A stretch of DNA of 64,000 bases from an uncultured bacterium. Lineage in GTDB: Bacteria > UBA8481. The stretch is from the NCBI GenBank assembly GCA_964499705.1, contig CAZCME010000003.1, forward strand, positions 1-64,000, read 5' to 3'. Position 1 is the first letter of the stretch; each line of letters opens with the position of its first letter. A model generated the notes under the pieces. It worked only from the letters and a program-made list of their open reading frames with translations. It was not told where the DNA came from and did no database searches. Below are positions 1-64,000 of this stretch, in pieces. A program made the translations under genes and the position numbers.

Positions 1-51
1 GCGGACCTTTCTACCTTGCAGAAAAGCGGAACTTTCTACTTTGCGTTGACA
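1..51. mobile_element. Terminal repeat of an insertion sequence (IS1202/ISNCY-like end); element body lies outside the window
   Basis: Two 19-nt near-direct repeats (GCGGACCTTTCTACCTTGC 1-19, GCGGAACTTTCTACTTTGC 26-44) end in TTGACA, giving a 5'-TGT terminus on the - strand. This architecture is typical of IS1202/IS481/IS21-type ends. No transposase is in the window. Confidence 0.6.
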
Positions 52-99
52 CTATGCCTTGATGGAGTTTGCACTGCGGCCCTGACTACAACTCAGACA

Positions 100-115
100 C
101 GTTTCACGTGAAACA
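100..115. promoter_or_regulatory. parS centromere site
   Basis: CGTTTCACGTGAAACA matches the consensus TGTTTCACGTGAAACA at 15/16 and lies 42 nt upstream of parA. Confidence 0.9.
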
Positions 116-120
116 ATCAC

Positions 121-148
121 TTGACCACTTTCAGACATCTTCTAATAT
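121..148 (+). promoter_or_regulatory. Putative sigma70 promoter of the parAB operon
   Basis: TTGACC (121-126), 16-nt spacer, TAATAT (143-148). The parA ATG is at 158 with no Shine-Dalgarno. Confidence 0.5.
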
Positions 149-157
149 TTCCAAACC

Positions 158-1006
158 ATGCCAAACATCATCGCCATCGCCAATCAGAAAGGAGGAGTAG
201 GGAAGACAACGACGATCGTCAATCTCGCGGCTTCCCTGGCAGCCGGATCCCACAAAACTCTCATCATCGATCTCGATCCGCAAAGTAACGCTACTCAATC
301 TCTCGGAATCAGCCTGGAAGACGGAGAACAGCACATTTACGACCTCCTGGTGCGCGCGGCTTCCGGTGAAGAGTTGAAAATCGTGTCGCGCACGACGGAT
401 ATGGATGATCTTCATATTATCCCCGGATTTATCGGCGCCGCTGCTTTGGAACGCGAATTGGCCGAATTCGAGGATCGAGAATTCCTCCTGAAGAAGATTC
501 TTTCTTCCTCCGCTCTCTCTTCCTTCGATTACATCCTGCTCGACACTCCCCCGGGGCTCGGCATCCTGACGATCAACGCCCTGGCCGCAGCCGGCACACT
601 CATCATTCCCGTGCAGTCGGAATATCTCGCCCTCGAAGGATTGACGCAGATGGTCGATACGGTCGAGCGCATCCGGGAAAATTTCAATCCGGAGCTTCTG
701 AAAATCCGCGTCCTCATCACCTTGTTCGATCACCGCCTGCGACTCGCCCGGGCCATCGAAAGCGAACTGAGGACAAAATTGTCCGGGGATCCGCATCTCC
801 GCGTGTGCAAGACCATGATTCATCGCAACGTGCGCCTGGCGGAAGCTCCGAGCTTCGGTCTTCCGATCATTCTCTTCGATCCCTCATCGAGCGGATCGGA
901 CAACTACATCGAACTTTCCAAGGAGGTTATGAACGATGAAACGACCCGTACTGGGCAGGGGACTGGATACGCTCCTGTCCCGCTCGAAATCGCCGTCCAC
1001 CCCTGA
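158..1006 (+). CDS. parA: Chromosome partitioning ATPase ParA/Soj
   Basis: Deviant Walker A NQKGGVGKTT, DLDPQ, DTPP and RNVRLAEAPSFG motifs. Confidence 0.97.
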   Translation: MPNIIAIANQKGGVGKTTTIVNLAASLAAGSHKTLIIDLDPQSNATQSLGISLEDGEQHIYDLLVRAASGEELKIVSRTTDMDDLHIIPGFIGAAALERELAEFEDREFLLKKILSSSALSSFDYILLDTPPGLGILTINALAAAGTLIIPVQSEYLALEGLTQMVDTVERIRENFNPELLKIRVLITLFDHRLRLARAIESELRTKLSGDPHLRVCKTMIHRNVRLAEAPSFGLPIILFDPSSSGSDNYIELSKEVMNDETTRTGQGTGYAPVPLEIAVHP

Positions 1007-2120
1007 CGCGCCGCCGACGCTCGCGCCGGCGCCACGTCCCGCCCTTCAGGTTCCGACGTCCACCCGGATCAACCACGCGGTAAAGGATTCTCCCGGAGCC
1101 ACCATATCTTCGGCCCCGGGCGCAGTTCATGTTCCAACGGGCCGATTGACGCTCGCGGAAAAACATTCCGATCACGGGACTCCCGCGCCAGTTACACACT
1201 ATAACGATATATCTGATTCTGTTATATCGCCCCGCGCGCTGACGGTTGTCACGGGCGCGGCGGCGGCGCGAGCGGCAGAGGTAACCTCTCAATCGAAAAC
1301 CGTTTCTTCCGCAACTCCCGCGGCAGGCTCCGAGGAATCCCTGCGCCAGATCTCCGTCGAAGCCATCGTTCCCCACGAGAATCAGCCTCGAAAGGTCTTC
1401 GACGAGGCCTCCCTCAAAACCCTCGCGGATTCGATCCGCGCCCAGGGTGTTCTGCAGCCGATCCTCGTGCGCGAGCTGCCGGAAGGAAAATTCGGCATTC
1501 TCGCGGGCGAACGGCGATGGCAGGCGGCCCGACTGGCCGGTCTCGCCGTCGTGCCCGCTCTCGTCAGAAAATCCGCCACGCCCGAAAATCAACTGCTGCT
1601 GGCGCTCCTGGAAAATCTTCAGCGCGAAGATTTGAACGTCCTCGAGGAGGCGCGCGCCTTCGAGCGCATGTCCTCCGAATTCCGGCTGAGCCACGAGGAG
1701 ATCGCCTCCCGCGTGGGCCGGTCCCGGACGGCGATCACGAACGCCATCCGCATTCTCTCCCTGCCGCCGGAAATCCTGAAGGCCCTGGAAGAGGGCCGCG
1801 TCGCATCCGGCCAGGTCCGTCCGCTCCTCGCCCTCTCCCGACCCGACGCCCTCGCCCTCTTCAAACGCATCATCGCGGACGATCTCTCCGCAAGAGAAGT
1901 CGAGCGACTGGCGGGCTCCTCCCCCGACGCGGACGGCGCGAAGCGCAAGGCGAAGAAGCAGGCGACGACAGCCATCGCGGACGTGGAAGATCGGCTCACG
2001 CGAAAATTCGGGCGAAACGCGCGCATCATGGGCTCGGAGAAGAAGGGAAGTGTCCGCTTCGATTACTATTCCAAGGAGGATCTGATCCAGCTCGTCGATC
2101 AGCTCCTAGAACAAGAATGA
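936..2120 (+). CDS. parB: Chromosome partitioning CTPase ParB/Spo0J
   Basis: N-terminal LGRGL peptide, QPR, AGERRWQA CTP motif, ENLQREDL and HTH region; directly follows parA. Confidence 0.96.
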   Translation: MKRPVLGRGLDTLLSRSKSPSTPDAPPTLAPAPRPALQVPTSTRINHAVKDSPGATISSAPGAVHVPTGRLTLAEKHSDHGTPAPVTHYNDISDSVISPRALTVVTGAAAARAAEVTSQSKTVSSATPAAGSEESLRQISVEAIVPHENQPRKVFDEASLKTLADSIRAQGVLQPILVRELPEGKFGILAGERRWQAARLAGLAVVPALVRKSATPENQLLLALLENLQREDLNVLEEARAFERMSSEFRLSHEEIASRVGRSRTAITNAIRILSLPPEILKALEEGRVASGQVRPLLALSRPDALALFKRIIADDLSAREVERLAGSSPDADGAKRKAKKQATTAIADVEDRLTRKFGRNARIMGSEKKGSVRFDYYSKEDLIQLVDQLLEQE

Positions 2121-2854
2121 CTTCCCCACGCGTGGACAGTAAAAACTCCCGCGCCTCGCGATCTTCCCGCCGCCGCCGCGGAATATTCATCTCCTTCGAA
2201 GGGCCGGACGGAGCAGGGAAGACGACGCACGCACGGCTCCTCGCCGAGCTCCTCGGTAAGCGCGGACATAAAGTCGTCCTGACGCGGGAGCCCGGTGGCA
2301 CGCCCTTCGGGGAGCAGGTGCGCGAGATTCTTCTCGATCCCGCTACAGGGCGCATCAGTCATCTCACGGAACTGCTCCTCTACGAATCGATCCGGGCTCA
2401 TCACGTCGAATCGCTCATCGTCCCCGCTCTGAAGAGCGGCAAGATCGTCATCTGCGACCGTTTCACGGATGCGTCCCTGGCGTATCAGGGGTATGGCCGC
2501 GGATTGCCCGCTGAAACAGTGCGGCGGCTCAATGAAATCGCCTCCTCCGGCTTGAAACCCGACATCACGATTCTCCTCGATATCGACTCCCGCGACGGGC
2601 TCGACGCCTGCGTTCGCGATAACGCGCGCTCTTCGCGCCGGAAGAAATCCTCCACAGGAAGGCTCGACCGGATCGAATCCGCGGGCGCGGCGTTTCACAG
2701 GCGTGTTCGCCGGGGATATCTCCGCATGGCCGCGGCCGAACCCCGACGCTTCATGCTCGTCAAGCGCGCCCCCACCCTGGATGACACCTTCGCCCGCATG
2801 ATCCGGCTGCTCGGCAAAAAGTGCCCGGGGCTCCGGCTTGTCGCCGCTCCATGA
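2117..2854 (+). CDS. tmk: Thymidylate kinase
   Basis: FEGPDGAGKTT, TREPGG and CDRFTDASLAYQG motifs. The ATG overlaps the parB stop (ATGA). Confidence 0.95.
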   Translation: MTSPRVDSKNSRASRSSRRRRGIFISFEGPDGAGKTTHARLLAELLGKRGHKVVLTREPGGTPFGEQVREILLDPATGRISHLTELLLYESIRAHHVESLIVPALKSGKIVICDRFTDASLAYQGYGRGLPAETVRRLNEIASSGLKPDITILLDIDSRDGLDACVRDNARSSRRKKSSTGRLDRIESAGAAFHRRVRRGYLRMAAAEPRRFMLVKRAPTLDDTFARMIRLLGKKCPGLRLVAAP

Positions 2855-3294
2855 AAGTCGAGCGCGGCAAGAAAGGGGGAGACGGCGGAGGCCCGTCCCG
2901 CGCGCAGGCTCGTAAGGTGGAAGGCGGTTCCAAATTCGTCGAAGCCATCTCCGCCGCGACGGACCGCGCCGTCGAGAAGGATCAGGATCGGCTCTTCACG
3001 ATGATCGAGGAGCAGGCCAATATTCTCGTCAAGAAGCAGACGGTCGGAGAGATGACGAAGTATCGCGACCTCGTTACGGATTTCATGAAGCTTGTCGTGG
3101 AAGGTTCGCTCCAGACCGGCGAAATCCCTTCCGCACATTTTCGCGCGAGCGGAAAAGTTTTCATCATCACGAGACGAATCGAGGAGAAACTGCTGGAGAT
3201 GGCGGAGCAGATCCGGAGCGGCACGGCGCAGGCCATGGCGATCACGGCCGCGACATCGGAGATCCGCGGTCTTCTGATGGACATCAAGGCGTGA
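2851..3294 (+). CDS. YaaR/DUF327 family protein
   Basis: Sits between tmk and holB; YRDLVTDFMK...EIRGLLMDI pattern; coupled overlaps on both sides. Confidence 0.7.
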   Translation: MKVERGKKGGDGGGPSRAQARKVEGGSKFVEAISAATDRAVEKDQDRLFTMIEEQANILVKKQTVGEMTKYRDLVTDFMKLVVEGSLQTGEIPSAHFRASGKVFIITRRIEEKLLEMAEQIRSGTAQAMAITAATSEIRGLLMDIKA

Positions 3295-4148
3295 CCGCCG
3301 ATTCTCTCTCCGCGATCATAGGCCAGGACCGCGCCGTCGCGATCCTCCGCTCCCATCTCGCCACCCGCCGCATTCCGCCCACCTTCCTCTTTTCCGGACC
3401 GGACGGAGTCGGACGTGCCTTGACGGCGCGCGCCTTCGCGCTGGCGCTCTCCTGCGAAAAGGGAACGGGTTGTGCTCCGGGCTCATCCGGCAGTTGCGCC
3501 TCCTGCCGCGCGAATTCCACCGGAGAAGGAATTCGCGACGTCGATATCGCTCTTCTCAGGGCGGACGAAACGGAGGATAACAAGTCGGCCGCGCTCCGCC
3601 GCATCCTCGCCTCCCACACACGCACGCACCTTCTGCCGTGGCTCGTGGTCATCATGGAACATGCGGATTCCATGACCGATTCGATGCATTCGGTCATGCT
3701 GAAGACCGCGGAGGAACCGCCGGCCGGAGTCTGTTATGTGATGCTCACCACCTCCCTGGGAAATTTCAGTCCCGCGCTGAGATCGCGGGCGGCCATCGTC
3801 CGGTTCGGCCCGCTCTCCGAGGACGCTCTCAGGTCGATCCTCCCGCCGGAAACATCCGCCAGTCCACTCCTCCATTGCGCCAACGGCTCCGTCTCCACCG
3901 CGACCCTGCTCGCGAGCCAGTATTCCTCCGAAGAGGATCTGCTCGATAAGGTCTTCTTCCGCGTCGAGCTCCGGAAAAGAAAACGTGTCGATGTGCTCCG
4001 CGAACTGTCCTGGGCGGTGCCCGCCGCGGCGCGGCTCCGGCCCGCATGGAAGGAAGCTCTCCTGGAACTGGACAGGCACGCGAGGGCCAACGCCCTTCTT
4101 CCTCTGGCATTCGAAGTCTTCAGGAACCGTGTGGGAGCGCGGCGATAA
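3291..4148 (+). CDS. holB: DNA polymerase III delta-prime subunit (divergent)
   Basis: IIGQ, FSGPDGVGR degenerate Walker A, Cys cluster, LKTAEEPP and LRSR motifs; tmk-holB-metG synteny. Confidence 0.85.
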   Translation: MTADSLSAIIGQDRAVAILRSHLATRRIPPTFLFSGPDGVGRALTARAFALALSCEKGTGCAPGSSGSCASCRANSTGEGIRDVDIALLRADETEDNKSAALRRILASHTRTHLLPWLVVIMEHADSMTDSMHSVMLKTAEEPPAGVCYVMLTTSLGNFSPALRSRAAIVRFGPLSEDALRSILPPETSASPLLHCANGSVSTATLLASQYSSEEDLLDKVFFRVELRKRKRVDVLRELSWAVPAAARLRPAWKEALLELDRHARANALLPLAFEVFRNRVGARR

Positions 4149-4241
4149 CTCGTTCCTCTTCCTGATACAGCGGGAAATGCAGTTCTTCTTTGATTTTCCT
4201 CCAACCATCACTACTATGGATGCCGGATCGAGGGAGAAAAG

Positions 4242-6179
4242 ATGAGCGACGCGTTTTACGTCACGACGCCCATATATTACGTCAACGACAAGCCTCATAT
4301 CGGGCACGCCTACACGACTATCGCGGCGGATGTGCTCGCGCGCTATTACCGCAGTCTCGGTCGTCACGCGTTCTTCATGACGGGCGTCGACGAGCACGGG
4401 CAGAAGGTGGAGAAAGCCGCGCGCGCGCAGGGAATCGATCCTCAATCTCATTGCGATATGATGGCTCCGCGGTTCGCCGACCTCTGGAAGCGTCTCAGCA
4501 TCGAGCCCGACGCGTTTCTCCGGACCACCGACAAGCCGCACAAGAAATTCGTCGCGGCCGCGCTGGACAAGTTGAACGCGGCCGGCCTCATCGAAGCGCG
4601 CGATTTCGAAGGCTGGTACTGCACGCCCTGCGAACGCTACTGGACGGAAAAAGACCTCGTCCCGGAGAAGACGGAAGGCGGCGGTAACGAGGGAGGACTT
4701 TGTCCCGATTGCAGGCGGCCCGTGGAGCGACTGACGGAGCGGAATTATTTTTTCCTGATGAGCCGATTCGCGGATCGGATCAAGACGGCCATCGAGACGG
4801 ATGCGCTGGAGATTCTTCCGAAGTCGAGGAAGAACGAGGTCCTCGGTTTCATCGCGCAGGGTGTCGGCGATCTCTGCATAAGCCGTCCGAAGGCCAGGCT
4901 CTCCTGGGGCATCCCCATCCCGTTCGATCCGGATTACGTCACGTACGTCTGGTTCGACGCTCTCCTCAACTACGTCTCCGGCCCGGAATATCTCGGCAAG
5001 CGCCGGGAGTGGTGGCCGGCGGCTGCGCATCTCATCGGCAAGGATATTTTGACGACGCACGCGGTCTACTGGCCGGCCATGCTCATGGCGCTCGGACTGC
5101 CGCTTCCCAAACGCATCGTGGCGCACGGATGGTGGAATTTCGCGGGCGAGAAGATGTCGAAATCGATCGGCAATGTCGTCGATCCCCTGGATCTTCTCGA
5201 GGCGTACGACGGCGGCAATCCCCGGGCCGCGGTCGATGCGTTCCGGTATTTCCTGATGAGCGAAGTGACGTTCGGGCTCGACGGCACGTTTTCGCTCGAC
5301 GCCTTCGAGCGGCGGTGGACGTCGGATCTTTCCAATGACGTCGGCAATCTTCTTTCGCGCGTCGTCTCGCTCATCGCCAAGCTCTGCGGCGGAGAACTGC
5401 TCGCGGCGCCGAGCGAGGAGGACCGGTCGATCGTCGAACAATATCGCGCGGCGATGGAATCGTTCCAGTTTTCGCGCGCGACGGAAATCGCCCTGAAGCT
5501 GGCCCGCGACACGAACCTCTCGATCCAGAACGCGGCTCCGTGGTCCCATCCCGAATCCGCTTCCGATTGCCTCGCGCATGCGGCCGGCGCCTTATGCGTC
5601 CTCTCCGCGCTTCTCAAGCCCTTCATTCCCGAATCCGCCGACGTGATGGCGCAGCGCCTGGGCCTGCCGGAAGCTCCCGCGCTGCCCGTATCCTACCAGC
5701 CCTACCGCGTCCACGTGACGATCGGAGAACCGCTTTTCGCGCGGCCGGTGCGCGTGGATGCTCCGCACGCCGGCGCGGCGCCGGTGGCGGGACAGAAGAA
5801 TATTTCAGGCCAGCCGCTTTCCGCGACCGGAATATCGAGTGGGCAGGAACCGTCGTCCTTCGTCTCCATCGCCGATGTGAAAAATCTCGGGCTGCGCGTG
5901 GGCATCGTGGAGGCGGCGGAGCGGATCGAGAAAACGAAGAAGCTCCTGAAGCTGACCGTCAATCTCGGCTCGGACACCAGGACGCTCGTCGCGGGAATCG
6001 CGGAAACCTACGCGCCGGAAACGCTCATCGGTCGCCGCGTCGTCGTCGTGTCCAATCTCCAGCCGGCCGTCATTCGCGGCATCGAGTCGCGCGGCATGGT
6101 TCTCTGCGCCGCCGATGACGAAGGGCTCTCGCTCATCGCCCCCGTATCCGAAATGCCGGCGGGTTCGGAGGTCCGGTGA
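4242..6179 (+). CDS. metG: Methionine--tRNA ligase with C-terminal tRNA-binding domain
   Basis: YVTTPIYYVN, HIGH, KMSKS and YVWFDAL motifs; C-terminal NLQPAVIRGIESRGM. Confidence 0.97.
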   Translation: MSDAFYVTTPIYYVNDKPHIGHAYTTIAADVLARYYRSLGRHAFFMTGVDEHGQKVEKAARAQGIDPQSHCDMMAPRFADLWKRLSIEPDAFLRTTDKPHKKFVAAALDKLNAAGLIEARDFEGWYCTPCERYWTEKDLVPEKTEGGGNEGGLCPDCRRPVERLTERNYFFLMSRFADRIKTAIETDALEILPKSRKNEVLGFIAQGVGDLCISRPKARLSWGIPIPFDPDYVTYVWFDALLNYVSGPEYLGKRREWWPAAAHLIGKDILTTHAVYWPAMLMALGLPLPKRIVAHGWWNFAGEKMSKSIGNVVDPLDLLEAYDGGNPRAAVDAFRYFLMSEVTFGLDGTFSLDAFERRWTSDLSNDVGNLLSRVVSLIAKLCGGELLAAPSEEDRSIVEQYRAAMESFQFSRATEIALKLARDTNLSIQNAAPWSHPESASDCLAHAAGALCVLSALLKPFIPESADVMAQRLGLPEAPALPVSYQPYRVHVTIGEPLFARPVRVDAPHAGAAPVAGQKNISGQPLSATGISSGQEPSSFVSIADVKNLGLRVGIVEAAERIEKTKKLLKLTVNLGSDTRTLVAGIAETYAPETLIGRRVVVVSNLQPAVIRGIESRGMVLCAADDEGLSLIAPVSEMPAGSEVR

Positions 6180-6763
6180 AACCGTCCGCCCGTAAGAAGC
6201 GCGCTCCGCGGGCGCGGGCGAATTCCCGCAGAAGTCCGGCCGCACTCCAGAAAAAAGTCCTGCCTGAATATTTTTCGGAGATCTCCAGCCGGCCGACGCA
6301 CCTCGACGACAAGGGACGCCTCAGGATGGTGAACGTGTCCGCCAAGCCCGTGACGCTCCGGCGCGCGGTCGCGGAAGCCCGCGTGCGGATGTCGTCCAGG
6401 GCACTGCAGGCGATCCGGAAGGGGAACCTTCCGAAGGGCGATATCGGCGCCGCGGTCCGGATCGCGGCGATCCACGCCGCCAAGAAGACATCCGACTTCA
6501 TTCCGCTCTGCCATCCTCTCTCGCTCGACCATGTCGAAGTGCGGACGCGGACGACGAAAACGGAGATGATCATCGAGACGGAAGCCGTGACGACGGCGCG
6601 CACGGGCGTGGAGATGGAAGCGATGACGGCGGCGGCCGTGGGGGCTCTTGTCGTGTATGACATGGTGAAGAGCATGGAGCGCGGCGTCACGATCGGCCCT
6701 GTCCGGCTCCTCGAAAAAGAGGGAGGCCGCTCGGGTCGTTGGACCCGGCTCCGCACATCCTGA
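6176..6763 (+). CDS. moaC: Cyclic pyranopterin monophosphate synthase MoaC
   Basis: THLD...MVNVSAK, IPLCHP, TGVEMEA and YDMVK motifs. True start uncertain. Confidence 0.93.
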   Translation: MKPSARKKRAPRARANSRRSPAALQKKVLPEYFSEISSRPTHLDDKGRLRMVNVSAKPVTLRRAVAEARVRMSSRALQAIRKGNLPKGDIGAAVRIAAIHAAKKTSDFIPLCHPLSLDHVEVRTRTTKTEMIIETEAVTTARTGVEMEAMTAAAVGALVVYDMVKSMERGVTIGPVRLLEKEGGRSGRWTRLRTS

Positions 6764-6918
6764 TGTCCTGGAAAAGTTTCTTCAAGCCAAAGACGTACAA
6801 GCGGCGCAAGGTTCGCCAGATGAGTAATTTTTCGACGCATGTGGAGATCTATATCTACGTGATCATGGGACTCGTCATTCTCGGCTCCATCATCATGTCT
6901 TTCTACGGCGCCAAGTAG
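6763..6918 (+). CDS. 51-aa single-pass membrane protein (not in the ORF track)
   Basis: MSWKSFFKPKTYKRRKVRQMSNFSTHVEIYIYVIMGLVILGSIIMSFYGAK. TGATG overlap with the moaC stop; ends 3 nt before bioD. Confidence 0.75.
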   Translation: MSWKSFFKPKTYKRRKVRQMSNFSTHVEIYIYVIMGLVILGSIIMSFYGAK

Positions 6919-6921
6919 ACG

Positions 6922-7611
6922 ATGAAATCCAGGGCGATCGCGGTCGTGGGCACGGATACAGGCGTCGGAAAGACATGCGCGGCGCGGAGCCTTCTCGATC
7001 ACCTCATCGCCGGAGGATCAAACTGCGTCGCGCTGAAACCGTTTGTCACGGGAGAAGTCGAAGGACGATGGAGCGATCTCGACAGGCTCGATGTCCGCGT
7101 TTCATCCGAAACCGGTCCCGCCCGGTATCGGCTGCCGCTCTCGCCGTACGGAGCCATCCGGCGCGGAGAACAGGAAGCTCCTCTCGACCGGGTGTTTGCC
7201 CATATCGCTTCGACAATCGAGCTTCACGATGTCGTCGTCATCGAGGGCATCGGCGGCGTGCTCGTGCCGCTGGTAAAAGGGGTCACATGGCTCGATCTTC
7301 ATGCGCGGCACCGGTGGCCCGCCATCGTCGTCGCCCGGGCCGGGCTCGGCACCATCAATCATTCCCTCCTGACGATCGACGCGCTTCGTTCCCGGGATAT
7401 TCCCATCGCCGGCTTCGTGCTCGCCGCCACGACACGCGTCGCGGAGGCAGACGCGGAAGAGAATGCCTTCATCATCACGGAATTTTCCGGAGCGGACTGC
7501 CTGGGCATCGTGCCGTTCGAAGAGGACGATGTGAAAGCCTCATGGGATCGGCATGTCGACTGGGATCGCGTCGCACTCCCGAGCAAGGAACTCACGCATG
7601 CCGCCCGTTGA
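6922..7611 (+). CDS. bioD: Dethiobiotin synthase
   Basis: GTDTGVGKT, KP, EGIGG and LGTINHSLLT motifs. Confidence 0.93.
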   Translation: MKSRAIAVVGTDTGVGKTCAARSLLDHLIAGGSNCVALKPFVTGEVEGRWSDLDRLDVRVSSETGPARYRLPLSPYGAIRRGEQEAPLDRVFAHIASTIELHDVVVIEGIGGVLVPLVKGVTWLDLHARHRWPAIVVARAGLGTINHSLLTIDALRSRDIPIAGFVLAATTRVAEADAEENAFIITEFSGADCLGIVPFEEDDVKASWDRHVDWDRVALPSKELTHAAR

Positions 7612-8455
7612 TATAAGAAGAGTCGTCGACCGGATCCAGAATCTGCCGACGCTGCCGACCGTCGTCATGCAGATCATGAAGCTCGTCAACAATCCCTCCT
7701 CGAACGCCCAGGACGTGCAGGTGATCCTGCACCGGGACCAGTCGCTGACGACCACCGTGATGAAGCTCGTCAATTCCTCCTTCTACGGCTACGCCGGCAA
7801 GATCACGACGCTGCAGCAGGCCGTCGTGATTCTCGGGTTCGAAACGATCAAGTCGGTCGCCCTCTCCGCGACGGTCTTCAGCGCCTTTTCCAAGACCGGA
7901 CGCGCGGAATTCGATCGCTCCGCCTTCTGGCAGCATTCGATCGCGACCGCTGTCGCCGCGCGGCTTCTGGCGCACGAAGCCAAGCTGAAACTGGCGGAGG
8001 AAGCCTTCGTCGCGGGAATCATCCACGACATCGGCAAGGTGGTGATGGACGAGTACGCGCCGGAGCTGTTCGACCAGGTCATCGCGCATGCCCGCGAGCA
8101 CGACACGCTCCTGTACGAAGCGGAGCGCGCCGTGCTGGGATTTTCGCACGCGCAGCTCGGCCGATGGCTCGGCACGAAATGGGGACTCCCGTATCCGCTC
8201 ATCGACGCGATCTTCTATCATCATCAGCCCGCCAACGCCCAGAAGGCGCCGCAGTTGACGGCTCTCGTTCACATCGGCGACATTCTCGCGCGCACGTGCA
8301 AGCTCGGTTCGGGAGGCGATGCCAAGGTTCCGCCGCTGGATCCGGCGGCGTGGAGCCTCGTGGGAATCTCGGAACAGGCGCTCCGCAAGATCCTCGACCG
8401 CCTGCCGGCGGAATTTCAGAAGGCGGACATTTACGTCCAGATGGCGCGCGCCTGA
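7598..8455 (+). CDS. HDOD domain protein
   Basis: LPTLP, D..L...VMKLVNSSFY, FWQHS, HDIGK, H..LG.WL..KW.LP and YHH motifs. Confidence 0.92.
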   Translation: MPPVDIRRVVDRIQNLPTLPTVVMQIMKLVNNPSSNAQDVQVILHRDQSLTTTVMKLVNSSFYGYAGKITTLQQAVVILGFETIKSVALSATVFSAFSKTGRAEFDRSAFWQHSIATAVAARLLAHEAKLKLAEEAFVAGIIHDIGKVVMDEYAPELFDQVIAHAREHDTLLYEAERAVLGFSHAQLGRWLGTKWGLPYPLIDAIFYHHQPANAQKAPQLTALVHIGDILARTCKLGSGGDAKVPPLDPAAWSLVGISEQALRKILDRLPAEFQKADIYVQMARA

Positions 8456-10131
8456 AAACTCTCATCGACCGCGCGCTCGACGGCAACGAGCCGGCCATCG
8501 CGGACGGATTCCTCGATGCGACGGGCGCCGACGGAATTCTCTGGATCGGCGCCGGAGACGCTCTTCTTTCCAGCCGGATCCGGGGATCGATTTCCAGAAC
8601 CACGCTCGATGAGGAAGCCTTCGCGCTCATCGATTTTCTCCAGCACCACCACGGCTTCCAGCAGGCGCCCGAGTTCCCGGAGGTCGACATCGACGAATCG
8701 CTTGTGTTCGATCCGGCGGAGCCTCATCCGAGGTGGAAGAGGATCGTGCCGATTCTCATGGAGGAAACCTGCATCGGCGGAGCTCTGATCTTCTCCAGGG
8801 ATGACAGAACTCCCGATGAAGAAACCGTCGCCGAGTGTTCCACGGCCCTCACCGTCTCCTTTCTCATCCGGCAGCAGCAGCGGCGCATCGACATCGCGAC
8901 CGACCGGCTGAACGAGCTCTCGGAGGTCGGCCGGATTTTCGCGGGCGTCGGCGAACCGGAGCGGACGATGAGCAGGATCCTGGAGCTGGCGATGCGGGCT
9001 TCGTCGGCGGAAACAGGCGTCATCATCGATATCGACCGGGAGGGCCATCTGTCCGCGACCGGAATGAGCCTGCAGACAGTGAGCGGCGTCCGGTTCCGTT
9101 CGGGAGAAAGTCTCGTGGAACGCGCGCTTGCCGCGGAAGATGTCATCATCCTCCTTCCCGACCGCCTGCGCGAGGAACTGGATCCGACGTCCACGAACAT
9201 GGTGATCGACACGTTCACGGCTTTCCCTCTGCAGCACGAACTGCGCACCTGCGGAGCTCTTATTCTCATCAACATTCCGCCGCTTCTGCTGGCGGACGAT
9301 CATTTCGTCGCGGTACTAGGAACGGTCGCGCGCCTCGCGGCCGCCGCGATCACGGCCGAGGAAAGGCAGAAGGATCTCCTAGAACAGGAACTGACCCGCC
9401 AGGAACTGTCCTCCGCGCACGCGATCCAGGCGAGTCTCCTGCCGAAGGAGATACCGCCGTTCCTGGGCCTCATCATGGCGGGCATGTGGAAACCGTCGCG
9501 AACCGTGGGCGGAGATTTCTACGACATCTTCCCTCTCTCGAAGACAAAGCTCGGCATCATCATGGCCGACGTTTCCGGAAAGGGAATTCCCGCGGGACTC
9601 CTCATGACGATCGCGCGCTCCTATTTCCGCGTGATCGCCGTCGATTTCGTCTCGTCGCCGGGCGGAGCTTTGAAGAGAATCAACAGGCTGCTGTGCAAGG
9701 AAATCGCCGACAACCGGTTCATCACGGCCTGCTACATCGTCCTCGATGTCGCTCACCGCACGGGCCTCTATGCGAACGCGGGGCATTATCCACCCGTCCT
9801 CGTGCGGCCGGACGGAAATCCGGAACTTCTCTCCAATGCATCGGGCCTTCCTCTCGGCATCTTCGAGGACACGGAATATTCCGACGAGGAATTCCGTTTC
9901 GAGCCCGAATCCTCGCTGATTCTCTACACCGACGGGCTCGTGGAAGTGAAAGACGACGAAGCGAAGATCTTCGGCATGCAGAGGCTCCTGGAATCGACCC
10001 GCGGCCAGAACAAACTCGATCCCCAGGCGCTTTTGGACCGGCTCTGGATGCAGACGATCTCATATGCGCCCCACGCGGAACCGGCGGACGACTGGACGGC
10101 GGTGGCCGTAAAGTATGTGACCACGGAATAG
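8452..10131 (+). CDS. GAF-like + PP2C (SpoIIE/RsbU family) phosphatase
   Basis: IQASLLP, VGGDFYD, DVSGKG, NAGH, YTDGLVE and DDWT motifs. Start inferred at the CTG overlapping the HDOD stop. Confidence 0.9.
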   Translation: MKTLIDRALDGNEPAIADGFLDATGADGILWIGAGDALLSSRIRGSISRTTLDEEAFALIDFLQHHHGFQQAPEFPEVDIDESLVFDPAEPHPRWKRIVPILMEETCIGGALIFSRDDRTPDEETVAECSTALTVSFLIRQQQRRIDIATDRLNELSEVGRIFAGVGEPERTMSRILELAMRASSAETGVIIDIDREGHLSATGMSLQTVSGVRFRSGESLVERALAAEDVIILLPDRLREELDPTSTNMVIDTFTAFPLQHELRTCGALILINIPPLLLADDHFVAVLGTVARLAAAAITAEERQKDLLEQELTRQELSSAHAIQASLLPKEIPPFLGLIMAGMWKPSRTVGGDFYDIFPLSKTKLGIIMADVSGKGIPAGLLMTIARSYFRVIAVDFVSSPGGALKRINRLLCKEIADNRFITACYIVLDVAHRTGLYANAGHYPPVLVRPDGNPELLSNASGLPLGIFEDTEYSDEEFRFEPESSLILYTDGLVEVKDDEAKIFGMQRLLESTRGQNKLDPQALLDRLWMQTISYAPHAEPADDWTAVAVKYVTTE

Positions 10132-10154
10132 GATGAGGACTCTGGGGAACCCGA

Positions 10155-10222
10155 AATCCTGACAACATCCTGAATCCAAATCTGCGAATCATCCAGCGGA
10201 GGTTCCTGTCGGGATTCAGGAT
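10155..10222. repeat. Intergenic imperfect inverted repeat (ATCCTG-based, REP-like)
   Basis: ATCCTGAATCC (10167-10177) is complementary to GGATTCAGGAT (10212-10222). AATCCTGACA nearly pairs with TGTCGGGATT. Confidence 0.55.
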
Positions 10223-10305
10223 TTTCCAAGGTGCTTCGCAGACAGCGATTGCCACAGGCGGGAAGCGAAACTATAGTGGTTAAAGAACGAGGAGGCGGGA
10301 CGGGA

Positions 10306-10608
10306 ATGGAAATATCGACGGCACAGGAAGGGAATTCTTGCGTCGTTTCGTTGAAGGGCGACCTGGATGTCTCGTCCAGCGAAACGGTGGAGACGACCTT
10401 GACGGAACTGATCGGGCGCGTCGCCGTCGTCGTCGTCGATCTCTCCGCCGTTCCTTTCGCCGACTCGTCCGGCCTGGGAGGCCTCATCGCCGCCTACAAG
10501 AAAGCCCAGGCGCAGGGCAAGGAGATCCGGCTCCGGAAGCCGACTCCGATCGTCTCCGAAATCCTGACGATCACGAGAATGAAGAGATTTTTCCCGGTGG
10601 AGGAGTAG
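10306..10608 (+). CDS. STAS-domain anti-sigma-factor antagonist (RsbV/SpoIIAA-like)
   Basis: LKGDLD and DLSAVPFADSSGLG with the phospho-acceptor Ser; GGAGG upstream. Confidence 0.92.
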   Translation: MEISTAQEGNSCVVSLKGDLDVSSSETVETTLTELIGRVAVVVVDLSAVPFADSSGLGGLIAAYKKAQAQGKEIRLRKPTPIVSEILTITRMKRFFPVEE

Positions 10609-10615
10609 GTGTAAA

Positions 10616-10655
10616 GGATGAGGGATGAAGTATTTCATCCTTCATCCCTTTCTTT
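10616..10655 (+). terminator. Hairpin of 7-nt repeats, possible terminator or REP-like element
   Basis: GGATGAGGGATGAA-gtat-TTCATCCTTCATCC followed by CTTTCTTT. Confidence 0.5.
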
Positions 10656-10656
10656 C

Positions 10657-10730
<74 letters not shown>

Positions 10731-10732
10731 CT

Positions 10733-11425
10733 TTAGTTTCCACTCCACTGCGTCACCGCATAATCCAGCTGGAAGCCCGGGCCGGGCCTGTTCGTCACGA
10801 GCATCGCGGCGGCGCCATCGCCGAAGATCGCGCAGGAGACGATGTGGTCGGCGGAAAAATCGGAAGACTGGAACGTGAGCGTCGCGAGTTCCACCGCCAC
10901 AACGAGCACGGTCGAGTCCGCATGCGATCGCAGATAATCGTCGGCGAACCTGATGACGGCCACTCCGGCCGCGCAACCCAGTTCCGTGATCGGCAGGCGG
11001 TTCACATCGCGGCGAAATTCGAATTGGTTGAGCAGGTGCGCATCCAGGGAAGGAATCATGAAACCGGTGCAGGACACGGAGATGATCATGTCGACATCAC
11101 CGGCTTCCATATTCTGCGTCTCCAGAATATCCCACACAACCTGCTCGCCCAGTTCACGACCCACGTGCATATAATCGCGGTTTTTCTCCCCGAGCGGGCG
11201 ATCTGGCCGAAGGTTCCCGACAGGAATCGCGCTGTATCGCTCCTCGACGCCCGCATTCCGCATCACGCGAAGGGCCTTTTTCCTGTCCACGTCCTCACCG
11301 GCCGCGTCAGGCTCGCGCTTATCGTAATCGCTGTCATACCAGCGCTCGATGGCCTTCATCGCCCGCGCCTGATCAAACTTGTGATCGGGAACTGCCGTCG
11401 CAATGGCCGAAATTCGGCTCGTCAT
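10733..11425 (-). pseudogene. C-terminally truncated type III polyketide synthase (chalcone/alkylresorcinol synthase family)
   Basis: SCTGFMIPSLD, LGCAAG (catalytic Cys), VELATL and IFGDGAAA motifs. Only 230 aa; the catalytic His/Asn region is absent. Confidence 0.8.
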
Positions 11426-11475
11426 GATTTCGAAGTCACCCCTCAGGATCTCTCAGTTGATCCTGCCTCATAACC

Positions 11476-11540
11476 TATGGATAAACAGTGGAAATATTTT
11501 CACCGCCCCCCTTGACATCCGCTTGACGCCTGTGGATAAT
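11476..11540 (+). promoter_or_regulatory. sigma70 promoter of the rpmG-secE-nusG operon overlapped by a DnaA box
   Basis: TTGACA (11512-11517), 17 nt, GATAAT (11535-11540). Perfect box TGTGGATAA at 11531-11539 and an 8/9 box TATGGATAA at 11476-11484. Confidence 0.65.
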
Positions 11541-11656
11541 GTTCGTCTTCACCTCAGAAATGAGTGGATCATCCTTGAAACGCACCTGAAGAAGTGCGAC
11601 CTCAGGAGACTTCGCCAAGCGGGCGGGGGGCCCGGGGGATAATGGAGTATTGAGCT

Positions 11657-11806
11657 ATGCAGGAAGTGATCAATCTCGCGTGCGAAACGTGCAAACGGCG
11701 CAACTACGCGACAAAGAGGACCAAGCGTCCGAACCAGGAGCGGCTGGCACTTAAGAAGTACTGCCGATTCTGCCGGACACGCACGGTCCATAAGGAAGTG
11801 AAGTAA
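11657..11806 (+). CDS. rpmG: 50S ribosomal protein L33, Zn-ribbon form (not in the ORF track)
   Basis: MQEVINLACETCKRRNYATKRTKRPNQERLALKKYCRFCRTRTVHKEVK; GGAG RBS. Confidence 0.96.
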   Translation: MQEVINLACETCKRRNYATKRTKRPNQERLALKKYCRFCRTRTVHKEVK

Positions 11807-11862
11807 GAGCTGGACGGACCGTTCCTGGAACGATCCGGATGGTTCGAAGGGACTTGTCCCGA

Positions 11863-11935
11863 AGGGCTGTAGCTCAATCGGTAGAGCACCGGTCTCCAAA
11901 ACCGGGGGCTGCGAGTTCGAGTCTCGCCGGCCCTG
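11863..11935 (+). tRNA. tRNA-Trp (CCA)
   Basis: Cloverleaf AGGGCTG...CGGCCCT with anticodon arm CCGGT-CTCCAAA-ACCGG, between rpmG and secE. 3' CCA not encoded. Confidence 0.97.
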
Positions 11936-11990
11936 ATGCGACGTGTCGCGAGAAGTCAGACCGGACGAATGGCATGAGGAAGCGTTGAAA

Positions 11991-12200
11991 ATGGAAGTTC
12001 TGAAGAAATTCAAGATCTATCTCCAGGAAGTCTGGGGGGAAGTCAAGCACCCCGATGGGAAGGTTTCCTGGCCCACGAAAGACGAAGTGCGCGGATCGAC
12101 GTACGTCGTGATCGTCACGGTCGCGATCTTCGGAGCGTATCTCGCCCTGGTGGACGTAGTGGTCGGTTGGGTTGTTTCTTACGCCCTCAAGATCGGATAG
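11991..12200 (+). CDS. secE: Preprotein translocase SecE
   Basis: E...KVSWPT motif plus one TM helix; upstream of nusG. Confidence 0.93.
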   Translation: MEVLKKFKIYLQEVWGEVKHPDGKVSWPTKDEVRGSTYVVIVTVAIFGAYLALVDVVVGWVVSYALKIG

Positions 12201-12215
12201 AGGGAGGCAGCGACG

Positions 12216-12848
12216 ATGCAACAGGCAAACGAATCCGCGCCGGTGGAAACTGCGGCCGGAGCCGCCGCCGTGATGGAGGCTCCTGTCGAGGAACCGATCG
12301 TCGCGAAGAAGCGGTGGTATGTCGTCCACACGCAGTCGGGATTCGAGAACAAGGTCCAGGCGAACCTGGAGAAGCGGATCAAGACGCTGGGAGTCGGCGA
12401 CAAGGTATTCCGCATCCTCATCCCGACGGAAGAAGTCGCGGAAATGCGCGACGGGAAGAGGAAAATCTCGCGCCGCAAGTTCTTCCCGGGGTATGTCCTC
12501 GTGGAGATGGAAGCGGACAACGAGAACGCGTGGTTCGTCATCCGAAACACGCCGGGAGTGACGAATTTCGTCGGATCGGACGGGAAGCCTCAATCGCTTC
12601 CGGACGACGAAGTGCGGCATATCCTGCGGCAGATGGGCATGATCGGCGAAGTGGAAAAGCCGAAGATCAAGCCGAAGCTGGAGCTGGAAGTCGGAGAGTC
12701 CGTCAGGATCACCGACGGTCCGTTCCGGGATTTCGTCGGCATGGTCGAGGAAGCCAATCCGGACCGCGGCAAGGTGAAGGTCATGGTCACGATCTTCGGC
12801 CGGAGCGCGCCCGTGGAGCTGGATTTTCTCCAGGTCGCGAAGCTGTAA
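12216..12848 (+). CDS. nusG: Transcription factor NusG
   Basis: WYVVHTQSG, FFPGYVLV, NTPGVTNFVG and KOW ITDGPF...IFGR motifs. Confidence 0.98.
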   Translation: MQQANESAPVETAAGAAAVMEAPVEEPIVAKKRWYVVHTQSGFENKVQANLEKRIKTLGVGDKVFRILIPTEEVAEMRDGKRKISRRKFFPGYVLVEMEADNENAWFVIRNTPGVTNFVGSDGKPQSLPDDEVRHILRQMGMIGEVEKPKIKPKLELEVGESVRITDGPFRDFVGMVEEANPDRGKVKVMVTIFGRSAPVELDFLQVAKL

Positions 12849-12897
12849 GGCAGTACTCCCGCGAAGGCGCGGGAGCGTGGTGTGTTGCGGGAAGTTT

Positions 12898-12927
12898 GCG
12901 GGAGCGGCGCCGAGCCGCATTTACCGC
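12898..12927 (+). promoter_or_regulatory. Probable L1-binding autoregulatory leader of rplK-rplA
   Basis: GCGGGAG-CGGC-loop-GCCG-CATTT-ACCGC resembles the GYGGGAG...ACCRC L1 site and lies in the rplK 5' UTR. Confidence 0.6.
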
Positions 12928-12985
12928 CAGGCAGTAACAACTCGGAGGTTGCAAGGATGTCGACATATCGGAAAGGGCGTCGCAT

Positions 12986-13408
12986 ATGAAGAAGGTGACG
13001 ACCCAGATCAAGCTGCAGATCCCCGCGGGAAAAGCCAATCCCGCGCCGCCTGTCGGTCCCGCCCTGGGACAACACGGCGTGAACATCATGGCGTTCTGCA
13101 AGGAATTCAACGCGCGAACACAGAAGGAAGGCGACACGATCATACCGGTCGTCATCACGGTCTACGCGGACCGCTCCTTCGATTTCATCCTGAAGACTCC
13201 GCCCGCGGCCATTCTCCTCAAGAAAGCCGCCCGCATCGATAAAGGCTCCGGCGTGCCCCACAAGCAGAAGGTCGCCAAGCTGACGAAGAAGCAGGTGGAG
13301 GAGATCGCGAAGCAGAAGATGACCGACCTGAACGCTCACACGATCGAAGCCGCGATGAAGATCATCGAAGGCACGGCGCGCTCCATGGGCATCGAGGTGA
13401 CGCCATGA
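12986..13408 (+). CDS. rplK: 50S ribosomal protein L11
   Basis: [21 protein letters not shown] and GTARSMGI motifs. Confidence 0.98.
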
Positions 13409-14115
13409 CGGGCGCCAGCAAGCGATACCGCAGCGCCGCGGAGAAGGTCAAGGGGTCGAACGGTTCCGTTTTCCCGCTCGACACCGCCATCTCCACGGTG
13501 AAGGAGAACGCGACGGCGAAGTTCGACGAGACCGTCGACCTCGCGATCCGCCTGGGCATTGACGCGACGCAGTCCGACCAGAATGTCCGCGGCACGGTCA
13601 ACCTGCCCCACGGCACGGGCAAGAAGGTCCGGGTCATCGTCTTCGCGCAGGGCGAGAAGCAGAAGGAAGCGGAAGCGGCCGGCGCGGAAGTCGTCGGCGG
13701 CGCCGATCTTGTCGCGAAGGTCCAGGAAGGCTGGGTCGATTTCGACATCGCGATCTCGACTCCGGACATGATGAAGGACGTCGGCAAGCTCGGCAAGGTC
13801 CTGGGTCCCAAGGGGCTCATGCCGAATCCGAAATCCGGCACGGTCACCTTCGACATCTCCAAGGCCGTGAAGGATTTCAAGGCCGGCAAGGTGGAATACC
13901 GGAACGACAAGTCGGGCAATGTTCATGTCCCGATCGGCAAGGCGTCGTTCACCAAGGACGCGCTCCTGGAAAACGCCCGCGTGGTTCTCTCCGCGGTGCT
14001 CCGGGCCAAGCCCGCCGCCTCGAAGGGCACGTTCGTCCGCGGTGTCTCCATGTCGTCGACGATGGGCCCCGGCGTGCGGATCGATCCGGCGTCCCTGAAG
14101 GAGCTGACACGATGA
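13405..14115 (+). CDS. rplA: 50S ribosomal protein L1
   Basis: [15 protein letters not shown] and [11 protein letters not shown] motifs. Confidence 0.98.
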
Positions 14116-14681
14116 GCATGGCAAAAGGACCTTTGTCGGAAGTGAAACCGGAGAAGATCGAGACGGTCGCGGCGATCAAGCAGACCTACGCCTCGACGGC
14201 CGCGAAGGGCGGTTCGCTCGTCTTCGCGGAATATTCGGGCCTGAAAGTGGAGGATCTCTTCAAGCTGAGGAAGTCCCTGCGTGAAAAATCCGTCCGGCTC
14301 CAGGTGCTGAAGAACACGCTCGTCCGAAGGGCGCTGGAGGAAAGCGGAGTGACGGGCGCGTCGGATTACCTGAAGGGCCCGATCGCGGTCGCGTTTTCGC
14401 CCGATGAAGTTTCGGCTTCGAAGGTGATGACGCAGTTCGCCAAGGAAATGGACGACCTGAAGATCCAGTCGAGAAAGCTCGTCATCAAGGGCGGCGTCGT
14501 GGACGGCAAGGCGATTTCCGCGAAGGAAGTCGCGACGCTCGCGACTCTGCCCAGCCGCGAAGAGGTGCTTGCGAAGCTGCTCGCCCTCATCAACGCTCCC
14601 GCGGTGCAGCTGCTGCGGCTCATCAAGGAACCCGGCACGCGCGTGGCGCGCGTCGTGCAGGCGATATCGGAAAGGAAGTAA
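14112..14681 (+). CDS. rplJ: 50S ribosomal protein L10
   Basis: YSGL, VLKNTL, LKGP and LATLPSREE motifs; synteny. Confidence 0.96.
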
Positions 14682-14781
14682 AGGGGCGCACTCCGTCGAC
14701 AGGCTCGCCCGAGACAGGGTTGCCTGGGAAACGGAAGGCGATGGACAACGACTTTTTGAAGAGGAATTAAGGAGGAAGACA

Positions 14782-15156
<375 letters not shown>

Positions 15157-15383
15157 TCAAGACGCTGACCAAGTTCAGATCATTCTTCATTCATCGGGAC
15201 TCCCGAACCGGAACGCGCGCTTCCGACGTGCGCATTCCGGAGCCGGCCACAAGCCGGTTCGCGGGGTCCCCGGCATGTTTCAGCAGTGTGAGAGCGTGAG
15301 CTCCGCCATGACGGACCGGCTTGATGCCGGCGCGGACCGGTATGCAGCCGGCGCGGGGCAAACCACAGGAGGTTCCAACTAAT

Positions 15384-18300
15384 ATGCGTCACGAATCCAA
15401 TCCGTACCGGGAACGAATTTCGTTCGCCAAGCTCGAGTCCATCCAGGAAATACCGGACCTCGTGGATATCCAGAGGCGTTCGTACGAGTGGTTTCTCCAG
15501 CTGGCCGCCAGGCCGGACGATAGAAAAATGCAGGGTCTCGAAGCGGTCTTCCGCGAGATCTTCCCCATCTCCGACACATATGAAAAGAACCTCACGCTCG
15601 AATATGTCGGATATTCGATCGGCGAGCCGAAATACTCGGAATTCGAATGCTGCGACCGCGACCAGACGTACGCCGCTCCGCTGAAAATAAAAGTCAGGCT
15701 CATCAACCGCCAGACGGGCGAAATCCGGGAGCAGGACGTCTACATGGGTGACATGCCGCTCATGACCACCCGCGGAACCTTCATCATCAACGGCGCGGAG
15801 CGCGTCATCGTGAACCAGGTCCATCGTTCCCCCGGCGTCGTCTTCGACCACGACGAAGGCAAGACGCACCCGGCCGGAAAGCGGCTCTACTCCGCGAAGA
15901 TCCTGCCGTATCGCGGAGCCTGGATCGAGATGGAGTATGAAGTCGGAGAACTCCTGAACGTCCGGATCGACCGCAAGCGGAAGCTCCCCGTCACGATCTT
16001 CCTGAAAGCGATCGGCCTGGAAAAGACCGTCGAAATCCTCGACCGCTTCTACGAATCGAAGATTCTCCGGTACGCTCCGCCCGCCGCGGACAAGGAACAC
16101 GTCTGGAAGGACGCGGTCCCGATCGAGGACATCGTCGACACCTCCACGGGCGAAGTGCTCGCGATCGCCGGCAAGGGGCTGGACGATCCCGCGATCCACC
16201 GGCTGGAAGTCGCCGGCATCAAGCAGATCAAGGTCGTCAACCTCGGCGAAGACGGCGACGTCACGATTCTCCGGACGCTCGACGAGGAGCGGAAGAAATT
16301 CTCCGATACCGACATGACGCACCTGTCCGCCGACGAGGCGGTCTCCCGCATCATGGACGTCCTCCGGCCCGGCGATGCGCCTCCGCCGGAGACCGCGCGC
16401 GAGGAACTGCGCAGGCTCTTCTTCGACGCGCGCCGCTACGATCTCGGCGAGGTCGGACGCTACCAGCTGAATCGGAAGCTCGGCTTCGATCTCCGCACGG
16501 TCGTCGAGCGCGTGCTGCGGCCGGACGACATCGTCGCCGTCGTCGAAAAGCTGATTGGCTTGAACGTCGACCAGGGATTGACGGACGACACGGACCACCT
16601 GGCGAACCGCCGCGTCCGTTCCGTCGGCGAGCTTCTGCAGAACCAGTTCCGCGTGGGATTGACGCGCATGGAAAAAGTGATCAACCAGCGCATGACCACG
16701 CAGGATGAGGACACGATGACGCCGCAGGAGCTCATTAACATCAAGCCCGTGACGGCGATCGTGAAGGAATTCTTCGGATCCTCGCAGCTGTCCCAGTTCA
16801 TGGACCAGACGAATCCGCTCGCGGAACTGACGCACAAGCGGCGGCTCTCGGCCCTCGGACCGGGCGGTCTGAAGCGCGAACGCGCGCTCTCCGACGTCCG
16901 CGACGTGCACCGCACGCACTACGGACGCATCTGCCCGATCGAGACGCCTGAAGGTCCGAACATCGGCCTCATCGTGTCGCTCGCGACATTCGCGCGCGTC
17001 AACGAGTACGGCTTCATCGAAGCGCCGTACCGCCGCGTGCGCGATCAAAAGGTGACGAACGAGATCGACTGGCTGACGGCCGACGCGGAAGACAAGTACA
17101 CGATCGCGCAGGCCTCCTCGGAAATCGACGCCAAGAAGAGCACGTTCGTCGACGAGAACGTCTTCGCCCGCCACCGCGCGCAGTATTTCTTCTCGCCCGC
17201 GGACAAGGCCGACTACATGGACGTCTCCCCGGAAATGGTCGTCTCCGTATCGACAGCTCTCATTCCCTTCCTGGAGCACGACGACGCGAACCGCGCCCTG
17301 ATGGGTTCGAACATGCAGCGCCAGGCGGTCCCGCTTCTCATCCCGCACGCTCCCCGCATCGGCACCGGCATGGAGTATCGCGCCGCGTACGATTCCGGAG
17401 CGGTGATCATCGCGGACGAGGACGGCACGGTCGAATATGTCGATTCGTCCCGCATTCTCATCAAGCAGAAGGGCAAGTCCGCGCCGCACGAGTACCGGCT
17501 CTTCAAGTTCCACCGGTCCAACCAGTCCACCTGCATCAACCAGCGGCCTCTCGTCCGGAAGGGCGAGAACATCAAAAAGGGCCAAGTCATCGCGGATGGC
17601 GCGGCGACGAACAAGTCCGAGCTCGCGCTCGGGCAGAACGTCATCGTCGCGTTCATGTCGTGGGAGGGCTACAACTTCGAGGACGCGATCGTCATCTCCA
17701 ACCGCATCGTGAAGGAAGACGTCTTCACGTCGATCCACATCGAGAGCTTCGACATCGAGGCGCGCGACACGAAGATCGGCAAGGAAGTCATCACGAAGGA
17801 TATCCCGAACGTCGGGGAGCAGAGTCTCACGCATCTCGACGACAACGGCATCGTGAAGGTCGGCTCGTGGGTCAAGCCCACGGACATTCTCGTCGGCAAG
17901 ATCACGCCGAAGGGTTCGATCGACCTGACGCCGGAACACAAGCTGCTCTATTCCATCTTCGGCGAGAAGGCGCGCGATGTGCGCGACACGTCGCTGCGCG
18001 TGCCGCACGGCGTCGAGGGCATGGTGACCGACGTCAAGATCTTCACGCGCCAGGCCGGCGATGAGCTCGGACCGGGCGTCGAAATGAAAGTGAAAGTTCT
18101 CGTCGCCAACCGCCGGAAGCTCTGCGTCGGAGACAAGATGGCCGGACGCCACGGCAACAAGGGCGTCGTCTCCATCATCGTTCCCGAGGAAGACATGCCG
18201 TTCATGGCGGACGGCACGCCGGTCGACGTCGTCCTGAACCCGCTGGGCGTGCCCTCGCGCATGAACATCGGGCAGATTCTCGAAGTGCACTTCGGATGGG

Positions 18301-18902
18301 CGGCCCATCACCTGGACCTTCACATCGCGACGCCCGTATTCAACGGTTCGACGGAACAGGAAGTGAAATTCTATCTCGCGGAAGCGGGTTTGCCTCATCA
18401 CGGCAAGACGACCTTGTACAACGGCAAGACCGGAGACATGATCGAGAACGACGTCGTCGTCGGGATCATGTACATGCTGAAACTGAATCACCTCGTCGAC
18501 GACAAGATCCACGCTCGCTCCACGGGTCCGTACTCCCTCGTCACGCAGCAACCGCTCGGCGGCAAGGCGCAGTTCGGCGGACAGCGGCTCGGAGAGATGG
18601 AAGTCTGGGCGCTCGAGGCGTACGGCGCGGCCTACACGCTGCAGGAACTGCTGACCGTGAAGTCCGACGACGTCGTCGGGCGATCGAAAGTATATGAAGC
18701 TATCGTCAAGGGCGAGAACGCCCCGCCTCCCGGCATCCCCGAGTCGTTCAACGTGCTCGTCCGGGAACTGCAGGGGCTGGCCCTCGACATCCAGATCATC
18801 TCCGAAAACGGAGAGATCATCGAGCTGGAGGAATCCGACGAAGACACGCTCTTCGGACTCCAATCGTCGAGTCGTGACAAGAACAAAAGGAGTGAAGTCT
18901 GA
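15384..18902 (+). CDS. rpoB: RNA polymerase beta subunit
   Basis: [40 protein letters not shown] and GGQRLGEME motifs; AGGAGG RBS. Confidence 0.99.
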
Positions 18903-21900
18903 TGTGGAACATTAATGAATTCGCGGCAATCTCCATCCGTATGGCCTCGCCGGACAGGATCCGGGAGTGGTCGCACGGCGAAGTGAAGAAGCCGGAAACC
19001 ATCAACTACCGCACTCTGAAGCCGGAACTCGAAGGGCTCTTCTGCGAACGGATCTTCGGATCCACGAAGGACTGGGAATGCTACTGCGGAAAGTTCAAAT
19101 CGATCCGGTACCGCGGCGTCGTCTGCGACCGCTGCCAGGTCGAAGTCACGAACTCCAAGGTCCGCCGCGAGCGCATGGGACATATCGATCTCGTCGCGCC
19201 CGTCTCGCACATCTGGTACTTCAAGGGGATCCCTTCGAAGATGGGAATCCTGCTGGGAATGAGCGTGAAGGAACTGGACCGCATTCTCTATTTCCAGAGC
19301 TACGTCGTCATCAACCCGGGCGAAACGCCCCTGAAGAAGAAGCAGCTTCTCTCCGAGGAACAGTATCAGGAATCGTATACGCGCTACGGCAACCGCTTCA
19401 AGGCGGGCATGGGCGCGGAAGCGGTGCGCGAGCTTCTCGCTGAGATCGATCTCCCGCAGATCCGCCACGAGATCCGCGAGAGCCTGAACCTGAAGCAGTC
19501 GAAGCAGGACGAGAAGCAGTTGATCCGCCAGCTCGGCGTCGTCGAGGCGTTCATCTCCTCCAACAACAAGCCCGAGTGGATGATTCTCTCCGCTCTTCCC
19601 GTCATCCCGCCTGAACTGCGCCCGATGGTGCAGCTGGACGGCGGACGTTTCGCGACCTCCGACCTGAACGACCTGTACCGGCGCGTCCTGAACCGAAACA
19701 ACCGGCTCCGCCGCCTCGTCGACCTGAAGGCTCCGAACATCATCGTCCGGAACGAGAAGCGCATGCTCCAGGAATCCGTCGACGCGCTCCTCGATAACGG
19801 CCGCCGCGGCCGCGCCGTGAAAGGCGCGAACAACAACCGCGTTTTGAAATCGCTCTCCGACATGCTGAAAGGCAAGCAAGGCCGTTTCCGCCAGAATCTG
19901 CTCGGCAAGCGCGTCGATTACTCCGGCCGCTCCGTGATCGTCGTCGGCCCGGAACTGAAATTGAACCAGTGCGGACTTCCCAAGAAGATGGCGCTGGAGC
20001 TTTTCAAGCCTTTCATCATGCGCGTCCTCGTGAACAGGGGCATGGCGTCGAACATCAAGGCCGCGAAGAAGATGGTGGAGCGCGGATCTCCCGAAGTGTG
20101 GGAAGTGATCGAGGATGTCATCGCCGATCATCCCGTTCTCCTGAACCGCGCGCCAACGCTTCACCGGCTCGGCATCCAGGCGTTCCAGCCCAAGCTCGTG
20201 GAAGGCAAGGCCATTCGCGTGCATCCGCTCGTGTGCGTCGCATTCAACGCGGACTTCGACGGCGACCAGATGGCGGTGCACGTGCCGCTGTCGTCCGAAG
20301 CCATCGTGGAGGCCAAGGTGCTGATGATGGCGGACCGGAATATTCTTTCTCCCGCGTCCGGCAAGCCGATCATCACGCCGACACAGGATATCGTCCTCGG
20401 AATCTACTACCTCACGAAGGAAAGGGAATCCGCGGCGGACCTGACGAAGATCTTCTCCGATCCCGACGAATGCCTCTACGCCCTCGAAACGGGCGTCATC
20501 AGCCTGCACGGCCGCATCCGCGTCCGCGTCTCCGACGGCAAAAAGGGCCGCCGGATCATCGAGACGACGCCGGGACGCCTCATCTTCAACAGCGTCCTGC
20601 CCGAGGGCTTCGAATATGTCAACACGACGCTCGGCAAGGCCAAGCTCGGCGCGCTCTTCGACCAGATCTTCCGGTCCTGCGGCGAGACGATCATGGCCCA
20701 GACTGCGGACAAGATCAAAAGCCTCGGCTTCGTCTATTCCTCCCGCGCCGGCATTTCCATCGGCATCGAGGACATGCGCATCCCCTCGTCCAAGGATCAG
20801 CTGATCCACATCGCCACCGAGGACGTCAATCGCATCAACGATCAGTACAAGAAGGGCGTGATCACGGAGCAGGAACGTTACACGAAGATCATCGATCTCT
20901 GGACCGCCACGACGGACGAAGTCGCGAAAGTGATGTTCGACGAAATCGAGGCCGACCGCGAAGGATTCAACCCGATCTATATCATGGCGGATTCCGGAGC
21001 GCGAGGATCGAAGGCGCAGATCAAGCAGCTCGCCGGCATGCGCGGCCTCATGGCCGACCCGTTCGGCAAGATCCGCGAAACGCCGATCACGTCCAATTTC
21101 CGCGAGGGACTTTCCGTCATCGAGTTCTTCCAATCCACGACAGGTTCCCGCAAGGGCCTGACGGACACGGCTCTGAAGACGGCCAACGCGGGCTACCTGA
21201 CGCGCCGGCTCGTCGACGTCGCTCAGGACGTCGTCATCCTCGAGGAGGATTGCGGCACCAACAACGGTCTTCTCATCTCACACCTGAAGACCGGCGATGA
21301 AATTTCAGGCCCGGTTCACGACCGCGCGCTGGGACGATTCCTCGCAGAAGACATCGAGGACCCGGGCGAGGAGGGCAAATCGCTCCTCAAGGCCGGAGAC
21401 TATATCGACGACAAGGCCGCCAGGCTTATCGCGGACTTCAACATCGAGGAAGTGAAGATCCGGTCCGTCCTGACCTGCGATTCGCTGAAAGGCGTCTGCA
21501 AGAAGTGCTACGGCCGCGACCTCGCGACCGGTCGCATGGTGGAGATCGGCGAGGCCGTCGGAGTCATCGCGGCGCAGTCGATCGGAGAACCCGGCACGCA
21601 GCTGACGCTAAGGACGTTCCACGTCGGAGGCACAGCCTCGGCGGACGACACGTACATCCGCGCCCGCTTCACGGGCATCATCACGACACTGCCACCGCTC
21701 AAGCCGCAGATCGACGGAACCGTGTACGTCATCACGGAAGGCGAATTCAAGGGCAAGAGGATCGAGAAATTCGAGCTCGTTCCCAAGACAACGCTTCTCT
21801 ACATCAACTCGCGCGGCACGCGCATCCAGCAGCCGCTGAAGGCCGGGCTCCATGTCGACGTCACGGTGAAAAGCGGCGACACGGTCAAGGCCGACCAGGA

Positions 21901-23836
21901 CATCGTCCGTATCGAAGTGGGCATCAGCGACGCCTGCAAGGTCAAGACGATCAAGAAGGATTCCGTCATCGTCTCGATCGCCGGCAAGAAAGAGCGGCGC
22001 ATCGATATTCCGGCGGGATTGAAGATCATCGTGACCGAGGGCGACAAGCTCTCCGCGGGCGACGCCGTCGCGCGCAGGAACTTCGCGGCTCCCTTCGCCG
22101 GCAAGGTCGAGTTCTCCGCCCGCAAGGACGGGGGAGAGATCATCACGCTCGTATCATCCGTGGAAGAGAATATCTCCGCGATCTCCGAGAAAGGCCGGCT
22201 CGTCGAATCCGCCGCGCTCGTCGGAGCCGAGCCGAAGGTCAAGGTCGGATCGCACGTCGACCAGGGCGAAATCATCGGCATGAACCCTTCGTTCAACCCG
22301 ATCTTCGCTCCGATCACCGGCCACATCGAGTTCGAGCGCGCCGCATTGCAGCGGGAAGGCAACGAGCAGATCATCATCAAGCCTCTCGACGCGGAAGGCG
22401 ACGACCAGGGCGTCATGACCGTCTGGAAAGGCGTCGAGCTGATCGTCGGCGACGAGGATGAACTTCTCGTCACGCCGGGCGGCACCGTCGACATCGGAAC
22501 CGCGGTCATCAAGAAGGATGGCGGAAAGAGCATCTCGTCCACCGTCAAGGGCACGCTCCATGTCGTCCGTCGCTACGTCGCCAAGAACGGCAAGGCCATC
22601 GCGGTCGTCCGGATCGCGGAAGTCGTCGAAAAGCGGACGCTGCCGTATCTCCGATACACCCGCACGTCGGCGAGCACCTCGAAGTCGAAGGCACTGTCGA
22701 AGGTCAAGAAGCAGAACATCCGACTCATCTCCAAAAGCCACGTCGTCCGCATCGACGTCTTCAAGCGGGCGGAGGAGATGCGCGACACCATCAAGGTGAT
22801 GCTCGACGAGAACAAGGTCACCGCGATGCCGACCACGTACAAGAGCGATCTCTTCGCCTCGCAGGAATACTCCGTGCCGAGTGTCAAGGCTCTGCACGAG
22901 ATTCTCGAGCTGGAACGCTCGAACGAGAAGGCGCGCGAATCGATCACGGTCGATAAGGGCGACCTCGTCGTCAAACTCTTCTCCGACTTCCTCCGCGGGC
23001 CCAAGGAAGGCGGCGGCGAAAAGACCGGCATGACCAAGGACATCACCGGCGGTCTGCCGCGCGTCGAGGAGCTCTTCGAGATCAGAAAGCCCAAGTCCAC
23101 ACCGGCCTCCATATCGCCGGTCGACGGCAAGCTTCTGCTCGGACCGAAATACAAGAAGAGCCGCATCGCGATCGTGAAGTCCGTCGACGGAGTCGATCAT
23201 GAGATCGAGATCCCGCCGGAACGGCACGTGATCCTGGAGAACGACGCCGATGTTGCCGCGGGAGACCTCCTGACGGACGGCCCCGTCGACGTGCATGAGC
23301 TCCTGAAGGTGAAAGCCGAGACAGCGGTGCAGCAGTACATCGTCAACGAAGTCCAGGACGTGTACCGCATGCAGGGAGTGGAAATCAACGACAAGCACAT
23401 CGAAGTGATCACGCGCCAAATGATGCGCAAGGTCCAGGTCGCCAACGCCGGCGACACGGAATTCCTGACCGGCGACCTCGTCGACAGGATCCGCCTGGCC
23501 GAAGAGAACAAGCGCGTCGAAGCGCTCGGCAAGCGGGCCGCCACGTATCACCCGGTCCTCCTGGGCATCACGAAATCGGCAAAGCATTCCGACTCGTTCA
23601 TCTCCGCCGCTTCGTTCCAGGAAACGACATGGGCATTGACGCAGGCGGCGATCCTCGGCAAGCGGGACAATCTCCGCGGCCTGAAGGAAGCCGTCATCAT
23701 CGGACACCTCATCCCGGCCGGCACCGGCCTCCGGCAGTATCGCGAGCAGGTCGTGGCCGAACCGACGGAAGAAGCGCAAGCGGAAGCGGCGGCTCAGACC
23801 GTACTGCCGCCGACGACACCGGTGGCCGCAGCGTAG
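18902..23836 (+). CDS. rpoC: RNA polymerase beta-prime subunit with a large trigger-loop insertion
   Basis: NADFDGD active site, [12 protein letters not shown] and [14 protein letters not shown] motifs; 1644 aa. Confidence 0.99.
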
Positions 23837-23867
23837 GAAATTCCTCATGGCATTTCAGAGTAAAAGA

Positions 23868-23900
23868 AAGCCCTCGGAGTAACACTCCGGGGGCTTCTTT
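23868..23900 (+). terminator. Intrinsic terminator after rpoC (likely bidirectional)
   Basis: AAGCCCTCGGAGT-aac-ACTCCGGGGGCTT followed by CTTT, with an A-rich 5' flank. Confidence 0.8.
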
Positions 23901-24160
23901 CGTGACGAGCGACATCATAAAAACTGTCACCAACAAGTTGCGCTCTGAAACCAGTGCGGGATCCTGCGATAAGAAATCAGGTATTATGCCGCTGATCTCC
24001 ACATATGACTCAAAGGCTCGAAGGGCTCCAAGAAAACCAATACATCGTTATCACTCAGTGACGATCATGAATTTCTTCGAGGCCTTTGTGTCTTCGAGTT
24101 GAAAAATCCGCATCTGGCTGAACGAAGGCTGAAGCTCCATGGACATGTTGACTTATTCCT

Positions 24161-25129
24161 CTACAGAAACTCCTTCATTCCCTCCCTGAAGCTCGGGTAT
24201 CGAGGAACCCAGCCGAGGCTCCTCAATAGCGTATTCCTGACGCGCTTGTTGGAGCGCGGGACGCGCATCGGCGCGCGGTCACCCGCGGCATCATCGGAAT
24301 CATCGCACTCGAACGGTATCCGCTCCGGCCACTTCATACCCCTCTCTTCCATGACCCATCGCGCGACATCGATGGCCCGCGCCGGGTCATCGTCGGAACA
24401 GTTGTAGACTCCCTCAAGATCGGGCCTGTCCATGAGCAATGTCAGGGCCGCGACAATATCCTCCACGCGCACGCGATTGGTCCAGAACTCGCCGCGCATC
24501 GGCAGCTTTTCCGGATGCAGATATCTCCGCAGCGGATTCCGGCCCGGACCATAGATTCCAGCAAGGCGCACCAGGCACGACGACATGTCACGCGCTTCAC
24601 GAACAATCTCTTCGGCTTCGATCAGCCCGCGCCTTCGCGCATCCGTGCTCTCCCGGGCACCGTCACTAGCGCGCGCCTTAAGTCCACTCCCGCCGGCAAG
24701 CGTCGACTTTTCATCGACCCACCCGCCAGCTCTCTCCACATACACACCCGTGCTGGACGTGTAGATCACCCGTTGCGCATGAAGGGAACGAGCCAGTCGA
24801 ACGGAACCCCTCATCGCATCGCCGAACTCGTCTCCCGAGCGCGACTGCAATGCCGCGGATCTCGGCGGCGACAGGGTGATCACCACCCGGTCGACAATCG
24901 GCGCCACCCGGAGGACCTGCTCCAGAAGTCGCGGGTCGCGGAGGTCGCCCTTGATCCCGTGCCATGATCCAGGCGCGCCCGATCCTCCTTCAGTCGACCG
25001 AACCAGGTTTTCCTCCTGGCGACGAGCAGTAATGACGCGCGCCCCATCACGAACCAGAGACTCGGCAAGAAGACCGCCCACATATCCGGCTCCGGCGATC
25101 AGGACGACGCGTGGTGAACCGTCAGCCAT
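24161..25129 (-). CDS. NAD-dependent epimerase/dehydratase (atypical SDR, YeeZ-like)
   Basis: IAGAGYVG, YTSSTGVY, RLAGIYGPGR, NKRVRN and YPSFREG motifs. Confidence 0.9.
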   Translation of the reverse strand: MADGSPRVVLIAGAGYVGGLLAESLVRDGARVITARRQEENLVRSTEGGSGAPGSWHGIKGDLRDPRLLEQVLRVAPIVDRVVITLSPPRSAALQSRSGDEFGDAMRGSVRLARSLHAQRVIYTSSTGVYVERAGGWVDEKSTLAGGSGLKARASDGARESTDARRRGLIEAEEIVREARDMSSCLVRLAGIYGPGRNPLRRYLHPEKLPMRGEFWTNRVRVEDIVAALTLLMDRPDLEGVYNCSDDDPARAIDVARWVMEERGMKWPERIPFECDDSDDAAGDRAPMRVPRSNKRVRNTLLRSLGWVPRYPSFREGMKEFL

Positions 25130-25243
25130 GGATCGATCGCATTCCCATGCGAAGAAGATACGCGCGTCCAGTCAATATTCAAGGCGCGCGTGTCGACGCG
25201 GCAATGAGCGGCGGCAAAGAGCACACGATGGACAGGGCCCCGG

Positions 25244-25747
25244 CTAGTAAAGAAGCTCCTCATCCTCCCCCGCGTCTCCGCCGCCGTTACCGACACCGGC
25301 GCCGACAAGCGACGAGGCCCCGGCTTCGCCGCGCGATCGACCCTGGGCCCCTTCGGCCGAGGGCGAGTCGGCGGAGCCCGGCGAACCACCATTCTTCTTG
25401 CCGGACCAGAGGAAGTTCACGTGGTCCGTGAAAATCTGAAACGTCTTATGCTCATGCCCATCCTTGTCCGTCCAGTCGTTCGGTTCCAGCCGTCCAGTAA
25501 CGAGCAGCAGTTCGCCCTTCTTCTTATGCGTCGCGATCACTTCCGCGACATGTCCGAAGACGCTCGCGCTGATGAATGTCGTCCTTTGCTTCAACTCCCC
25601 CTGGACGCCGGGCGTCGCGGTTTTCTCGCGATACATGTGATTCGAAGCCAGCCGAAGACTGACGACCGCCGTTCCTTTCGCGGTGAAGCGCAGCTCCGGA
25701 TCGGCCGTCAACCTCCCGCTCACCGTAATAATGTTCACGTCAGACAT
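25244..25747 (-). CDS. ssb: Single-stranded DNA-binding protein (accessory type)
   Basis: N...GRLTADPELRFT, KKG...VTGRL...W OB-fold motifs, Gly-rich linker, acidic tip EDEELLY. Confidence 0.92.
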   Translation of the reverse strand: MSDVNIITVSGRLTADPELRFTAKGTAVVSLRLASNHMYREKTATPGVQGELKQRTTFISASVFGHVAEVIATHKKKGELLLVTGRLEPNDWTDKDGHEHKTFQIFTDHVNFLWSGKKNGGSPGSADSPSAEGAQGRSRGEAGASSLVGAGVGNGGGDAGEDEELLY

Positions 25748-25970
25748 GTTCTTCTCCTTCTCTCCGATAAACTTCCCGTTTCCTCTTGAAAGCGGGCTCG
25801 TCGCGCTTCAGTTCGCCGCGCAAGGACACAAGACCGCGCGAGGGCAGGACAAAACATCGCGCGCCTCGACTGAATTCAACGATCGCGATCCTGACGGACG
25901 ACCCGAAGACGCCCTTGAACGTCCCGAGCCCGTATTCTCCGTGAACGACCCTGCCTCCGCTTCTGAACAC
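25740..25970 (-). CDS. 76-aa hypothetical protein with Tudor/CarD-RID-like N-terminus
   Basis: GGAGGTG RBS before the GTG; 8-nt overlap with the ssb start; FRSGGRVVHGEYGLGTF pattern. Confidence 0.6.
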   Translation of the reverse strand: MFRSGGRVVHGEYGLGTFKGVFGSSVRIAIVEFSRGARCFVLPSRGLVSLRGELKRDEPAFKRKREVYRREGEEHV

Positions 25971-26153
25971 CTTTCACCTCCCTGGGCAATCACAACGCAT
26001 CGAACGTGCCGTGCGTAAGACCTGTAAATGGAAAGTGCTCCCGCGAAGAAAAGTGTCTAATACTGTCGAAGTGTACAATATTCGACACTTTACTTCGTCG
26101 TCTCGCGGAGCCTATCGTTTGATGCAGCGCGCGAATTGAGTTATACATCTTTC

Positions 26154-27011
26154 ATGCTGCGAGTCGCGCTTTTTGCTCTGCCAGGTCCGGGGGACGCCGT
26201 CATGGAGATCGTCGCCCCCGTGCTCCTTGTTCGCGGGGAGCCGTCGGATTTTCCCGATGCCTTGTTTCCAACTGTCGACGCGAATGCTCCCGACTTTCTC
26301 TCGCGATTCCGATCGGCCGGGCCCGATCTCGTGCTGGTCGCGGGCTGGGAATCCAGAATTCCTTCCTCTCTCTATGCGGACCTACCCTTCGGGGGATGGA
26401 ATATTCACCCGTCTCTGTTGCCGAACTACCGCGGGCATAATCCGTATTTTCACGTGATCGCGAAAGGGGAGACGGAGACAGGCGTGACCGTGCACAGGTT
26501 GACGGATCAGCTCGACGCGGGGGACATCCTTCTTCAAAGGCGCTTCACGATCTCATCCGGCATGACGATCGGCGACCTGTGGCGCGAGCTCGGGAAGCTC
26601 GGAGCGAAAGCCGCCGAAGAAACTCTCGTGCTCCTGAATGGTCACGCGTCGATCCGGGATATGCTGCGCCCTCAGCCAACCGGAACTTTTCCTAGAGCGC
26701 CTCACGTTCAACCCGCCGATCTCCTGCTCACTCCCGATATGACCCTCTTCCGAGCCGGCAATCTCATCCGCGCCTGCCATCCTTTTTACGGAGCCATTTC
26801 CCGCATCGATGACAGAATAGTCAAGGTGTACGAAGCAAGACCCTGCGGCAACAAGCGAATATCCGCCGCAGGCCCACTCCTGCATTTCAGCGATGGGTCG
26901 CTTGAAATCACCTCCCTGGACGTCGAAGGCGAGGGCTTGATGACGGGCGAAGAATTCCTGCGCCGGTTTCGCGGAGCATCCGCGCCCGTGGAAGTCCCGT
27001 CAGGAACATGA
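26154..27011 (+). CDS. Formyltransferase (Fmt/ArnA N-terminal-like)
   Basis: NIHPSLLPNYRG, TGVTVH and LDAGDI motifs. Confidence 0.88.
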   Translation: MLRVALFALPGPGDAVMEIVAPVLLVRGEPSDFPDALFPTVDANAPDFLSRFRSAGPDLVLVAGWESRIPSSLYADLPFGGWNIHPSLLPNYRGHNPYFHVIAKGETETGVTVHRLTDQLDAGDILLQRRFTISSGMTIGDLWRELGKLGAKAAEETLVLLNGHASIRDMLRPQPTGTFPRAPHVQPADLLLTPDMTLFRAGNLIRACHPFYGAISRIDDRIVKVYEARPCGNKRISAAGPLLHFSDGSLEITSLDVEGEGLMTGEEFLRRFRGASAPVEVPSGT

Positions 27012-27556
27012 CGCCGCTTTCATCGCGTGACTCTTCGCTGCTCGTCGAATTCGCCCGCGCATCCGTGCATGCGGCCGTGACTCGACAGCCGATTCCTCCC
27101 GCCCCCGCGCTCGATATCCTGAAGCAGAAGCGCGGCTGCTTCGTCTCGCTGCACAAGAGAGACAGGCTTCGCGGCTGCATCGGCAATTTCGTCGCCGACG
27201 TGCCGCTCGCGGAAATGATTCCCTCCATGGCCGCCGCCGCCGCGCTTTCGGATCCACGTTTTGATCCGGTTCGAGCGGACGAGCTGGACGAACTTTCCAT
27301 CGAGCTCTCCATCCTGACGCCTCCCGCTCGCATTTCTTCCGTGCGGGAGATCCGTCCCGGCATCGATGGAATTCTCATTCGCGGTGCGCGCGGAAAAAGC
27401 GGATGCTTTCTACCGCAGGTCGCGACGGAGACAGGATGGAGCGCGGAAGAATTCGTGCGTCGATGCCTGACTGAAAAAGCGGGGCTTCCCGCGGACGCAT
27501 TTATTAAAGGCGAAGCGACGATCGAAATATTTCAGGCGGAAATATTTTCAACTTAG
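27008..27556 (+). CDS. AMMECR1 domain protein (AmmeMemoRadiSam protein A)
   Basis: GCFVSL...LRGCIG, AALSDPRF, FLPQVA and KAGL motifs. Confidence 0.93.
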   Translation: MTPLSSRDSSLLVEFARASVHAAVTRQPIPPAPALDILKQKRGCFVSLHKRDRLRGCIGNFVADVPLAEMIPSMAAAAALSDPRFDPVRADELDELSIELSILTPPARISSVREIRPGIDGILIRGARGKSGCFLPQVATETGWSAEEFVRRCLTEKAGLPADAFIKGEATIEIFQAEIFST

Positions 27557-27621
27557 GAGTGACAGATCTTGACAGAAGGTTAAAAGTGATGATAGTTCTC
27601 AACATGGAGGCACGTTGAGAC

Positions 27622-27990
27622 ATGGCCACAGTGGGTACGGGCGTTTTCATTTTCGCTGTCGCATTCGCGGCGGGAATCGCTTTCCTGATTCCCGCGCTGC
27701 GTGAGCTGCATCTCACATTGAAGGCCTATCGCAACATGGAGCCCAGGATTGTCGCGCTCCTGGATAATTCCCGGCGCATCACGGAAAACGTGGAAGAGAT
27801 CTCCCGGAATGTGCTTCACCAGACAACGAAGATCGAGCAGATGACGGAAGAAGCGACGGAAATGGTGGATCACGTCAAGCAGACGGTGAATCTCTACAAC
27901 CGCACCGTGGCCCGGCCCGCCATCTTCATCGCGAGCCTGGCGAGCGGCATGAAGGGCGTGTCGTCGGTTCTGTTTCGTAACAGGAAGTAG
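27622..27990 (+). CDS. DUF948/YtxG-like membrane-anchored coiled-coil protein
   Basis: N-terminal TM helix plus helical body; GGAGG RBS; precedes a YtxH-like gene; TTGACA at 27569 upstream. Confidence 0.65.
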   Translation: MATVGTGVFIFAVAFAAGIAFLIPALRELHLTLKAYRNMEPRIVALLDNSRRITENVEEISRNVLHQTTKIEQMTEEATEMVDHVKQTVNLYNRTVARPAIFIASLASGMKGVSSVLFRNRK

Positions 27991-28050
27991 ATCGGCGCGT
28001 CGCGCGGCCTGATGCCGCATTGCGGCGTGTCGCAGAAGGAGGATGGGACA

Positions 28051-28380
28051 ATGAGTTGTGAAAATCGTGAAGACGGGAGCTGCGGTTCATCCGTGCTTTC
28101 GTTTCTCCTAGGGGGCGCTCTCGGCGGAGTGCTCGGCATGCTGTACGCTCCGGGATCCGGCGAAGAGACGCGTCGAAAGATCAAGTTCTACGCGGAGGAA
28201 GCGGCGGACAAGGCCGTGGAGAGGATGCAGCAGATCCGCGGCGAAGCGGATGAAGCCATCACCAAGATGAAGAGCGAGTTCAGCGAGCAGAAGGATCGTC
28301 TCACTTCAGCGATCGATGCGGGACGCAGCGCTTTTCGCGAGGAGAAGGAGCGGTACGAGGAGGGATCGAACCCGACTTGA
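28051..28380 (+). CDS. YtxH domain protein
   Basis: FLLGGALGGVLGMLYAPGSGEETR signature; AAGGAGG RBS. Confidence 0.9.
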   Translation: MSCENREDGSCGSSVLSFLLGGALGGVLGMLYAPGSGEETRRKIKFYAEEAADKAVERMQQIRGEADEAITKMKSEFSEQKDRLTSAIDAGRSAFREEKERYEEGSNPT

Positions 28381-28558
28381 ACCGGCCGAACCGGGCAGAA
28401 AAAATATTCGAGTTAATGACAAAAATGTATTGAAGTGATTTGAAATCTTCATATCATCTCAATGGAATTGAATTGAAATGGAAGTAAGGCCTGACAAATA
28501 CATAAGGCCGGCCCTAAGGGGCTAGCGGGAAATCTCCCTTGAAAGGGGTGACGTAAAA

Positions 28559-28618
28559 GTGGCGAAAAAGGCAACCAAGAAGGCGACAAAGAAGAAGGCA
28601 ACGAAGAAGAAGAAGTAA
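28559..28618 (+). CDS. 19-aa Lys/Ala/Thr-rich basic peptide (histone H1-tail-like)
   Basis: GTG start translating to MAKKATKKATKKKATKKKK. AAAGGGGTGA RBS 7 nt upstream and a terminator downstream. Confidence 0.7.
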   Translation: MAKKATKKATKKKATKKKK

Positions 28619-28696
28619 GTTGTCTCAGTGCTAAGTGGAGCACCGCCGTGAAGGAGGAATCTTCGGAAACCTCCGACACGAAGCTGGTGCGTGAGC

Positions 28697-28728
28697 GGGC
28701 CTCGCAAGTTGCGAGGCCCATTCTTTTT
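28697..28728 (+). terminator. Intrinsic terminator
   Basis: GGGCCTCGCAA-g-TTGCGAGGCCC followed by ATTCTTTTT. Confidence 0.85.
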
Positions 28729-28866
28729 AAGGGGCGGAGCGTATGGTCGGAAATTATTTTCACAAGAATGCGATCGGATATGATTCGACCCGGATGAAGT
28801 CGGAATGACAGGAAGAGCTCCCATGGCAATCCCCGGGCGGCGCGCAGTGCGGCCGCACCCTCCGCG

Positions 28867-30840
28867 ATGACGCAGGACCTCGAAAACTCTCCGGCCGGGG
28901 TCGATTGCTCCGCCGGACTCACCCGCGTCGACAAGGCCATCGATCGCGCCTGCCATAAACTCTTCTCCCTTCAATCCGGAGACGGTTATTGGGTCGGCGA
29001 GCTCTTCGCGGACTCGACACTGGCAAGCGACTCGATCATTCTGCACAGCTTCATGGAGTCGGATCCGATTCCGCACGTCGATATGATGCGGCGGCATATT
29101 CTGTCGAAGCAGCTGCCGGACGGAGGATGGAACCAGTATCCCGGAGGGCAGGCGGAAATCAACGCGACGCTGAAGGCGTACCTCGCGTTGAAATTGAGCG
29201 GGGTCGCGGCGTCGGATCCCACGCTCGTCCGCGCCCGCGCCGCCATCGCGGGCCTCGGAGGCCTGCGGGGGCTGCACACGTACTGCCGTTTCTACCTCGC
29301 GACGCTCGGGCAGGTTCCGTGGAGCGAGGCTCCGGAAATTCCTCCGGAACTTTTTCTCGCCCCACGCTGGTTCCCCGTCAATTTCCACGCCTTCTCCGCG
29401 TGGTCGCGCGGCATCATAGCTTCGATGACGATCATGCGGAGCCTCGAGCCGGTGGTAAAACCGCCGGAAGAACGAGGAGCGCGCGAGCTGATCGAGGAAT
29501 TCTGGGCGGAGAAGCCGGCTCCCACGACATTCGCCGGCCGCTTCTTCGTCCAGGCGGACAGGGCGATGCGCGCCTACGGCAGGATGTCCTTTAATCCGCT
29601 CCGCCGATACGCTCTACGCCGCGCCGAAGACTGGATGATGAACCATCTCTCCGACGGAGGGCTCGGCGCGATCTATCCCGCGATCCAGAACGCCGCCATG
29701 GCGTTGAAGACGCTCGGTTACGGACTGGATCATCCACTCGTCAAAGCGCAACTGGACGAGATCGAGAAATTCAACGTGATCGAAAGCGGGGAGATCCGGG
29801 TGCAACCCTGTAATTCACCTGTGTGGGACACGGTCTGGAGCGTCACGGCGCTGGCGGAGAGCGGGTACTCCACGGCGCATCCCGCGCTCAAGAAGGCCGC
29901 GCACTGGCTGATCGACCGCAAGCTCCCGCAGCACGCCAGGAATTTCGACCGGGCACGCGCCGGGAGCGAGCCGGCTCGGGGGATGAAAAGAAGCGCATGG
30001 TGCTTCCAGTTTTCAAATCCGTTCTTCCCGGACGTGGACGACACGATCGGCGTCATGACCGCACTACACGTTTCAGGCGCGGAAAAAGATGCGGAGCTGG
30101 GAGAATCCGCGAGAAAGGCGGTCGATGAAGGAGCGCGATGGATTCTCGACATGCGCAACCGCGACGGCGGATGGGCATCCTTCGACAAGGATCTCGACAA
30201 CGGGCTCCTGGAAGCGATTCCGTTCGCGGATCACAACGCGATTCTCGATCCGAGCACAGCGGACATCACGGCGCGCGTCCTGGAACACCTGCGCGTATGC
30301 GAGCGCCCTCTCTCGAAAAAAGAGAGCGGCAGAGCGATCGCCTTTCTGCTCGATGAGCAGGAGAAGAACGGCTCTTGGTTCGGGCGCTGGGGAGTGAACT
30401 ACATCTACGGAACGTCCGCCGCGCTCGTGGCTCTTTCGCCCGAGGCGCAGGGTGATCGCCGCGTTGCGGAGGCGATGCGGCGCGGCGCGGCATGGTTCCG
30501 CGCACATCAGAATCCCGACGGCGGTTGGGGCGAGAGCTGCCGGTCGTATGATGAGTCCGGGATCTTTCAGCGCGAGGAGAGCACGCCGAGCCAGACCGCA
30601 TGGGCGCTCATCGGCCTCATGGCGACCGGAGACGGAAGCGGAGCCGGCGCCGAAACAGCGGAGAGCATCGAGCGGGGAATCGCGCGGCTTCTGGCGACCC
30701 AAGACGAAGACGGCACCTGGGACGAACTCAACTTCACGGGCACAGGATTTCCGAAGGTGTTCTATCTCGGTTACTCCATGTACTCGCATTATTTTCCGCT
30801 GATCGCTCTTTCTCGATATCGCAGACGCCGGCGGGATTGA
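28867..30840 (+). CDS. shc: Squalene-hopene cyclase
   Basis: QW repeats (Q..DG.W), SPVWDT, PDVDDT (DxDD), GRWGVNYIYGT and TGTGFPKVFYL motifs. Confidence 0.95.
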   Translation: MTQDLENSPAGVDCSAGLTRVDKAIDRACHKLFSLQSGDGYWVGELFADSTLASDSIILHSFMESDPIPHVDMMRRHILSKQLPDGGWNQYPGGQAEINATLKAYLALKLSGVAASDPTLVRARAAIAGLGGLRGLHTYCRFYLATLGQVPWSEAPEIPPELFLAPRWFPVNFHAFSAWSRGIIASMTIMRSLEPVVKPPEERGARELIEEFWAEKPAPTTFAGRFFVQADRAMRAYGRMSFNPLRRYALRRAEDWMMNHLSDGGLGAIYPAIQNAAMALKTLGYGLDHPLVKAQLDEIEKFNVIESGEIRVQPCNSPVWDTVWSVTALAESGYSTAHPALKKAAHWLIDRKLPQHARNFDRARAGSEPARGMKRSAWCFQFSNPFFPDVDDTIGVMTALHVSGAEKDAELGESARKAVDEGARWILDMRNRDGGWASFDKDLDNGLLEAIPFADHNAILDPSTADITARVLEHLRVCERPLSKKESGRAIAFLLDEQEKNGSWFGRWGVNYIYGTSAALVALSPEAQGDRRVAEAMRRGAAWFRAHQNPDGGWGESCRSYDESGIFQREESTPSQTAWALIGLMATGDGSGAGAETAESIERGIARLLATQDEDGTWDELNFTGTGFPKVFYLGYSMYSHYFPLIALSRYRRRRRD

Positions 30841-30849
30841 TTCGGGAGG

Positions 30850-31114
30850 CGTCGACCGCCACGGAAGGGGAGGATGATGTCGGTTCGTCGGATGGAGACG
30901 GCGCAGGCTTGTCTGTTCCAGTTGGCCTGTTCCAGGCTTGCCTGTTCGTCGCCTATTCGAGGATACACTGCCCGAGGAACGTTCGTCTCTGTGATCTCGT
31001 CAGCGAAGAAGTGGTCTGTTCAGTAGCGCGTATATGACTGCATTCGAGGGGAGCCATCTCCACCCGGTTTAACCGAACCCCTCCCGCATCAGTAACTTCG
31101 GTTTGGCAGAGGCG
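30850..31114 (-). ncRNA. Candidate small RNA between the convergent shc and gyrA ends
   Basis: - strand TTGACG-16-TATAGT promoter at 31147-31120, stem-loops, three ~15-nt repeats, no convincing ORF. Ends approximate. Confidence 0.35.
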
Positions 31115-31205
31115 AGATGACTATAGTTTTATCGTTTCAAACGTCAAGTATTATTTTCTAATCATTTCAAACCGCATCATGTGGGCAGTAGGAAACGGAA
31201 GAATT

Positions 31206-36651
<5,446 letters not shown>

Positions 36652-36664
36652 GGCTAATAGTAAT

Positions 36665-36778
36665 AGGGGACATTCTCCAACATTCCAACATTGAGAATGC
36701 AGCTACTTACGAAATATTGGTATCGTACTTTTTGTAACGCCAATAATCTGAATGTTGGAATGTTGGAGAATGTCCCCT
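36665..36778. repeat. 28-bp perfect inverted repeat element between dnaN and recF
   Basis: AGGGGACATTCTCCAACATTCCAACATT (36665-36692) pairs with AATGTTGGAATGTTGGAGAATGTCCCCT (36751-36778) across a 58-nt AT-rich spacer. Confidence 0.85.
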
Positions 36779-37903
36779 TTAACCTCTCAGCGGCATGAGA
36801 ATATAGGAATACCCCGCGTCCTTGGCGGTCGTGAAGACCGCGGGAGCGATTTTGGCGCCCATCTCGATCATCACCTCGTCGTCCTGGAGCACCTTCAGGA
36901 CGTCGAGCACATAGCGCGCGTTGAAGCTGATCTCCAGGGGCGTGCCCGTCACGGTCGCGTCCACCTCATCATGGCCTTCGCCGAATTCCGGCGTCTCGGC
37001 GGAGACGATGACGCGGTCGGACTTGATGGAGAGAAGCACCTGCTGTGTTCTCTGGTTCGTGAAGGGACTGACGCGGCGAAGGGCATCGGCGAAGCTCTGG
37101 CGGGCGATCGTGATCTTCCGGTCCGAAGCCTTGGGGATGATCTTTTCGTAGTCGGGAAATTTTTCCGCGATGAGGCGCGAGTAATACGTGCCGGCGGGAA
37201 GCGTGAAAATGACGTTCGTCTCCCCGATTGAAAGTTCGACGGTGCCGGAGTCCGGGAGATTGCCGGCGATTTCCGCGAGAATGCGGGCGGGAATGATCAC
37301 GTTGATGTCCGTGTCCTTATCGGCGCCGGCTTTCTTGTGGCCGGAGAGAACGAAATCGGAAATAGCGAGCCGATGGCCGTCCGTGGCGACGAGGCGCGTC
37401 TGCTTCGCGTTCACGATGAGATTGGCTCCGGTCAGGAAGCTGCGCGCTTCGTCATGCGAAGCGGCGATCACCGTCCGTCGAATCGCCTCACCGAGGACCG
37501 GCGCATCGATCTGCAGCGAAACCTCGCTCGTGATCGTCGGGATCGCGGGATAATCCTCGCGAGCGGTGCCACGGAGCGTAAGGCGCGTCCGGCCGCATTT
37601 CAGCGTCAGGGCGTTTCGCTCCGTCACGAGCAGCGAGATCTCGCCGTCGGGCATCTCGCGGACGCTCTCCAGAAGCTTCTTGCCCGGAACGGCGAGCTCG
37701 CCGCCGGCCTGCACCGTCGCGGGCGTGTCGACGATGACGGCGATTTCGAGATCGGTCGCCGTGGAACGGATCGCGCCTTCCGATTCGGAGAAGTGCAGAA
37801 GAATATTATGAAGGGCCTGCATGGATGAAGGTCTCTGCGGCAAAGCTCCGGCGGTCCTGGTGATTCCCGCTATGAGGTCGGGTTTGGAAACAACGGCCTT
37901 CAT
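36779..37903 (-). CDS. dnaN: DNA polymerase III beta sliding clamp
   Basis: ATDLE, ATDGHRL, FPDY, FNARY and LMPLR motifs. Confidence 0.97.
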   Translation of the reverse strand: MKAVVSKPDLIAGITRTAGALPQRPSSMQALHNILLHFSESEGAIRSTATDLEIAVIVDTPATVQAGGELAVPGKKLLESVREMPDGEISLLVTERNALTLKCGRTRLTLRGTAREDYPAIPTITSEVSLQIDAPVLGEAIRRTVIAASHDEARSFLTGANLIVNAKQTRLVATDGHRLAISDFVLSGHKKAGADKDTDINVIIPARILAEIAGNLPDSGTVELSIGETNVIFTLPAGTYYSRLIAEKFPDYEKIIPKASDRKITIARQSFADALRRVSPFTNQRTQQVLLSIKSDRVIVSAETPEFGEGHDEVDATVTGTPLEISFNARYVLDVLKVLQDDEVMIEMGAKIAPAVFTTAKDAGYSYILMPLRG

Positions 37904-37908
37904 GAAAG

Positions 37909-38099
37909 TTTTCCCACGAAGAAGTTCTTCTCATTAATGTATTGGATAGTAGTCGTAATAGTAGTGACTGGGGATATGTTGAAAAGAGAGTGAAGTCGTT
38001 CAGGGTGACGGAGCCTCATCGGGAAAACCCCATGAAGAACTCCTCGGCAAAGATTCCACACTCTCCACAATCGCTCTCTCTTTCCATGGCTTTTCCACG
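37909..38099. other. Probable oriC unwinding region (DnaA-trios plus tandem degenerate DnaA boxes)
   Basis: TAG TAG TCG TAA TAG TAG (37947-37964) adjoins TGGGGATAT/TGTTGAAAA (37969-37985). Further ...TCCAC(A/G) boxes at 38052-38099. Lies between dnaA and dnaN. Confidence 0.8.
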
Positions 38100-38131
38100 T
38101 GTTGTCGGAAATTCATGAACAGGGAGATTCT

Positions 38132-39466
38132 TCAACGCAGCGACGCCTTGATTTCCTGGAGCATGTTCTGCATGTGGCGGTCGCGCTCGAGGAGGTCCGT
38201 GATTTTCTTGCAGGAATGCAGGACGGTCGTGTGATCGCGACCGCCAAATTCCGTGCCGATGACGGGTAGTGACATGCCGGTGATTTCCCGGCAGATGTAC
38301 ATCGCGATCTGGCGCGGCAATGTCACGTCGGACGTGCGCCGCTTGCCCTTCAATTCCTGCGTCGTCACCTTGAAGTAGTCGGACACCGCCTTCTGGATCT
38401 GATCCACGCTGATGCGGGAATCGCGGCGGGTTTCCATGAGGTCCCGCAGGGCATCCTGGGTCTGCGCCAGGTCGATCCTGCGATTGGTGAAGGTCGCCAT
38501 GGCTCCCACGCGCATCAGGGCGCCCTCGAGCTCGCGGATGTTCGAACGGACACGCGTCGCGATGTACTCGATGCAGTCGTGAGGCACGTCGAGATCCGCT
38601 TCGTCCGCCTTCATCCTGAGGATCGCTATGCGCGTCTCGAGATTGGGAGGCTGGATGTCGGTGATGAGTCCCCACTCCAGGCGCGAGCGGAGACGATCGT
38701 CGAAGGTCGTCAGCTCGCGGGGAGTCCGGTCGGACGAGATGACGATCTGGCGGTTGGATTCATGGAGCTCGTTGAAGGTGTGGAAGAATTCCTCCTGCGA
38801 TCGCTCCTTGTTCAGGAGAAACTGGATGTCGTCGATGAGGAGAAGTTCCGCCTGGCGGTATTTCTTGTGAAACTGATCGATGCGCGAATCCTTCAAGGAA
38901 TTGATGAACTCGTTCGTGAACTGCTCCGCGGAACTGTAGAAGACCTTCGCGTCCGGCTTCATCTGCAGCACATGATGACCGATCGCCTGCATGAGATGGG
39001 TCTTGCCGAGCCCGACGCCGCCGTAGATGAAGAGCGGGTTGTAGATCTTCGACGGAGATTCGGCGACGGCCTTGCAGGCCGCGTGCGCGAACTGGTTCGA
39101 CGTGCCGACGACGAAGGAATCGAACGTGTAGAGCGGATTCAGAAAATCGGCGGCGGGCGACGTCGAAGGCCGCGACCTCGGTCCCCTCTGGGGACGAGGT
39201 TCCTGGCGCGTCTTGTTGCCCGCATTCTCCGGCTTGCAGCAGATCCGGACGGACACGGGATTGCCGTTGTGTTTCACGGCGCTCGAGACGATGCCTTCCT
39301 TGTAATGATCCTCGATCCAGTCCTTGTGGAAAAGTGTCGGCACCCAGAGAATGAGCGTGTTTTTCCGCTCCTCCACTTCCACCTTGCCGAACCAATCCTG
39401 GAACAAGTCCGCGTCGATTTTTGTTTTCAGTTCATCCTGGATTTGAGTCCAGATCCCCAATGACAT
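38132..39466 (-). CDS. dnaA: Chromosomal replication initiator DnaA
   Basis: YTFDSFV, YNPLFIYGGVGLGKTHL, DDIQF, RL.SR..WGL and FGGRDHTTV motifs. Confidence 0.99.
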   Translation of the reverse strand: MSLGIWTQIQDELKTKIDADLFQDWFGKVEVEERKNTLILWVPTLFHKDWIEDHYKEGIVSSAVKHNGNPVSVRICCKPENAGNKTRQEPRPQRGPRSRPSTSPAADFLNPLYTFDSFVVGTSNQFAHAACKAVAESPSKIYNPLFIYGGVGLGKTHLMQAIGHHVLQMKPDAKVFYSSAEQFTNEFINSLKDSRIDQFHKKYRQAELLLIDDIQFLLNKERSQEEFFHTFNELHESNRQIVISSDRTPRELTTFDDRLRSRLEWGLITDIQPPNLETRIAILRMKADEADLDVPHDCIEYIATRVRSNIRELEGALMRVGAMATFTNRRIDLAQTQDALRDLMETRRDSRISVDQIQKAVSDYFKVTTQELKGKRRTSDVTLPRQIAMYICREITGMSLPVIGTEFGGRDHTTVLHSCKKITDLLERDRHMQNMLQEIKASLR

Positions 39467-39474
39467 ATATGATT

Positions 39475-39947
39475 TACTCCACAGCTTATCCAGTGTCCGT
39501 CGTATGAAGAGCTGCGAGTGAGCGGCGGCTCCGGGGTCATGCTACTCCAAATGAACCCGGTAAAGCAACGGGACATGGTGAAAAACTCCCGGTGCCTATG
39601 AATGCGTAAGTTACATCGTATATTGCGGCGAAGATCGAAATTCCCAGTTGAAACGCGACCTGGTTTTTCCTGCGATCGAGTCCGCACGTTGCTTTCGCTT
39701 CGTCGAAATCAGTTCCAACTTTCAACAGGCAATCCCCAAGCCGGATCTGATGCTCTCCGGCCCGTCATCGCGTTTCAGTGAAGCGAGTATAGTGAGGACG
39801 AGAAGCGGAGCAACAAAAATTTCCCACGACCTGAATTTCATCGCATGAAAAAAAACGAACAAGCTGTTGAAAAAATAACTCGCGGAGTTCGCGCCCGGAA
39901 TGCGGAAAAAAAATCGGTTCAACAAAAAGGAGGAATTGTTTTCCACA
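39475..39947. promoter_or_regulatory. AT-rich dnaA upstream region with degenerate DnaA boxes
   Basis: TTATCCAGT (39486), CTTTCAACA (39719), TGTTGAAAA (39865) and TTTTCCACA (39939). Confidence 0.5.
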
Positions 39948-39951
39948 ATTC

Positions 39952-40677
39952 TTAATCAGGCTGCTCAGGATCGCGTGAGGAAAATATTAAGGGGAGGTTA
40001 TGATTTTCATGAGGTGCCGGAGCCTCGATGCAGTCCGCGGAATCGTGGCGCGGATTGTTGACGATTTTTCCGATGGCGTGCCCCGTCATGAGCTCCGCGG
40101 GGAACGGCTCAAGGATCTTCATCACGGATTCCGGATCCGCGGCCGGATCCAGCCAGGTACGCGCGCTTTCGTCATCGAGAATCACGGGCATCCGATCGTG
40201 CACGGGCAGCATCAGCTCGTTGGGCCCGCATGTGAGGAGACAGCACGAGGCGATCGTTCCCTGATCGGGGGAGATCCATTCCTCCCAGAGGCCCGCCATG
40301 GCGAAAGGTTTCCGGCTCCGCATCCGAAAATACCAGGGCGACTTCACGGACCCTTCCCGTTTCCACTCGTAGTAGCCGTCCGCGGGGACGAGGCAGCGGC
40401 GTTTTCGAAAGGCCGAACGAAACGCCGGCTTCGATGCGACCGTTTCAGATCTGGCATTGATCATCTTCGTGCCCATGCGGGGATCTTTTGACCAGGAGGG
40501 GATCAGGCCCCATCGCAGGAGCGCCGTGCGCCGCGCGCTTTCCTGGAATCGAACGGCAAGAATGTCCTGGGAGGGAGCGATGTTGTAGCGGGAATTGATA
40601 TCGAGGTCGCCAGCGTCGAAGCCGAAAGCGTCCGCCAGTTCCTGAAGTTTCGTGTGAAGCGTGAATCGTCCGCACAT
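39952..40677 (-). CDS. SOS response-associated peptidase / abasic-site protector (SRAP, YedK/HMCES family)
   Basis: N-terminal MCGRF, YNIAP, WGL, INARSET, YYEW and HDRMP motifs. Confidence 0.95.
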   Translation of the reverse strand: MCGRFTLHTKLQELADAFGFDAGDLDINSRYNIAPSQDILAVRFQESARRTALLRWGLIPSWSKDPRMGTKMINARSETVASKPAFRSAFRKRRCLVPADGYYEWKREGSVKSPWYFRMRSRKPFAMAGLWEEWISPDQGTIASCCLLTCGPNELMLPVHDRMPVILDDESARTWLDPAADPESVMKILEPFPAELMTGHAIGKIVNNPRHDSADCIEAPAPHENHNLPLIFSSRDPEQPD

Positions 40678-40786
40678 GAGGGAATCGTGCCACACCGCTC
40701 CAAAGGTTCAATGGATTTATTGACGTTACAGTTGAGCCCCGTATCCATGTGCGACCCTGGAAGTTTCCCATCCGATGGCGGGAAAT

Positions 40787-40898
40787 TTAACAGGATGGGC
40801 AGGATGGGCATGATTTAAGAGGAATGAAAACCGCTTCCCGATAACAGGACAAAATTGCCTGCTATTCCACCCTGAATCGATCCTGCCCATCCTGTTAA
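40787..40898. repeat. 19-bp perfect inverted repeat built of CAGGATGGG units
   Basis: TTAACAGGATGGGCAGGAT (40787-40805) pairs with ATCCTGCCCATCCTGTTAA (40880-40898). Confidence 0.8.
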
Positions 40899-40972
40899 TA
40901 TTTCATGAGGGGGAAATTCTGCGCGACCCCTTTTATCTTGCGAAACGGAAGCGTGCCTTCGATAATGTTTTC

Positions 40973-42703
40973 ATGAGACGCTTAATTGGCCTGGTCGTCA
41001 CGGCGGCCCTGGTCGCGTGCGGCGGGGGTTCGGGTCCGTCCCGGGAACAGACTCTGCACGCCTCCGTCATTTCCGATCCCAAGTCCTTCAACGTGGTGAC
41101 GGCCCGAGAGGTCAGCACGTCCGATATCATGGGACTCGTCTTCGAAGGTCTTGTCCGATCCGATCCGAAGACGTTCGAGATCCTTCCGAACCTGGCCGAT
41201 ACCTGGTCGGTCGCTCCGGACGGCACACACTGGACCTTTCACCTCCGCCAGGACGTTCACTGGTCCGACGGTGTGCTCCTGACGGCCGACGACGTGATGT
41301 ACTCCTTTCAGAAGCTCTACCTGGACACGAACGTCGCCAGCGGCGCACCGGACCTGCTGCAGATCGACGGCAAGCTCTTCACGATCGAGAAAAACGACAC
41401 CTGGACGGTGACGTTCTTCACGCACGAGCCGTTCGCTCCCTTTCTCCGTTCCATCGGATTCGGCATCCTTCCCGCGCACCGGTACGGCTCCATCGCAGAC
41501 TTCAACCAGGCGCTCGGGATCAACACGCCGGCCGCGGAGATCGTGGGGACCGGGCCTTTCATGCTTTCGGAGTTCAAGCCCGGGGAGCGGGTCGTCCTTG
41601 TCGCCAACCCGAATTACTGGATGAAGGACGAGGAAGGCAAGGCCCTGCCGCGCCTTGCGAAGATCCTCATTCACATCGTGCCGGACCTGGACGCGGAAGC
41701 GGAGTGGTTCAAGGCGGGCAAAACGGATTACATAGGAGTACGCGGCAAGGACTGGCCGGTCCTTGCTCAGAATTCCGCGGGCTTCAAGCTCTGGAACCTC
41801 GGACCGCGTTTCATTTCCCAGTTCGTTTTCTTCAATCATAATCTGGCCGGAAAAATTCCGGACAAGAAGAAGGCCTGGTTCCGGGACCGCGAATTCCGGA
41901 CAGCCATCGCATGGGCGATCGACCGCCAGACGATCGTGGACGGCATCTACAATTCTCTCGCCTTCGAGCAGCACTCCTGCGTTCCGGACGCGAACAAGGT
42001 CTTCTACGATTCCGGAGTATTCCGCTACCCGTACGATCTCCAGCGCGCGGCGGACATTCTGAAGCAGGCCGGATACGCGCGCGGCGCGGACGGCAAGCTG
42101 CGCGACAAGTCCGGCAATATCGTCGCCTTCGAGCTCATTACGAACGCGGAGAACAACGAGCGCGTCAAGACGGCCTCGGTCATCAAGGAGAGCCTGGCGC
42201 AGCTCGGCATCGACGTCCACGTCAACGCGATGGCGTTCAACGCGCTGGTCGACCGCCTGGATAACGACCTGGACTGGGAAGCAGCGATGCTCGGATTCAC
42301 GGCCTCCATCGATCCCAACAACGGAGCCAACTTGTGGCGCGTGGAAGGCGATCTGCACATGTTCAACCAGAAACCGAGGAAGCCTCCGGAGGATGCTCCG
42401 GTCCAGGCCCGCCGCGACTGGCAGAACGCCGTCGCGAAGTGGAAGCAGGGGATCCAGCCCTGGGAACGCGAGATCGAGGAGCTCATCAACACCGGCGCCA
42501 AGACGATCGACCCTGCCGCTCGTTGGCAGATCTACTCGCGGATCCAGCGGATCGTCTCGCGGGAAGTTCCCTTCGTGTACACCGTCGCGCCGGCCGCGCT
42601 ATACGCGACACGCGATCAGTTGAAAAATGTCGATCCTTCGCCGGCAGGTTCGACATCCATGTCCGCCGTCCTGCACAATGTGGAGAGATTGAGCAGGGAG
42701 TAG
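40973..42703 (+). CDS. Oligopeptide/dipeptide ABC substrate-binding lipoprotein (family 5)
   Basis: Lipobox LVAC, DPKSFN, WSDG..LTADDV and GTGPF motifs. Confidence 0.93.
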   Translation: MRRLIGLVVTAALVACGGGSGPSREQTLHASVISDPKSFNVVTAREVSTSDIMGLVFEGLVRSDPKTFEILPNLADTWSVAPDGTHWTFHLRQDVHWSDGVLLTADDVMYSFQKLYLDTNVASGAPDLLQIDGKLFTIEKNDTWTVTFFTHEPFAPFLRSIGFGILPAHRYGSIADFNQALGINTPAAEIVGTGPFMLSEFKPGERVVLVANPNYWMKDEEGKALPRLAKILIHIVPDLDAEAEWFKAGKTDYIGVRGKDWPVLAQNSAGFKLWNLGPRFISQFVFFNHNLAGKIPDKKKAWFRDREFRTAIAWAIDRQTIVDGIYNSLAFEQHSCVPDANKVFYDSGVFRYPYDLQRAADILKQAGYARGADGKLRDKSGNIVAFELITNAENNERVKTASVIKESLAQLGIDVHVNAMAFNALVDRLDNDLDWEAAMLGFTASIDPNNGANLWRVEGDLHMFNQKPRKPPEDAPVQARRDWQNAVAKWKQGIQPWEREIEELINTGAKTIDPAARWQIYSRIQRIVSREVPFVYTVAPAALYATRDQLKNVDPSPAGSTSMSAVLHNVERLSRE

Positions 42704-43663
42704 TTGTTCTCCTTCGTCTTCCGGCGGTTTCTGAGCCTCATACCGCTTCTCCTCGGCATCTCGCTCATCTCCTTTCTGCTCCTGGAACTGGCGCCGGGAG
42801 ATTATTTCACCCAGCTTCAGCAGGATCCCACCATCTCCCGCGAAACGCTCGCGCGGCTCCGGCAGGAGTTCGCGCTCGATAAGCCCGTTCTCGTGCAGTA
42901 CGGCCATTGGCTCGCGAACATCTGCCGCGGGAACTTCGGAAGAAGCATCGCTTACAGAATTCCCGTGATGGACCTGCTGCTGCCCCGTCTCTTCAACACG
43001 ATCACGCTCTCCGCCGCGGCGCTCATGCTGTCCTGGCTCATCGCGATCCCTTTCGGCGTTTTCGCGGCCCGCAAGCCGGGAGGATGGTTCGACCGTTCGC
43101 TCGGATTCGTCTCCTTCGCGGGGATGGCGGTGCCGGAGTTCATGCTCGCTTTCCTCGCGATCTACCTCGCGGCGAAGACCGGAGCATTTCCCGTCGGGGG
43201 AGTGGGGGGATACGACCTGGAGGGGTGGGAAGCGGTGAGCGATTACATGACGCATCTGCTTCCTCCCACGATCGTGCTCGCCATCGGCTCCGTCGCCTAC
43301 ATCCAGAGGCTCATGCGATCGAACGTCATCGAGGAGCTGGGGCGTGATTACGTCCGGACGGCGCGCGCGAAGGGACTGCCCGCGTCGCGCGTCCTGTGGA
43401 GGCACGCGGTGCCGAACGCGCTGAATCCCATGATCACGCTCTTCGGGATGCAGCTCTCCGCCGTGGCTTCAGGAGCGGCGCTCGTGGAGAACGTGATGGC
43501 CTGGCCGGGGCTCGGCAGGCTTCTTCTTGAGGCCACGCTCTCGCAGGATCTTTACGTCGTCATGGCAAGCCTTCTCTTCGGCTCGCTTCTTCTCGTAGCC
43601 GGCAACCTCCTGTCCGACATCGCGCTGGCGGTTCTCGACCCGCGAATCAGGAGAGCGGGATGA
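42704..43663 (+). CDS. ABC permease (OppB/DppB-like)
   Basis: QY..WL...GNFG.S, DYVRTARAKG and DPRIR motifs; TTG start. Confidence 0.93.
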   Translation: MFSFVFRRFLSLIPLLLGISLISFLLLELAPGDYFTQLQQDPTISRETLARLRQEFALDKPVLVQYGHWLANICRGNFGRSIAYRIPVMDLLLPRLFNTITLSAAALMLSWLIAIPFGVFAARKPGGWFDRSLGFVSFAGMAVPEFMLAFLAIYLAAKTGAFPVGGVGGYDLEGWEAVSDYMTHLLPPTIVLAIGSVAYIQRLMRSNVIEELGRDYVRTARAKGLPASRVLWRHAVPNALNPMITLFGMQLSAVASGAALVENVMAWPGLGRLLLEATLSQDLYVVMASLLFGSLLLVAGNLLSDIALAVLDPRIRRAG

Positions 43664-44691
43664 CAGCGTCTCCGCGCGAACTGCTGCGCGCCCTCACCGC
43701 CTCGCGGTTCGTCGGCGCCGCCGTGGTCTTGCTCGTTCTCCTGTATCTCGCCGCGCTCTGCGCGCCGCTCCTGGCGACGAATCATCCGGATGCGATCATG
43801 CGGAACCGAGACGGAGCGGCCATCTCGCTTCATCCGCCCATGGGGATCGGGCTGGATGGTTCGGGATTGTATTTCGACAGGACTCAGAAGAGCCAGGACA
43901 CGTATTCGTACGCGGTGACCTACAAGTCCATCGAGAGATCCCGGCTTCACTTTTTCAACGATGGCCGCCTCGTCTCCGGAGAAAGCTTTCTTCCTCTCGG
44001 CACGGATTCCCTGGGGAGAGACCTCTGGGCGCGCATTGTGTACGGCTCGCGGGTTTCCCTTTCCGTCGGATTGATCGGCGTTGTCATTTCCATGATCATC
44101 GGGTGCATTCTCGGCGGGATCGCGGGAATGGCGGGCGGATGGGTCGATAATCTCATCATGCGTTTTTCGGAGATGGTTATGATGGTGCCCGGGCTTTACC
44201 TCCTGCTGACGCTCGCGGCGATCCTGCCGAAGGATCTCGATTCCTCCGAGCGGTATGTGCTCATCGTCATCGTCCTCTCGACCCTGTCGTGGGCCGGCCT
44301 CGCACGCGTCATCCGCGGCATGGTGCTCTCGCTCCGGGAACGAGATTTCGTCCAGGCCGCGTATGCGGGAGGCGCCGGCCCGTTCCGGATCCTCGTGAAG
44401 TATATTTTGCCGAACACGACGTCGTACCTGATCGTCGCCGGAACATTGCAGATCCCCGGGTATATTCTCGGGGAATCGGCTTTGTCGTTGCTGGGACTCG
44501 GGATCCAGGAGCCATCCGCGTCGTGGGGGAACCTTCTTGTGGATGCGAAATCGGGGTCGGCGATCGTCCTGGCGCCCTGGTTGCTCTTGCCGGGACTTTT
44601 CATTATCGTGGCGATCGTTCTTTTCAACATCATCGGCGATGCGCTCCGCGACGCGCTGGATCCCGGCGCGGGAGCGTTCCTGCAGCGATGA
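43660..44691 (+). CDS. ABC permease (OppC/DppC-like)
   Basis: LGTDSLGRD, ESALSLLGLG and GDALRDALDP motifs. Confidence 0.93.
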   Translation: MTASPRELLRALTASRFVGAAVVLLVLLYLAALCAPLLATNHPDAIMRNRDGAAISLHPPMGIGLDGSGLYFDRTQKSQDTYSYAVTYKSIERSRLHFFNDGRLVSGESFLPLGTDSLGRDLWARIVYGSRVSLSVGLIGVVISMIIGCILGGIAGMAGGWVDNLIMRFSEMVMMVPGLYLLLTLAAILPKDLDSSERYVLIVIVLSTLSWAGLARVIRGMVLSLRERDFVQAAYAGGAGPFRILVKYILPNTTSYLIVAGTLQIPGYILGESALSLLGLGIQEPSASWGNLLVDAKSGSAIVLAPWLLLPGLFIIVAIVLFNIIGDALRDALDPGAGAFLQR

Positions 44692-44712
44692 GACAGGGAG
44701 AAGGAGAATTTC

Positions 44713-45741
44713 ATGAGTCATTCTGAAATGCGCATCGGCGACAGGATCATCGGGGGAAACCATCCCGCATTCGTCATTGCGGAAGCGGGATTCAATCACA
44801 ACGGCTCGCTGGATCTCGCGATCAGCCTGATCGACGCGGCGGCCGACTCAGGCGCCGACGCGATCAAGTTCCAGTCGTACACGACGCGGGAATTTCTCCA
44901 CGCGTCGGTGAATTACGCGCACTTCTTCGAATCGGCCCGCCTGGACGAAGCCGCGCACCGCGGTTGCATTGAACACGCGAAAAAGCGCGGGATTCTCTTC
45001 GGCTCGACTCCGCTCGACACAGGATGGATCGCGACTCTGCACGGTCTCGGCGCGGACTTCCTGAAGATCGCGTCGATGGACCTGACGTCTCCCACGATCC
45101 TGAATGCCGCCGCCGCGACGGGCCGCCCGGTGATCTGCTCCACGGGGCTCGGTTCGATGGATGAAATCGGGGAAGCCCTGCGGATCCTGGAGGAGGCCGG
45201 CGGGCAGGAGATCGCGCTCCTGCATTGCGTTTCGCTCTACCCGACTCCGATCGCGAAGGCGAATCTACGGGCCATGCAGACCATGCAGGCGACGTTTCGG
45301 CGACCTGTCGGATTTTCCGATCACACCCTGGGCATCGATGTTCCGCTCTGGGCCGTGGCCGCGGGCGCCTGCTGCATCGAGAAGCATTTCACCCTGGACA
45401 AGACCATGCCCGGTCCCGATCAGAGCCAGTCGCTCGATCCGCAAGAATTCAGGAAGATGGTGGACGCCATAAGGACGCTCGAGTCGGCGCTCGGCGGCGG
45501 AGACAAGGAACCCTGCGACGAGGAAAAACCGCTGATCCGGAAAACGCGGCGCGGCCTGGAAGTGATACGGGATGTCAAGAGTGGGGAACAGGTCCGGAGG
45601 AGCGATTTCCGAGCCGTCCGGCCGGTCGCGGATCCGGACGGGATCATGGCGTGGGAGGAAGAAACGCTGACCGGTGGACGTTATGCGCGCGACATCGCGG
45701 CGGAAACTTTGCTTCGGCATGGAGATATTTCGAAGGCATAG
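44713..45741 (+). CDS. N-acetylneuraminate/nonulosonate synthase family protein (NeuB/SpsE) with SAF domain
   Basis: IAEAGFNHNG, KFQ, KIAS, LHCVSLYP, GFSDHT and IEKHFT motifs. Confidence 0.92.
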   Translation: MSHSEMRIGDRIIGGNHPAFVIAEAGFNHNGSLDLAISLIDAAADSGADAIKFQSYTTREFLHASVNYAHFFESARLDEAAHRGCIEHAKKRGILFGSTPLDTGWIATLHGLGADFLKIASMDLTSPTILNAAAATGRPVICSTGLGSMDEIGEALRILEEAGGQEIALLHCVSLYPTPIAKANLRAMQTMQATFRRPVGFSDHTLGIDVPLWAVAAGACCIEKHFTLDKTMPGPDQSQSLDPQEFRKMVDAIRTLESALGGGDKEPCDEEKPLIRKTRRGLEVIRDVKSGEQVRRSDFRAVRPVADPDGIMAWEEETLTGGRYARDIAAETLLRHGDISKA

Positions 45742-45809
45742 AGCGTCGATTAGAAGGTATCATCTATTCCTATCACAAACACCTTGAGCCGATGCCGTAG
45801 TGGCGTTCT

Positions 45810-47825
45810 TCACTGGCCCAGACAATCACGGTAGCGCGTGTTCAAATCCGGAAGAAGCGCCTCCATCCGCGAGATCTGCCGCCGTGTCGCGCTGATCATT
45901 CCCTCATGGAATTCGATGTCGTCTGTGAGAAATTCCCGTTCACGAGCGCACTGCGATAGCAGGTCTTCCTGTGCCTGCCTGGCGGTTTCGTATTCCGCAT
46001 CCGCACTGCGGGTCGCGGCAGAGGCGGCATCCACGCGCGCCTGGTATCGCGCCGTTTCTTCATCTGATGCATAAGAGGCCGGGGGATTGGCCAATATATC
46101 GCGCTCCCTTTGCGCCGCGCGCCGCCAGGCATCACGCGCGTTCTCTAACGCGTCACGCGCCGCATCTTCATTGGTCTCGCACTGCGTGTTGAGCGCGTTC
46201 AGCTGCGCCTCGCTTGTCTGCTTTCCATCCTGATTCTCCGCAAGCAATCTCCGCTGCTCCGCGAGATCGGCTTCCGTCTGCCGGATTTCGTTCAGGATCG
46301 GCTGGCAGTGGCGCGCCCCGCCGCCGGCGCCAGTCGTGGCCAATCCGGTTCCTCCGCCTGGCCCGCTCGATCCCTCACCGCAATCGATCGAGCATGGATC
46401 TCCGCTCTCGAGCGCGTCGCGCTTCGCGCTCGCATCATCAAGGTGAAGTCCGCGGAACCAGGTTCGAATCCGCCCGATGGCACGGTTGATTTCGGTTCTT
46501 CCCGCGGCGCCCCTGCCAATCGTGACGTCATTGATTTCGTGCGCGAGTGAAGGGAGCGGCGACCGGACAGGTTCGGTGTTCCAGAGTCCGCCGTCAACCC
46601 ATGCCCCGTTCCGGCAGACTTCGATTTCCCTGCAATCGAACGTGATGTGTTCCAACGGTACGACGGCTCGCACGTTGACGTTAGCATGGGCTGCTCCCTG
46701 AGCCCAGCGATCACATGCATCCGCCAATCGCTGGCCCAGGCGGAGAGCGTTCGTGGCATATGCGGCCGGCAATTCGCCAGGCGATCCGGGGATATCGATA
46801 CCCGCGACGTCTCCCGCCACCACGCCTCCGACATCCGCCGCAGGGCCTCCCGTAACATCTCGTGCCGCAACTCCACCCGCGCCTTGGACGACGTTCCATG
46901 CGTTCACGACGTCTCCCAGCGCGGACGCCATGTTTCCGAGAGCTTCCCGCGTGGCGTCGTCGGCATGCTCGCCATACCCTACGATCGGCGTGATCTCGAT
47001 GGTGGGCGCTTCCACGGTCGGTGCGTCGAAGGCGCACGACTTGACGATCGTCTCGTTCTTCCAACGCCAGGCATCTTCCTCGCACCCGCCTTGGTTCACG
47101 ACGGTGCTGATATCGAGGAGAACCGTGATACCCGCCGCGAGCGTGAAGACACCTCCGCCTGACACCCCGCAATATTGCCCGCTTCCCAGCACGATTTCGC
47201 TTCCCGTGTCCGAAGAGTATGCGATCGCAGCTCCGGACGTGGCGCTGCTCATTCCGGCGGTGGGCTGGCCAGATGGGCGCGAAGTCGGTCCGACCGCCGC
47301 CGCGATCGGAGCGACGATCTTGGGCTGAGTTGAGGCTTCCTCTTCGGATTGAGGCGCGGGCCGACTGGTCGGAGCGGACGAAGACGTACTCATTCGAGCG
47401 GCGATCGCCGCGGCTTCAGGCGAAGAGGGCGGAGCCGTTGTTCCGTAGGCGATCGCTCCGGTTTTCGCCCTGGAACGCTCGGCAAGCCTTTTGGCATAGT
47501 CATAATAGCTGGTCTGCGGGCGATAGGTCGGCGTAACGCTGGATTGAAGACCCTTCAACACCGTGATGCTGATGCAGGGGCGAGAGACAGAAATCGTCTT
47601 GCGCGTGCCGGGCACCACGATGTCGCGCCGGATGAAATTATCCCCTTCGATGGTCACTGTGGCGGGATAGGCGGCCGCATTTGTGATGGTCGCGGCCGCG
47701 ATAAATATTTCTCCGGCAGCCGCATCGGCCGACTTGCTTTCCGCTCGAAGCGACGAACCATTGCATACTGCCACCGCCAGCAAAATCGCGCCCAAGATTT
47801 TTTCGGTTCCAGCAGGACTGCTCAT
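45810..47825 (-). CDS. Exported hypothetical protein, Cys-containing, with C-terminal coiled coil
   Basis: Hydrophobic N-terminus, Pro/Ser/Ala linker, paired Cys residues and a heptad-like C-terminus; AGGAGG RBS. Confidence 0.7.
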   Translation of the reverse strand: MSSPAGTEKILGAILLAVAVCNGSSLRAESKSADAAAGEIFIAAATITNAAAYPATVTIEGDNFIRRDIVVPGTRKTISVSRPCISITVLKGLQSSVTPTYRPQTSYYDYAKRLAERSRAKTGAIAYGTTAPPSSPEAAAIAARMSTSSSAPTSRPAPQSEEEASTQPKIVAPIAAAVGPTSRPSGQPTAGMSSATSGAAIAYSSDTGSEIVLGSGQYCGVSGGGVFTLAAGITVLLDISTVVNQGGCEEDAWRWKNETIVKSCAFDAPTVEAPTIEITPIVGYGEHADDATREALGNMASALGDVVNAWNVVQGAGGVAARDVTGGPAADVGGVVAGDVAGIDIPGSPGELPAAYATNALRLGQRLADACDRWAQGAAHANVNVRAVVPLEHITFDCREIEVCRNGAWVDGGLWNTEPVRSPLPSLAHEINDVTIGRGAAGRTEINRAIGRIRTWFRGLHLDDASAKRDALESGDPCSIDCGEGSSGPGGGTGLATTGAGGGARHCQPILNEIRQTEADLAEQRRLLAENQDGKQTSEAQLNALNTQCETNEDAARDALENARDAWRRAAQRERDILANPPASYASDEETARYQARVDAASAATRSADAEYETARQAQEDLLSQCAREREFLTDDIEFHEGMISATRRQISRMEALLPDLNTRYRDCLGQ

Positions 47826-47934
47826 TACCCCCTCCTAGATTGATTCATCATAACCCGCTTGCGATCAGAAAATGCATGCAAATCGCGGCGGAAACTTTGC
47901 TTTGCCGCGGGGATATTATAGAATCCGGCGGATC

Positions 47935-48435
47935 ATGAGCGCCGAAGATTGGGAAGACAAGAACGATCCCTGGCCCGATGCCGACGATGACGGCCCTGCC
48001 GCATCGAAAGCGTCGAAGAACCGGTACCGCCCCGTCGTGCTCCGCCCTTCGAAGGTGCGCGAGATCGTCCGGAAATCGTCAGGCAAGCGCGTCGCTTCCG
48101 ATTTTGTCGCGTTGCTCGATCAGATGGTTGTCATCGCGATCGAAAAGCTTTCGACCGTGCACGACGGCGGCACGAAAACGCTCTCGGCGCGGCTGCTCTC
48201 CACTTGCCCCGTCCGCATGACGTCGATCGCTCCCATCGGCGATTCTATGCTCCTGCGCCGCAGGAAGAAGAAAGTATCCCGCGCGGACAATTCGAAAGAC
48301 AAGGCGACGATCGTGCGGAAGGTCCAGCCGGTATCGAAATCGCGAACGGAGGCCGTCGGAGCGCCATCGGGCCGCAAGGCGAAGCCGCGGAGTTCCTCGA
48401 TCGGCACCGAGCAGGGAACGCTTTTCCCGGTCTGA
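47935..48435 (+). CDS. Candidate histone-fold protein with acidic N-tail and basic C-tail
   Basis: The core RPSKVREIVRKSSGKRVASDFVALLDQMVVIAIEKLSTVHDGGTKTLSARLL fits alpha1-L1-alpha2-L2-alpha3 spacing. C-terminus EQGTLFPV. Confidence 0.7.
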   Translation: MSAEDWEDKNDPWPDADDDGPAASKASKNRYRPVVLRPSKVREIVRKSSGKRVASDFVALLDQMVVIAIEKLSTVHDGGTKTLSARLLSTCPVRMTSIAPIGDSMLLRRRKKKVSRADNSKDKATIVRKVQPVSKSRTEAVGAPSGRKAKPRSSSIGTEQGTLFPV

Positions 48436-48450
48436 TTCCCGGCGTGCGGC

Positions 48451-48708
48451 TTATCCGCCGATGAAGAAGAGCGCGATCCCGGAAAGAATCGCGGCGGTCG
48501 ATATCAGGAATACGATCCAATTCCATGGCCGACCCAGTCTCCCGGCGCCTGGCTGCCATCCGGGCGTGATGATCATGTAATGGAGCGACACGATCACCGG
48601 GATCGCGGCGATCACGATGGTGATTTGCGCGGCCGTTCGCGACAGATGGGGAAGAATCACCGACAGAAGGACGGCGGTTCCCACGAGAATCAGGGGGTAT
48701 TCGTACAT
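48451..48708 (-). CDS. Small membrane protein (3 predicted TM helices)
   Basis: 85 aa with three hydrophobic stretches; HYMIITPGWQP loop. Confidence 0.7.
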   Translation of the reverse strand: MYEYPLILVGTAVLLSVILPHLSRTAAQITIVIAAIPVIVSLHYMIITPGWQPGAGRLGRPWNWIVFLISTAAILSGIALFFIGG

Positions 48709-48808
48709 GTATCCCGTTTCGGAATGTCCTGAAGAGAAGAGCCTGCGCCGCGATTTCATGAGAGACATCCTACAGCAGGGGCTACGGAGATCAAAATACT
48801 CCCCGGAG

Positions 48809-50224
48809 TCAGCGCGGAGGTTTTTTCTTCAGCGCCGCGACGCGCTCGATGGCGTTCCATAACGCCTCGGAAATCGGCTCGCCGCTGGAGAGCCGGAGAA
48901 TCAGCCGACCCGGGGAGATCATCTCGGCCGGACGAACTTCCTTGAAGAGAGGGAGCATGACGATCGCCACGACGAGACGCAGGACGGACGAGACGATGAA
49001 GACGACGGGCAGGGAAGAAATGAACACGAGATCCCAGCCCCAGAAGGAATACGATGAAGGAAGATGCTCCGCGAGGTAGCCGCCGACGACCGTTCCCCCG
49101 ATCACGGCGAAGATGCCGTTCACGACGCTGTAGTAGCCGATGACGCGAGCTCTCTTCTCGGACGTGACCGCGTCGAAGATGTAGTTCTGCGTCGCGATTC
49201 CGAATCCGCTCCAGGAGAGCCCGGCCAGGACCTGGATCGCGAGCGTCCCGTAAAAGCTCGTGGTGAAGGCCCATAGCAGAGGCATGACCGGGAGGAGAAA
49301 ACCGGTGGCCACGAGGACGGCGCGATTGCCGTGCCGGTCGCCCATGTTGCCCCACCACCGGATGGAGAGCGTCGACGCGAGCAGGAGGACGGCGGAATTG
49401 ATCGTGAACTCCGTGTAGGAGAATCCGAGATCCCGGAGCATGTATGCGGCGAAGAAGGGACCTGAGATCATGATAGCCCCGTTCATCAGGGCCGCGTAGA
49501 ACGTGAACTTCATGAAGTTCGATTGCGGCGTCCGGCGCAGAAAATTCCAGAAGGAGAATCCCGCTTCCACGGACGGTCGATAGGGCGCGTCGTAGTGCAG
49601 GGAGAGGAGCCGCGCCGACCAGAGCCTCGACACCATGGCGACCGTGAAGAGCGCCGCGAAACCGCTCCACGCGTGCCCCGCTTCCTGGAACCGGTCGAGG
49701 ATGAATCCCGCGAGGAGAGTCGCGACGAAGATGACGAGGATCACGATGCGCGCGCGGTGCCCGAAATAGTCGCCGCGTTTCTCGGCAAGAACGACATCTC
49801 CCATGAGACTCGTCCACGCGGGAGCCACGCCCGATCCTCCCACGACAAACAGGACCGTCGTGACGATCACGGCGGGCACCGCGATTTCCGGATAGGGAAA
49901 GAAAAAAGGAATGAGGAAGAGCGGGATGAAGGAGAGCGCCTGGAGAACGACGAAGGGGACGAGGATCGAGAGACGGCGTCCTTCGCGCGGAGACTCGTCC
50001 TTCATGGCGCAACGATCCATCAAGGCCGAGGTTCCGACCTGGGCGAGCGAACCGAGGAGCGCCGGCATCGTGGCGATCACGGCGACCGCGAAGTTACCGG
50101 CGTGCAGGAAGAGCGCGAACGGGATGATGTAGGTGTTGCCGCATCCCTCCATGACGGACCAGAGCATGCCTTCGCGGATGGACAGCGCGAGCGTCCGTGT
50201 TTCCCTGGCGTGAGTTGTGGGCAT
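48809..50224 (-). CDS. MFS transporter
   Basis: About 12 hydrophobic segments; WTSLMGDVV...RGDYFG.R and WG...DRHGNR loop motifs. Confidence 0.9.
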   Translation of the reverse strand: MPTTHARETRTLALSIREGMLWSVMEGCGNTYIIPFALFLHAGNFAVAVIATMPALLGSLAQVGTSALMDRCAMKDESPREGRRLSILVPFVVLQALSFIPLFLIPFFFPYPEIAVPAVIVTTVLFVVGGSGVAPAWTSLMGDVVLAEKRGDYFGHRARIVILVIFVATLLAGFILDRFQEAGHAWSGFAALFTVAMVSRLWSARLLSLHYDAPYRPSVEAGFSFWNFLRRTPQSNFMKFTFYAALMNGAIMISGPFFAAYMLRDLGFSYTEFTINSAVLLLASTLSIRWWGNMGDRHGNRAVLVATGFLLPVMPLLWAFTTSFYGTLAIQVLAGLSWSGFGIATQNYIFDAVTSEKRARVIGYYSVVNGIFAVIGGTVVGGYLAEHLPSSYSFWGWDLVFISSLPVVFIVSSVLRLVVAIVMLPLFKEVRPAEMISPGRLILRLSSGEPISEALWNAIERVAALKKKPPR

Positions 50225-50321
50225 GGGGTATGGATCATAGCTTAACAAAAGCCGAAACCCTAAATCCCAACATTAACCTCCGCGGGATAATCTCAGGATT
50301 CGGGCTTTGGGATTTCGAATA

Positions 50322-53300
50322 TCAGATATCGTCATCCATGGGCGTGCCTCCGCGCTTGCGGAAGGGCTTGTAACTCTTGATGAAGTCGATATCGCGTTTC
50401 CGCATCGCGTCGCGGACATCCTCCAGGGCCGCGAAATAATCGGATTCGGCCGGGGCGGACGCGAGAACGGTCTTCCGCTCGGCGTCCGTCAGCTTGTTCC
50501 AGACGGCGCTCACGGAAAAGAGGATTTCCTGCTGCTTCAGGAGCAATGCTTCCTTCTGCGCGGGATCGGCGGAAGCCTCGATCGCGTTCGCGAGCTCCTT
50601 CATGTTGGACGCGTTCGTGATGAGGCATTCCTTCAGCGATTGCTTCACGAAGCCTTCCATCTCCGCGATGTGCTTCTCGATGACGTGATTCATCGCGTCG
50701 TCGTGGTCGTCCAGTTTCCGCCCCAGTCGCTCCTCGAAGACTTCGCTCCAGGGTTTGCCCTGCTTCCTCATGTTCATCTCGCGGAAGAGACGGAGCTGCT
50801 CCGGCGTGAACCGGCCGCCGAGCTTCTCGGCCATCCCGACGAATTCGCCGTGGATGCCGCCGGTTTTCGCGAGATTGGCCTCGATCTGATCGAGCGTCAG
50901 GTCGTTGGCCATCTTCATTCCGGCGTCGGACTGGATGATGCGCGCGAAAAGGACGCGCAAGCCGTACTTCGCGAGCGATTTCGCGTAGTCCATCCGTTCG
51001 CCGCTGTGGGCGCCGACCATCTTCAGGTTGTCCATCACCATTTCGAGTCCCATCCAGGGCTCGAATTTCACGTGGCGATAGAGCTCGCTCTGGTACGTCA
51101 TGTCGTCGTTCATGTCGGCGTCCTTCGCGCGTCCGCCGAGCTTGTTCAAATAGTGGAGAAAGCGGAGCGCGCCCGTCGAGAGATAGCGCTCGGGATCGCT
51201 GAGGTCCCTCATGAGCGCGTCGAGCGTCCGCTTTCCCTCGGCGGCGACGGCCTCGGCCGTTTTCGGGTCCTTGATAAGCTCCAGGAGGCCCGCGACCGTG
51301 TGGCCCGCGGCGGTCAGGCGCGGCCGTTCGTCCGCGAAGCAATGGATGTCGAACTCCTCGGGCTCGAAGCCGGTCTTCCTCCTGAAATACTCGTCGTAAC
51401 CGCTCTTCACCCTGGCGCGGGTCGGGAGATCGACTCCTTCTTTCAGGATGATCGTGAAGTCGAGGTCGCTGGAGAGCCTCTTGTATTCGGGCCAGTCGGG
51501 GCGCGCTCCGGATCCGGTGTAGATGAAGCGCTCGACGTGGGGAGCGAGGCTGGGATTTTCCGCCAGGAATTGCCTCTGGGTGAATTCGAGGAGCTCGCGG
51601 CGGGCGGCGTCCAGCTTCAGCTCGATGTTCTTCGGAAGCTCCCCCTTTTTCTTGGCCTTCAGAAGAGCCGCCATCGGAAGTTTCCGAAAGAGCTCCGCGT
51701 GCGCCGCGATCCGGTGCTCGCCTTTCTTCCCGGAGAGGTCCGCATCGTATTCCTCCATGATCTCCCTGATCATCCGCTCGTTCAGGGGATTGAGATAGAG
51801 CTTCAGCTTTAGTTTCAGGCTCGCGATCAACTTCGCCGCGGTCGTAATGCCCAGCTCGTCCTTCAGCTTCGAATTCGAAGCGTCGGCGAGTTCCTGCTGC
51901 GCCTTCTGAAGCTGAGCGAGCGCGTCCATCGCCTGCCAGTATTCGCGCATCATGGTTCGCGCGGCCTGGAGCTTCTTCCAGGCCGGCACATTGACCTTCT
52001 CCGGGATATGCGCGTCGATTTTCCGCAGGAGATTGCGGGACGTCTTGTTCATGAGGGATCCCGGATCGTCCGTCTGGACCTGCTGGACATTCACGAGCGC
52101 ATTCGCGAGGAAATCCGCGTATTTTTCGTCCACGCCGAAGTATCCCATCAGGATTCCCTTCTGGATCGATTCCTGCTCCACCTGTTCCGCGGCGGCCCGC
52201 AGGATCTGCGTGGAGGCCGTTCGCAGTTTCTCCGGAGTCAGCTCGCCTTTCGTGAGCGACGAGAAGGGATTGATCCGGCCCCAGGCGAACTGGAGGAATC
52301 CGTTGAAGCCGTTCCACGACGAGAAGATCGCGCGGACATTCGCGAGGGAGACAGGAGCATTCCTGACGGCGGCCGGACTGATGTAGCGCGTGAAGAAGGC
52401 GGTGTAGAGGCCGCCATTCCCGAGCGAGACCCACGTGTTGATGCCGATCTCCTTCGCGTGCTCGTAGGAGAGATCGTTCGCGAGCCACGCGGACAGGCCT
52501 TTCGCCGCTTCCGGTTCGACGTTCTCCAGCTCGCGGGCCGTCGCGACCGCGCCGTCGAAATCCAGGACGGCGACGCGGTCGAGGAGCTGCTGCTTGAGGA
52601 TCTTCGGCAGGTTGCTTTTCGCCTGGATCGAGGAGACGCGGTGAAGGAGCGCGATCTTGAAGGCAAGCTGCTGCCGCTCGGACGGATCCTCCACCTTCGC
52701 TATCTCCGCATGCAGCATCTCCTCGTGCTGCGTCGTCCGGATCGCCCGATGCCGCTCGAGAAACGCCATGTAATCGGGATTGCGCTCCGCGAGAACGTCG
52801 TGGAGCTGGTAGTTCTGCGGGAGATGCTTCTGGAGATAGTCGAGATCCCAGTGGATCTTCAGGAGGCGTGGGCGAAAACCTTCCATCTCGTCGAGCTGAC
52901 CGCTGCGTTCCGCGAGGTAATCCTCCATCGAGTCATAGTTGCCGCGCGCCGCCTGGCAGTACGTCTTCCACGTGCCGAGCGGATCGAGCATGCGCTTCAG
53001 GAGCGGATCGCCGCCGGTCGCGGAACGGCCTTCGCGCATGTTGACCGTGATGCGCATTTCCTTCCAGACAAGGCGGCCGTGCTTTGCGGCGATGCGGAAT
53101 TCGAAATCGAGGAGCTGATCGTAATCGTCGGCCATGCAGGCGGCGAATCGAAGGAGCCCTCCCGAGGTCACCTCGTGAAACATCCGGTTGTCATCCAGGG
53201 CGATGAGCTTTTTCTCGTCGAACGGCGCGGCGTATTCCTTCGTGAGCCAGTCTCCGAGCTGCCTCGTGCCGGCGGCGTCGAGTTTGCGGACAGCTTCGAG

Positions 53301-55253
53301 CGCTTCCAGGCGGGCGAGCGTGGACTTTCGGACATCCTTGATCTGGCGGTCCGTCTGCTCATGCAGCGTCTCGACGATCCCGCCGGCGCCGGCGGCGTTG
53401 AAGAGGCGGGCAAGATTGTCGACGAGCGTCGTCCACATGGTGTTGAAGATCGCCATGAGATATTGCGTGCCGGTTATCGCGCGCTGGGCGGTGCGCTTCA
53501 TGAATTCGTCGTGGTTCGGGAGCCGGTCGTTCTCCTTCTTCGCCGCCTTCAGGCCTTCGCCATAGCAGTCGCGCGCGTCCAGGGCGTCCGAGGCGAGCGC
53601 CATTTCGCGGAGGAGGTGAATGCGGCCCTCATCTGCATGGACATTTTTCAGCGCGACGCGGAGGCGGTCCAGTTCCGGCGCGGAAAAACCGGGATCCGCC
53701 GAGGCGCGGGCCTTCTGATGTTCCGCGATCGTCATCTCCAGCCGCAGGATCTCCATGCGGTTGACATTCGACCAGACGGCGAGGATGTGCTGGAGGTTTT
53801 TCAGATACCGGTCGTAGTACTTGCGGAGGCGCATGTAATCAGAGTCCTCGACGAAGCGGTAACTTTTTTTCCGCATCTCGTCGAGCGTTCGCGCGGCGGC
53901 CCTGGCGAGACAATCGGCTTCTTCCGCCAACGCCGCGCGGATCGCGGCGATGCCGGCGTCGGGGAGCGACCCATAGTTCGCGGCCACCTGCTCGAAATAC
54001 CACTTCTCCTTGGAGCGGATCTCCTCGTCCTTGCCGAGCACCTCCTTGTCGAAGTCCGCGACATACTCCCGAAATACTTTCGCGTATTCCTCCGGCGACT
54101 GAGCGGCGGTCTTCTCCGGCGGCTTCCGCCGCGCCGCCGCGCTCAATTCCTCCCCGAGCTTCAAGTGTTCCGCGCGGATGCCGCCGAGAGCGGTGCCTTT
54201 GCCGGCGATCGAGGGGAGCTTCAGGAGATCGCATTTCCAGAACTCGGGCAGGGCGGTATCGCGCGTGTAGAAAATGCGGGGCAGAAACATCCCGGCTTCG
54301 TCGAACATTCCTCCGGAAGTCGTGGCTGAAACGACGAGCGTGCGCGACGGCACTTCCTTCCACGTCGCGTTCTGATAGTTGCGCCACGTGGAAGAATCGT
54401 TCGGGTCCGCGAGATTTCTCGTGATATCCGTGCCGCTTTGCATGGCCTGGCGCTTCGCTTCCTCGACATCCTTGACGCCGGAGAGCGTCGTGATGTCCGG
54501 TTCGTACCGGATCCCGCTGTATCCGTAGTTCTCGAAGGGTTTGGCTTTCAAGGTTGCCGCGAATTCAATGGAGGGAGCGGCGGTCGCGGACGAATAAAAT
54601 CCGAAGCCGTTTGCGATGCCGAAGGTCGTAGAGCCGTCCGGCCTGTAGTCATCCGGTTTCCATTCCTGGAAACCGCTCCAGTTGAAGCTGATATTCTTTC
54701 CGATCCATGCAGAAGAACCGGGAGAAGTGCGCGTCGATGTGCCGGTGGCGCCGCCGCTCACGATGATGGGATCGCCCGTCCGGATCTCCTCCGGCAGCTC
54801 CAGGTGGATCGTGTACTGGTCGACCTTGGTCCCGGGGGAGCGATCCGAGCCCTGCCAGTTGCGGGTGTAGGTTCCCGTGAAGGCGGCCCGCTCCCCACGG
54901 ACGACGCTCCAGTTCCACGTCAGCTGCTCCGTGCCCGTCATGTCCCTGTAATTGTTCGTGTGCGATTTGGCGTATGAACCCGTCTGGAGAATGTCATGAC
55001 CGGTGTCGTAGGCCGTGCCGCCCCGCTCGTCCATCGCCGCGTCGAACCAGGAGAGATTGACGATCGCGCGGGAGAGACGGAACGGAGGATTCGTATCGGC
55101 GCTTGTCGTGACGGAATCGGATTTCGCGAGCGATTCTCTCAGCCATGATGTGAAATCCTTTTCCACGGCATGCACTTGAGTGGAAGAGAAGAAGATCTGC
55201 ATCGCCCCGGCCGCGACGAAGGAGATCGCCCTGCAGTGCGAACGCGTTCTCAC
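50322..55253 (-). CDS. ~1,640-aa exported protein with a C-terminal nucleotidyltransferase-like domain
   Basis: The GTG at 55253 overlaps the upstream stop (GTGA). Signal-like ...AISFVAAGAMQIFFSSTQVHA. YTGSGAR...SDLDF...DIHCF motif. Confidence 0.7.
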   Translation of the reverse strand: MRTRSHCRAISFVAAGAMQIFFSSTQVHAVEKDFTSWLRESLAKSDSVTTSADTNPPFRLSRAIVNLSWFDAAMDERGGTAYDTGHDILQTGSYAKSHTNNYRDMTGTEQLTWNWSVVRGERAAFTGTYTRNWQGSDRSPGTKVDQYTIHLELPEEIRTGDPIIVSGGATGTSTRTSPGSSAWIGKNISFNWSGFQEWKPDDYRPDGSTTFGIANGFGFYSSATAAPSIEFAATLKAKPFENYGYSGIRYEPDITTLSGVKDVEEAKRQAMQSGTDITRNLADPNDSSTWRNYQNATWKEVPSRTLVVSATTSGGMFDEAGMFLPRIFYTRDTALPEFWKCDLLKLPSIAGKGTALGGIRAEHLKLGEELSAAARRKPPEKTAAQSPEEYAKVFREYVADFDKEVLGKDEEIRSKEKWYFEQVAANYGSLPDAGIAAIRAALAEEADCLARAAARTLDEMRKKSYRFVEDSDYMRLRKYYDRYLKNLQHILAVWSNVNRMEILRLEMTIAEHQKARASADPGFSAPELDRLRVALKNVHADEGRIHLLREMALASDALDARDCYGEGLKAAKKENDRLPNHDEFMKRTAQRAITGTQYLMAIFNTMWTTLVDNLARLFNAAGAGGIVETLHEQTDRQIKDVRKSTLARLEALEAVRKLDAAGTRQLGDWLTKEYAAPFDEKKLIALDDNRMFHEVTSGGLLRFAACMADDYDQLLDFEFRIAAKHGRLVWKEMRITVNMREGRSATGGDPLLKRMLDPLGTWKTYCQAARGNYDSMEDYLAERSGQLDEMEGFRPRLLKIHWDLDYLQKHLPQNYQLHDVLAERNPDYMAFLERHRAIRTTQHEEMLHAEIAKVEDPSERQQLAFKIALLHRVSSIQAKSNLPKILKQQLLDRVAVLDFDGAVATARELENVEPEAAKGLSAWLANDLSYEHAKEIGINTWVSLGNGGLYTAFFTRYISPAAVRNAPVSLANVRAIFSSWNGFNGFLQFAWGRINPFSSLTKGELTPEKLRTASTQILRAAAEQVEQESIQKGILMGYFGVDEKYADFLANALVNVQQVQTDDPGSLMNKTSRNLLRKIDAHIPEKVNVPAWKKLQAARTMMREYWQAMDALAQLQKAQQELADASNSKLKDELGITTAAKLIASLKLKLKLYLNPLNERMIREIMEEYDADLSGKKGEHRIAAHAELFRKLPMAALLKAKKKGELPKNIELKLDAARRELLEFTQRQFLAENPSLAPHVERFIYTGSGARPDWPEYKRLSSDLDFTIILKEGVDLPTRARVKSGYDEYFRRKTGFEPEEFDIHCFADERPRLTAAGHTVAGLLELIKDPKTAEAVAAEGKRTLDALMRDLSDPERYLSTGALRFLHYLNKLGGRAKDADMNDDMTYQSELYRHVKFEPWMGLEMVMDNLKMVGAHSGERMDYAKSLAKYGLRVLFARIIQSDAGMKMANDLTLDQIEANLAKTGGIHGEFVGMAEKLGGRFTPEQLRLFREMNMRKQGKPWSEVFEERLGRKLDDHDDAMNHVIEKHIAEMEGFVKQSLKECLITNASNMKELANAIEASADPAQKEALLLKQQEILFSVSAVWNKLTDAERKTVLASAPAESDYFAALEDVRDAMRKRDIDFIKSYKPFRKRGGTPMDDDI

Positions 55254-57250
55254 GGCGAGCAGATTTTCATCCGGCACGTTCCCTTGCCGGAACAGGGGCA
55301 TTCGCCCGGTTCGAAGAGGCAGCCTGTTTCGTCGGAATGCGTGAGGCATTGAGAGGGCAGGGCTTCGTCCTCGGGATTCCGGCCTTCATCCACCGGCGGC
55401 TGAACCTCGATTGTTTCTCCCGGCGATGTCGCGCCGGCCGTTGCGGAGGAAGACGAAGCCGTGTCGATCGGCGCGGGCTTCGTGTCCGGATGTTCGACGG
55501 CGGGGATCGGCAGATCGTAGATCGATGAAGCGGGAAGGAGAACGACGCGGTCGAAGAGGGCGTTTCCATTGTAGGAAGAGAAGGCAAGCCCCGTGATCCG
55601 GTCTCCGGGATTCATCTTCATGCCGTCCACGAGATCGCGCCGGATCCTGTACCATCGGCGTGGAGAGAGGCCCGGCGTCGTTCCGGCCATGGACCAGTTG
55701 AAGCCGTTGTATTCCTTATCCGCGTCGAAACCCCAGCGGTTGCCCCAGGAACCGCTGTTCTGGATCTGGAGCTGGAGATCGGCGCTTGAATCCATGAGAA
55801 AGAGATCGAACTCGATGAAGCGGAAATCGCCCGCGCCGTCACCGACCCTGCCGAGTTCCATGTTGAAGTGGTTGTTACCGGTGGATCGGAAAGCGGCGGC
55901 TCCGGTCGTGCGATGAATGACGTCGGATTCGGGAATGCCGCTGTACCAGTAGTAGGGGCTGATGTCGTCATCGATGACGATCTTTCCGTTTGTCGCCATC
56001 GGAGTGATTGGCGGCGTCGCCGTCGGCCCGCCAGTCGAAGGTATGCCGGGCGAGACCACCTCCGAAGCCAGGCCGGCGACAAGCTCGATGATGAGATTAC
56101 GAAGCCAGTCGTCGTTCCCTTGGCCGGATGATCCCTGGACAATGGGGCGACCGGATCCGTCTTCGCCTCGCGTGATCGTGATCGTGATCGGGCCGAGGTT
56201 GGTGTTCCAGGTGAATGTGCCGTTCGTGGTTCCGGCCCTGGTTGGCAGTGGGAATCCCGGGGTGGATACGATGACGCCCGGCCCGGCCGCGTTGCCGACC
56301 GGCGGGATTTCGCCGACGATCCGAAGATCCTGGAACTCGACGTCCGCCTCGATGATGAAGAAGCCGACGTTGACGATCGCGGGCAGTGAAGCGAGCGCCG
56401 GGACGCCTCCGGCCGCGATTTCCACGCCGTCGAGCGTGGCGCGCATGCGCGCGCCGTCGATCTCCAGCGCGAGCTGATACCATTCGTCGACCTTGATATC
56501 GCGGCCGGCATACTTCCATTCCGGAGACGGATAGCCTTGTTCGATCACATCCAGCCATCCGCCGACTCCAGCGTGATCCTGCCGCTCGCTCAATTGAAAT
56601 CGGAAATGGGAATGGCTCGCATTCGTGGCGGAAGGATCGATCACGGCGAGGCCAGCTCCTCCGTAGTCGACATGATTGCGGAATTTCATCCGCGCCGAGA
56701 TCGTGTAAGTTTTTCCGACCCTGCGCGGGAGCAGGAAGAAGCTGTAACCCTCATCGTTCGGGATCGCGCCGCCGATGGAATTTGCGGCGGATGACCAGGT
56801 TCCAGCGACCGCTCGCGTGTGAACTTCCCGCCCTCCCGACATGTCGCCTCCGGCCGAAGGGGCAGGCACCGCGGGTGCGGCGGATCCGACCGTCAACCGG
56901 CAGCGATCCATCACGTTGTATCCGCCAGTCGGCCAGTCGTAGAGGACGCGGACCTCGTATTCGCCGTCGGGAACGCCGTTGAATTCGAACGTGCCGCTCG
57001 TCTTTCCTCCGGTATAAAACCATTGGCCGTAATTCGTGTTCGGTTCGGAGGCTTTGACGAGAGTGATCCAATCCTGGGCATGACCCGGCATCCCGAAATA
57101 CTCGATCAGGATATTTTCGCCCGCAGCTATTCCGGTTAGTGACGTGCGTATATGAAGTGACGAAATGCCGCTGGATGGGTTGGCGATCACAGGAATGAGG
57201 ATGAATGCGAACAACAAAAAAACCGAATATCGATTTTGTCGCAAGCCCAT
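55250..57250 (-). CDS. Exported modular beta-sandwich/lectin-like protein
   Basis: Signal peptide, an Ig-like DWI...GEYEVR domain, a DUF1080/LamG-like jelly roll, a CBM-like domain, Pro/Thr linkers and a Cys-rich tail. Confidence 0.7.
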   Translation of the reverse strand: MGLRQNRYSVFLLFAFILIPVIANPSSGISSLHIRTSLTGIAAGENILIEYFGMPGHAQDWITLVKASEPNTNYGQWFYTGGKTSGTFEFNGVPDGEYEVRVLYDWPTGGYNVMDRCRLTVGSAAPAVPAPSAGGDMSGGREVHTRAVAGTWSSAANSIGGAIPNDEGYSFFLLPRRVGKTYTISARMKFRNHVDYGGAGLAVIDPSATNASHSHFRFQLSERQDHAGVGGWLDVIEQGYPSPEWKYAGRDIKVDEWYQLALEIDGARMRATLDGVEIAAGGVPALASLPAIVNVGFFIIEADVEFQDLRIVGEIPPVGNAAGPGVIVSTPGFPLPTRAGTTNGTFTWNTNLGPITITITRGEDGSGRPIVQGSSGQGNDDWLRNLIIELVAGLASEVVSPGIPSTGGPTATPPITPMATNGKIVIDDDISPYYWYSGIPESDVIHRTTGAAAFRSTGNNHFNMELGRVGDGAGDFRFIEFDLFLMDSSADLQLQIQNSGSWGNRWGFDADKEYNGFNWSMAGTTPGLSPRRWYRIRRDLVDGMKMNPGDRITGLAFSSYNGNALFDRVVLLPASSIYDLPIPAVEHPDTKPAPIDTASSSSATAGATSPGETIEVQPPVDEGRNPEDEALPSQCLTHSDETGCLFEPGECPCSGKGTCRMKICSP

Positions 57251-57474
57251 GGCCGGCTCACTCTTTCCCCAAAGGATGTTCCAGATTAAATGGCAGCACG
57301 AAGGATAGCGAATGAGCGATTCGGAAGCAAGAATGACATGCAGAGCCGTTCCATGCTCATTCATGGAACGAAAAAAACGAACAGTACCATGTGGTACACA
57401 GTGATTGTATTTCTTAATACACAACGAATTTTTACTAAGAAATTTTACATTGCGTCAAGTAACTATTAGACAAC

Positions 57475-60400
57475 GTGAGAGCGCGTATTGTCGAAAGTCG
57501 TGATCGTCCAAGGTTTAAAGCGAGTTATGCGTCGGCAATATTTTTGCAGTTCGTCATGGTCTCTTCCGCGTGGGCAACAACATGGTTCGTCAACGATACA
57601 TCCACCGTTGGCGACAGCTTCACAACCAGTGTCGGCGCCGCAGGGAATACAGGTGTGACTCCAAATTCACCCAAACGCCATGTCCAGGAGGTCATGGTTC
57701 TTTGGAAAGATGGCGATATCGTCTATCTTGATGCCGGAATCCACAATGAAGGCGCTCAACTTTTGGTGACTTGTGATTCGTTGACGATTCAGGGCGTTGA
57801 TTCCGAGGCCACCATTATCGATTTCTACCCTATGACCGACATCTCCCGGTATATCAAAGTAAAGTCCTGTACCGGTGTCACACTAAGAAATTTCGCAGTG
57901 ATGAGAGGGTATTTCGGCGTTCTTTTATCGGACGCCGACACGTGCACGATATCGGGAGTGCGCTGTGACAGTAACTCCGTCAGCGGCTTCCGTGTCGAAT
58001 CAGGATCCTGCGATAACGAATTCAGAGGCAACTCGGCCAGTGGAAACCCGACGGCCGGGTTTCAATTCGTTTCAAGTTCGATTTCGATTTTGTTTCTCAA
58101 GCAGCCTTCTATGAGAAATAGCATCGTTGGCAACAGAGCGACGGGTAACGGGGATGGTTTCAACCTCTCAAGTGCCCGCAACTTGTTCTTCGGCAATATT
58201 TCTGCGGGCAACCAAGGTATGGGATTCAACCTGGCCGCTGAGAGCCATAGTCAATTTGCGGGAAACACTATTACGAATAATGGTTCTCACGGATTCCAGC
58301 TGGTAAGCACGACAGAGATTGTTCTTCTCCAAAACACTTTCGATTCCAATGGCGGCTATGCCGTATCGCTCGCCGGTGGTCAGAATAACGGCACTATCAC
58401 GCGAAACATATTTCAAGGTTCTGCAAACGGGCCCGATTCCATCCTGTTTGGTTCGACGAATATCTCGTACCGGATCCAACGCAATTGGTGGGGAACCACC
58501 GATAGCATTTCAATATCGTGGAAGATACACGGTACGGATCGCGGAATTCTCAACTATACACCTTTCCTGCTTCACGTTCCGGACTCCATTCCGGGCGTTG
58601 ACACTATTGCTCCTCGGGCGCCAGACAGTGTGGCGGCGCAGGCGGTCGATTCCTCGCATATCGCTATCACCTGGTCGCCCATGGATGGTCATGAAGAGGT
58701 GTCGTCATTTCCGGTTAACCCGGGAGGATATGTGATTTACAGGTCACTCACATCGGACACCTCGCAGTGGACAGAGTGCGGAAGCGCATCTTCAGAATTC
58801 CAGACCTTCACGGATTCGGGCCTAGCCGCGGGCGGCGAATATTTCTATCGAGTTTCTTCCATGGACGCCGGGAATGCGATTCCGAATCGAAGTTTTTATT
58901 CCGATTCCATCGCGCATTCTTTCACACACGGCGCGTCGGTGGTTCATTCCAGTCCTCGGCTGATTCCGCATGCCATTGGTCGCAGCGGAGCAGAATCGGC
59001 AATTTTGGCGTTTACGGTGAGTGGCGCGAATTCGGACACGCTGATTTCGTTGGCCGTGCGGCTGTCGGGAAATATCCCTCCGTCGGACATAGCAACCGTC
59101 AGGCTCTATCGTGACAACGATCGTTCCGCTCGGTATGAGGAGAATACGGACAGTATGATCGCCGAGTTGGTCTGCAGCGATGCTCTGATATATCGGAAAA
59201 CAAATCTTTCAGTTCGAATCGATGAAGCGGATTCCTTCCTTGTAACGATCAATATCGAGGACACCGCGCATTTTGCGGACACATTCGAAGTAGGCATGGC
59301 GCCGGGTGATGTCTATCTTGCCTTGGCGGAAACCGGCCCGGGTACTGGTTGGTTTCTCAAAGGCGCCTGGACGATTCACGCGGGGATCGATTCGTCCGGC
59401 CCCAACGTCTGGTACATTAACGATACGTCTTTGACGGGCGATTCGTTCACCGTTTCGGCCGGGAGCTCGACAAACAACGGTTTGACTCGTCAATCCCCTA
59501 TGCGACGGTTGCGCGATCTCAATGGAAGTTTAACGCCAGGCGACACGATCATGTTGGACCGAGGTATATTCGAGGAACCGCAATCGTTCCAAATCGAGAC
59601 GCATCAATTATGCATCATGGGCAGGGATTCGGCGTCCACGGTGGTGTCCTTCGGGAATTCTTCCGATGGTATTTCGGGAACGAATAGACATCGGATCACG
59701 GTGCAGGACCTGAAAATTACGGCATCGAATAAGGCAGTGCGGTTCAACAATGTCGACTCCTCATCTCTACTGCGACTTCGTCTGGACGGCAATCAACTAG
59801 GAATAGAAGTGGCGTCCGGGTCCTGTTCGAATCTCATAGAGGGATGCTACCTGGAAAATAATGCAGCTGGAATGATTGAGGTTTTCAGCGGCGCGGAGGA
59901 CAACTGCGTCATGAATAATGTGATTGTCACAGCTGGCAGCAATTCTTATTCCGGAATCTACCTCGATATGGGTTGCCACCGCAGCCACATATCGGGAAAC
60001 ACAATCACCGGTCCCGGCAGGATGGGACTCTATGTCGCCGAAGGCCGAGACTATCGGATCATGGGTAATACCATAATTGAAGCGAATGAATATGGCCTGT
60101 ACACGTACGGGTGTTCGAATGCAGTCTTCGCCCATAACCTGTTTCGGGCATGCGGAAGTGAAAACGTCATATATCTTGGACTGTACGAGGGACGTAATAA
60201 CGTCTATTACCAAAACACCTTTGATGCCAATTCAGGATATTTGTTCTATATCGCCGACTGGGGAGGAACACCTGGAGGTGATTCGATATATAAGAACAAT
60301 TTCAACGGAGCTTTGCATGACACGATGAAGATCATGTACTATGAGTCAACTCAGCCTTTTGATGTTTCGCGAAACTGGTGGGGAACGACCGAGAGCAGTT

Positions 60401-62793
60401 TAATCCGACGCGGAATCTCCGGCCCCGGAGCCGCTTCGGTTCGCTTTGCACCCTTTCGTCTGGGGCCGGTGAATACAGCCGAAGGGGCCGACACGATCGC
60501 GCCACGAGCTCCTGATACGGTGGCGTTGACGGCCATCGATTCCACCCGAATTCAAGTAAGCTGGTCGAAGTCGTCCACTCACGAAGAGTCGACGGGCGCG
60601 CCCCTTGGCCTCGCCGGATACCGAATATACCGGGGTCGATTGAACGATACTTCCGCGCCGCTTCTTTATGGCGCTGCCTCTTCCGAGTCCGTGATGTTCA
60701 CCGACTCAAACCGTTCCGGATCCCATCAATACTATTATCGAATATCCGCCGTCGATGGAGCTACGCCTTATCCGAATGAAAGCTACTACTCAGAATCGAT
60801 TTGCGTGACCGGAATGGGTCCGACTATTTCCTTGTGCTCATCGGGCATGATCCCATCCCTTCTTAAGCGCGCGGCGGTATCGGAAACCATGATCTTGGCA
60901 CTTTCTATTCAGGGAGCTTCCGAAGACACGCTTTTGTCCGTCGGAATTCATGTCGCCGGTCGTCCCGCCGATATAGATGCGATTTCCTTCTACCGGGACA
61001 TCAATCGAAATGCCCGGTTCGATTCAGGAGTCGATGCATGGATCTCGCGTCTCACCCATGTCATTGATTCCAGATACCACGCATCGATGGTCGAGACATT
61101 ATTGTCCGGCGGAGACTCGTTTTTCTTCACCATGAGGATTGCGGATACCGCATTATTCTCTGATACGTTCCATTGCTTTCTGGGTCCGGACGCGGTCGTC
61201 ACCGGCAGGGCAGGAACCGGCCCGCCCCTTCCCTTGTCGGTCGACGGGATCTGGAACATCGATCCGGAAATATTCGCTGCGGGGCCGAACGTCTGGTATC
61301 TCAATGATGAGAGCGATCTCGGCGACTCTTTTACGGCTGCGACCGGAGCTTCCTGGTACAATGGTTTGACGATTCAGACTCCCAGGCGATATCTCTTCGA
61401 GGTGATTCCATTCCTTTCCGCGGGAGACACGATCTTGATCGACGCTGGAACGTACCTGGGTCCACCCCATGCTACAGAGGCGCAAATCAGCAACATATGC
61501 ATTTCCGGCAAAGATTCCTCTTCGACGATGCTGAGTTACCTCAGACTTACCGGTACGGCGCTCACGCTGAAGGATTTTTCGGTCAATGGAATCAGCGGGG
61601 GGAATGCCGGCATTCATCTGAATGGAGTGAACAACTCGCTCATCACGCGTATTCGCTCGGAATCCAACATCAATGGATTCCTGCTTGATTGTCAGTCGTC
61701 GGGCAACATACTTCGAGACAATTACGCCACCGGAAACATTCATGGTTTTCGGGCGGACAATGCCGGCGCCAATCTGTTCCAGGGCAATGTAGCTCGCGCA
61801 AACCGTGGCTCGGGATTTCATTGCTACTTCACTTCCAACGATAGATTTGTCGGAAACGTGTCCATGGAAAATGACAGCGACGGCTTCCACATCAATCAGA
61901 CTCAACAATCCTGCTTTGCCGCGAACTATTGCGCTCGAAACGGCCTGAACGGCTTTCAGACGGCCAATGTTTCCATGGGAAATCTGATTGCCCAGAATAC
62001 CATGGAAGCCAATGGTCGATATGCGTTCGCTTTTTCCGGAGTCTGCTCCGGCACGACTCTGGCGAAGAACGGCATTAGTACGTCAACGCCAAATCCAGAT
62101 TCGGGAATCTGGAATGATTTTCCATCAACGGGCATGTGGACAGGTGGAGAGGTTCGGTATCGGCGAAATTGGTTTGGAAGCACGAACGCAGATTCGGTGA
62201 GTCATCTTATTTGGGGACCGGCTCGCCAAGCGGTTGTTCATGCTCCGTTTCGACTCGGTGAAATCGATTCCTCACAGGAAGCGGACACCGTTGCTCCGCA
62301 AGCGCCCGATACCGTGATGGCGACCACGATCGATTCGTCGCATATATGCGTCACCTGGTCCATCGCCCATGCGTCTGAGGAACAAGAAACATCCATAAAT
62401 CTTGCCGGATACCGAGTTTACCGTTCGACGACGATGAATCCATCTCACTGGATTCTCATCTGCGAAACGGCCGGACGCGAATTCACGGACTCGTATCTGG
62501 GAGCCTTGTCGACCCACAACTATCGAATTACCGCGGTGGACGCGCATTCGCCATTTCCCAATGAGTCCTTCTTTTCCGATTCCATCGCTTCAGCGGCCAT
62601 GCTGGCATGGACCACCATACCATCTCACCAAACCATCTCCCACGATTTGCTCATGGATTTTATTTCAATCGTGAATATGCCAGGATCGTATAACCCTGCA
62701 TATGATGTCGGTAGAAATGGCCCGGATGGCATTCTCAACGAGGAGGATCTGTTTGAAATTGGGCGACGATACGACGAGAGATCGCTTCCATGA
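57475..62793 (+). CDS. 1,772-aa exported protein: three beta-helix (NosD/CASH-like) + FN3 modules and a dockerin/EF-hand-like tail
   Basis: W(F/Y)xND.S..GDSFT, RNW(W/F)G(T/S)T and DT(I/V)AP.APD each occur three times. Asn/Gly-rich coils; signal peptide ending AWA. Confidence 0.85.
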   Translation: MRARIVESRDRPRFKASYASAIFLQFVMVSSAWATTWFVNDTSTVGDSFTTSVGAAGNTGVTPNSPKRHVQEVMVLWKDGDIVYLDAGIHNEGAQLLVTCDSLTIQGVDSEATIIDFYPMTDISRYIKVKSCTGVTLRNFAVMRGYFGVLLSDADTCTISGVRCDSNSVSGFRVESGSCDNEFRGNSASGNPTAGFQFVSSSISILFLKQPSMRNSIVGNRATGNGDGFNLSSARNLFFGNISAGNQGMGFNLAAESHSQFAGNTITNNGSHGFQLVSTTEIVLLQNTFDSNGGYAVSLAGGQNNGTITRNIFQGSANGPDSILFGSTNISYRIQRNWWGTTDSISISWKIHGTDRGILNYTPFLLHVPDSIPGVDTIAPRAPDSVAAQAVDSSHIAITWSPMDGHEEVSSFPVNPGGYVIYRSLTSDTSQWTECGSASSEFQTFTDSGLAAGGEYFYRVSSMDAGNAIPNRSFYSDSIAHSFTHGASVVHSSPRLIPHAIGRSGAESAILAFTVSGANSDTLISLAVRLSGNIPPSDIATVRLYRDNDRSARYEENTDSMIAELVCSDALIYRKTNLSVRIDEADSFLVTINIEDTAHFADTFEVGMAPGDVYLALAETGPGTGWFLKGAWTIHAGIDSSGPNVWYINDTSLTGDSFTVSAGSSTNNGLTRQSPMRRLRDLNGSLTPGDTIMLDRGIFEEPQSFQIETHQLCIMGRDSASTVVSFGNSSDGISGTNRHRITVQDLKITASNKAVRFNNVDSSSLLRLRLDGNQLGIEVASGSCSNLIEGCYLENNAAGMIEVFSGAEDNCVMNNVIVTAGSNSYSGIYLDMGCHRSHISGNTITGPGRMGLYVAEGRDYRIMGNTIIEANEYGLYTYGCSNAVFAHNLFRACGSENVIYLGLYEGRNNVYYQNTFDANSGYLFYIADWGGTPGGDSIYKNNFNGALHDTMKIMYYESTQPFDVSRNWWGTTESSLIRRGISGPGAASVRFAPFRLGPVNTAEGADTIAPRAPDTVALTAIDSTRIQVSWSKSSTHEESTGAPLGLAGYRIYRGRLNDTSAPLLYGAASSESVMFTDSNRSGSHQYYYRISAVDGATPYPNESYYSESICVTGMGPTISLCSSGMIPSLLKRAAVSETMILALSIQGASEDTLLSVGIHVAGRPADIDAISFYRDINRNARFDSGVDAWISRLTHVIDSRYHASMVETLLSGGDSFFFTMRIADTALFSDTFHCFLGPDAVVTGRAGTGPPLPLSVDGIWNIDPEIFAAGPNVWYLNDESDLGDSFTAATGASWYNGLTIQTPRRYLFEVIPFLSAGDTILIDAGTYLGPPHATEAQISNICISGKDSSSTMLSYLRLTGTALTLKDFSVNGISGGNAGIHLNGVNNSLITRIRSESNINGFLLDCQSSGNILRDNYATGNIHGFRADNAGANLFQGNVARANRGSGFHCYFTSNDRFVGNVSMENDSDGFHINQTQQSCFAANYCARNGLNGFQTANVSMGNLIAQNTMEANGRYAFAFSGVCSGTTLAKNGISTSTPNPDSGIWNDFPSTGMWTGGEVRYRRNWFGSTNADSVSHLIWGPARQAVVHAPFRLGEIDSSQEADTVAPQAPDTVMATTIDSSHICVTWSIAHASEEQETSINLAGYRVYRSTTMNPSHWILICETAGREFTDSYLGALSTHNYRITAVDAHSPFPNESFFSDSIASAAMLAWTTIPSHQTISHDLLMDFISIVNMPGSYNPAYDVGRNGPDGILNEEDLFEIGRRYDERSLP

Positions 62794-62899
62794 CGACGCT
62801 CCGCCCAAAGAAGCCATCGGCATCGCTGGCAAGACTTGGAGTGTTCGCGTGGCTACCTTCGCCGGCAGCCCGATGACTTCCCCAAATCCAATCTCCGCC

Positions 62900-64000
62900 C
62901 TACTCGTCCTCGCCGTATTTCAACCGTAGAGATTCCACCACGCCTGAATCCGCGAGCGTCGTGACGTCGCCGAGAGCCCGGCCTTCGGCGATGTCCCGGA
63001 GAAGCCGACGCATGATCTTGCCGGAGCGGGTTTTCGGGAGATCCGCGGCGAAGAGAACTTTCTCCGGCTTGGCGAAGGCGCCGATCTTCTCGCCGATCCA
63101 GTCACGTAGTGCCGCGGCGAGTTCCGGCGTGGGCTTCTGCCCGTCCTTGGGGGTCACGAATCCCACCAGGGCGTGGCCCTTGATCTCGTGCGCGATGGCG
63201 ATGACGGCGGCTTCGGCGACGGATTGGTGCTCCACGAAGGCGCTTTCCAGCTCGGCCGTGCCGATCCGGTGACCCGCGACGTTCACGACGTCGTCGACGC
63301 GGCCGACGATCCAGAAGCAACCGTCCTTGTCGCGGATGGCGCCGTCGCCGGGGAAATAATATTGTCCGTCCCACTTCGACCAGTAGGTCTTGACGTACCG
63401 ATCCTGGTCGCCCCAGATGCCGCGCATCATCGCGGGCCAAGGCTTCCGGATCGCGAGGATGCCTCCGCCCTCCGCGATCTCATTGCCGGCCTCGTCGAGA
63501 ATCGCGGCGTCGATTCCATAGAAGGGATGAGTGGCGGAGCCGGGCTTCGTGGTGGTGGCTCCGGGGAGCGGCGTGATGGAGATGGAACCGGTTTCCGTCT
63601 GCCACCATGTGTCGACGATCGGGCATCGGTTCGCTCCGATCGTCGAGCGGTACCACTGCCAGGCTTCCGGATTGATCGGCTCGCCGACGCTGCCGAGAAT
63701 CCGGAGCGACGAGAGATCGTGCTTTTCCGGCCACTTGTCGCCCCATTTCATGAAAGCGCGGATCGCCGTGGGCGCGGTGTAGAAGATCGTGACCTTGTGC
63801 TTGGCGACAATCTCCCAGAAGCGGTCGGATTGCGGGAAATTCGGAGCGCCCTCGTACAGAACCTGCGTGACGCCCCATTGCATCGGACCGTAGATGACGT
63901 AACTGTGGCCCGTGATCCAGCCGATATCAGCGGTGCACCAGAAGACATCGGTCGATCGGAGGTCGAAGACCTCGCGGGCGGAGACGCGCGTTCCGAGCAG
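62900..64000 (-). CDS. acs: Acetyl-CoA synthetase (5' part outside the window)
   Basis: WCTADIGWITGHSY, VGEPINPEAW, DTWWQTETG and PKTRSGKIMRR motifs. Confidence 0.96.
   Translation of the reverse strand: MLGTRVSAREVFDLRSTDVFWCTADIGWITGHSYVIYGPMQWGVTQVLYEGAPNFPQSDRFWEIVAKHKVTIFYTAPTAIRAFMKWGDKWPEKHDLSSLRILGSVGEPINPEAWQWYRSTIGANRCPIVDTWWQTETGSISITPLPGATTTKPGSATHPFYGIDAAILDEAGNEIAEGGGILAIRKPWPAMMRGIWGDQDRYVKTYWSKWDGQYYFPGDGAIRDKDGCFWIVGRVDDVVNVAGHRIGTAELESAFVEHQSVAEAAVIAIAHEIKGHALVGFVTPKDGQKPTPELAAALRDWIGEKIGAFAKPEKVLFAADLPKTRSGKIMRRLLRDIAEGRALGDVTTLADSGVVESLRLKYGEDE

Follow-up and report, generated by a model that had tools for sequence, protein, structure and literature searches.

The closest described counterparts of the protein analyzed here combine a nucleotidyltransferase (NTase) core with a helical partner. 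DrrA (SidM), an AMPylase effector of Legionella pneumophila (647 aa; PDB codes 6yx5 and 3l0i), is a larger multidomain protein that unites an NTase core and an inactive HEPN-like bundle with GEF and lipid-binding domains and that leaves the cell producing it. GlnE, the glutamine synthetase adenylyltransferase (PDB codes 3k7d and 1v4a), has a housekeeping regulatory function in the cytoplasm and contains a tandem pair of NTase modules as well as a helical substrate-binding arrangement, and its AMP target is a tyrosine hydroxyl. ANT(3'')(9), AAD(9), and ANT(4') (PDB codes 7uy4, 6sxj, and 4ebj) are small (~250 aa) cytoplasmic drug-resistance enzymes that lack both a signal peptide and any giant extension at the N-terminus, while MNT-HEPN (MntA-HepT) toxin-antitoxin modules place the same two folds in two small cytoplasmic genes, the HEPN partner being an Rx4-6H RNase. 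Single-chain AB toxins of the CNF1 and PMT type begin with a binding part at the N-terminus, continue with a central helical part for entry, and end in the enzyme. As published, DrrA lacks a Sec signal and reaches its target through injection by a type IV system, GlnE transfers AMP, and HEPN domains lack activity when fused to NTases (PMC3710099), while in MNT-HEPN pairs MNT adenylylates the HEPN protein on a tyrosine (PMC7641770).

The window (the whole 64,000-nucleotide stretch of DNA that was analyzed) contains a minus-strand gene, gene 2, whose product resembles DrrA in embedding a predicted NTase core and HEPN-like bundle in a longer chain of several domains and in its G-x(n)-D-x-D catalytic signature, but differs in its putative Sec-type signal, its length (1,643 aa), its variable N-terminal domain, and a helical body of 850 aa without relatives. 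Unlike GlnE, whose pairing of NTase and helical arrangement it shares, it is rare, presumably exported, and equipped with a single module; unlike MntA-HepT, it fuses NTase and bundle in one presumably exported chain. Our preferred reading, held with a little less than even confidence, is that gene 2 represents a rare, patchy family of exported giants with an active NMP-transferase of the DrrA/GlnE/ANT type, probably a secreted effector.

Organization of the Two-Gene Locus

50322–55253, minus strand: gene 2, putatively exported giant protein of 1,643 aa (ORF and translation; GTG start, stop at 50322–50324)
55250–57250, minus strand: gene 1, putatively exported lectin-like protein of 666 aa (ORF; ATG start at 57250)
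55250–55253, minus strand: GTGA start/stop overlap of gene 1 and gene 2 (sequence; bridged by X1 and X7 contigs)

The two genes lie in minus-strand ORFs at 50322–55349 and 55250–57424. A previous sequence-only reading had given gene 1 a length of 666 aa and gene 2 one of ~1,640 aa, and both agree with our counts from the ATG at 57250 and the GTG at 55253 (666 and 1,643 aa); the GTGA overlap is likewise real, with the GTG at 55253 overlapping the gene 1 TGA at 55250–55252. P0003, a public gene-caller record of gene 2, begins at the identical GTG. The junction is bridged by a contig from run X1 (54824–56439, 0 differences) and by one from run X7 of another study (53643–55856, 167 differences in 2,214 bases), and is no assembly artefact. 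None of the RNA runs holds the locus. Beyond gene 2, an MFS transporter gene begins after 73 nt, and no small immunity gene follows, as had been noted, there being no small ORF at this place. GC3 is 0.82 for gene 2 versus 0.845 for rpoC, a host-like composition, so that gene 2 is no recent import here.

Predicted Fold of the Gene 2 C-Terminus

51087–51644, minus strand: predicted Pol-beta-type NTase core, aa ~1204–1389 (AF2 with Foldseek and VIA-align matches)
50607–51062, minus strand: predicted HEPN-like (KNTase_C-type) helical bundle, aa ~1398–1549 (VIA-align matches; invariant K1429, R1433, and K1497)
50325–50606, minus strand: C-terminal helices, aa 1550–1643 (AF2 secondary structure)

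The AF2 model of aa 1190–1643 (the last 454 aa), a prediction built with 23 sequences, has a pLDDT of 89.1 and a pTM of 0.88, with pLDDT <50 in the final ~12 residues of the protein. The elements of its core run in the order helix, strand, turn-helix, strand, helix, strand, and the top Foldseek and VIA-align matches are NTases, in agreement with the Pol-beta-type fold proposed earlier. Among the 48,161 chains that VIA-align compared with the model, the best match is the GlnE adenylylation domain (3k7d_B; Z 10.8, 265 aligned, rmsd 5.5), ahead of ANT(3'')(9) (7uy4_B; Z 9.9, 227 aligned), DrrA (6yx5_B; Z 9.5, 269 aligned, model residues 1–416), the GlnE N-domain (1v4a_A; Z 9.4, 263 aligned), and AAD(9) (6sxj_A; Z 9.1), scores to be read with the tool's own caveat that a Z of ~10 is little above background. 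The ANT(3'')(9) and AAD(9) chains are covered end to end, ANT(4') reaches Z 6.3, and all three enzymes resemble the gene 2 C-terminus in size and in their two-domain arrangement of NTase and helical bundle. The top Foldseek rows comprise AAD(9), Hailong HalB, CdnC, ANT, and DrrA (best E 8.6e-3, a weak value), and VIA-align matches the bundle to the HEPN domains 2jpu (Z 9.0) and 2hsb (Z 8.5). These matches support a two-part C-terminus in which a HEPN-like bundle follows a Pol-beta core.

In a search of the family profile against PDB sequences, the first match was 9xbd_E, an MNT-type “nucleotidyltransferase domain-containing protein” and the sole, marginal sequence-level match of the family (E 0.035), whose alignment falls exactly on the family's GS...SDxDF motif. 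The Pfam Polbeta model (PF18765) matches 2 of 23 family members (best E 0.034); no NTase family model reaches its own threshold, and no model of Pfam, NCBIfam, PADLOC, or PHROGs was matched by the family. The Pfam GlnE model has no match in gene 2, sequence similarity to DrrA is not detectable, and no sequence match to aminoglycoside nucleotidyltransferases was found.

The sequence-only reading had listed CD-NTases and class I cyclases among the bearers of the Pol-beta superfamily signature. Were gene 2 a synthase of nucleotide signals or oligonucleotides, like CD-NTases, OAS, or Hailong HalB, it would join nucleotides together with no foreign acceptor. HalB, CdnC, CdnG, OAS, and cGLR chains do occur among the Foldseek and VIA-align matches, with VIA-align scores of Z 7.5 for HalB, 6.2 for OAS2, 6.1 for CdnD02, and 5.9 for CdnE. 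However, such matches score below GlnE, ANT, and DrrA and cover less, with CD-NTases at Z 5.5–6.1 versus 9.1–10.8 for these adenylyltransferases, which, and not CD-NTases or cyclases, have the closest folds. A HEPN-like second domain is, according to PMC3710099, a hallmark of the adenylyltransferase group. The failure of every PADLOC model to match also counts against a signal synthase, as does the lack of a known use for a second-messenger synthase at an exported location, and we consider this function most improbable.

Conserved Residues of the Putative Active Site

51510–51515, minus strand: G1247-S1248, hG[GS] motif (conservation)
51459–51467, minus strand: D1263-L-D1265, DxD (conservation and AF2 model)
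51330–51332, minus strand: D1308 in FADERP, likely third catalytic carboxylate (conservation and AF2 model)

The motifs FIYTGSGAR (from aa 1243; 51527–51501), SSDLDFTII (from aa 1261; 51473–51447), and FDIHCF (from aa 1301; 51353–51336) are present as previously read. In the distinct relatives that cover these sites, G1247, D1263, and D1265 are kept in 36 of 36 and S1248 in 32 of 36, so the expected conservation of GS and DxD holds. The third Asp, previously placed at D1302 of FDIHCF, is more plausibly D1308: position 1302 is Asp in 23/36 and Glu in 9/36, whereas D1308 is kept in 35/36, with Asn in the other. D1263 and D1265 sit on strand 75–81 of the AF2 model, and D1308 at the end of strand 114–120. 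Because the motif is family-invariant and falls, within the NTase core, on the predicted strand-turn-helix and the strand after it, it exceeds what chance would give. Y1357 is kept in 35/35 distinct relatives, as are K1429 (34/34), R1433 (34/34), and K1497 (35/35) of the bundle. No conserved His was found in the bundle among the relatives, and it therefore lacks the Rx4-6H RNase motif, unlike the HEPN partner of MntA-HepT; this agrees with the inactivity of NTase-fused HEPN domains described in PMC3710099.

This conservation bears on whether the NTase-like module might serve, without catalysis, for binding or as a scaffold in a large protein of the surface or periplasm. The greater part of the gene 2 product is indeed helical scaffold that lacks an enzymatic signature, and the NTase sequence models all remain below threshold. 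Nevertheless, no positions in the domain are better conserved, in relatives down to about 25% identity, than the residues expected to bind metal and NTP, as is typical of active enzymes, and we regard a purely structural role as very improbable. Under our preferred reading of an active NMP-transferase, D1263, D1265, and D1308 would hold two Mg2+ ions, G1247-S1248 and the bundle residues K1429, R1433, and K1497 would bind the NTP, and an NMP, most likely AMP, would be transferred onto a hydroxyl of a protein or small molecule, with the bundle itself presumably catalytically dead.

N-Terminus, Helical Body, and Export

55167–55253, minus strand: signal-like N-terminus, ~aa 1–29 (read from sequence; putative cleavage site)
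54249–55166, minus strand: variable N-terminal domain, aa 30–335 (low identity to relatives; no Pfam match)
51684–54248, minus strand: conserved all-helical body, aa 336–1190 (AF2)
52029–52433, minus strand: most conserved segment, aa 941–1075 (aromatic and Gly-rich)

The gene 2 product begins with MRTRSHCR, a hydrophobic stretch, and VHA, followed by VEKD. By a simple hydropathy rule, a signal-like N-terminus is found at the 55253 start and in 19/19 distinct relatives of at least 1,500 aa, from which we infer export via a Sec-type signal. The three points on which the sequence-only reading had staked its case (an NTase fold, conserved GS and DxD, and a signal peptide at this start) thus each found support in prediction or alignment. 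The host genome has an Omp85 match and six secretin matches and is therefore diderm, with possible secretion routes; no secretion-system genes linked to gene 2 were found. The site of action of the product could be periplasmic or at the cell surface.

Relative to three full-length relatives, aa 30–335 share 21%, 13%, and 12% identity versus 40–82% for the remaining protein, and phmmer alignments with these relatives start at aa 334–337. Searched among proteins of 903–2,876 aa, this domain has no relative except itself. The shared N-terminus with swapped C-termini that the sequence-only reading had suggested looking for is thus absent, and the pattern is reversed. We rejected a polymorphic toxin family, since the N-terminal 335 aa vary and are without relatives while the remainder is conserved. 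A variable N-terminus on a conserved cargo and body suits an AB-type toxin and, no less, a surface protein that is subject to diversifying pressure.

The long helical stalk described earlier is borne out by the AF2 model of aa 336–1190 (22 sequences; pLDDT 74.7), which contains helices only. Foldseek found no match to it at E <= 0.001, VIA-align returned generic helical bundles only (Z <= 9.7), and neither matched it to known translocation domains. Its aa 941–1075 segment, which includes GNGGLYTAFF, NPF, and GYFGVDEKYADFLAN, has the highest identity to P0004 (81.5%) among seven regions and overlaps the most hydrophobic 100-aa block of the protein (aa 901–1000), in which no classical TM helix was found; pLDDT is <50 across aa 955–1069. 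The segment may conceivably be membrane-active. In layout, the protein is comparable to CNF1/PMT-type AB toxins, with the same order of variable N-terminal domain, helical middle containing one hydrophobic conserved segment, and enzyme, and with no immunity gene; the likeness is one of layout alone, as Foldseek and VIA-align gave no sequence or fold match to such toxins.

Family Distribution and Probable Role

Gene 2 belongs to a small, undescribed family: 32 representative proteins among 1.84 billion match at E <= 0.001, homologous over aa ~335–1643, the closest being P0004 (71% identity). Labels of relatives include one Candidatus Brocadiia and one Margulisbacteria. Gene 2 is found in one of five genomes of its own phylum, and in the phylum of locus L002 the family occurs in 2 of 146 genomes. 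Seven complete homologues have both flanks (L002, L004, L006, L009, L010, L011, and L024), and the surrounding genes differ at every locus; two 53%-identical relatives of the same length and layout adjoin a Schlafen/AlbA_2 regulator (L002) and kdpE plus an OprD-type porin directly downstream (L024). The family is accessory, being rare and patchily spread across phyla.

Signal-like N-termini throughout the family would also fit an enzyme resident in the periplasm or on the surface, which would nucleotidylylate a component of its own envelope or an incoming small molecule, or move a phospho-alcohol onto it from a nucleotide-activated donor; ANT-like extracellular drug inactivation is one example. 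The absence of both an immunity gene and a linked secretion system is consistent with such an enzyme, as are the host-like composition, the small-molecule modifiers ANT(3'')(9) and AAD(9) within the top five structural matches, and the transporter or porin directly downstream at two loci (MFS in the window, the OprD-type porin at L024). Yet NTPs are not known to be on hand in the periplasm, a housekeeping role is ill-suited to presence in 1/5 and 2/146 related genomes, the highly variable N-terminus fits poorly, and a drug-modifying enzyme has no need of a 1,200-aa helical extension. We therefore think an envelope-resident enzyme unlikely.

We favor a secreted effector or toxin working inside another cell as the most likely role, because the bulk of the protein would lie beyond the cytoplasm, in surroundings poor in NTPs, and because the gene is rare and patchy across phyla. 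Such a protein would comprise a signal peptide, a fast-evolving ~300-aa N-terminal domain acting as the binding part, a conserved ~850-aa helical body acting as a scaffold or entry device, and the C-terminal two-domain enzyme.

Gene 1 as a Neighbor of Gene 2

57182–57250, minus strand: signal-like N-terminus, ~aa 1–23 (hydropathy; putative cleavage site)
56402–56716, minus strand: possible concanavalin-A-like (jelly-roll) region, aa 179–283 (sub-cut-off Pfam matches)
55253–55348, minus strand: Cys-rich tail (translation)

Only three relatives of gene 1 were found in 5.8 billion proteins, the closest being P0039 (47% identity). The hydropathy peak of gene 1 spans aa 5–14, and its N-terminus aligns with that of P0039; as this homology begins before internal Met 54, the start chosen by a gene caller, the upstream start is supported. 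A purine-rich GGGGAAAGAG lies 11–20 nt upstream of the ATG. The sole Pfam hints, below curated cut-offs, are Laminin_G_3 (E 0.0018) and 3keto-disac_hyd (E 0.02), families that P0039 also matches below cut-off (E 1.2e-4 and 1.4e-5). The Cys-rich end noted earlier is confirmed, with 6 Cys in the final 32 aa, 5 of which align with Cys of P0039.

The sequence-only reading had proposed a binary toxin, in which gene 1 would bind target-cell glycans and deliver the gene 2 NTase, with GTGA coupling fixing their ratio. The 4-nt overlap is real, both products have signal-like N-termini, relatives of gene 1 carry F5/8 type C carbohydrate-binding domains, and the two genes are kept together across the junction in the ~92%-identical strain from another study (X7). 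Furthermore, the contigs from which P0004 (71%) and P0039 (47%) derive, one for each, both measure 19,621 bases and are probably one and the same. However, no gene 1 relative at E < 1 occurs in the ORFs or six-frame translations of the gene 2-homologue loci, including the seven complete ones; the 53%-identical relatives have the other neighbors described above; and GC3 of gene 1 (0.72) is below that of gene 2 (0.82). A lectin-delivered binary toxin is accordingly quite improbable, and gene 1, whose product is probably exported and lectin-like and whose coupling to gene 2 is confined to this lineage, is a lineage-specific neighbor rather than a general partner of gene 2.

Gene structure and chromosomal setting

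Two minus-strand open reading frames, running from 55349 to 50322 and from 57424 to 55250, form the unit, within which we define the following features.

55250–57250 (−): gene 1, lectin-like neighbour, 666 aa from ATG 57250
50322–55253 (−): gene 2, giant ORF, 1,643 aa from GTG 55253
51527–51501 (−): FIYTGSGAR, at aa 1243 of gene 2
51459–51467 (−): DLD within SSDLDFTII, which is at aa 1261 of gene 2
51353–51336 (−): FDIHCF, at aa 1301 of gene 2

All three motifs were found where the sequence-only reading had placed them, as was the GTGA overlap that it described at 55250–55253: the sequence near 55250 reads ...TCGCCGTGAGAACG..., and the GTG at 55253 has three bases in common with the TGA of the upstream gene. 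The public record of gene 2 (P0003) uses the same GTG, and relatives align from there. An alternative start at ATG 55349 was rejected: the extra 32 aa would contain no hydrophobic segment, the overlap with gene 1 would reach 100 nt, and the relatives and the public record favour GTG 55253. The N-terminus of gene 1 is hydrophobic, with a purine-rich stretch 11–20 nt upstream of its ATG at 57250, and homology to its closest relative (P0039, 47% identity) starts upstream of the internal Met chosen by the gene caller, making the longer, signal-bearing gene 1 the better call.

The junction between the genes is spanned by contigs from two public sequencing runs that belong to different studies: one is identical over 54824–56439, and the other (from run X7) has 167 differences over 53643–55856. 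At 90% likeness, parts of gene 1 upstream of about 55856 are without cover in X7, which does not speak for their absence from that strain. Among the runs listed for the locus, there was no RNA run. Because the junction is bridged in two independent runs, the two-gene unit is not an assembly artefact, and the contig with 167 differences places the unit also in a strain of about 92% identity. The window lies on the chromosome, and the composition of gene 2 is host-like (GC3 of 0.82 vs 0.845 for rpoC). Neither rpoB nor rpoC, the window's other giant ORFs, is similar to gene 1 or gene 2. Further features of the window are as follows.

31206–39466 and 15321–23836: replication-origin cluster dnaA-dnaN-recF-gyrB-gyrA, plus rpoB-rpoC, the rpoC being unusually long (1,644 aa)
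57475–62793 (+): 1,772-aa protein with NosD/Beta_helix repeats and fn3, divergent from gene 1
45810–47825 (−): 671-aa ORF, no Pfam match
47872–48435 (+): 187-aa ORF, no Pfam match

The protein at 57475–62793 looks recently acquired, since its GC3 is 0.57 compared with 0.82–0.85 in gene 2 and rpoC.

The C-terminal module of gene 2 is predicted to be a nucleotidyltransferase

A search with the last 454 aa of gene 2 returned 32 relatives at E ≤ 0.001 among 1.84 billion representative proteins. The AlphaFold2 model of this region, built from a 23-sequence alignment (pLDDT 89.1, pTM 0.88), displays in order a helix (model residues 19–43), a strand (51–57), a short helix (58–61), a strand (75–81), a helix (87–105), and a third strand (114–120). 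G1247-S1248 (YTGS) lies at the strand-helix turn between strand 51–57 and helix 58–61, D1263xD1265 (DLD) lies on strand 75–81, the next strand after the GS turn, and FADE, which contains D1308, lies at the end of strand 114–120. The first two placements are those of the Pol-beta-like nucleotidyltransferase superfamily, with hG[GS] at a strand-turn-helix and DxD on the strand after it. D1308 is a third carboxylate kept across the family; it belongs to the same sheet, on a strand beyond that of DLD, and presumably occupies an active-site position.

We compared the model with 48,161 chains using VIA-align, and the five best matches were all nucleotidyltransferases (NTases), with Z between 9.1 and 10.8.

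Best VIA-align matches of the C-terminal model (chain; protein; Z; residues aligned)
3k7d_B; GlnE adenylylation domain; 10.8; 265
7uy4_B; ANT(3'')(9); 9.9; 227
6yx5_B; DrrA; 9.5; 269
1v4a_A; GlnE N-terminal domain; 9.4; 263
6sxj_A; AAD(9); 9.1; 222

The two-domain chains of ANT and AAD(9) were covered whole by the match, and model residues ~209–360 alone matched HEPN domains (2jpu, Z 9.0; 2hsb, Z 8.5). In the model, the NTase core lies directly N-terminal to a four-helix HEPN-like bundle, a layout of the GlnE/DrrA/ANT type. The top Foldseek rows were NTases as well (AAD(9), HalB, CdnC, ANT, and DrrA), with probabilities up to 1.00 and weak E-values (best 8.6e-3). CD-NTase chains matched at only Z 5.5–6.1, over the core only, below the chains of GlnE, ANT, and DrrA. 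A gene 2 product acting as an oligonucleotide or second-messenger synthase, a reading that would have CdnC among the Foldseek rows on its side and these lower scores to contend with, appears highly unlikely.

At the level of primary sequence, the first match of the family profile among PDB sequences was 9xbd_E, an MNT-type nucleotidyltransferase aligned exactly on the motif at a marginal E of 0.035; the PDB sequence search yielded nothing at E < 0.03, and the single-domain query nothing below E 0.34. Pfam Polbeta (PF18765) matches 2 of 23 relatives below the cut-off (best E 0.034), and gene 2 matches no model of Pfam or NCBIfam, those of the GlnE, GlnD_UR_UTase, and aminoglycoside NT families included. 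Judging by the model, the module very probably has an NTase fold, and its fold and conservation make it best described as a GlnE/DrrA/ANT-type nucleotidyltransferase outside all of their sequence families, that is, a catalytic module of an already known kind.

Conservation was counted in the jackhmmer alignment after removal of three rows, a copy of the query and two duplicates, with the rows covering each column as denominator.

Conservation of module residues (residue; relatives)
G1247; 36/36
S1248; 32/36
D1263; 36/36
D1265; 36/36
D1308; 35/36
Y1357; 35/35
K1429; 34/34
R1433; 34/34
K1497; 35/35

The third Asp had earlier been taken to be D1302, which is Asp in 23 and Glu in 9 of 36 relatives compared with 35/36 for D1308, and the assignment moves accordingly. 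In the bundle (aa 1395–1560), His reaches 60% conservation at no position, so that the Rx4-6H RNase motif is absent. A published survey (PMC3710099), from which the rule that fused HEPN-like domains lack this motif is taken, describes the HEPN domains joined to NTases in GlnE/GlnD, aminoglycoside NTases, and DrrA as typically inactive domains with a substrate-binding or regulatory function, and DrrA as adenylylating a host Rab tyrosine with its NTase-HEPN module. The gene 2 module is probably catalytically active, transferring an NMP to a hydroxyl acceptor. A non-catalytic scaffold, a role in keeping with the long helical body of the protein and set against the invariant G1247, D1263, and D1265, is very unlikely.

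A variable N-terminus, a helical body, and a putative signal for export

In phmmer searches with the whole gene 2 protein, alignments begin at aa 334–337 in three full-length close relatives and at aa ~400–680 in more distant relatives of 1,600–2,100 aa. Behind the signal, the first 306 aa share 21, 13, and 12% identity with the three full-length relatives, compared with 40–82% for the remaining regions. Among 5.8 billion proteins, none of 903–2,876 aa shares the gene 2 N-terminus; the ESM Atlas returned no usable match for the N-terminal domain and no usable lead for the whole protein (scores of 0.80 or less).

The AlphaFold2 model of aa 336–1190 is entirely helical (pLDDT 74.7) and resembles generic helical bundles only (best Foldseek E 0.045, best VIA-align Z 9.7). 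One segment of this body stands out.

52029–52433 (−): aa 941–1075, best conserved stretch of the gene 2 protein, 81.5% identical to the closest relative (P0004, 71% identity overall)

Rich in aromatic residues and Gly, this segment lies partly within the most hydrophobic 100-aa block, and aa 955–1069 (pLDDT below 50) form the only long part of the protein that AlphaFold2 cannot place. We would guess at a membrane-active role for it.

Every distinct relative at least 1,500 aa long (19/19) has a signal-like hydrophobic N-terminal segment, which in three of them comes after an over-long called or ORF-derived N-terminus. The gene 2 protein is, by this signal, probably exported. The genome carrying the window has Omp85 and six secretin matches, which indicate a diderm with routes beyond the periplasm. 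A product that stays in the envelope as a resident enzyme, a reading that fits the same signal, is unlikely. One of the six secretin-domain matches (G000:C1:487832-488317 (+), locus L015) falls inside a 3,392-aa open frame, which for a secretin is very long.

Proposed role and comparison with known systems

The analysis establishes the gene structure, the family, its conservation, and the predicted folds, whereas the activity and location of the gene 2 product are inferred. It may be a secreted effector or toxin that uses the NTP of a target cell, with the variable N-terminus in charge of binding and the helical body serving as scaffold or entry device; as a whole, this proposal is tentative, falling a little short of probable. 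A more far-reaching version is doubtful: the family would be a new class of single-chain toxins, Sec-exported and self-delivering, whose hypervariable N-terminus selects the target cell, whose conserved helical body, with its aromatic and Gly-rich segment (aa 941–1075), inserts in its membrane, and whose DrrA/GlnE-like AMPylase enters the cytosol, where the victim's ATP is used to modify an essential protein. If true, this would give the NTase class its first AMPylase toxin that depends on Sec and needs no injection machine, and such toxins would be present in uncultured groundwater bacteria of several phyla.

AMPylation by the NTase fold is known in one cytoplasmic regulator family (GlnE/GlnD), in drug-resistance enzymes, in MNT antitoxins, and, among injected effectors, in DrrA alone. 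A family of exported giants that carry this catalytic module would add to the routes by which bacteria are known to deliver nucleotidyl-transferring enzymes, and its large conserved helical body is a candidate new entry device. MNT-HEPN modules are pairs of small neighbouring genes with cytoplasmic products, the HEPN member being an RNase that bears Rx4-6H, whereas gene 2 joins both domains in one 1,643-aa protein that starts with a signal-like N-terminus and lacks a conserved His in the bundle. Polymorphic toxins combine a conserved N-terminal trafficking region with variable C-terminal tips and an immunity gene directly downstream. Homologues sharing the N-terminus with swapped C-termini had been envisaged for gene 2, but the family is reversed, all relatives keeping the same C-terminal module, and the next gene 3′ is instead an MFS transporter, 73 nt downstream.

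PADLOC and PHROGs models gave nothing above noise against gene 2, and none of the libraries searched (Pfam, NCBIfam, PADLOC, and PHROGs) describes the family or its export signal and architecture. Among the titles and abstract openings listed in topical literature searches, none describes such a family, and the record names of three gene 2 relatives led to no paper.

Gene 1 is a lineage-specific companion

Concanavalin-A-like families match gene 1 below the cut-off, its relatives have F5/8 type C domains, and five of the six Cys in its tail align with Cys of P0039. Those relatives number three only, and no ORF or six-frame translation at the gene 2 homologue loci resembles gene 1 at E < 1. P0039 and P0004 each derive from one contig of 19,621 bases and are probably linked on it, so that co-occurrence of the two genes is confined to the strain about 92% identical and probably the 71% relative. 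With few relatives, and none at gene 2 homologue loci, gene 1 is a lineage-specific companion.

The sequence-only reading had proposed a binary toxin, with gene 2 as the enzymatic and gene 1 as the binding component, a special case of the effector proposal. The coupled, signal-bearing genes accord with it, but the two components do not co-occur across the gene 2 family, and it is quite improbable. A complex prediction for mature gene 1 with gene 2 aa 30–340 scored 0.00, in a run without controls and with the partner's fold itself uncertain, and weighs neither for nor against the pairing. The motif read from raw sequence is confirmed by fold and conservation, and the binary-toxin story attached to it is not.

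Distribution and neighbourhoods of the gene 2 family

Gene 2 is single-copy in its genome. Searches with gene 2 as query found the gene in 1/5 genomes of its own phylum and in 2/146 genomes of the phylum of the complete homologue locus L002; a scan of genome contigs, with narrow search patterns, gave one locus only, and the metagenome locus scan was made with a 12-sequence alignment. Source names of relatives include Candidatus Margulisbacteria and Candidatus Brocadiia. All of these are bacteria of the environment that have not been cultured, and nothing ties the finding to disease.

Neighbours vary from locus to locus, and across the homologue loci there is no conserved partner or immunity-like gene, the downstream genes all differing.

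Neighbours at complete loci of gene 2 homologues (locus; neighbours)
L002; Schlafen/AlbA_2 regulator, MazG
L004; unrelated exported and unknown ORFs
L006; papain-like peptidase
L009, L011; PPIase, TPR proteins
L010; other giant ORFs at 2-6613 and 11539-17265 (+)
L024; kdpABCDE, OprD-type porin

Individual loci hold further features.

L004 255-1943 (+): 562-aa ORF with a signal-like N-terminus and a 4-nt overlap with the start of the giant homologue
L024 12819-14756 (+): OprD-type porin gene, beginning at the giant homologue's stop

The L004 ORF has no sequence relation to gene 1 and provides another, independent example of an exported gene coupled upstream of the giant. Of the giant ORFs in L010, one (2,204 aa) is without a Pfam match and one (1,909 aa) has FlgD_ig and Big_13 domains. 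In L024, the porin gene is followed by a DSP-PTPase of PF22785, whose Pfam name refers to polymorphic toxin systems.
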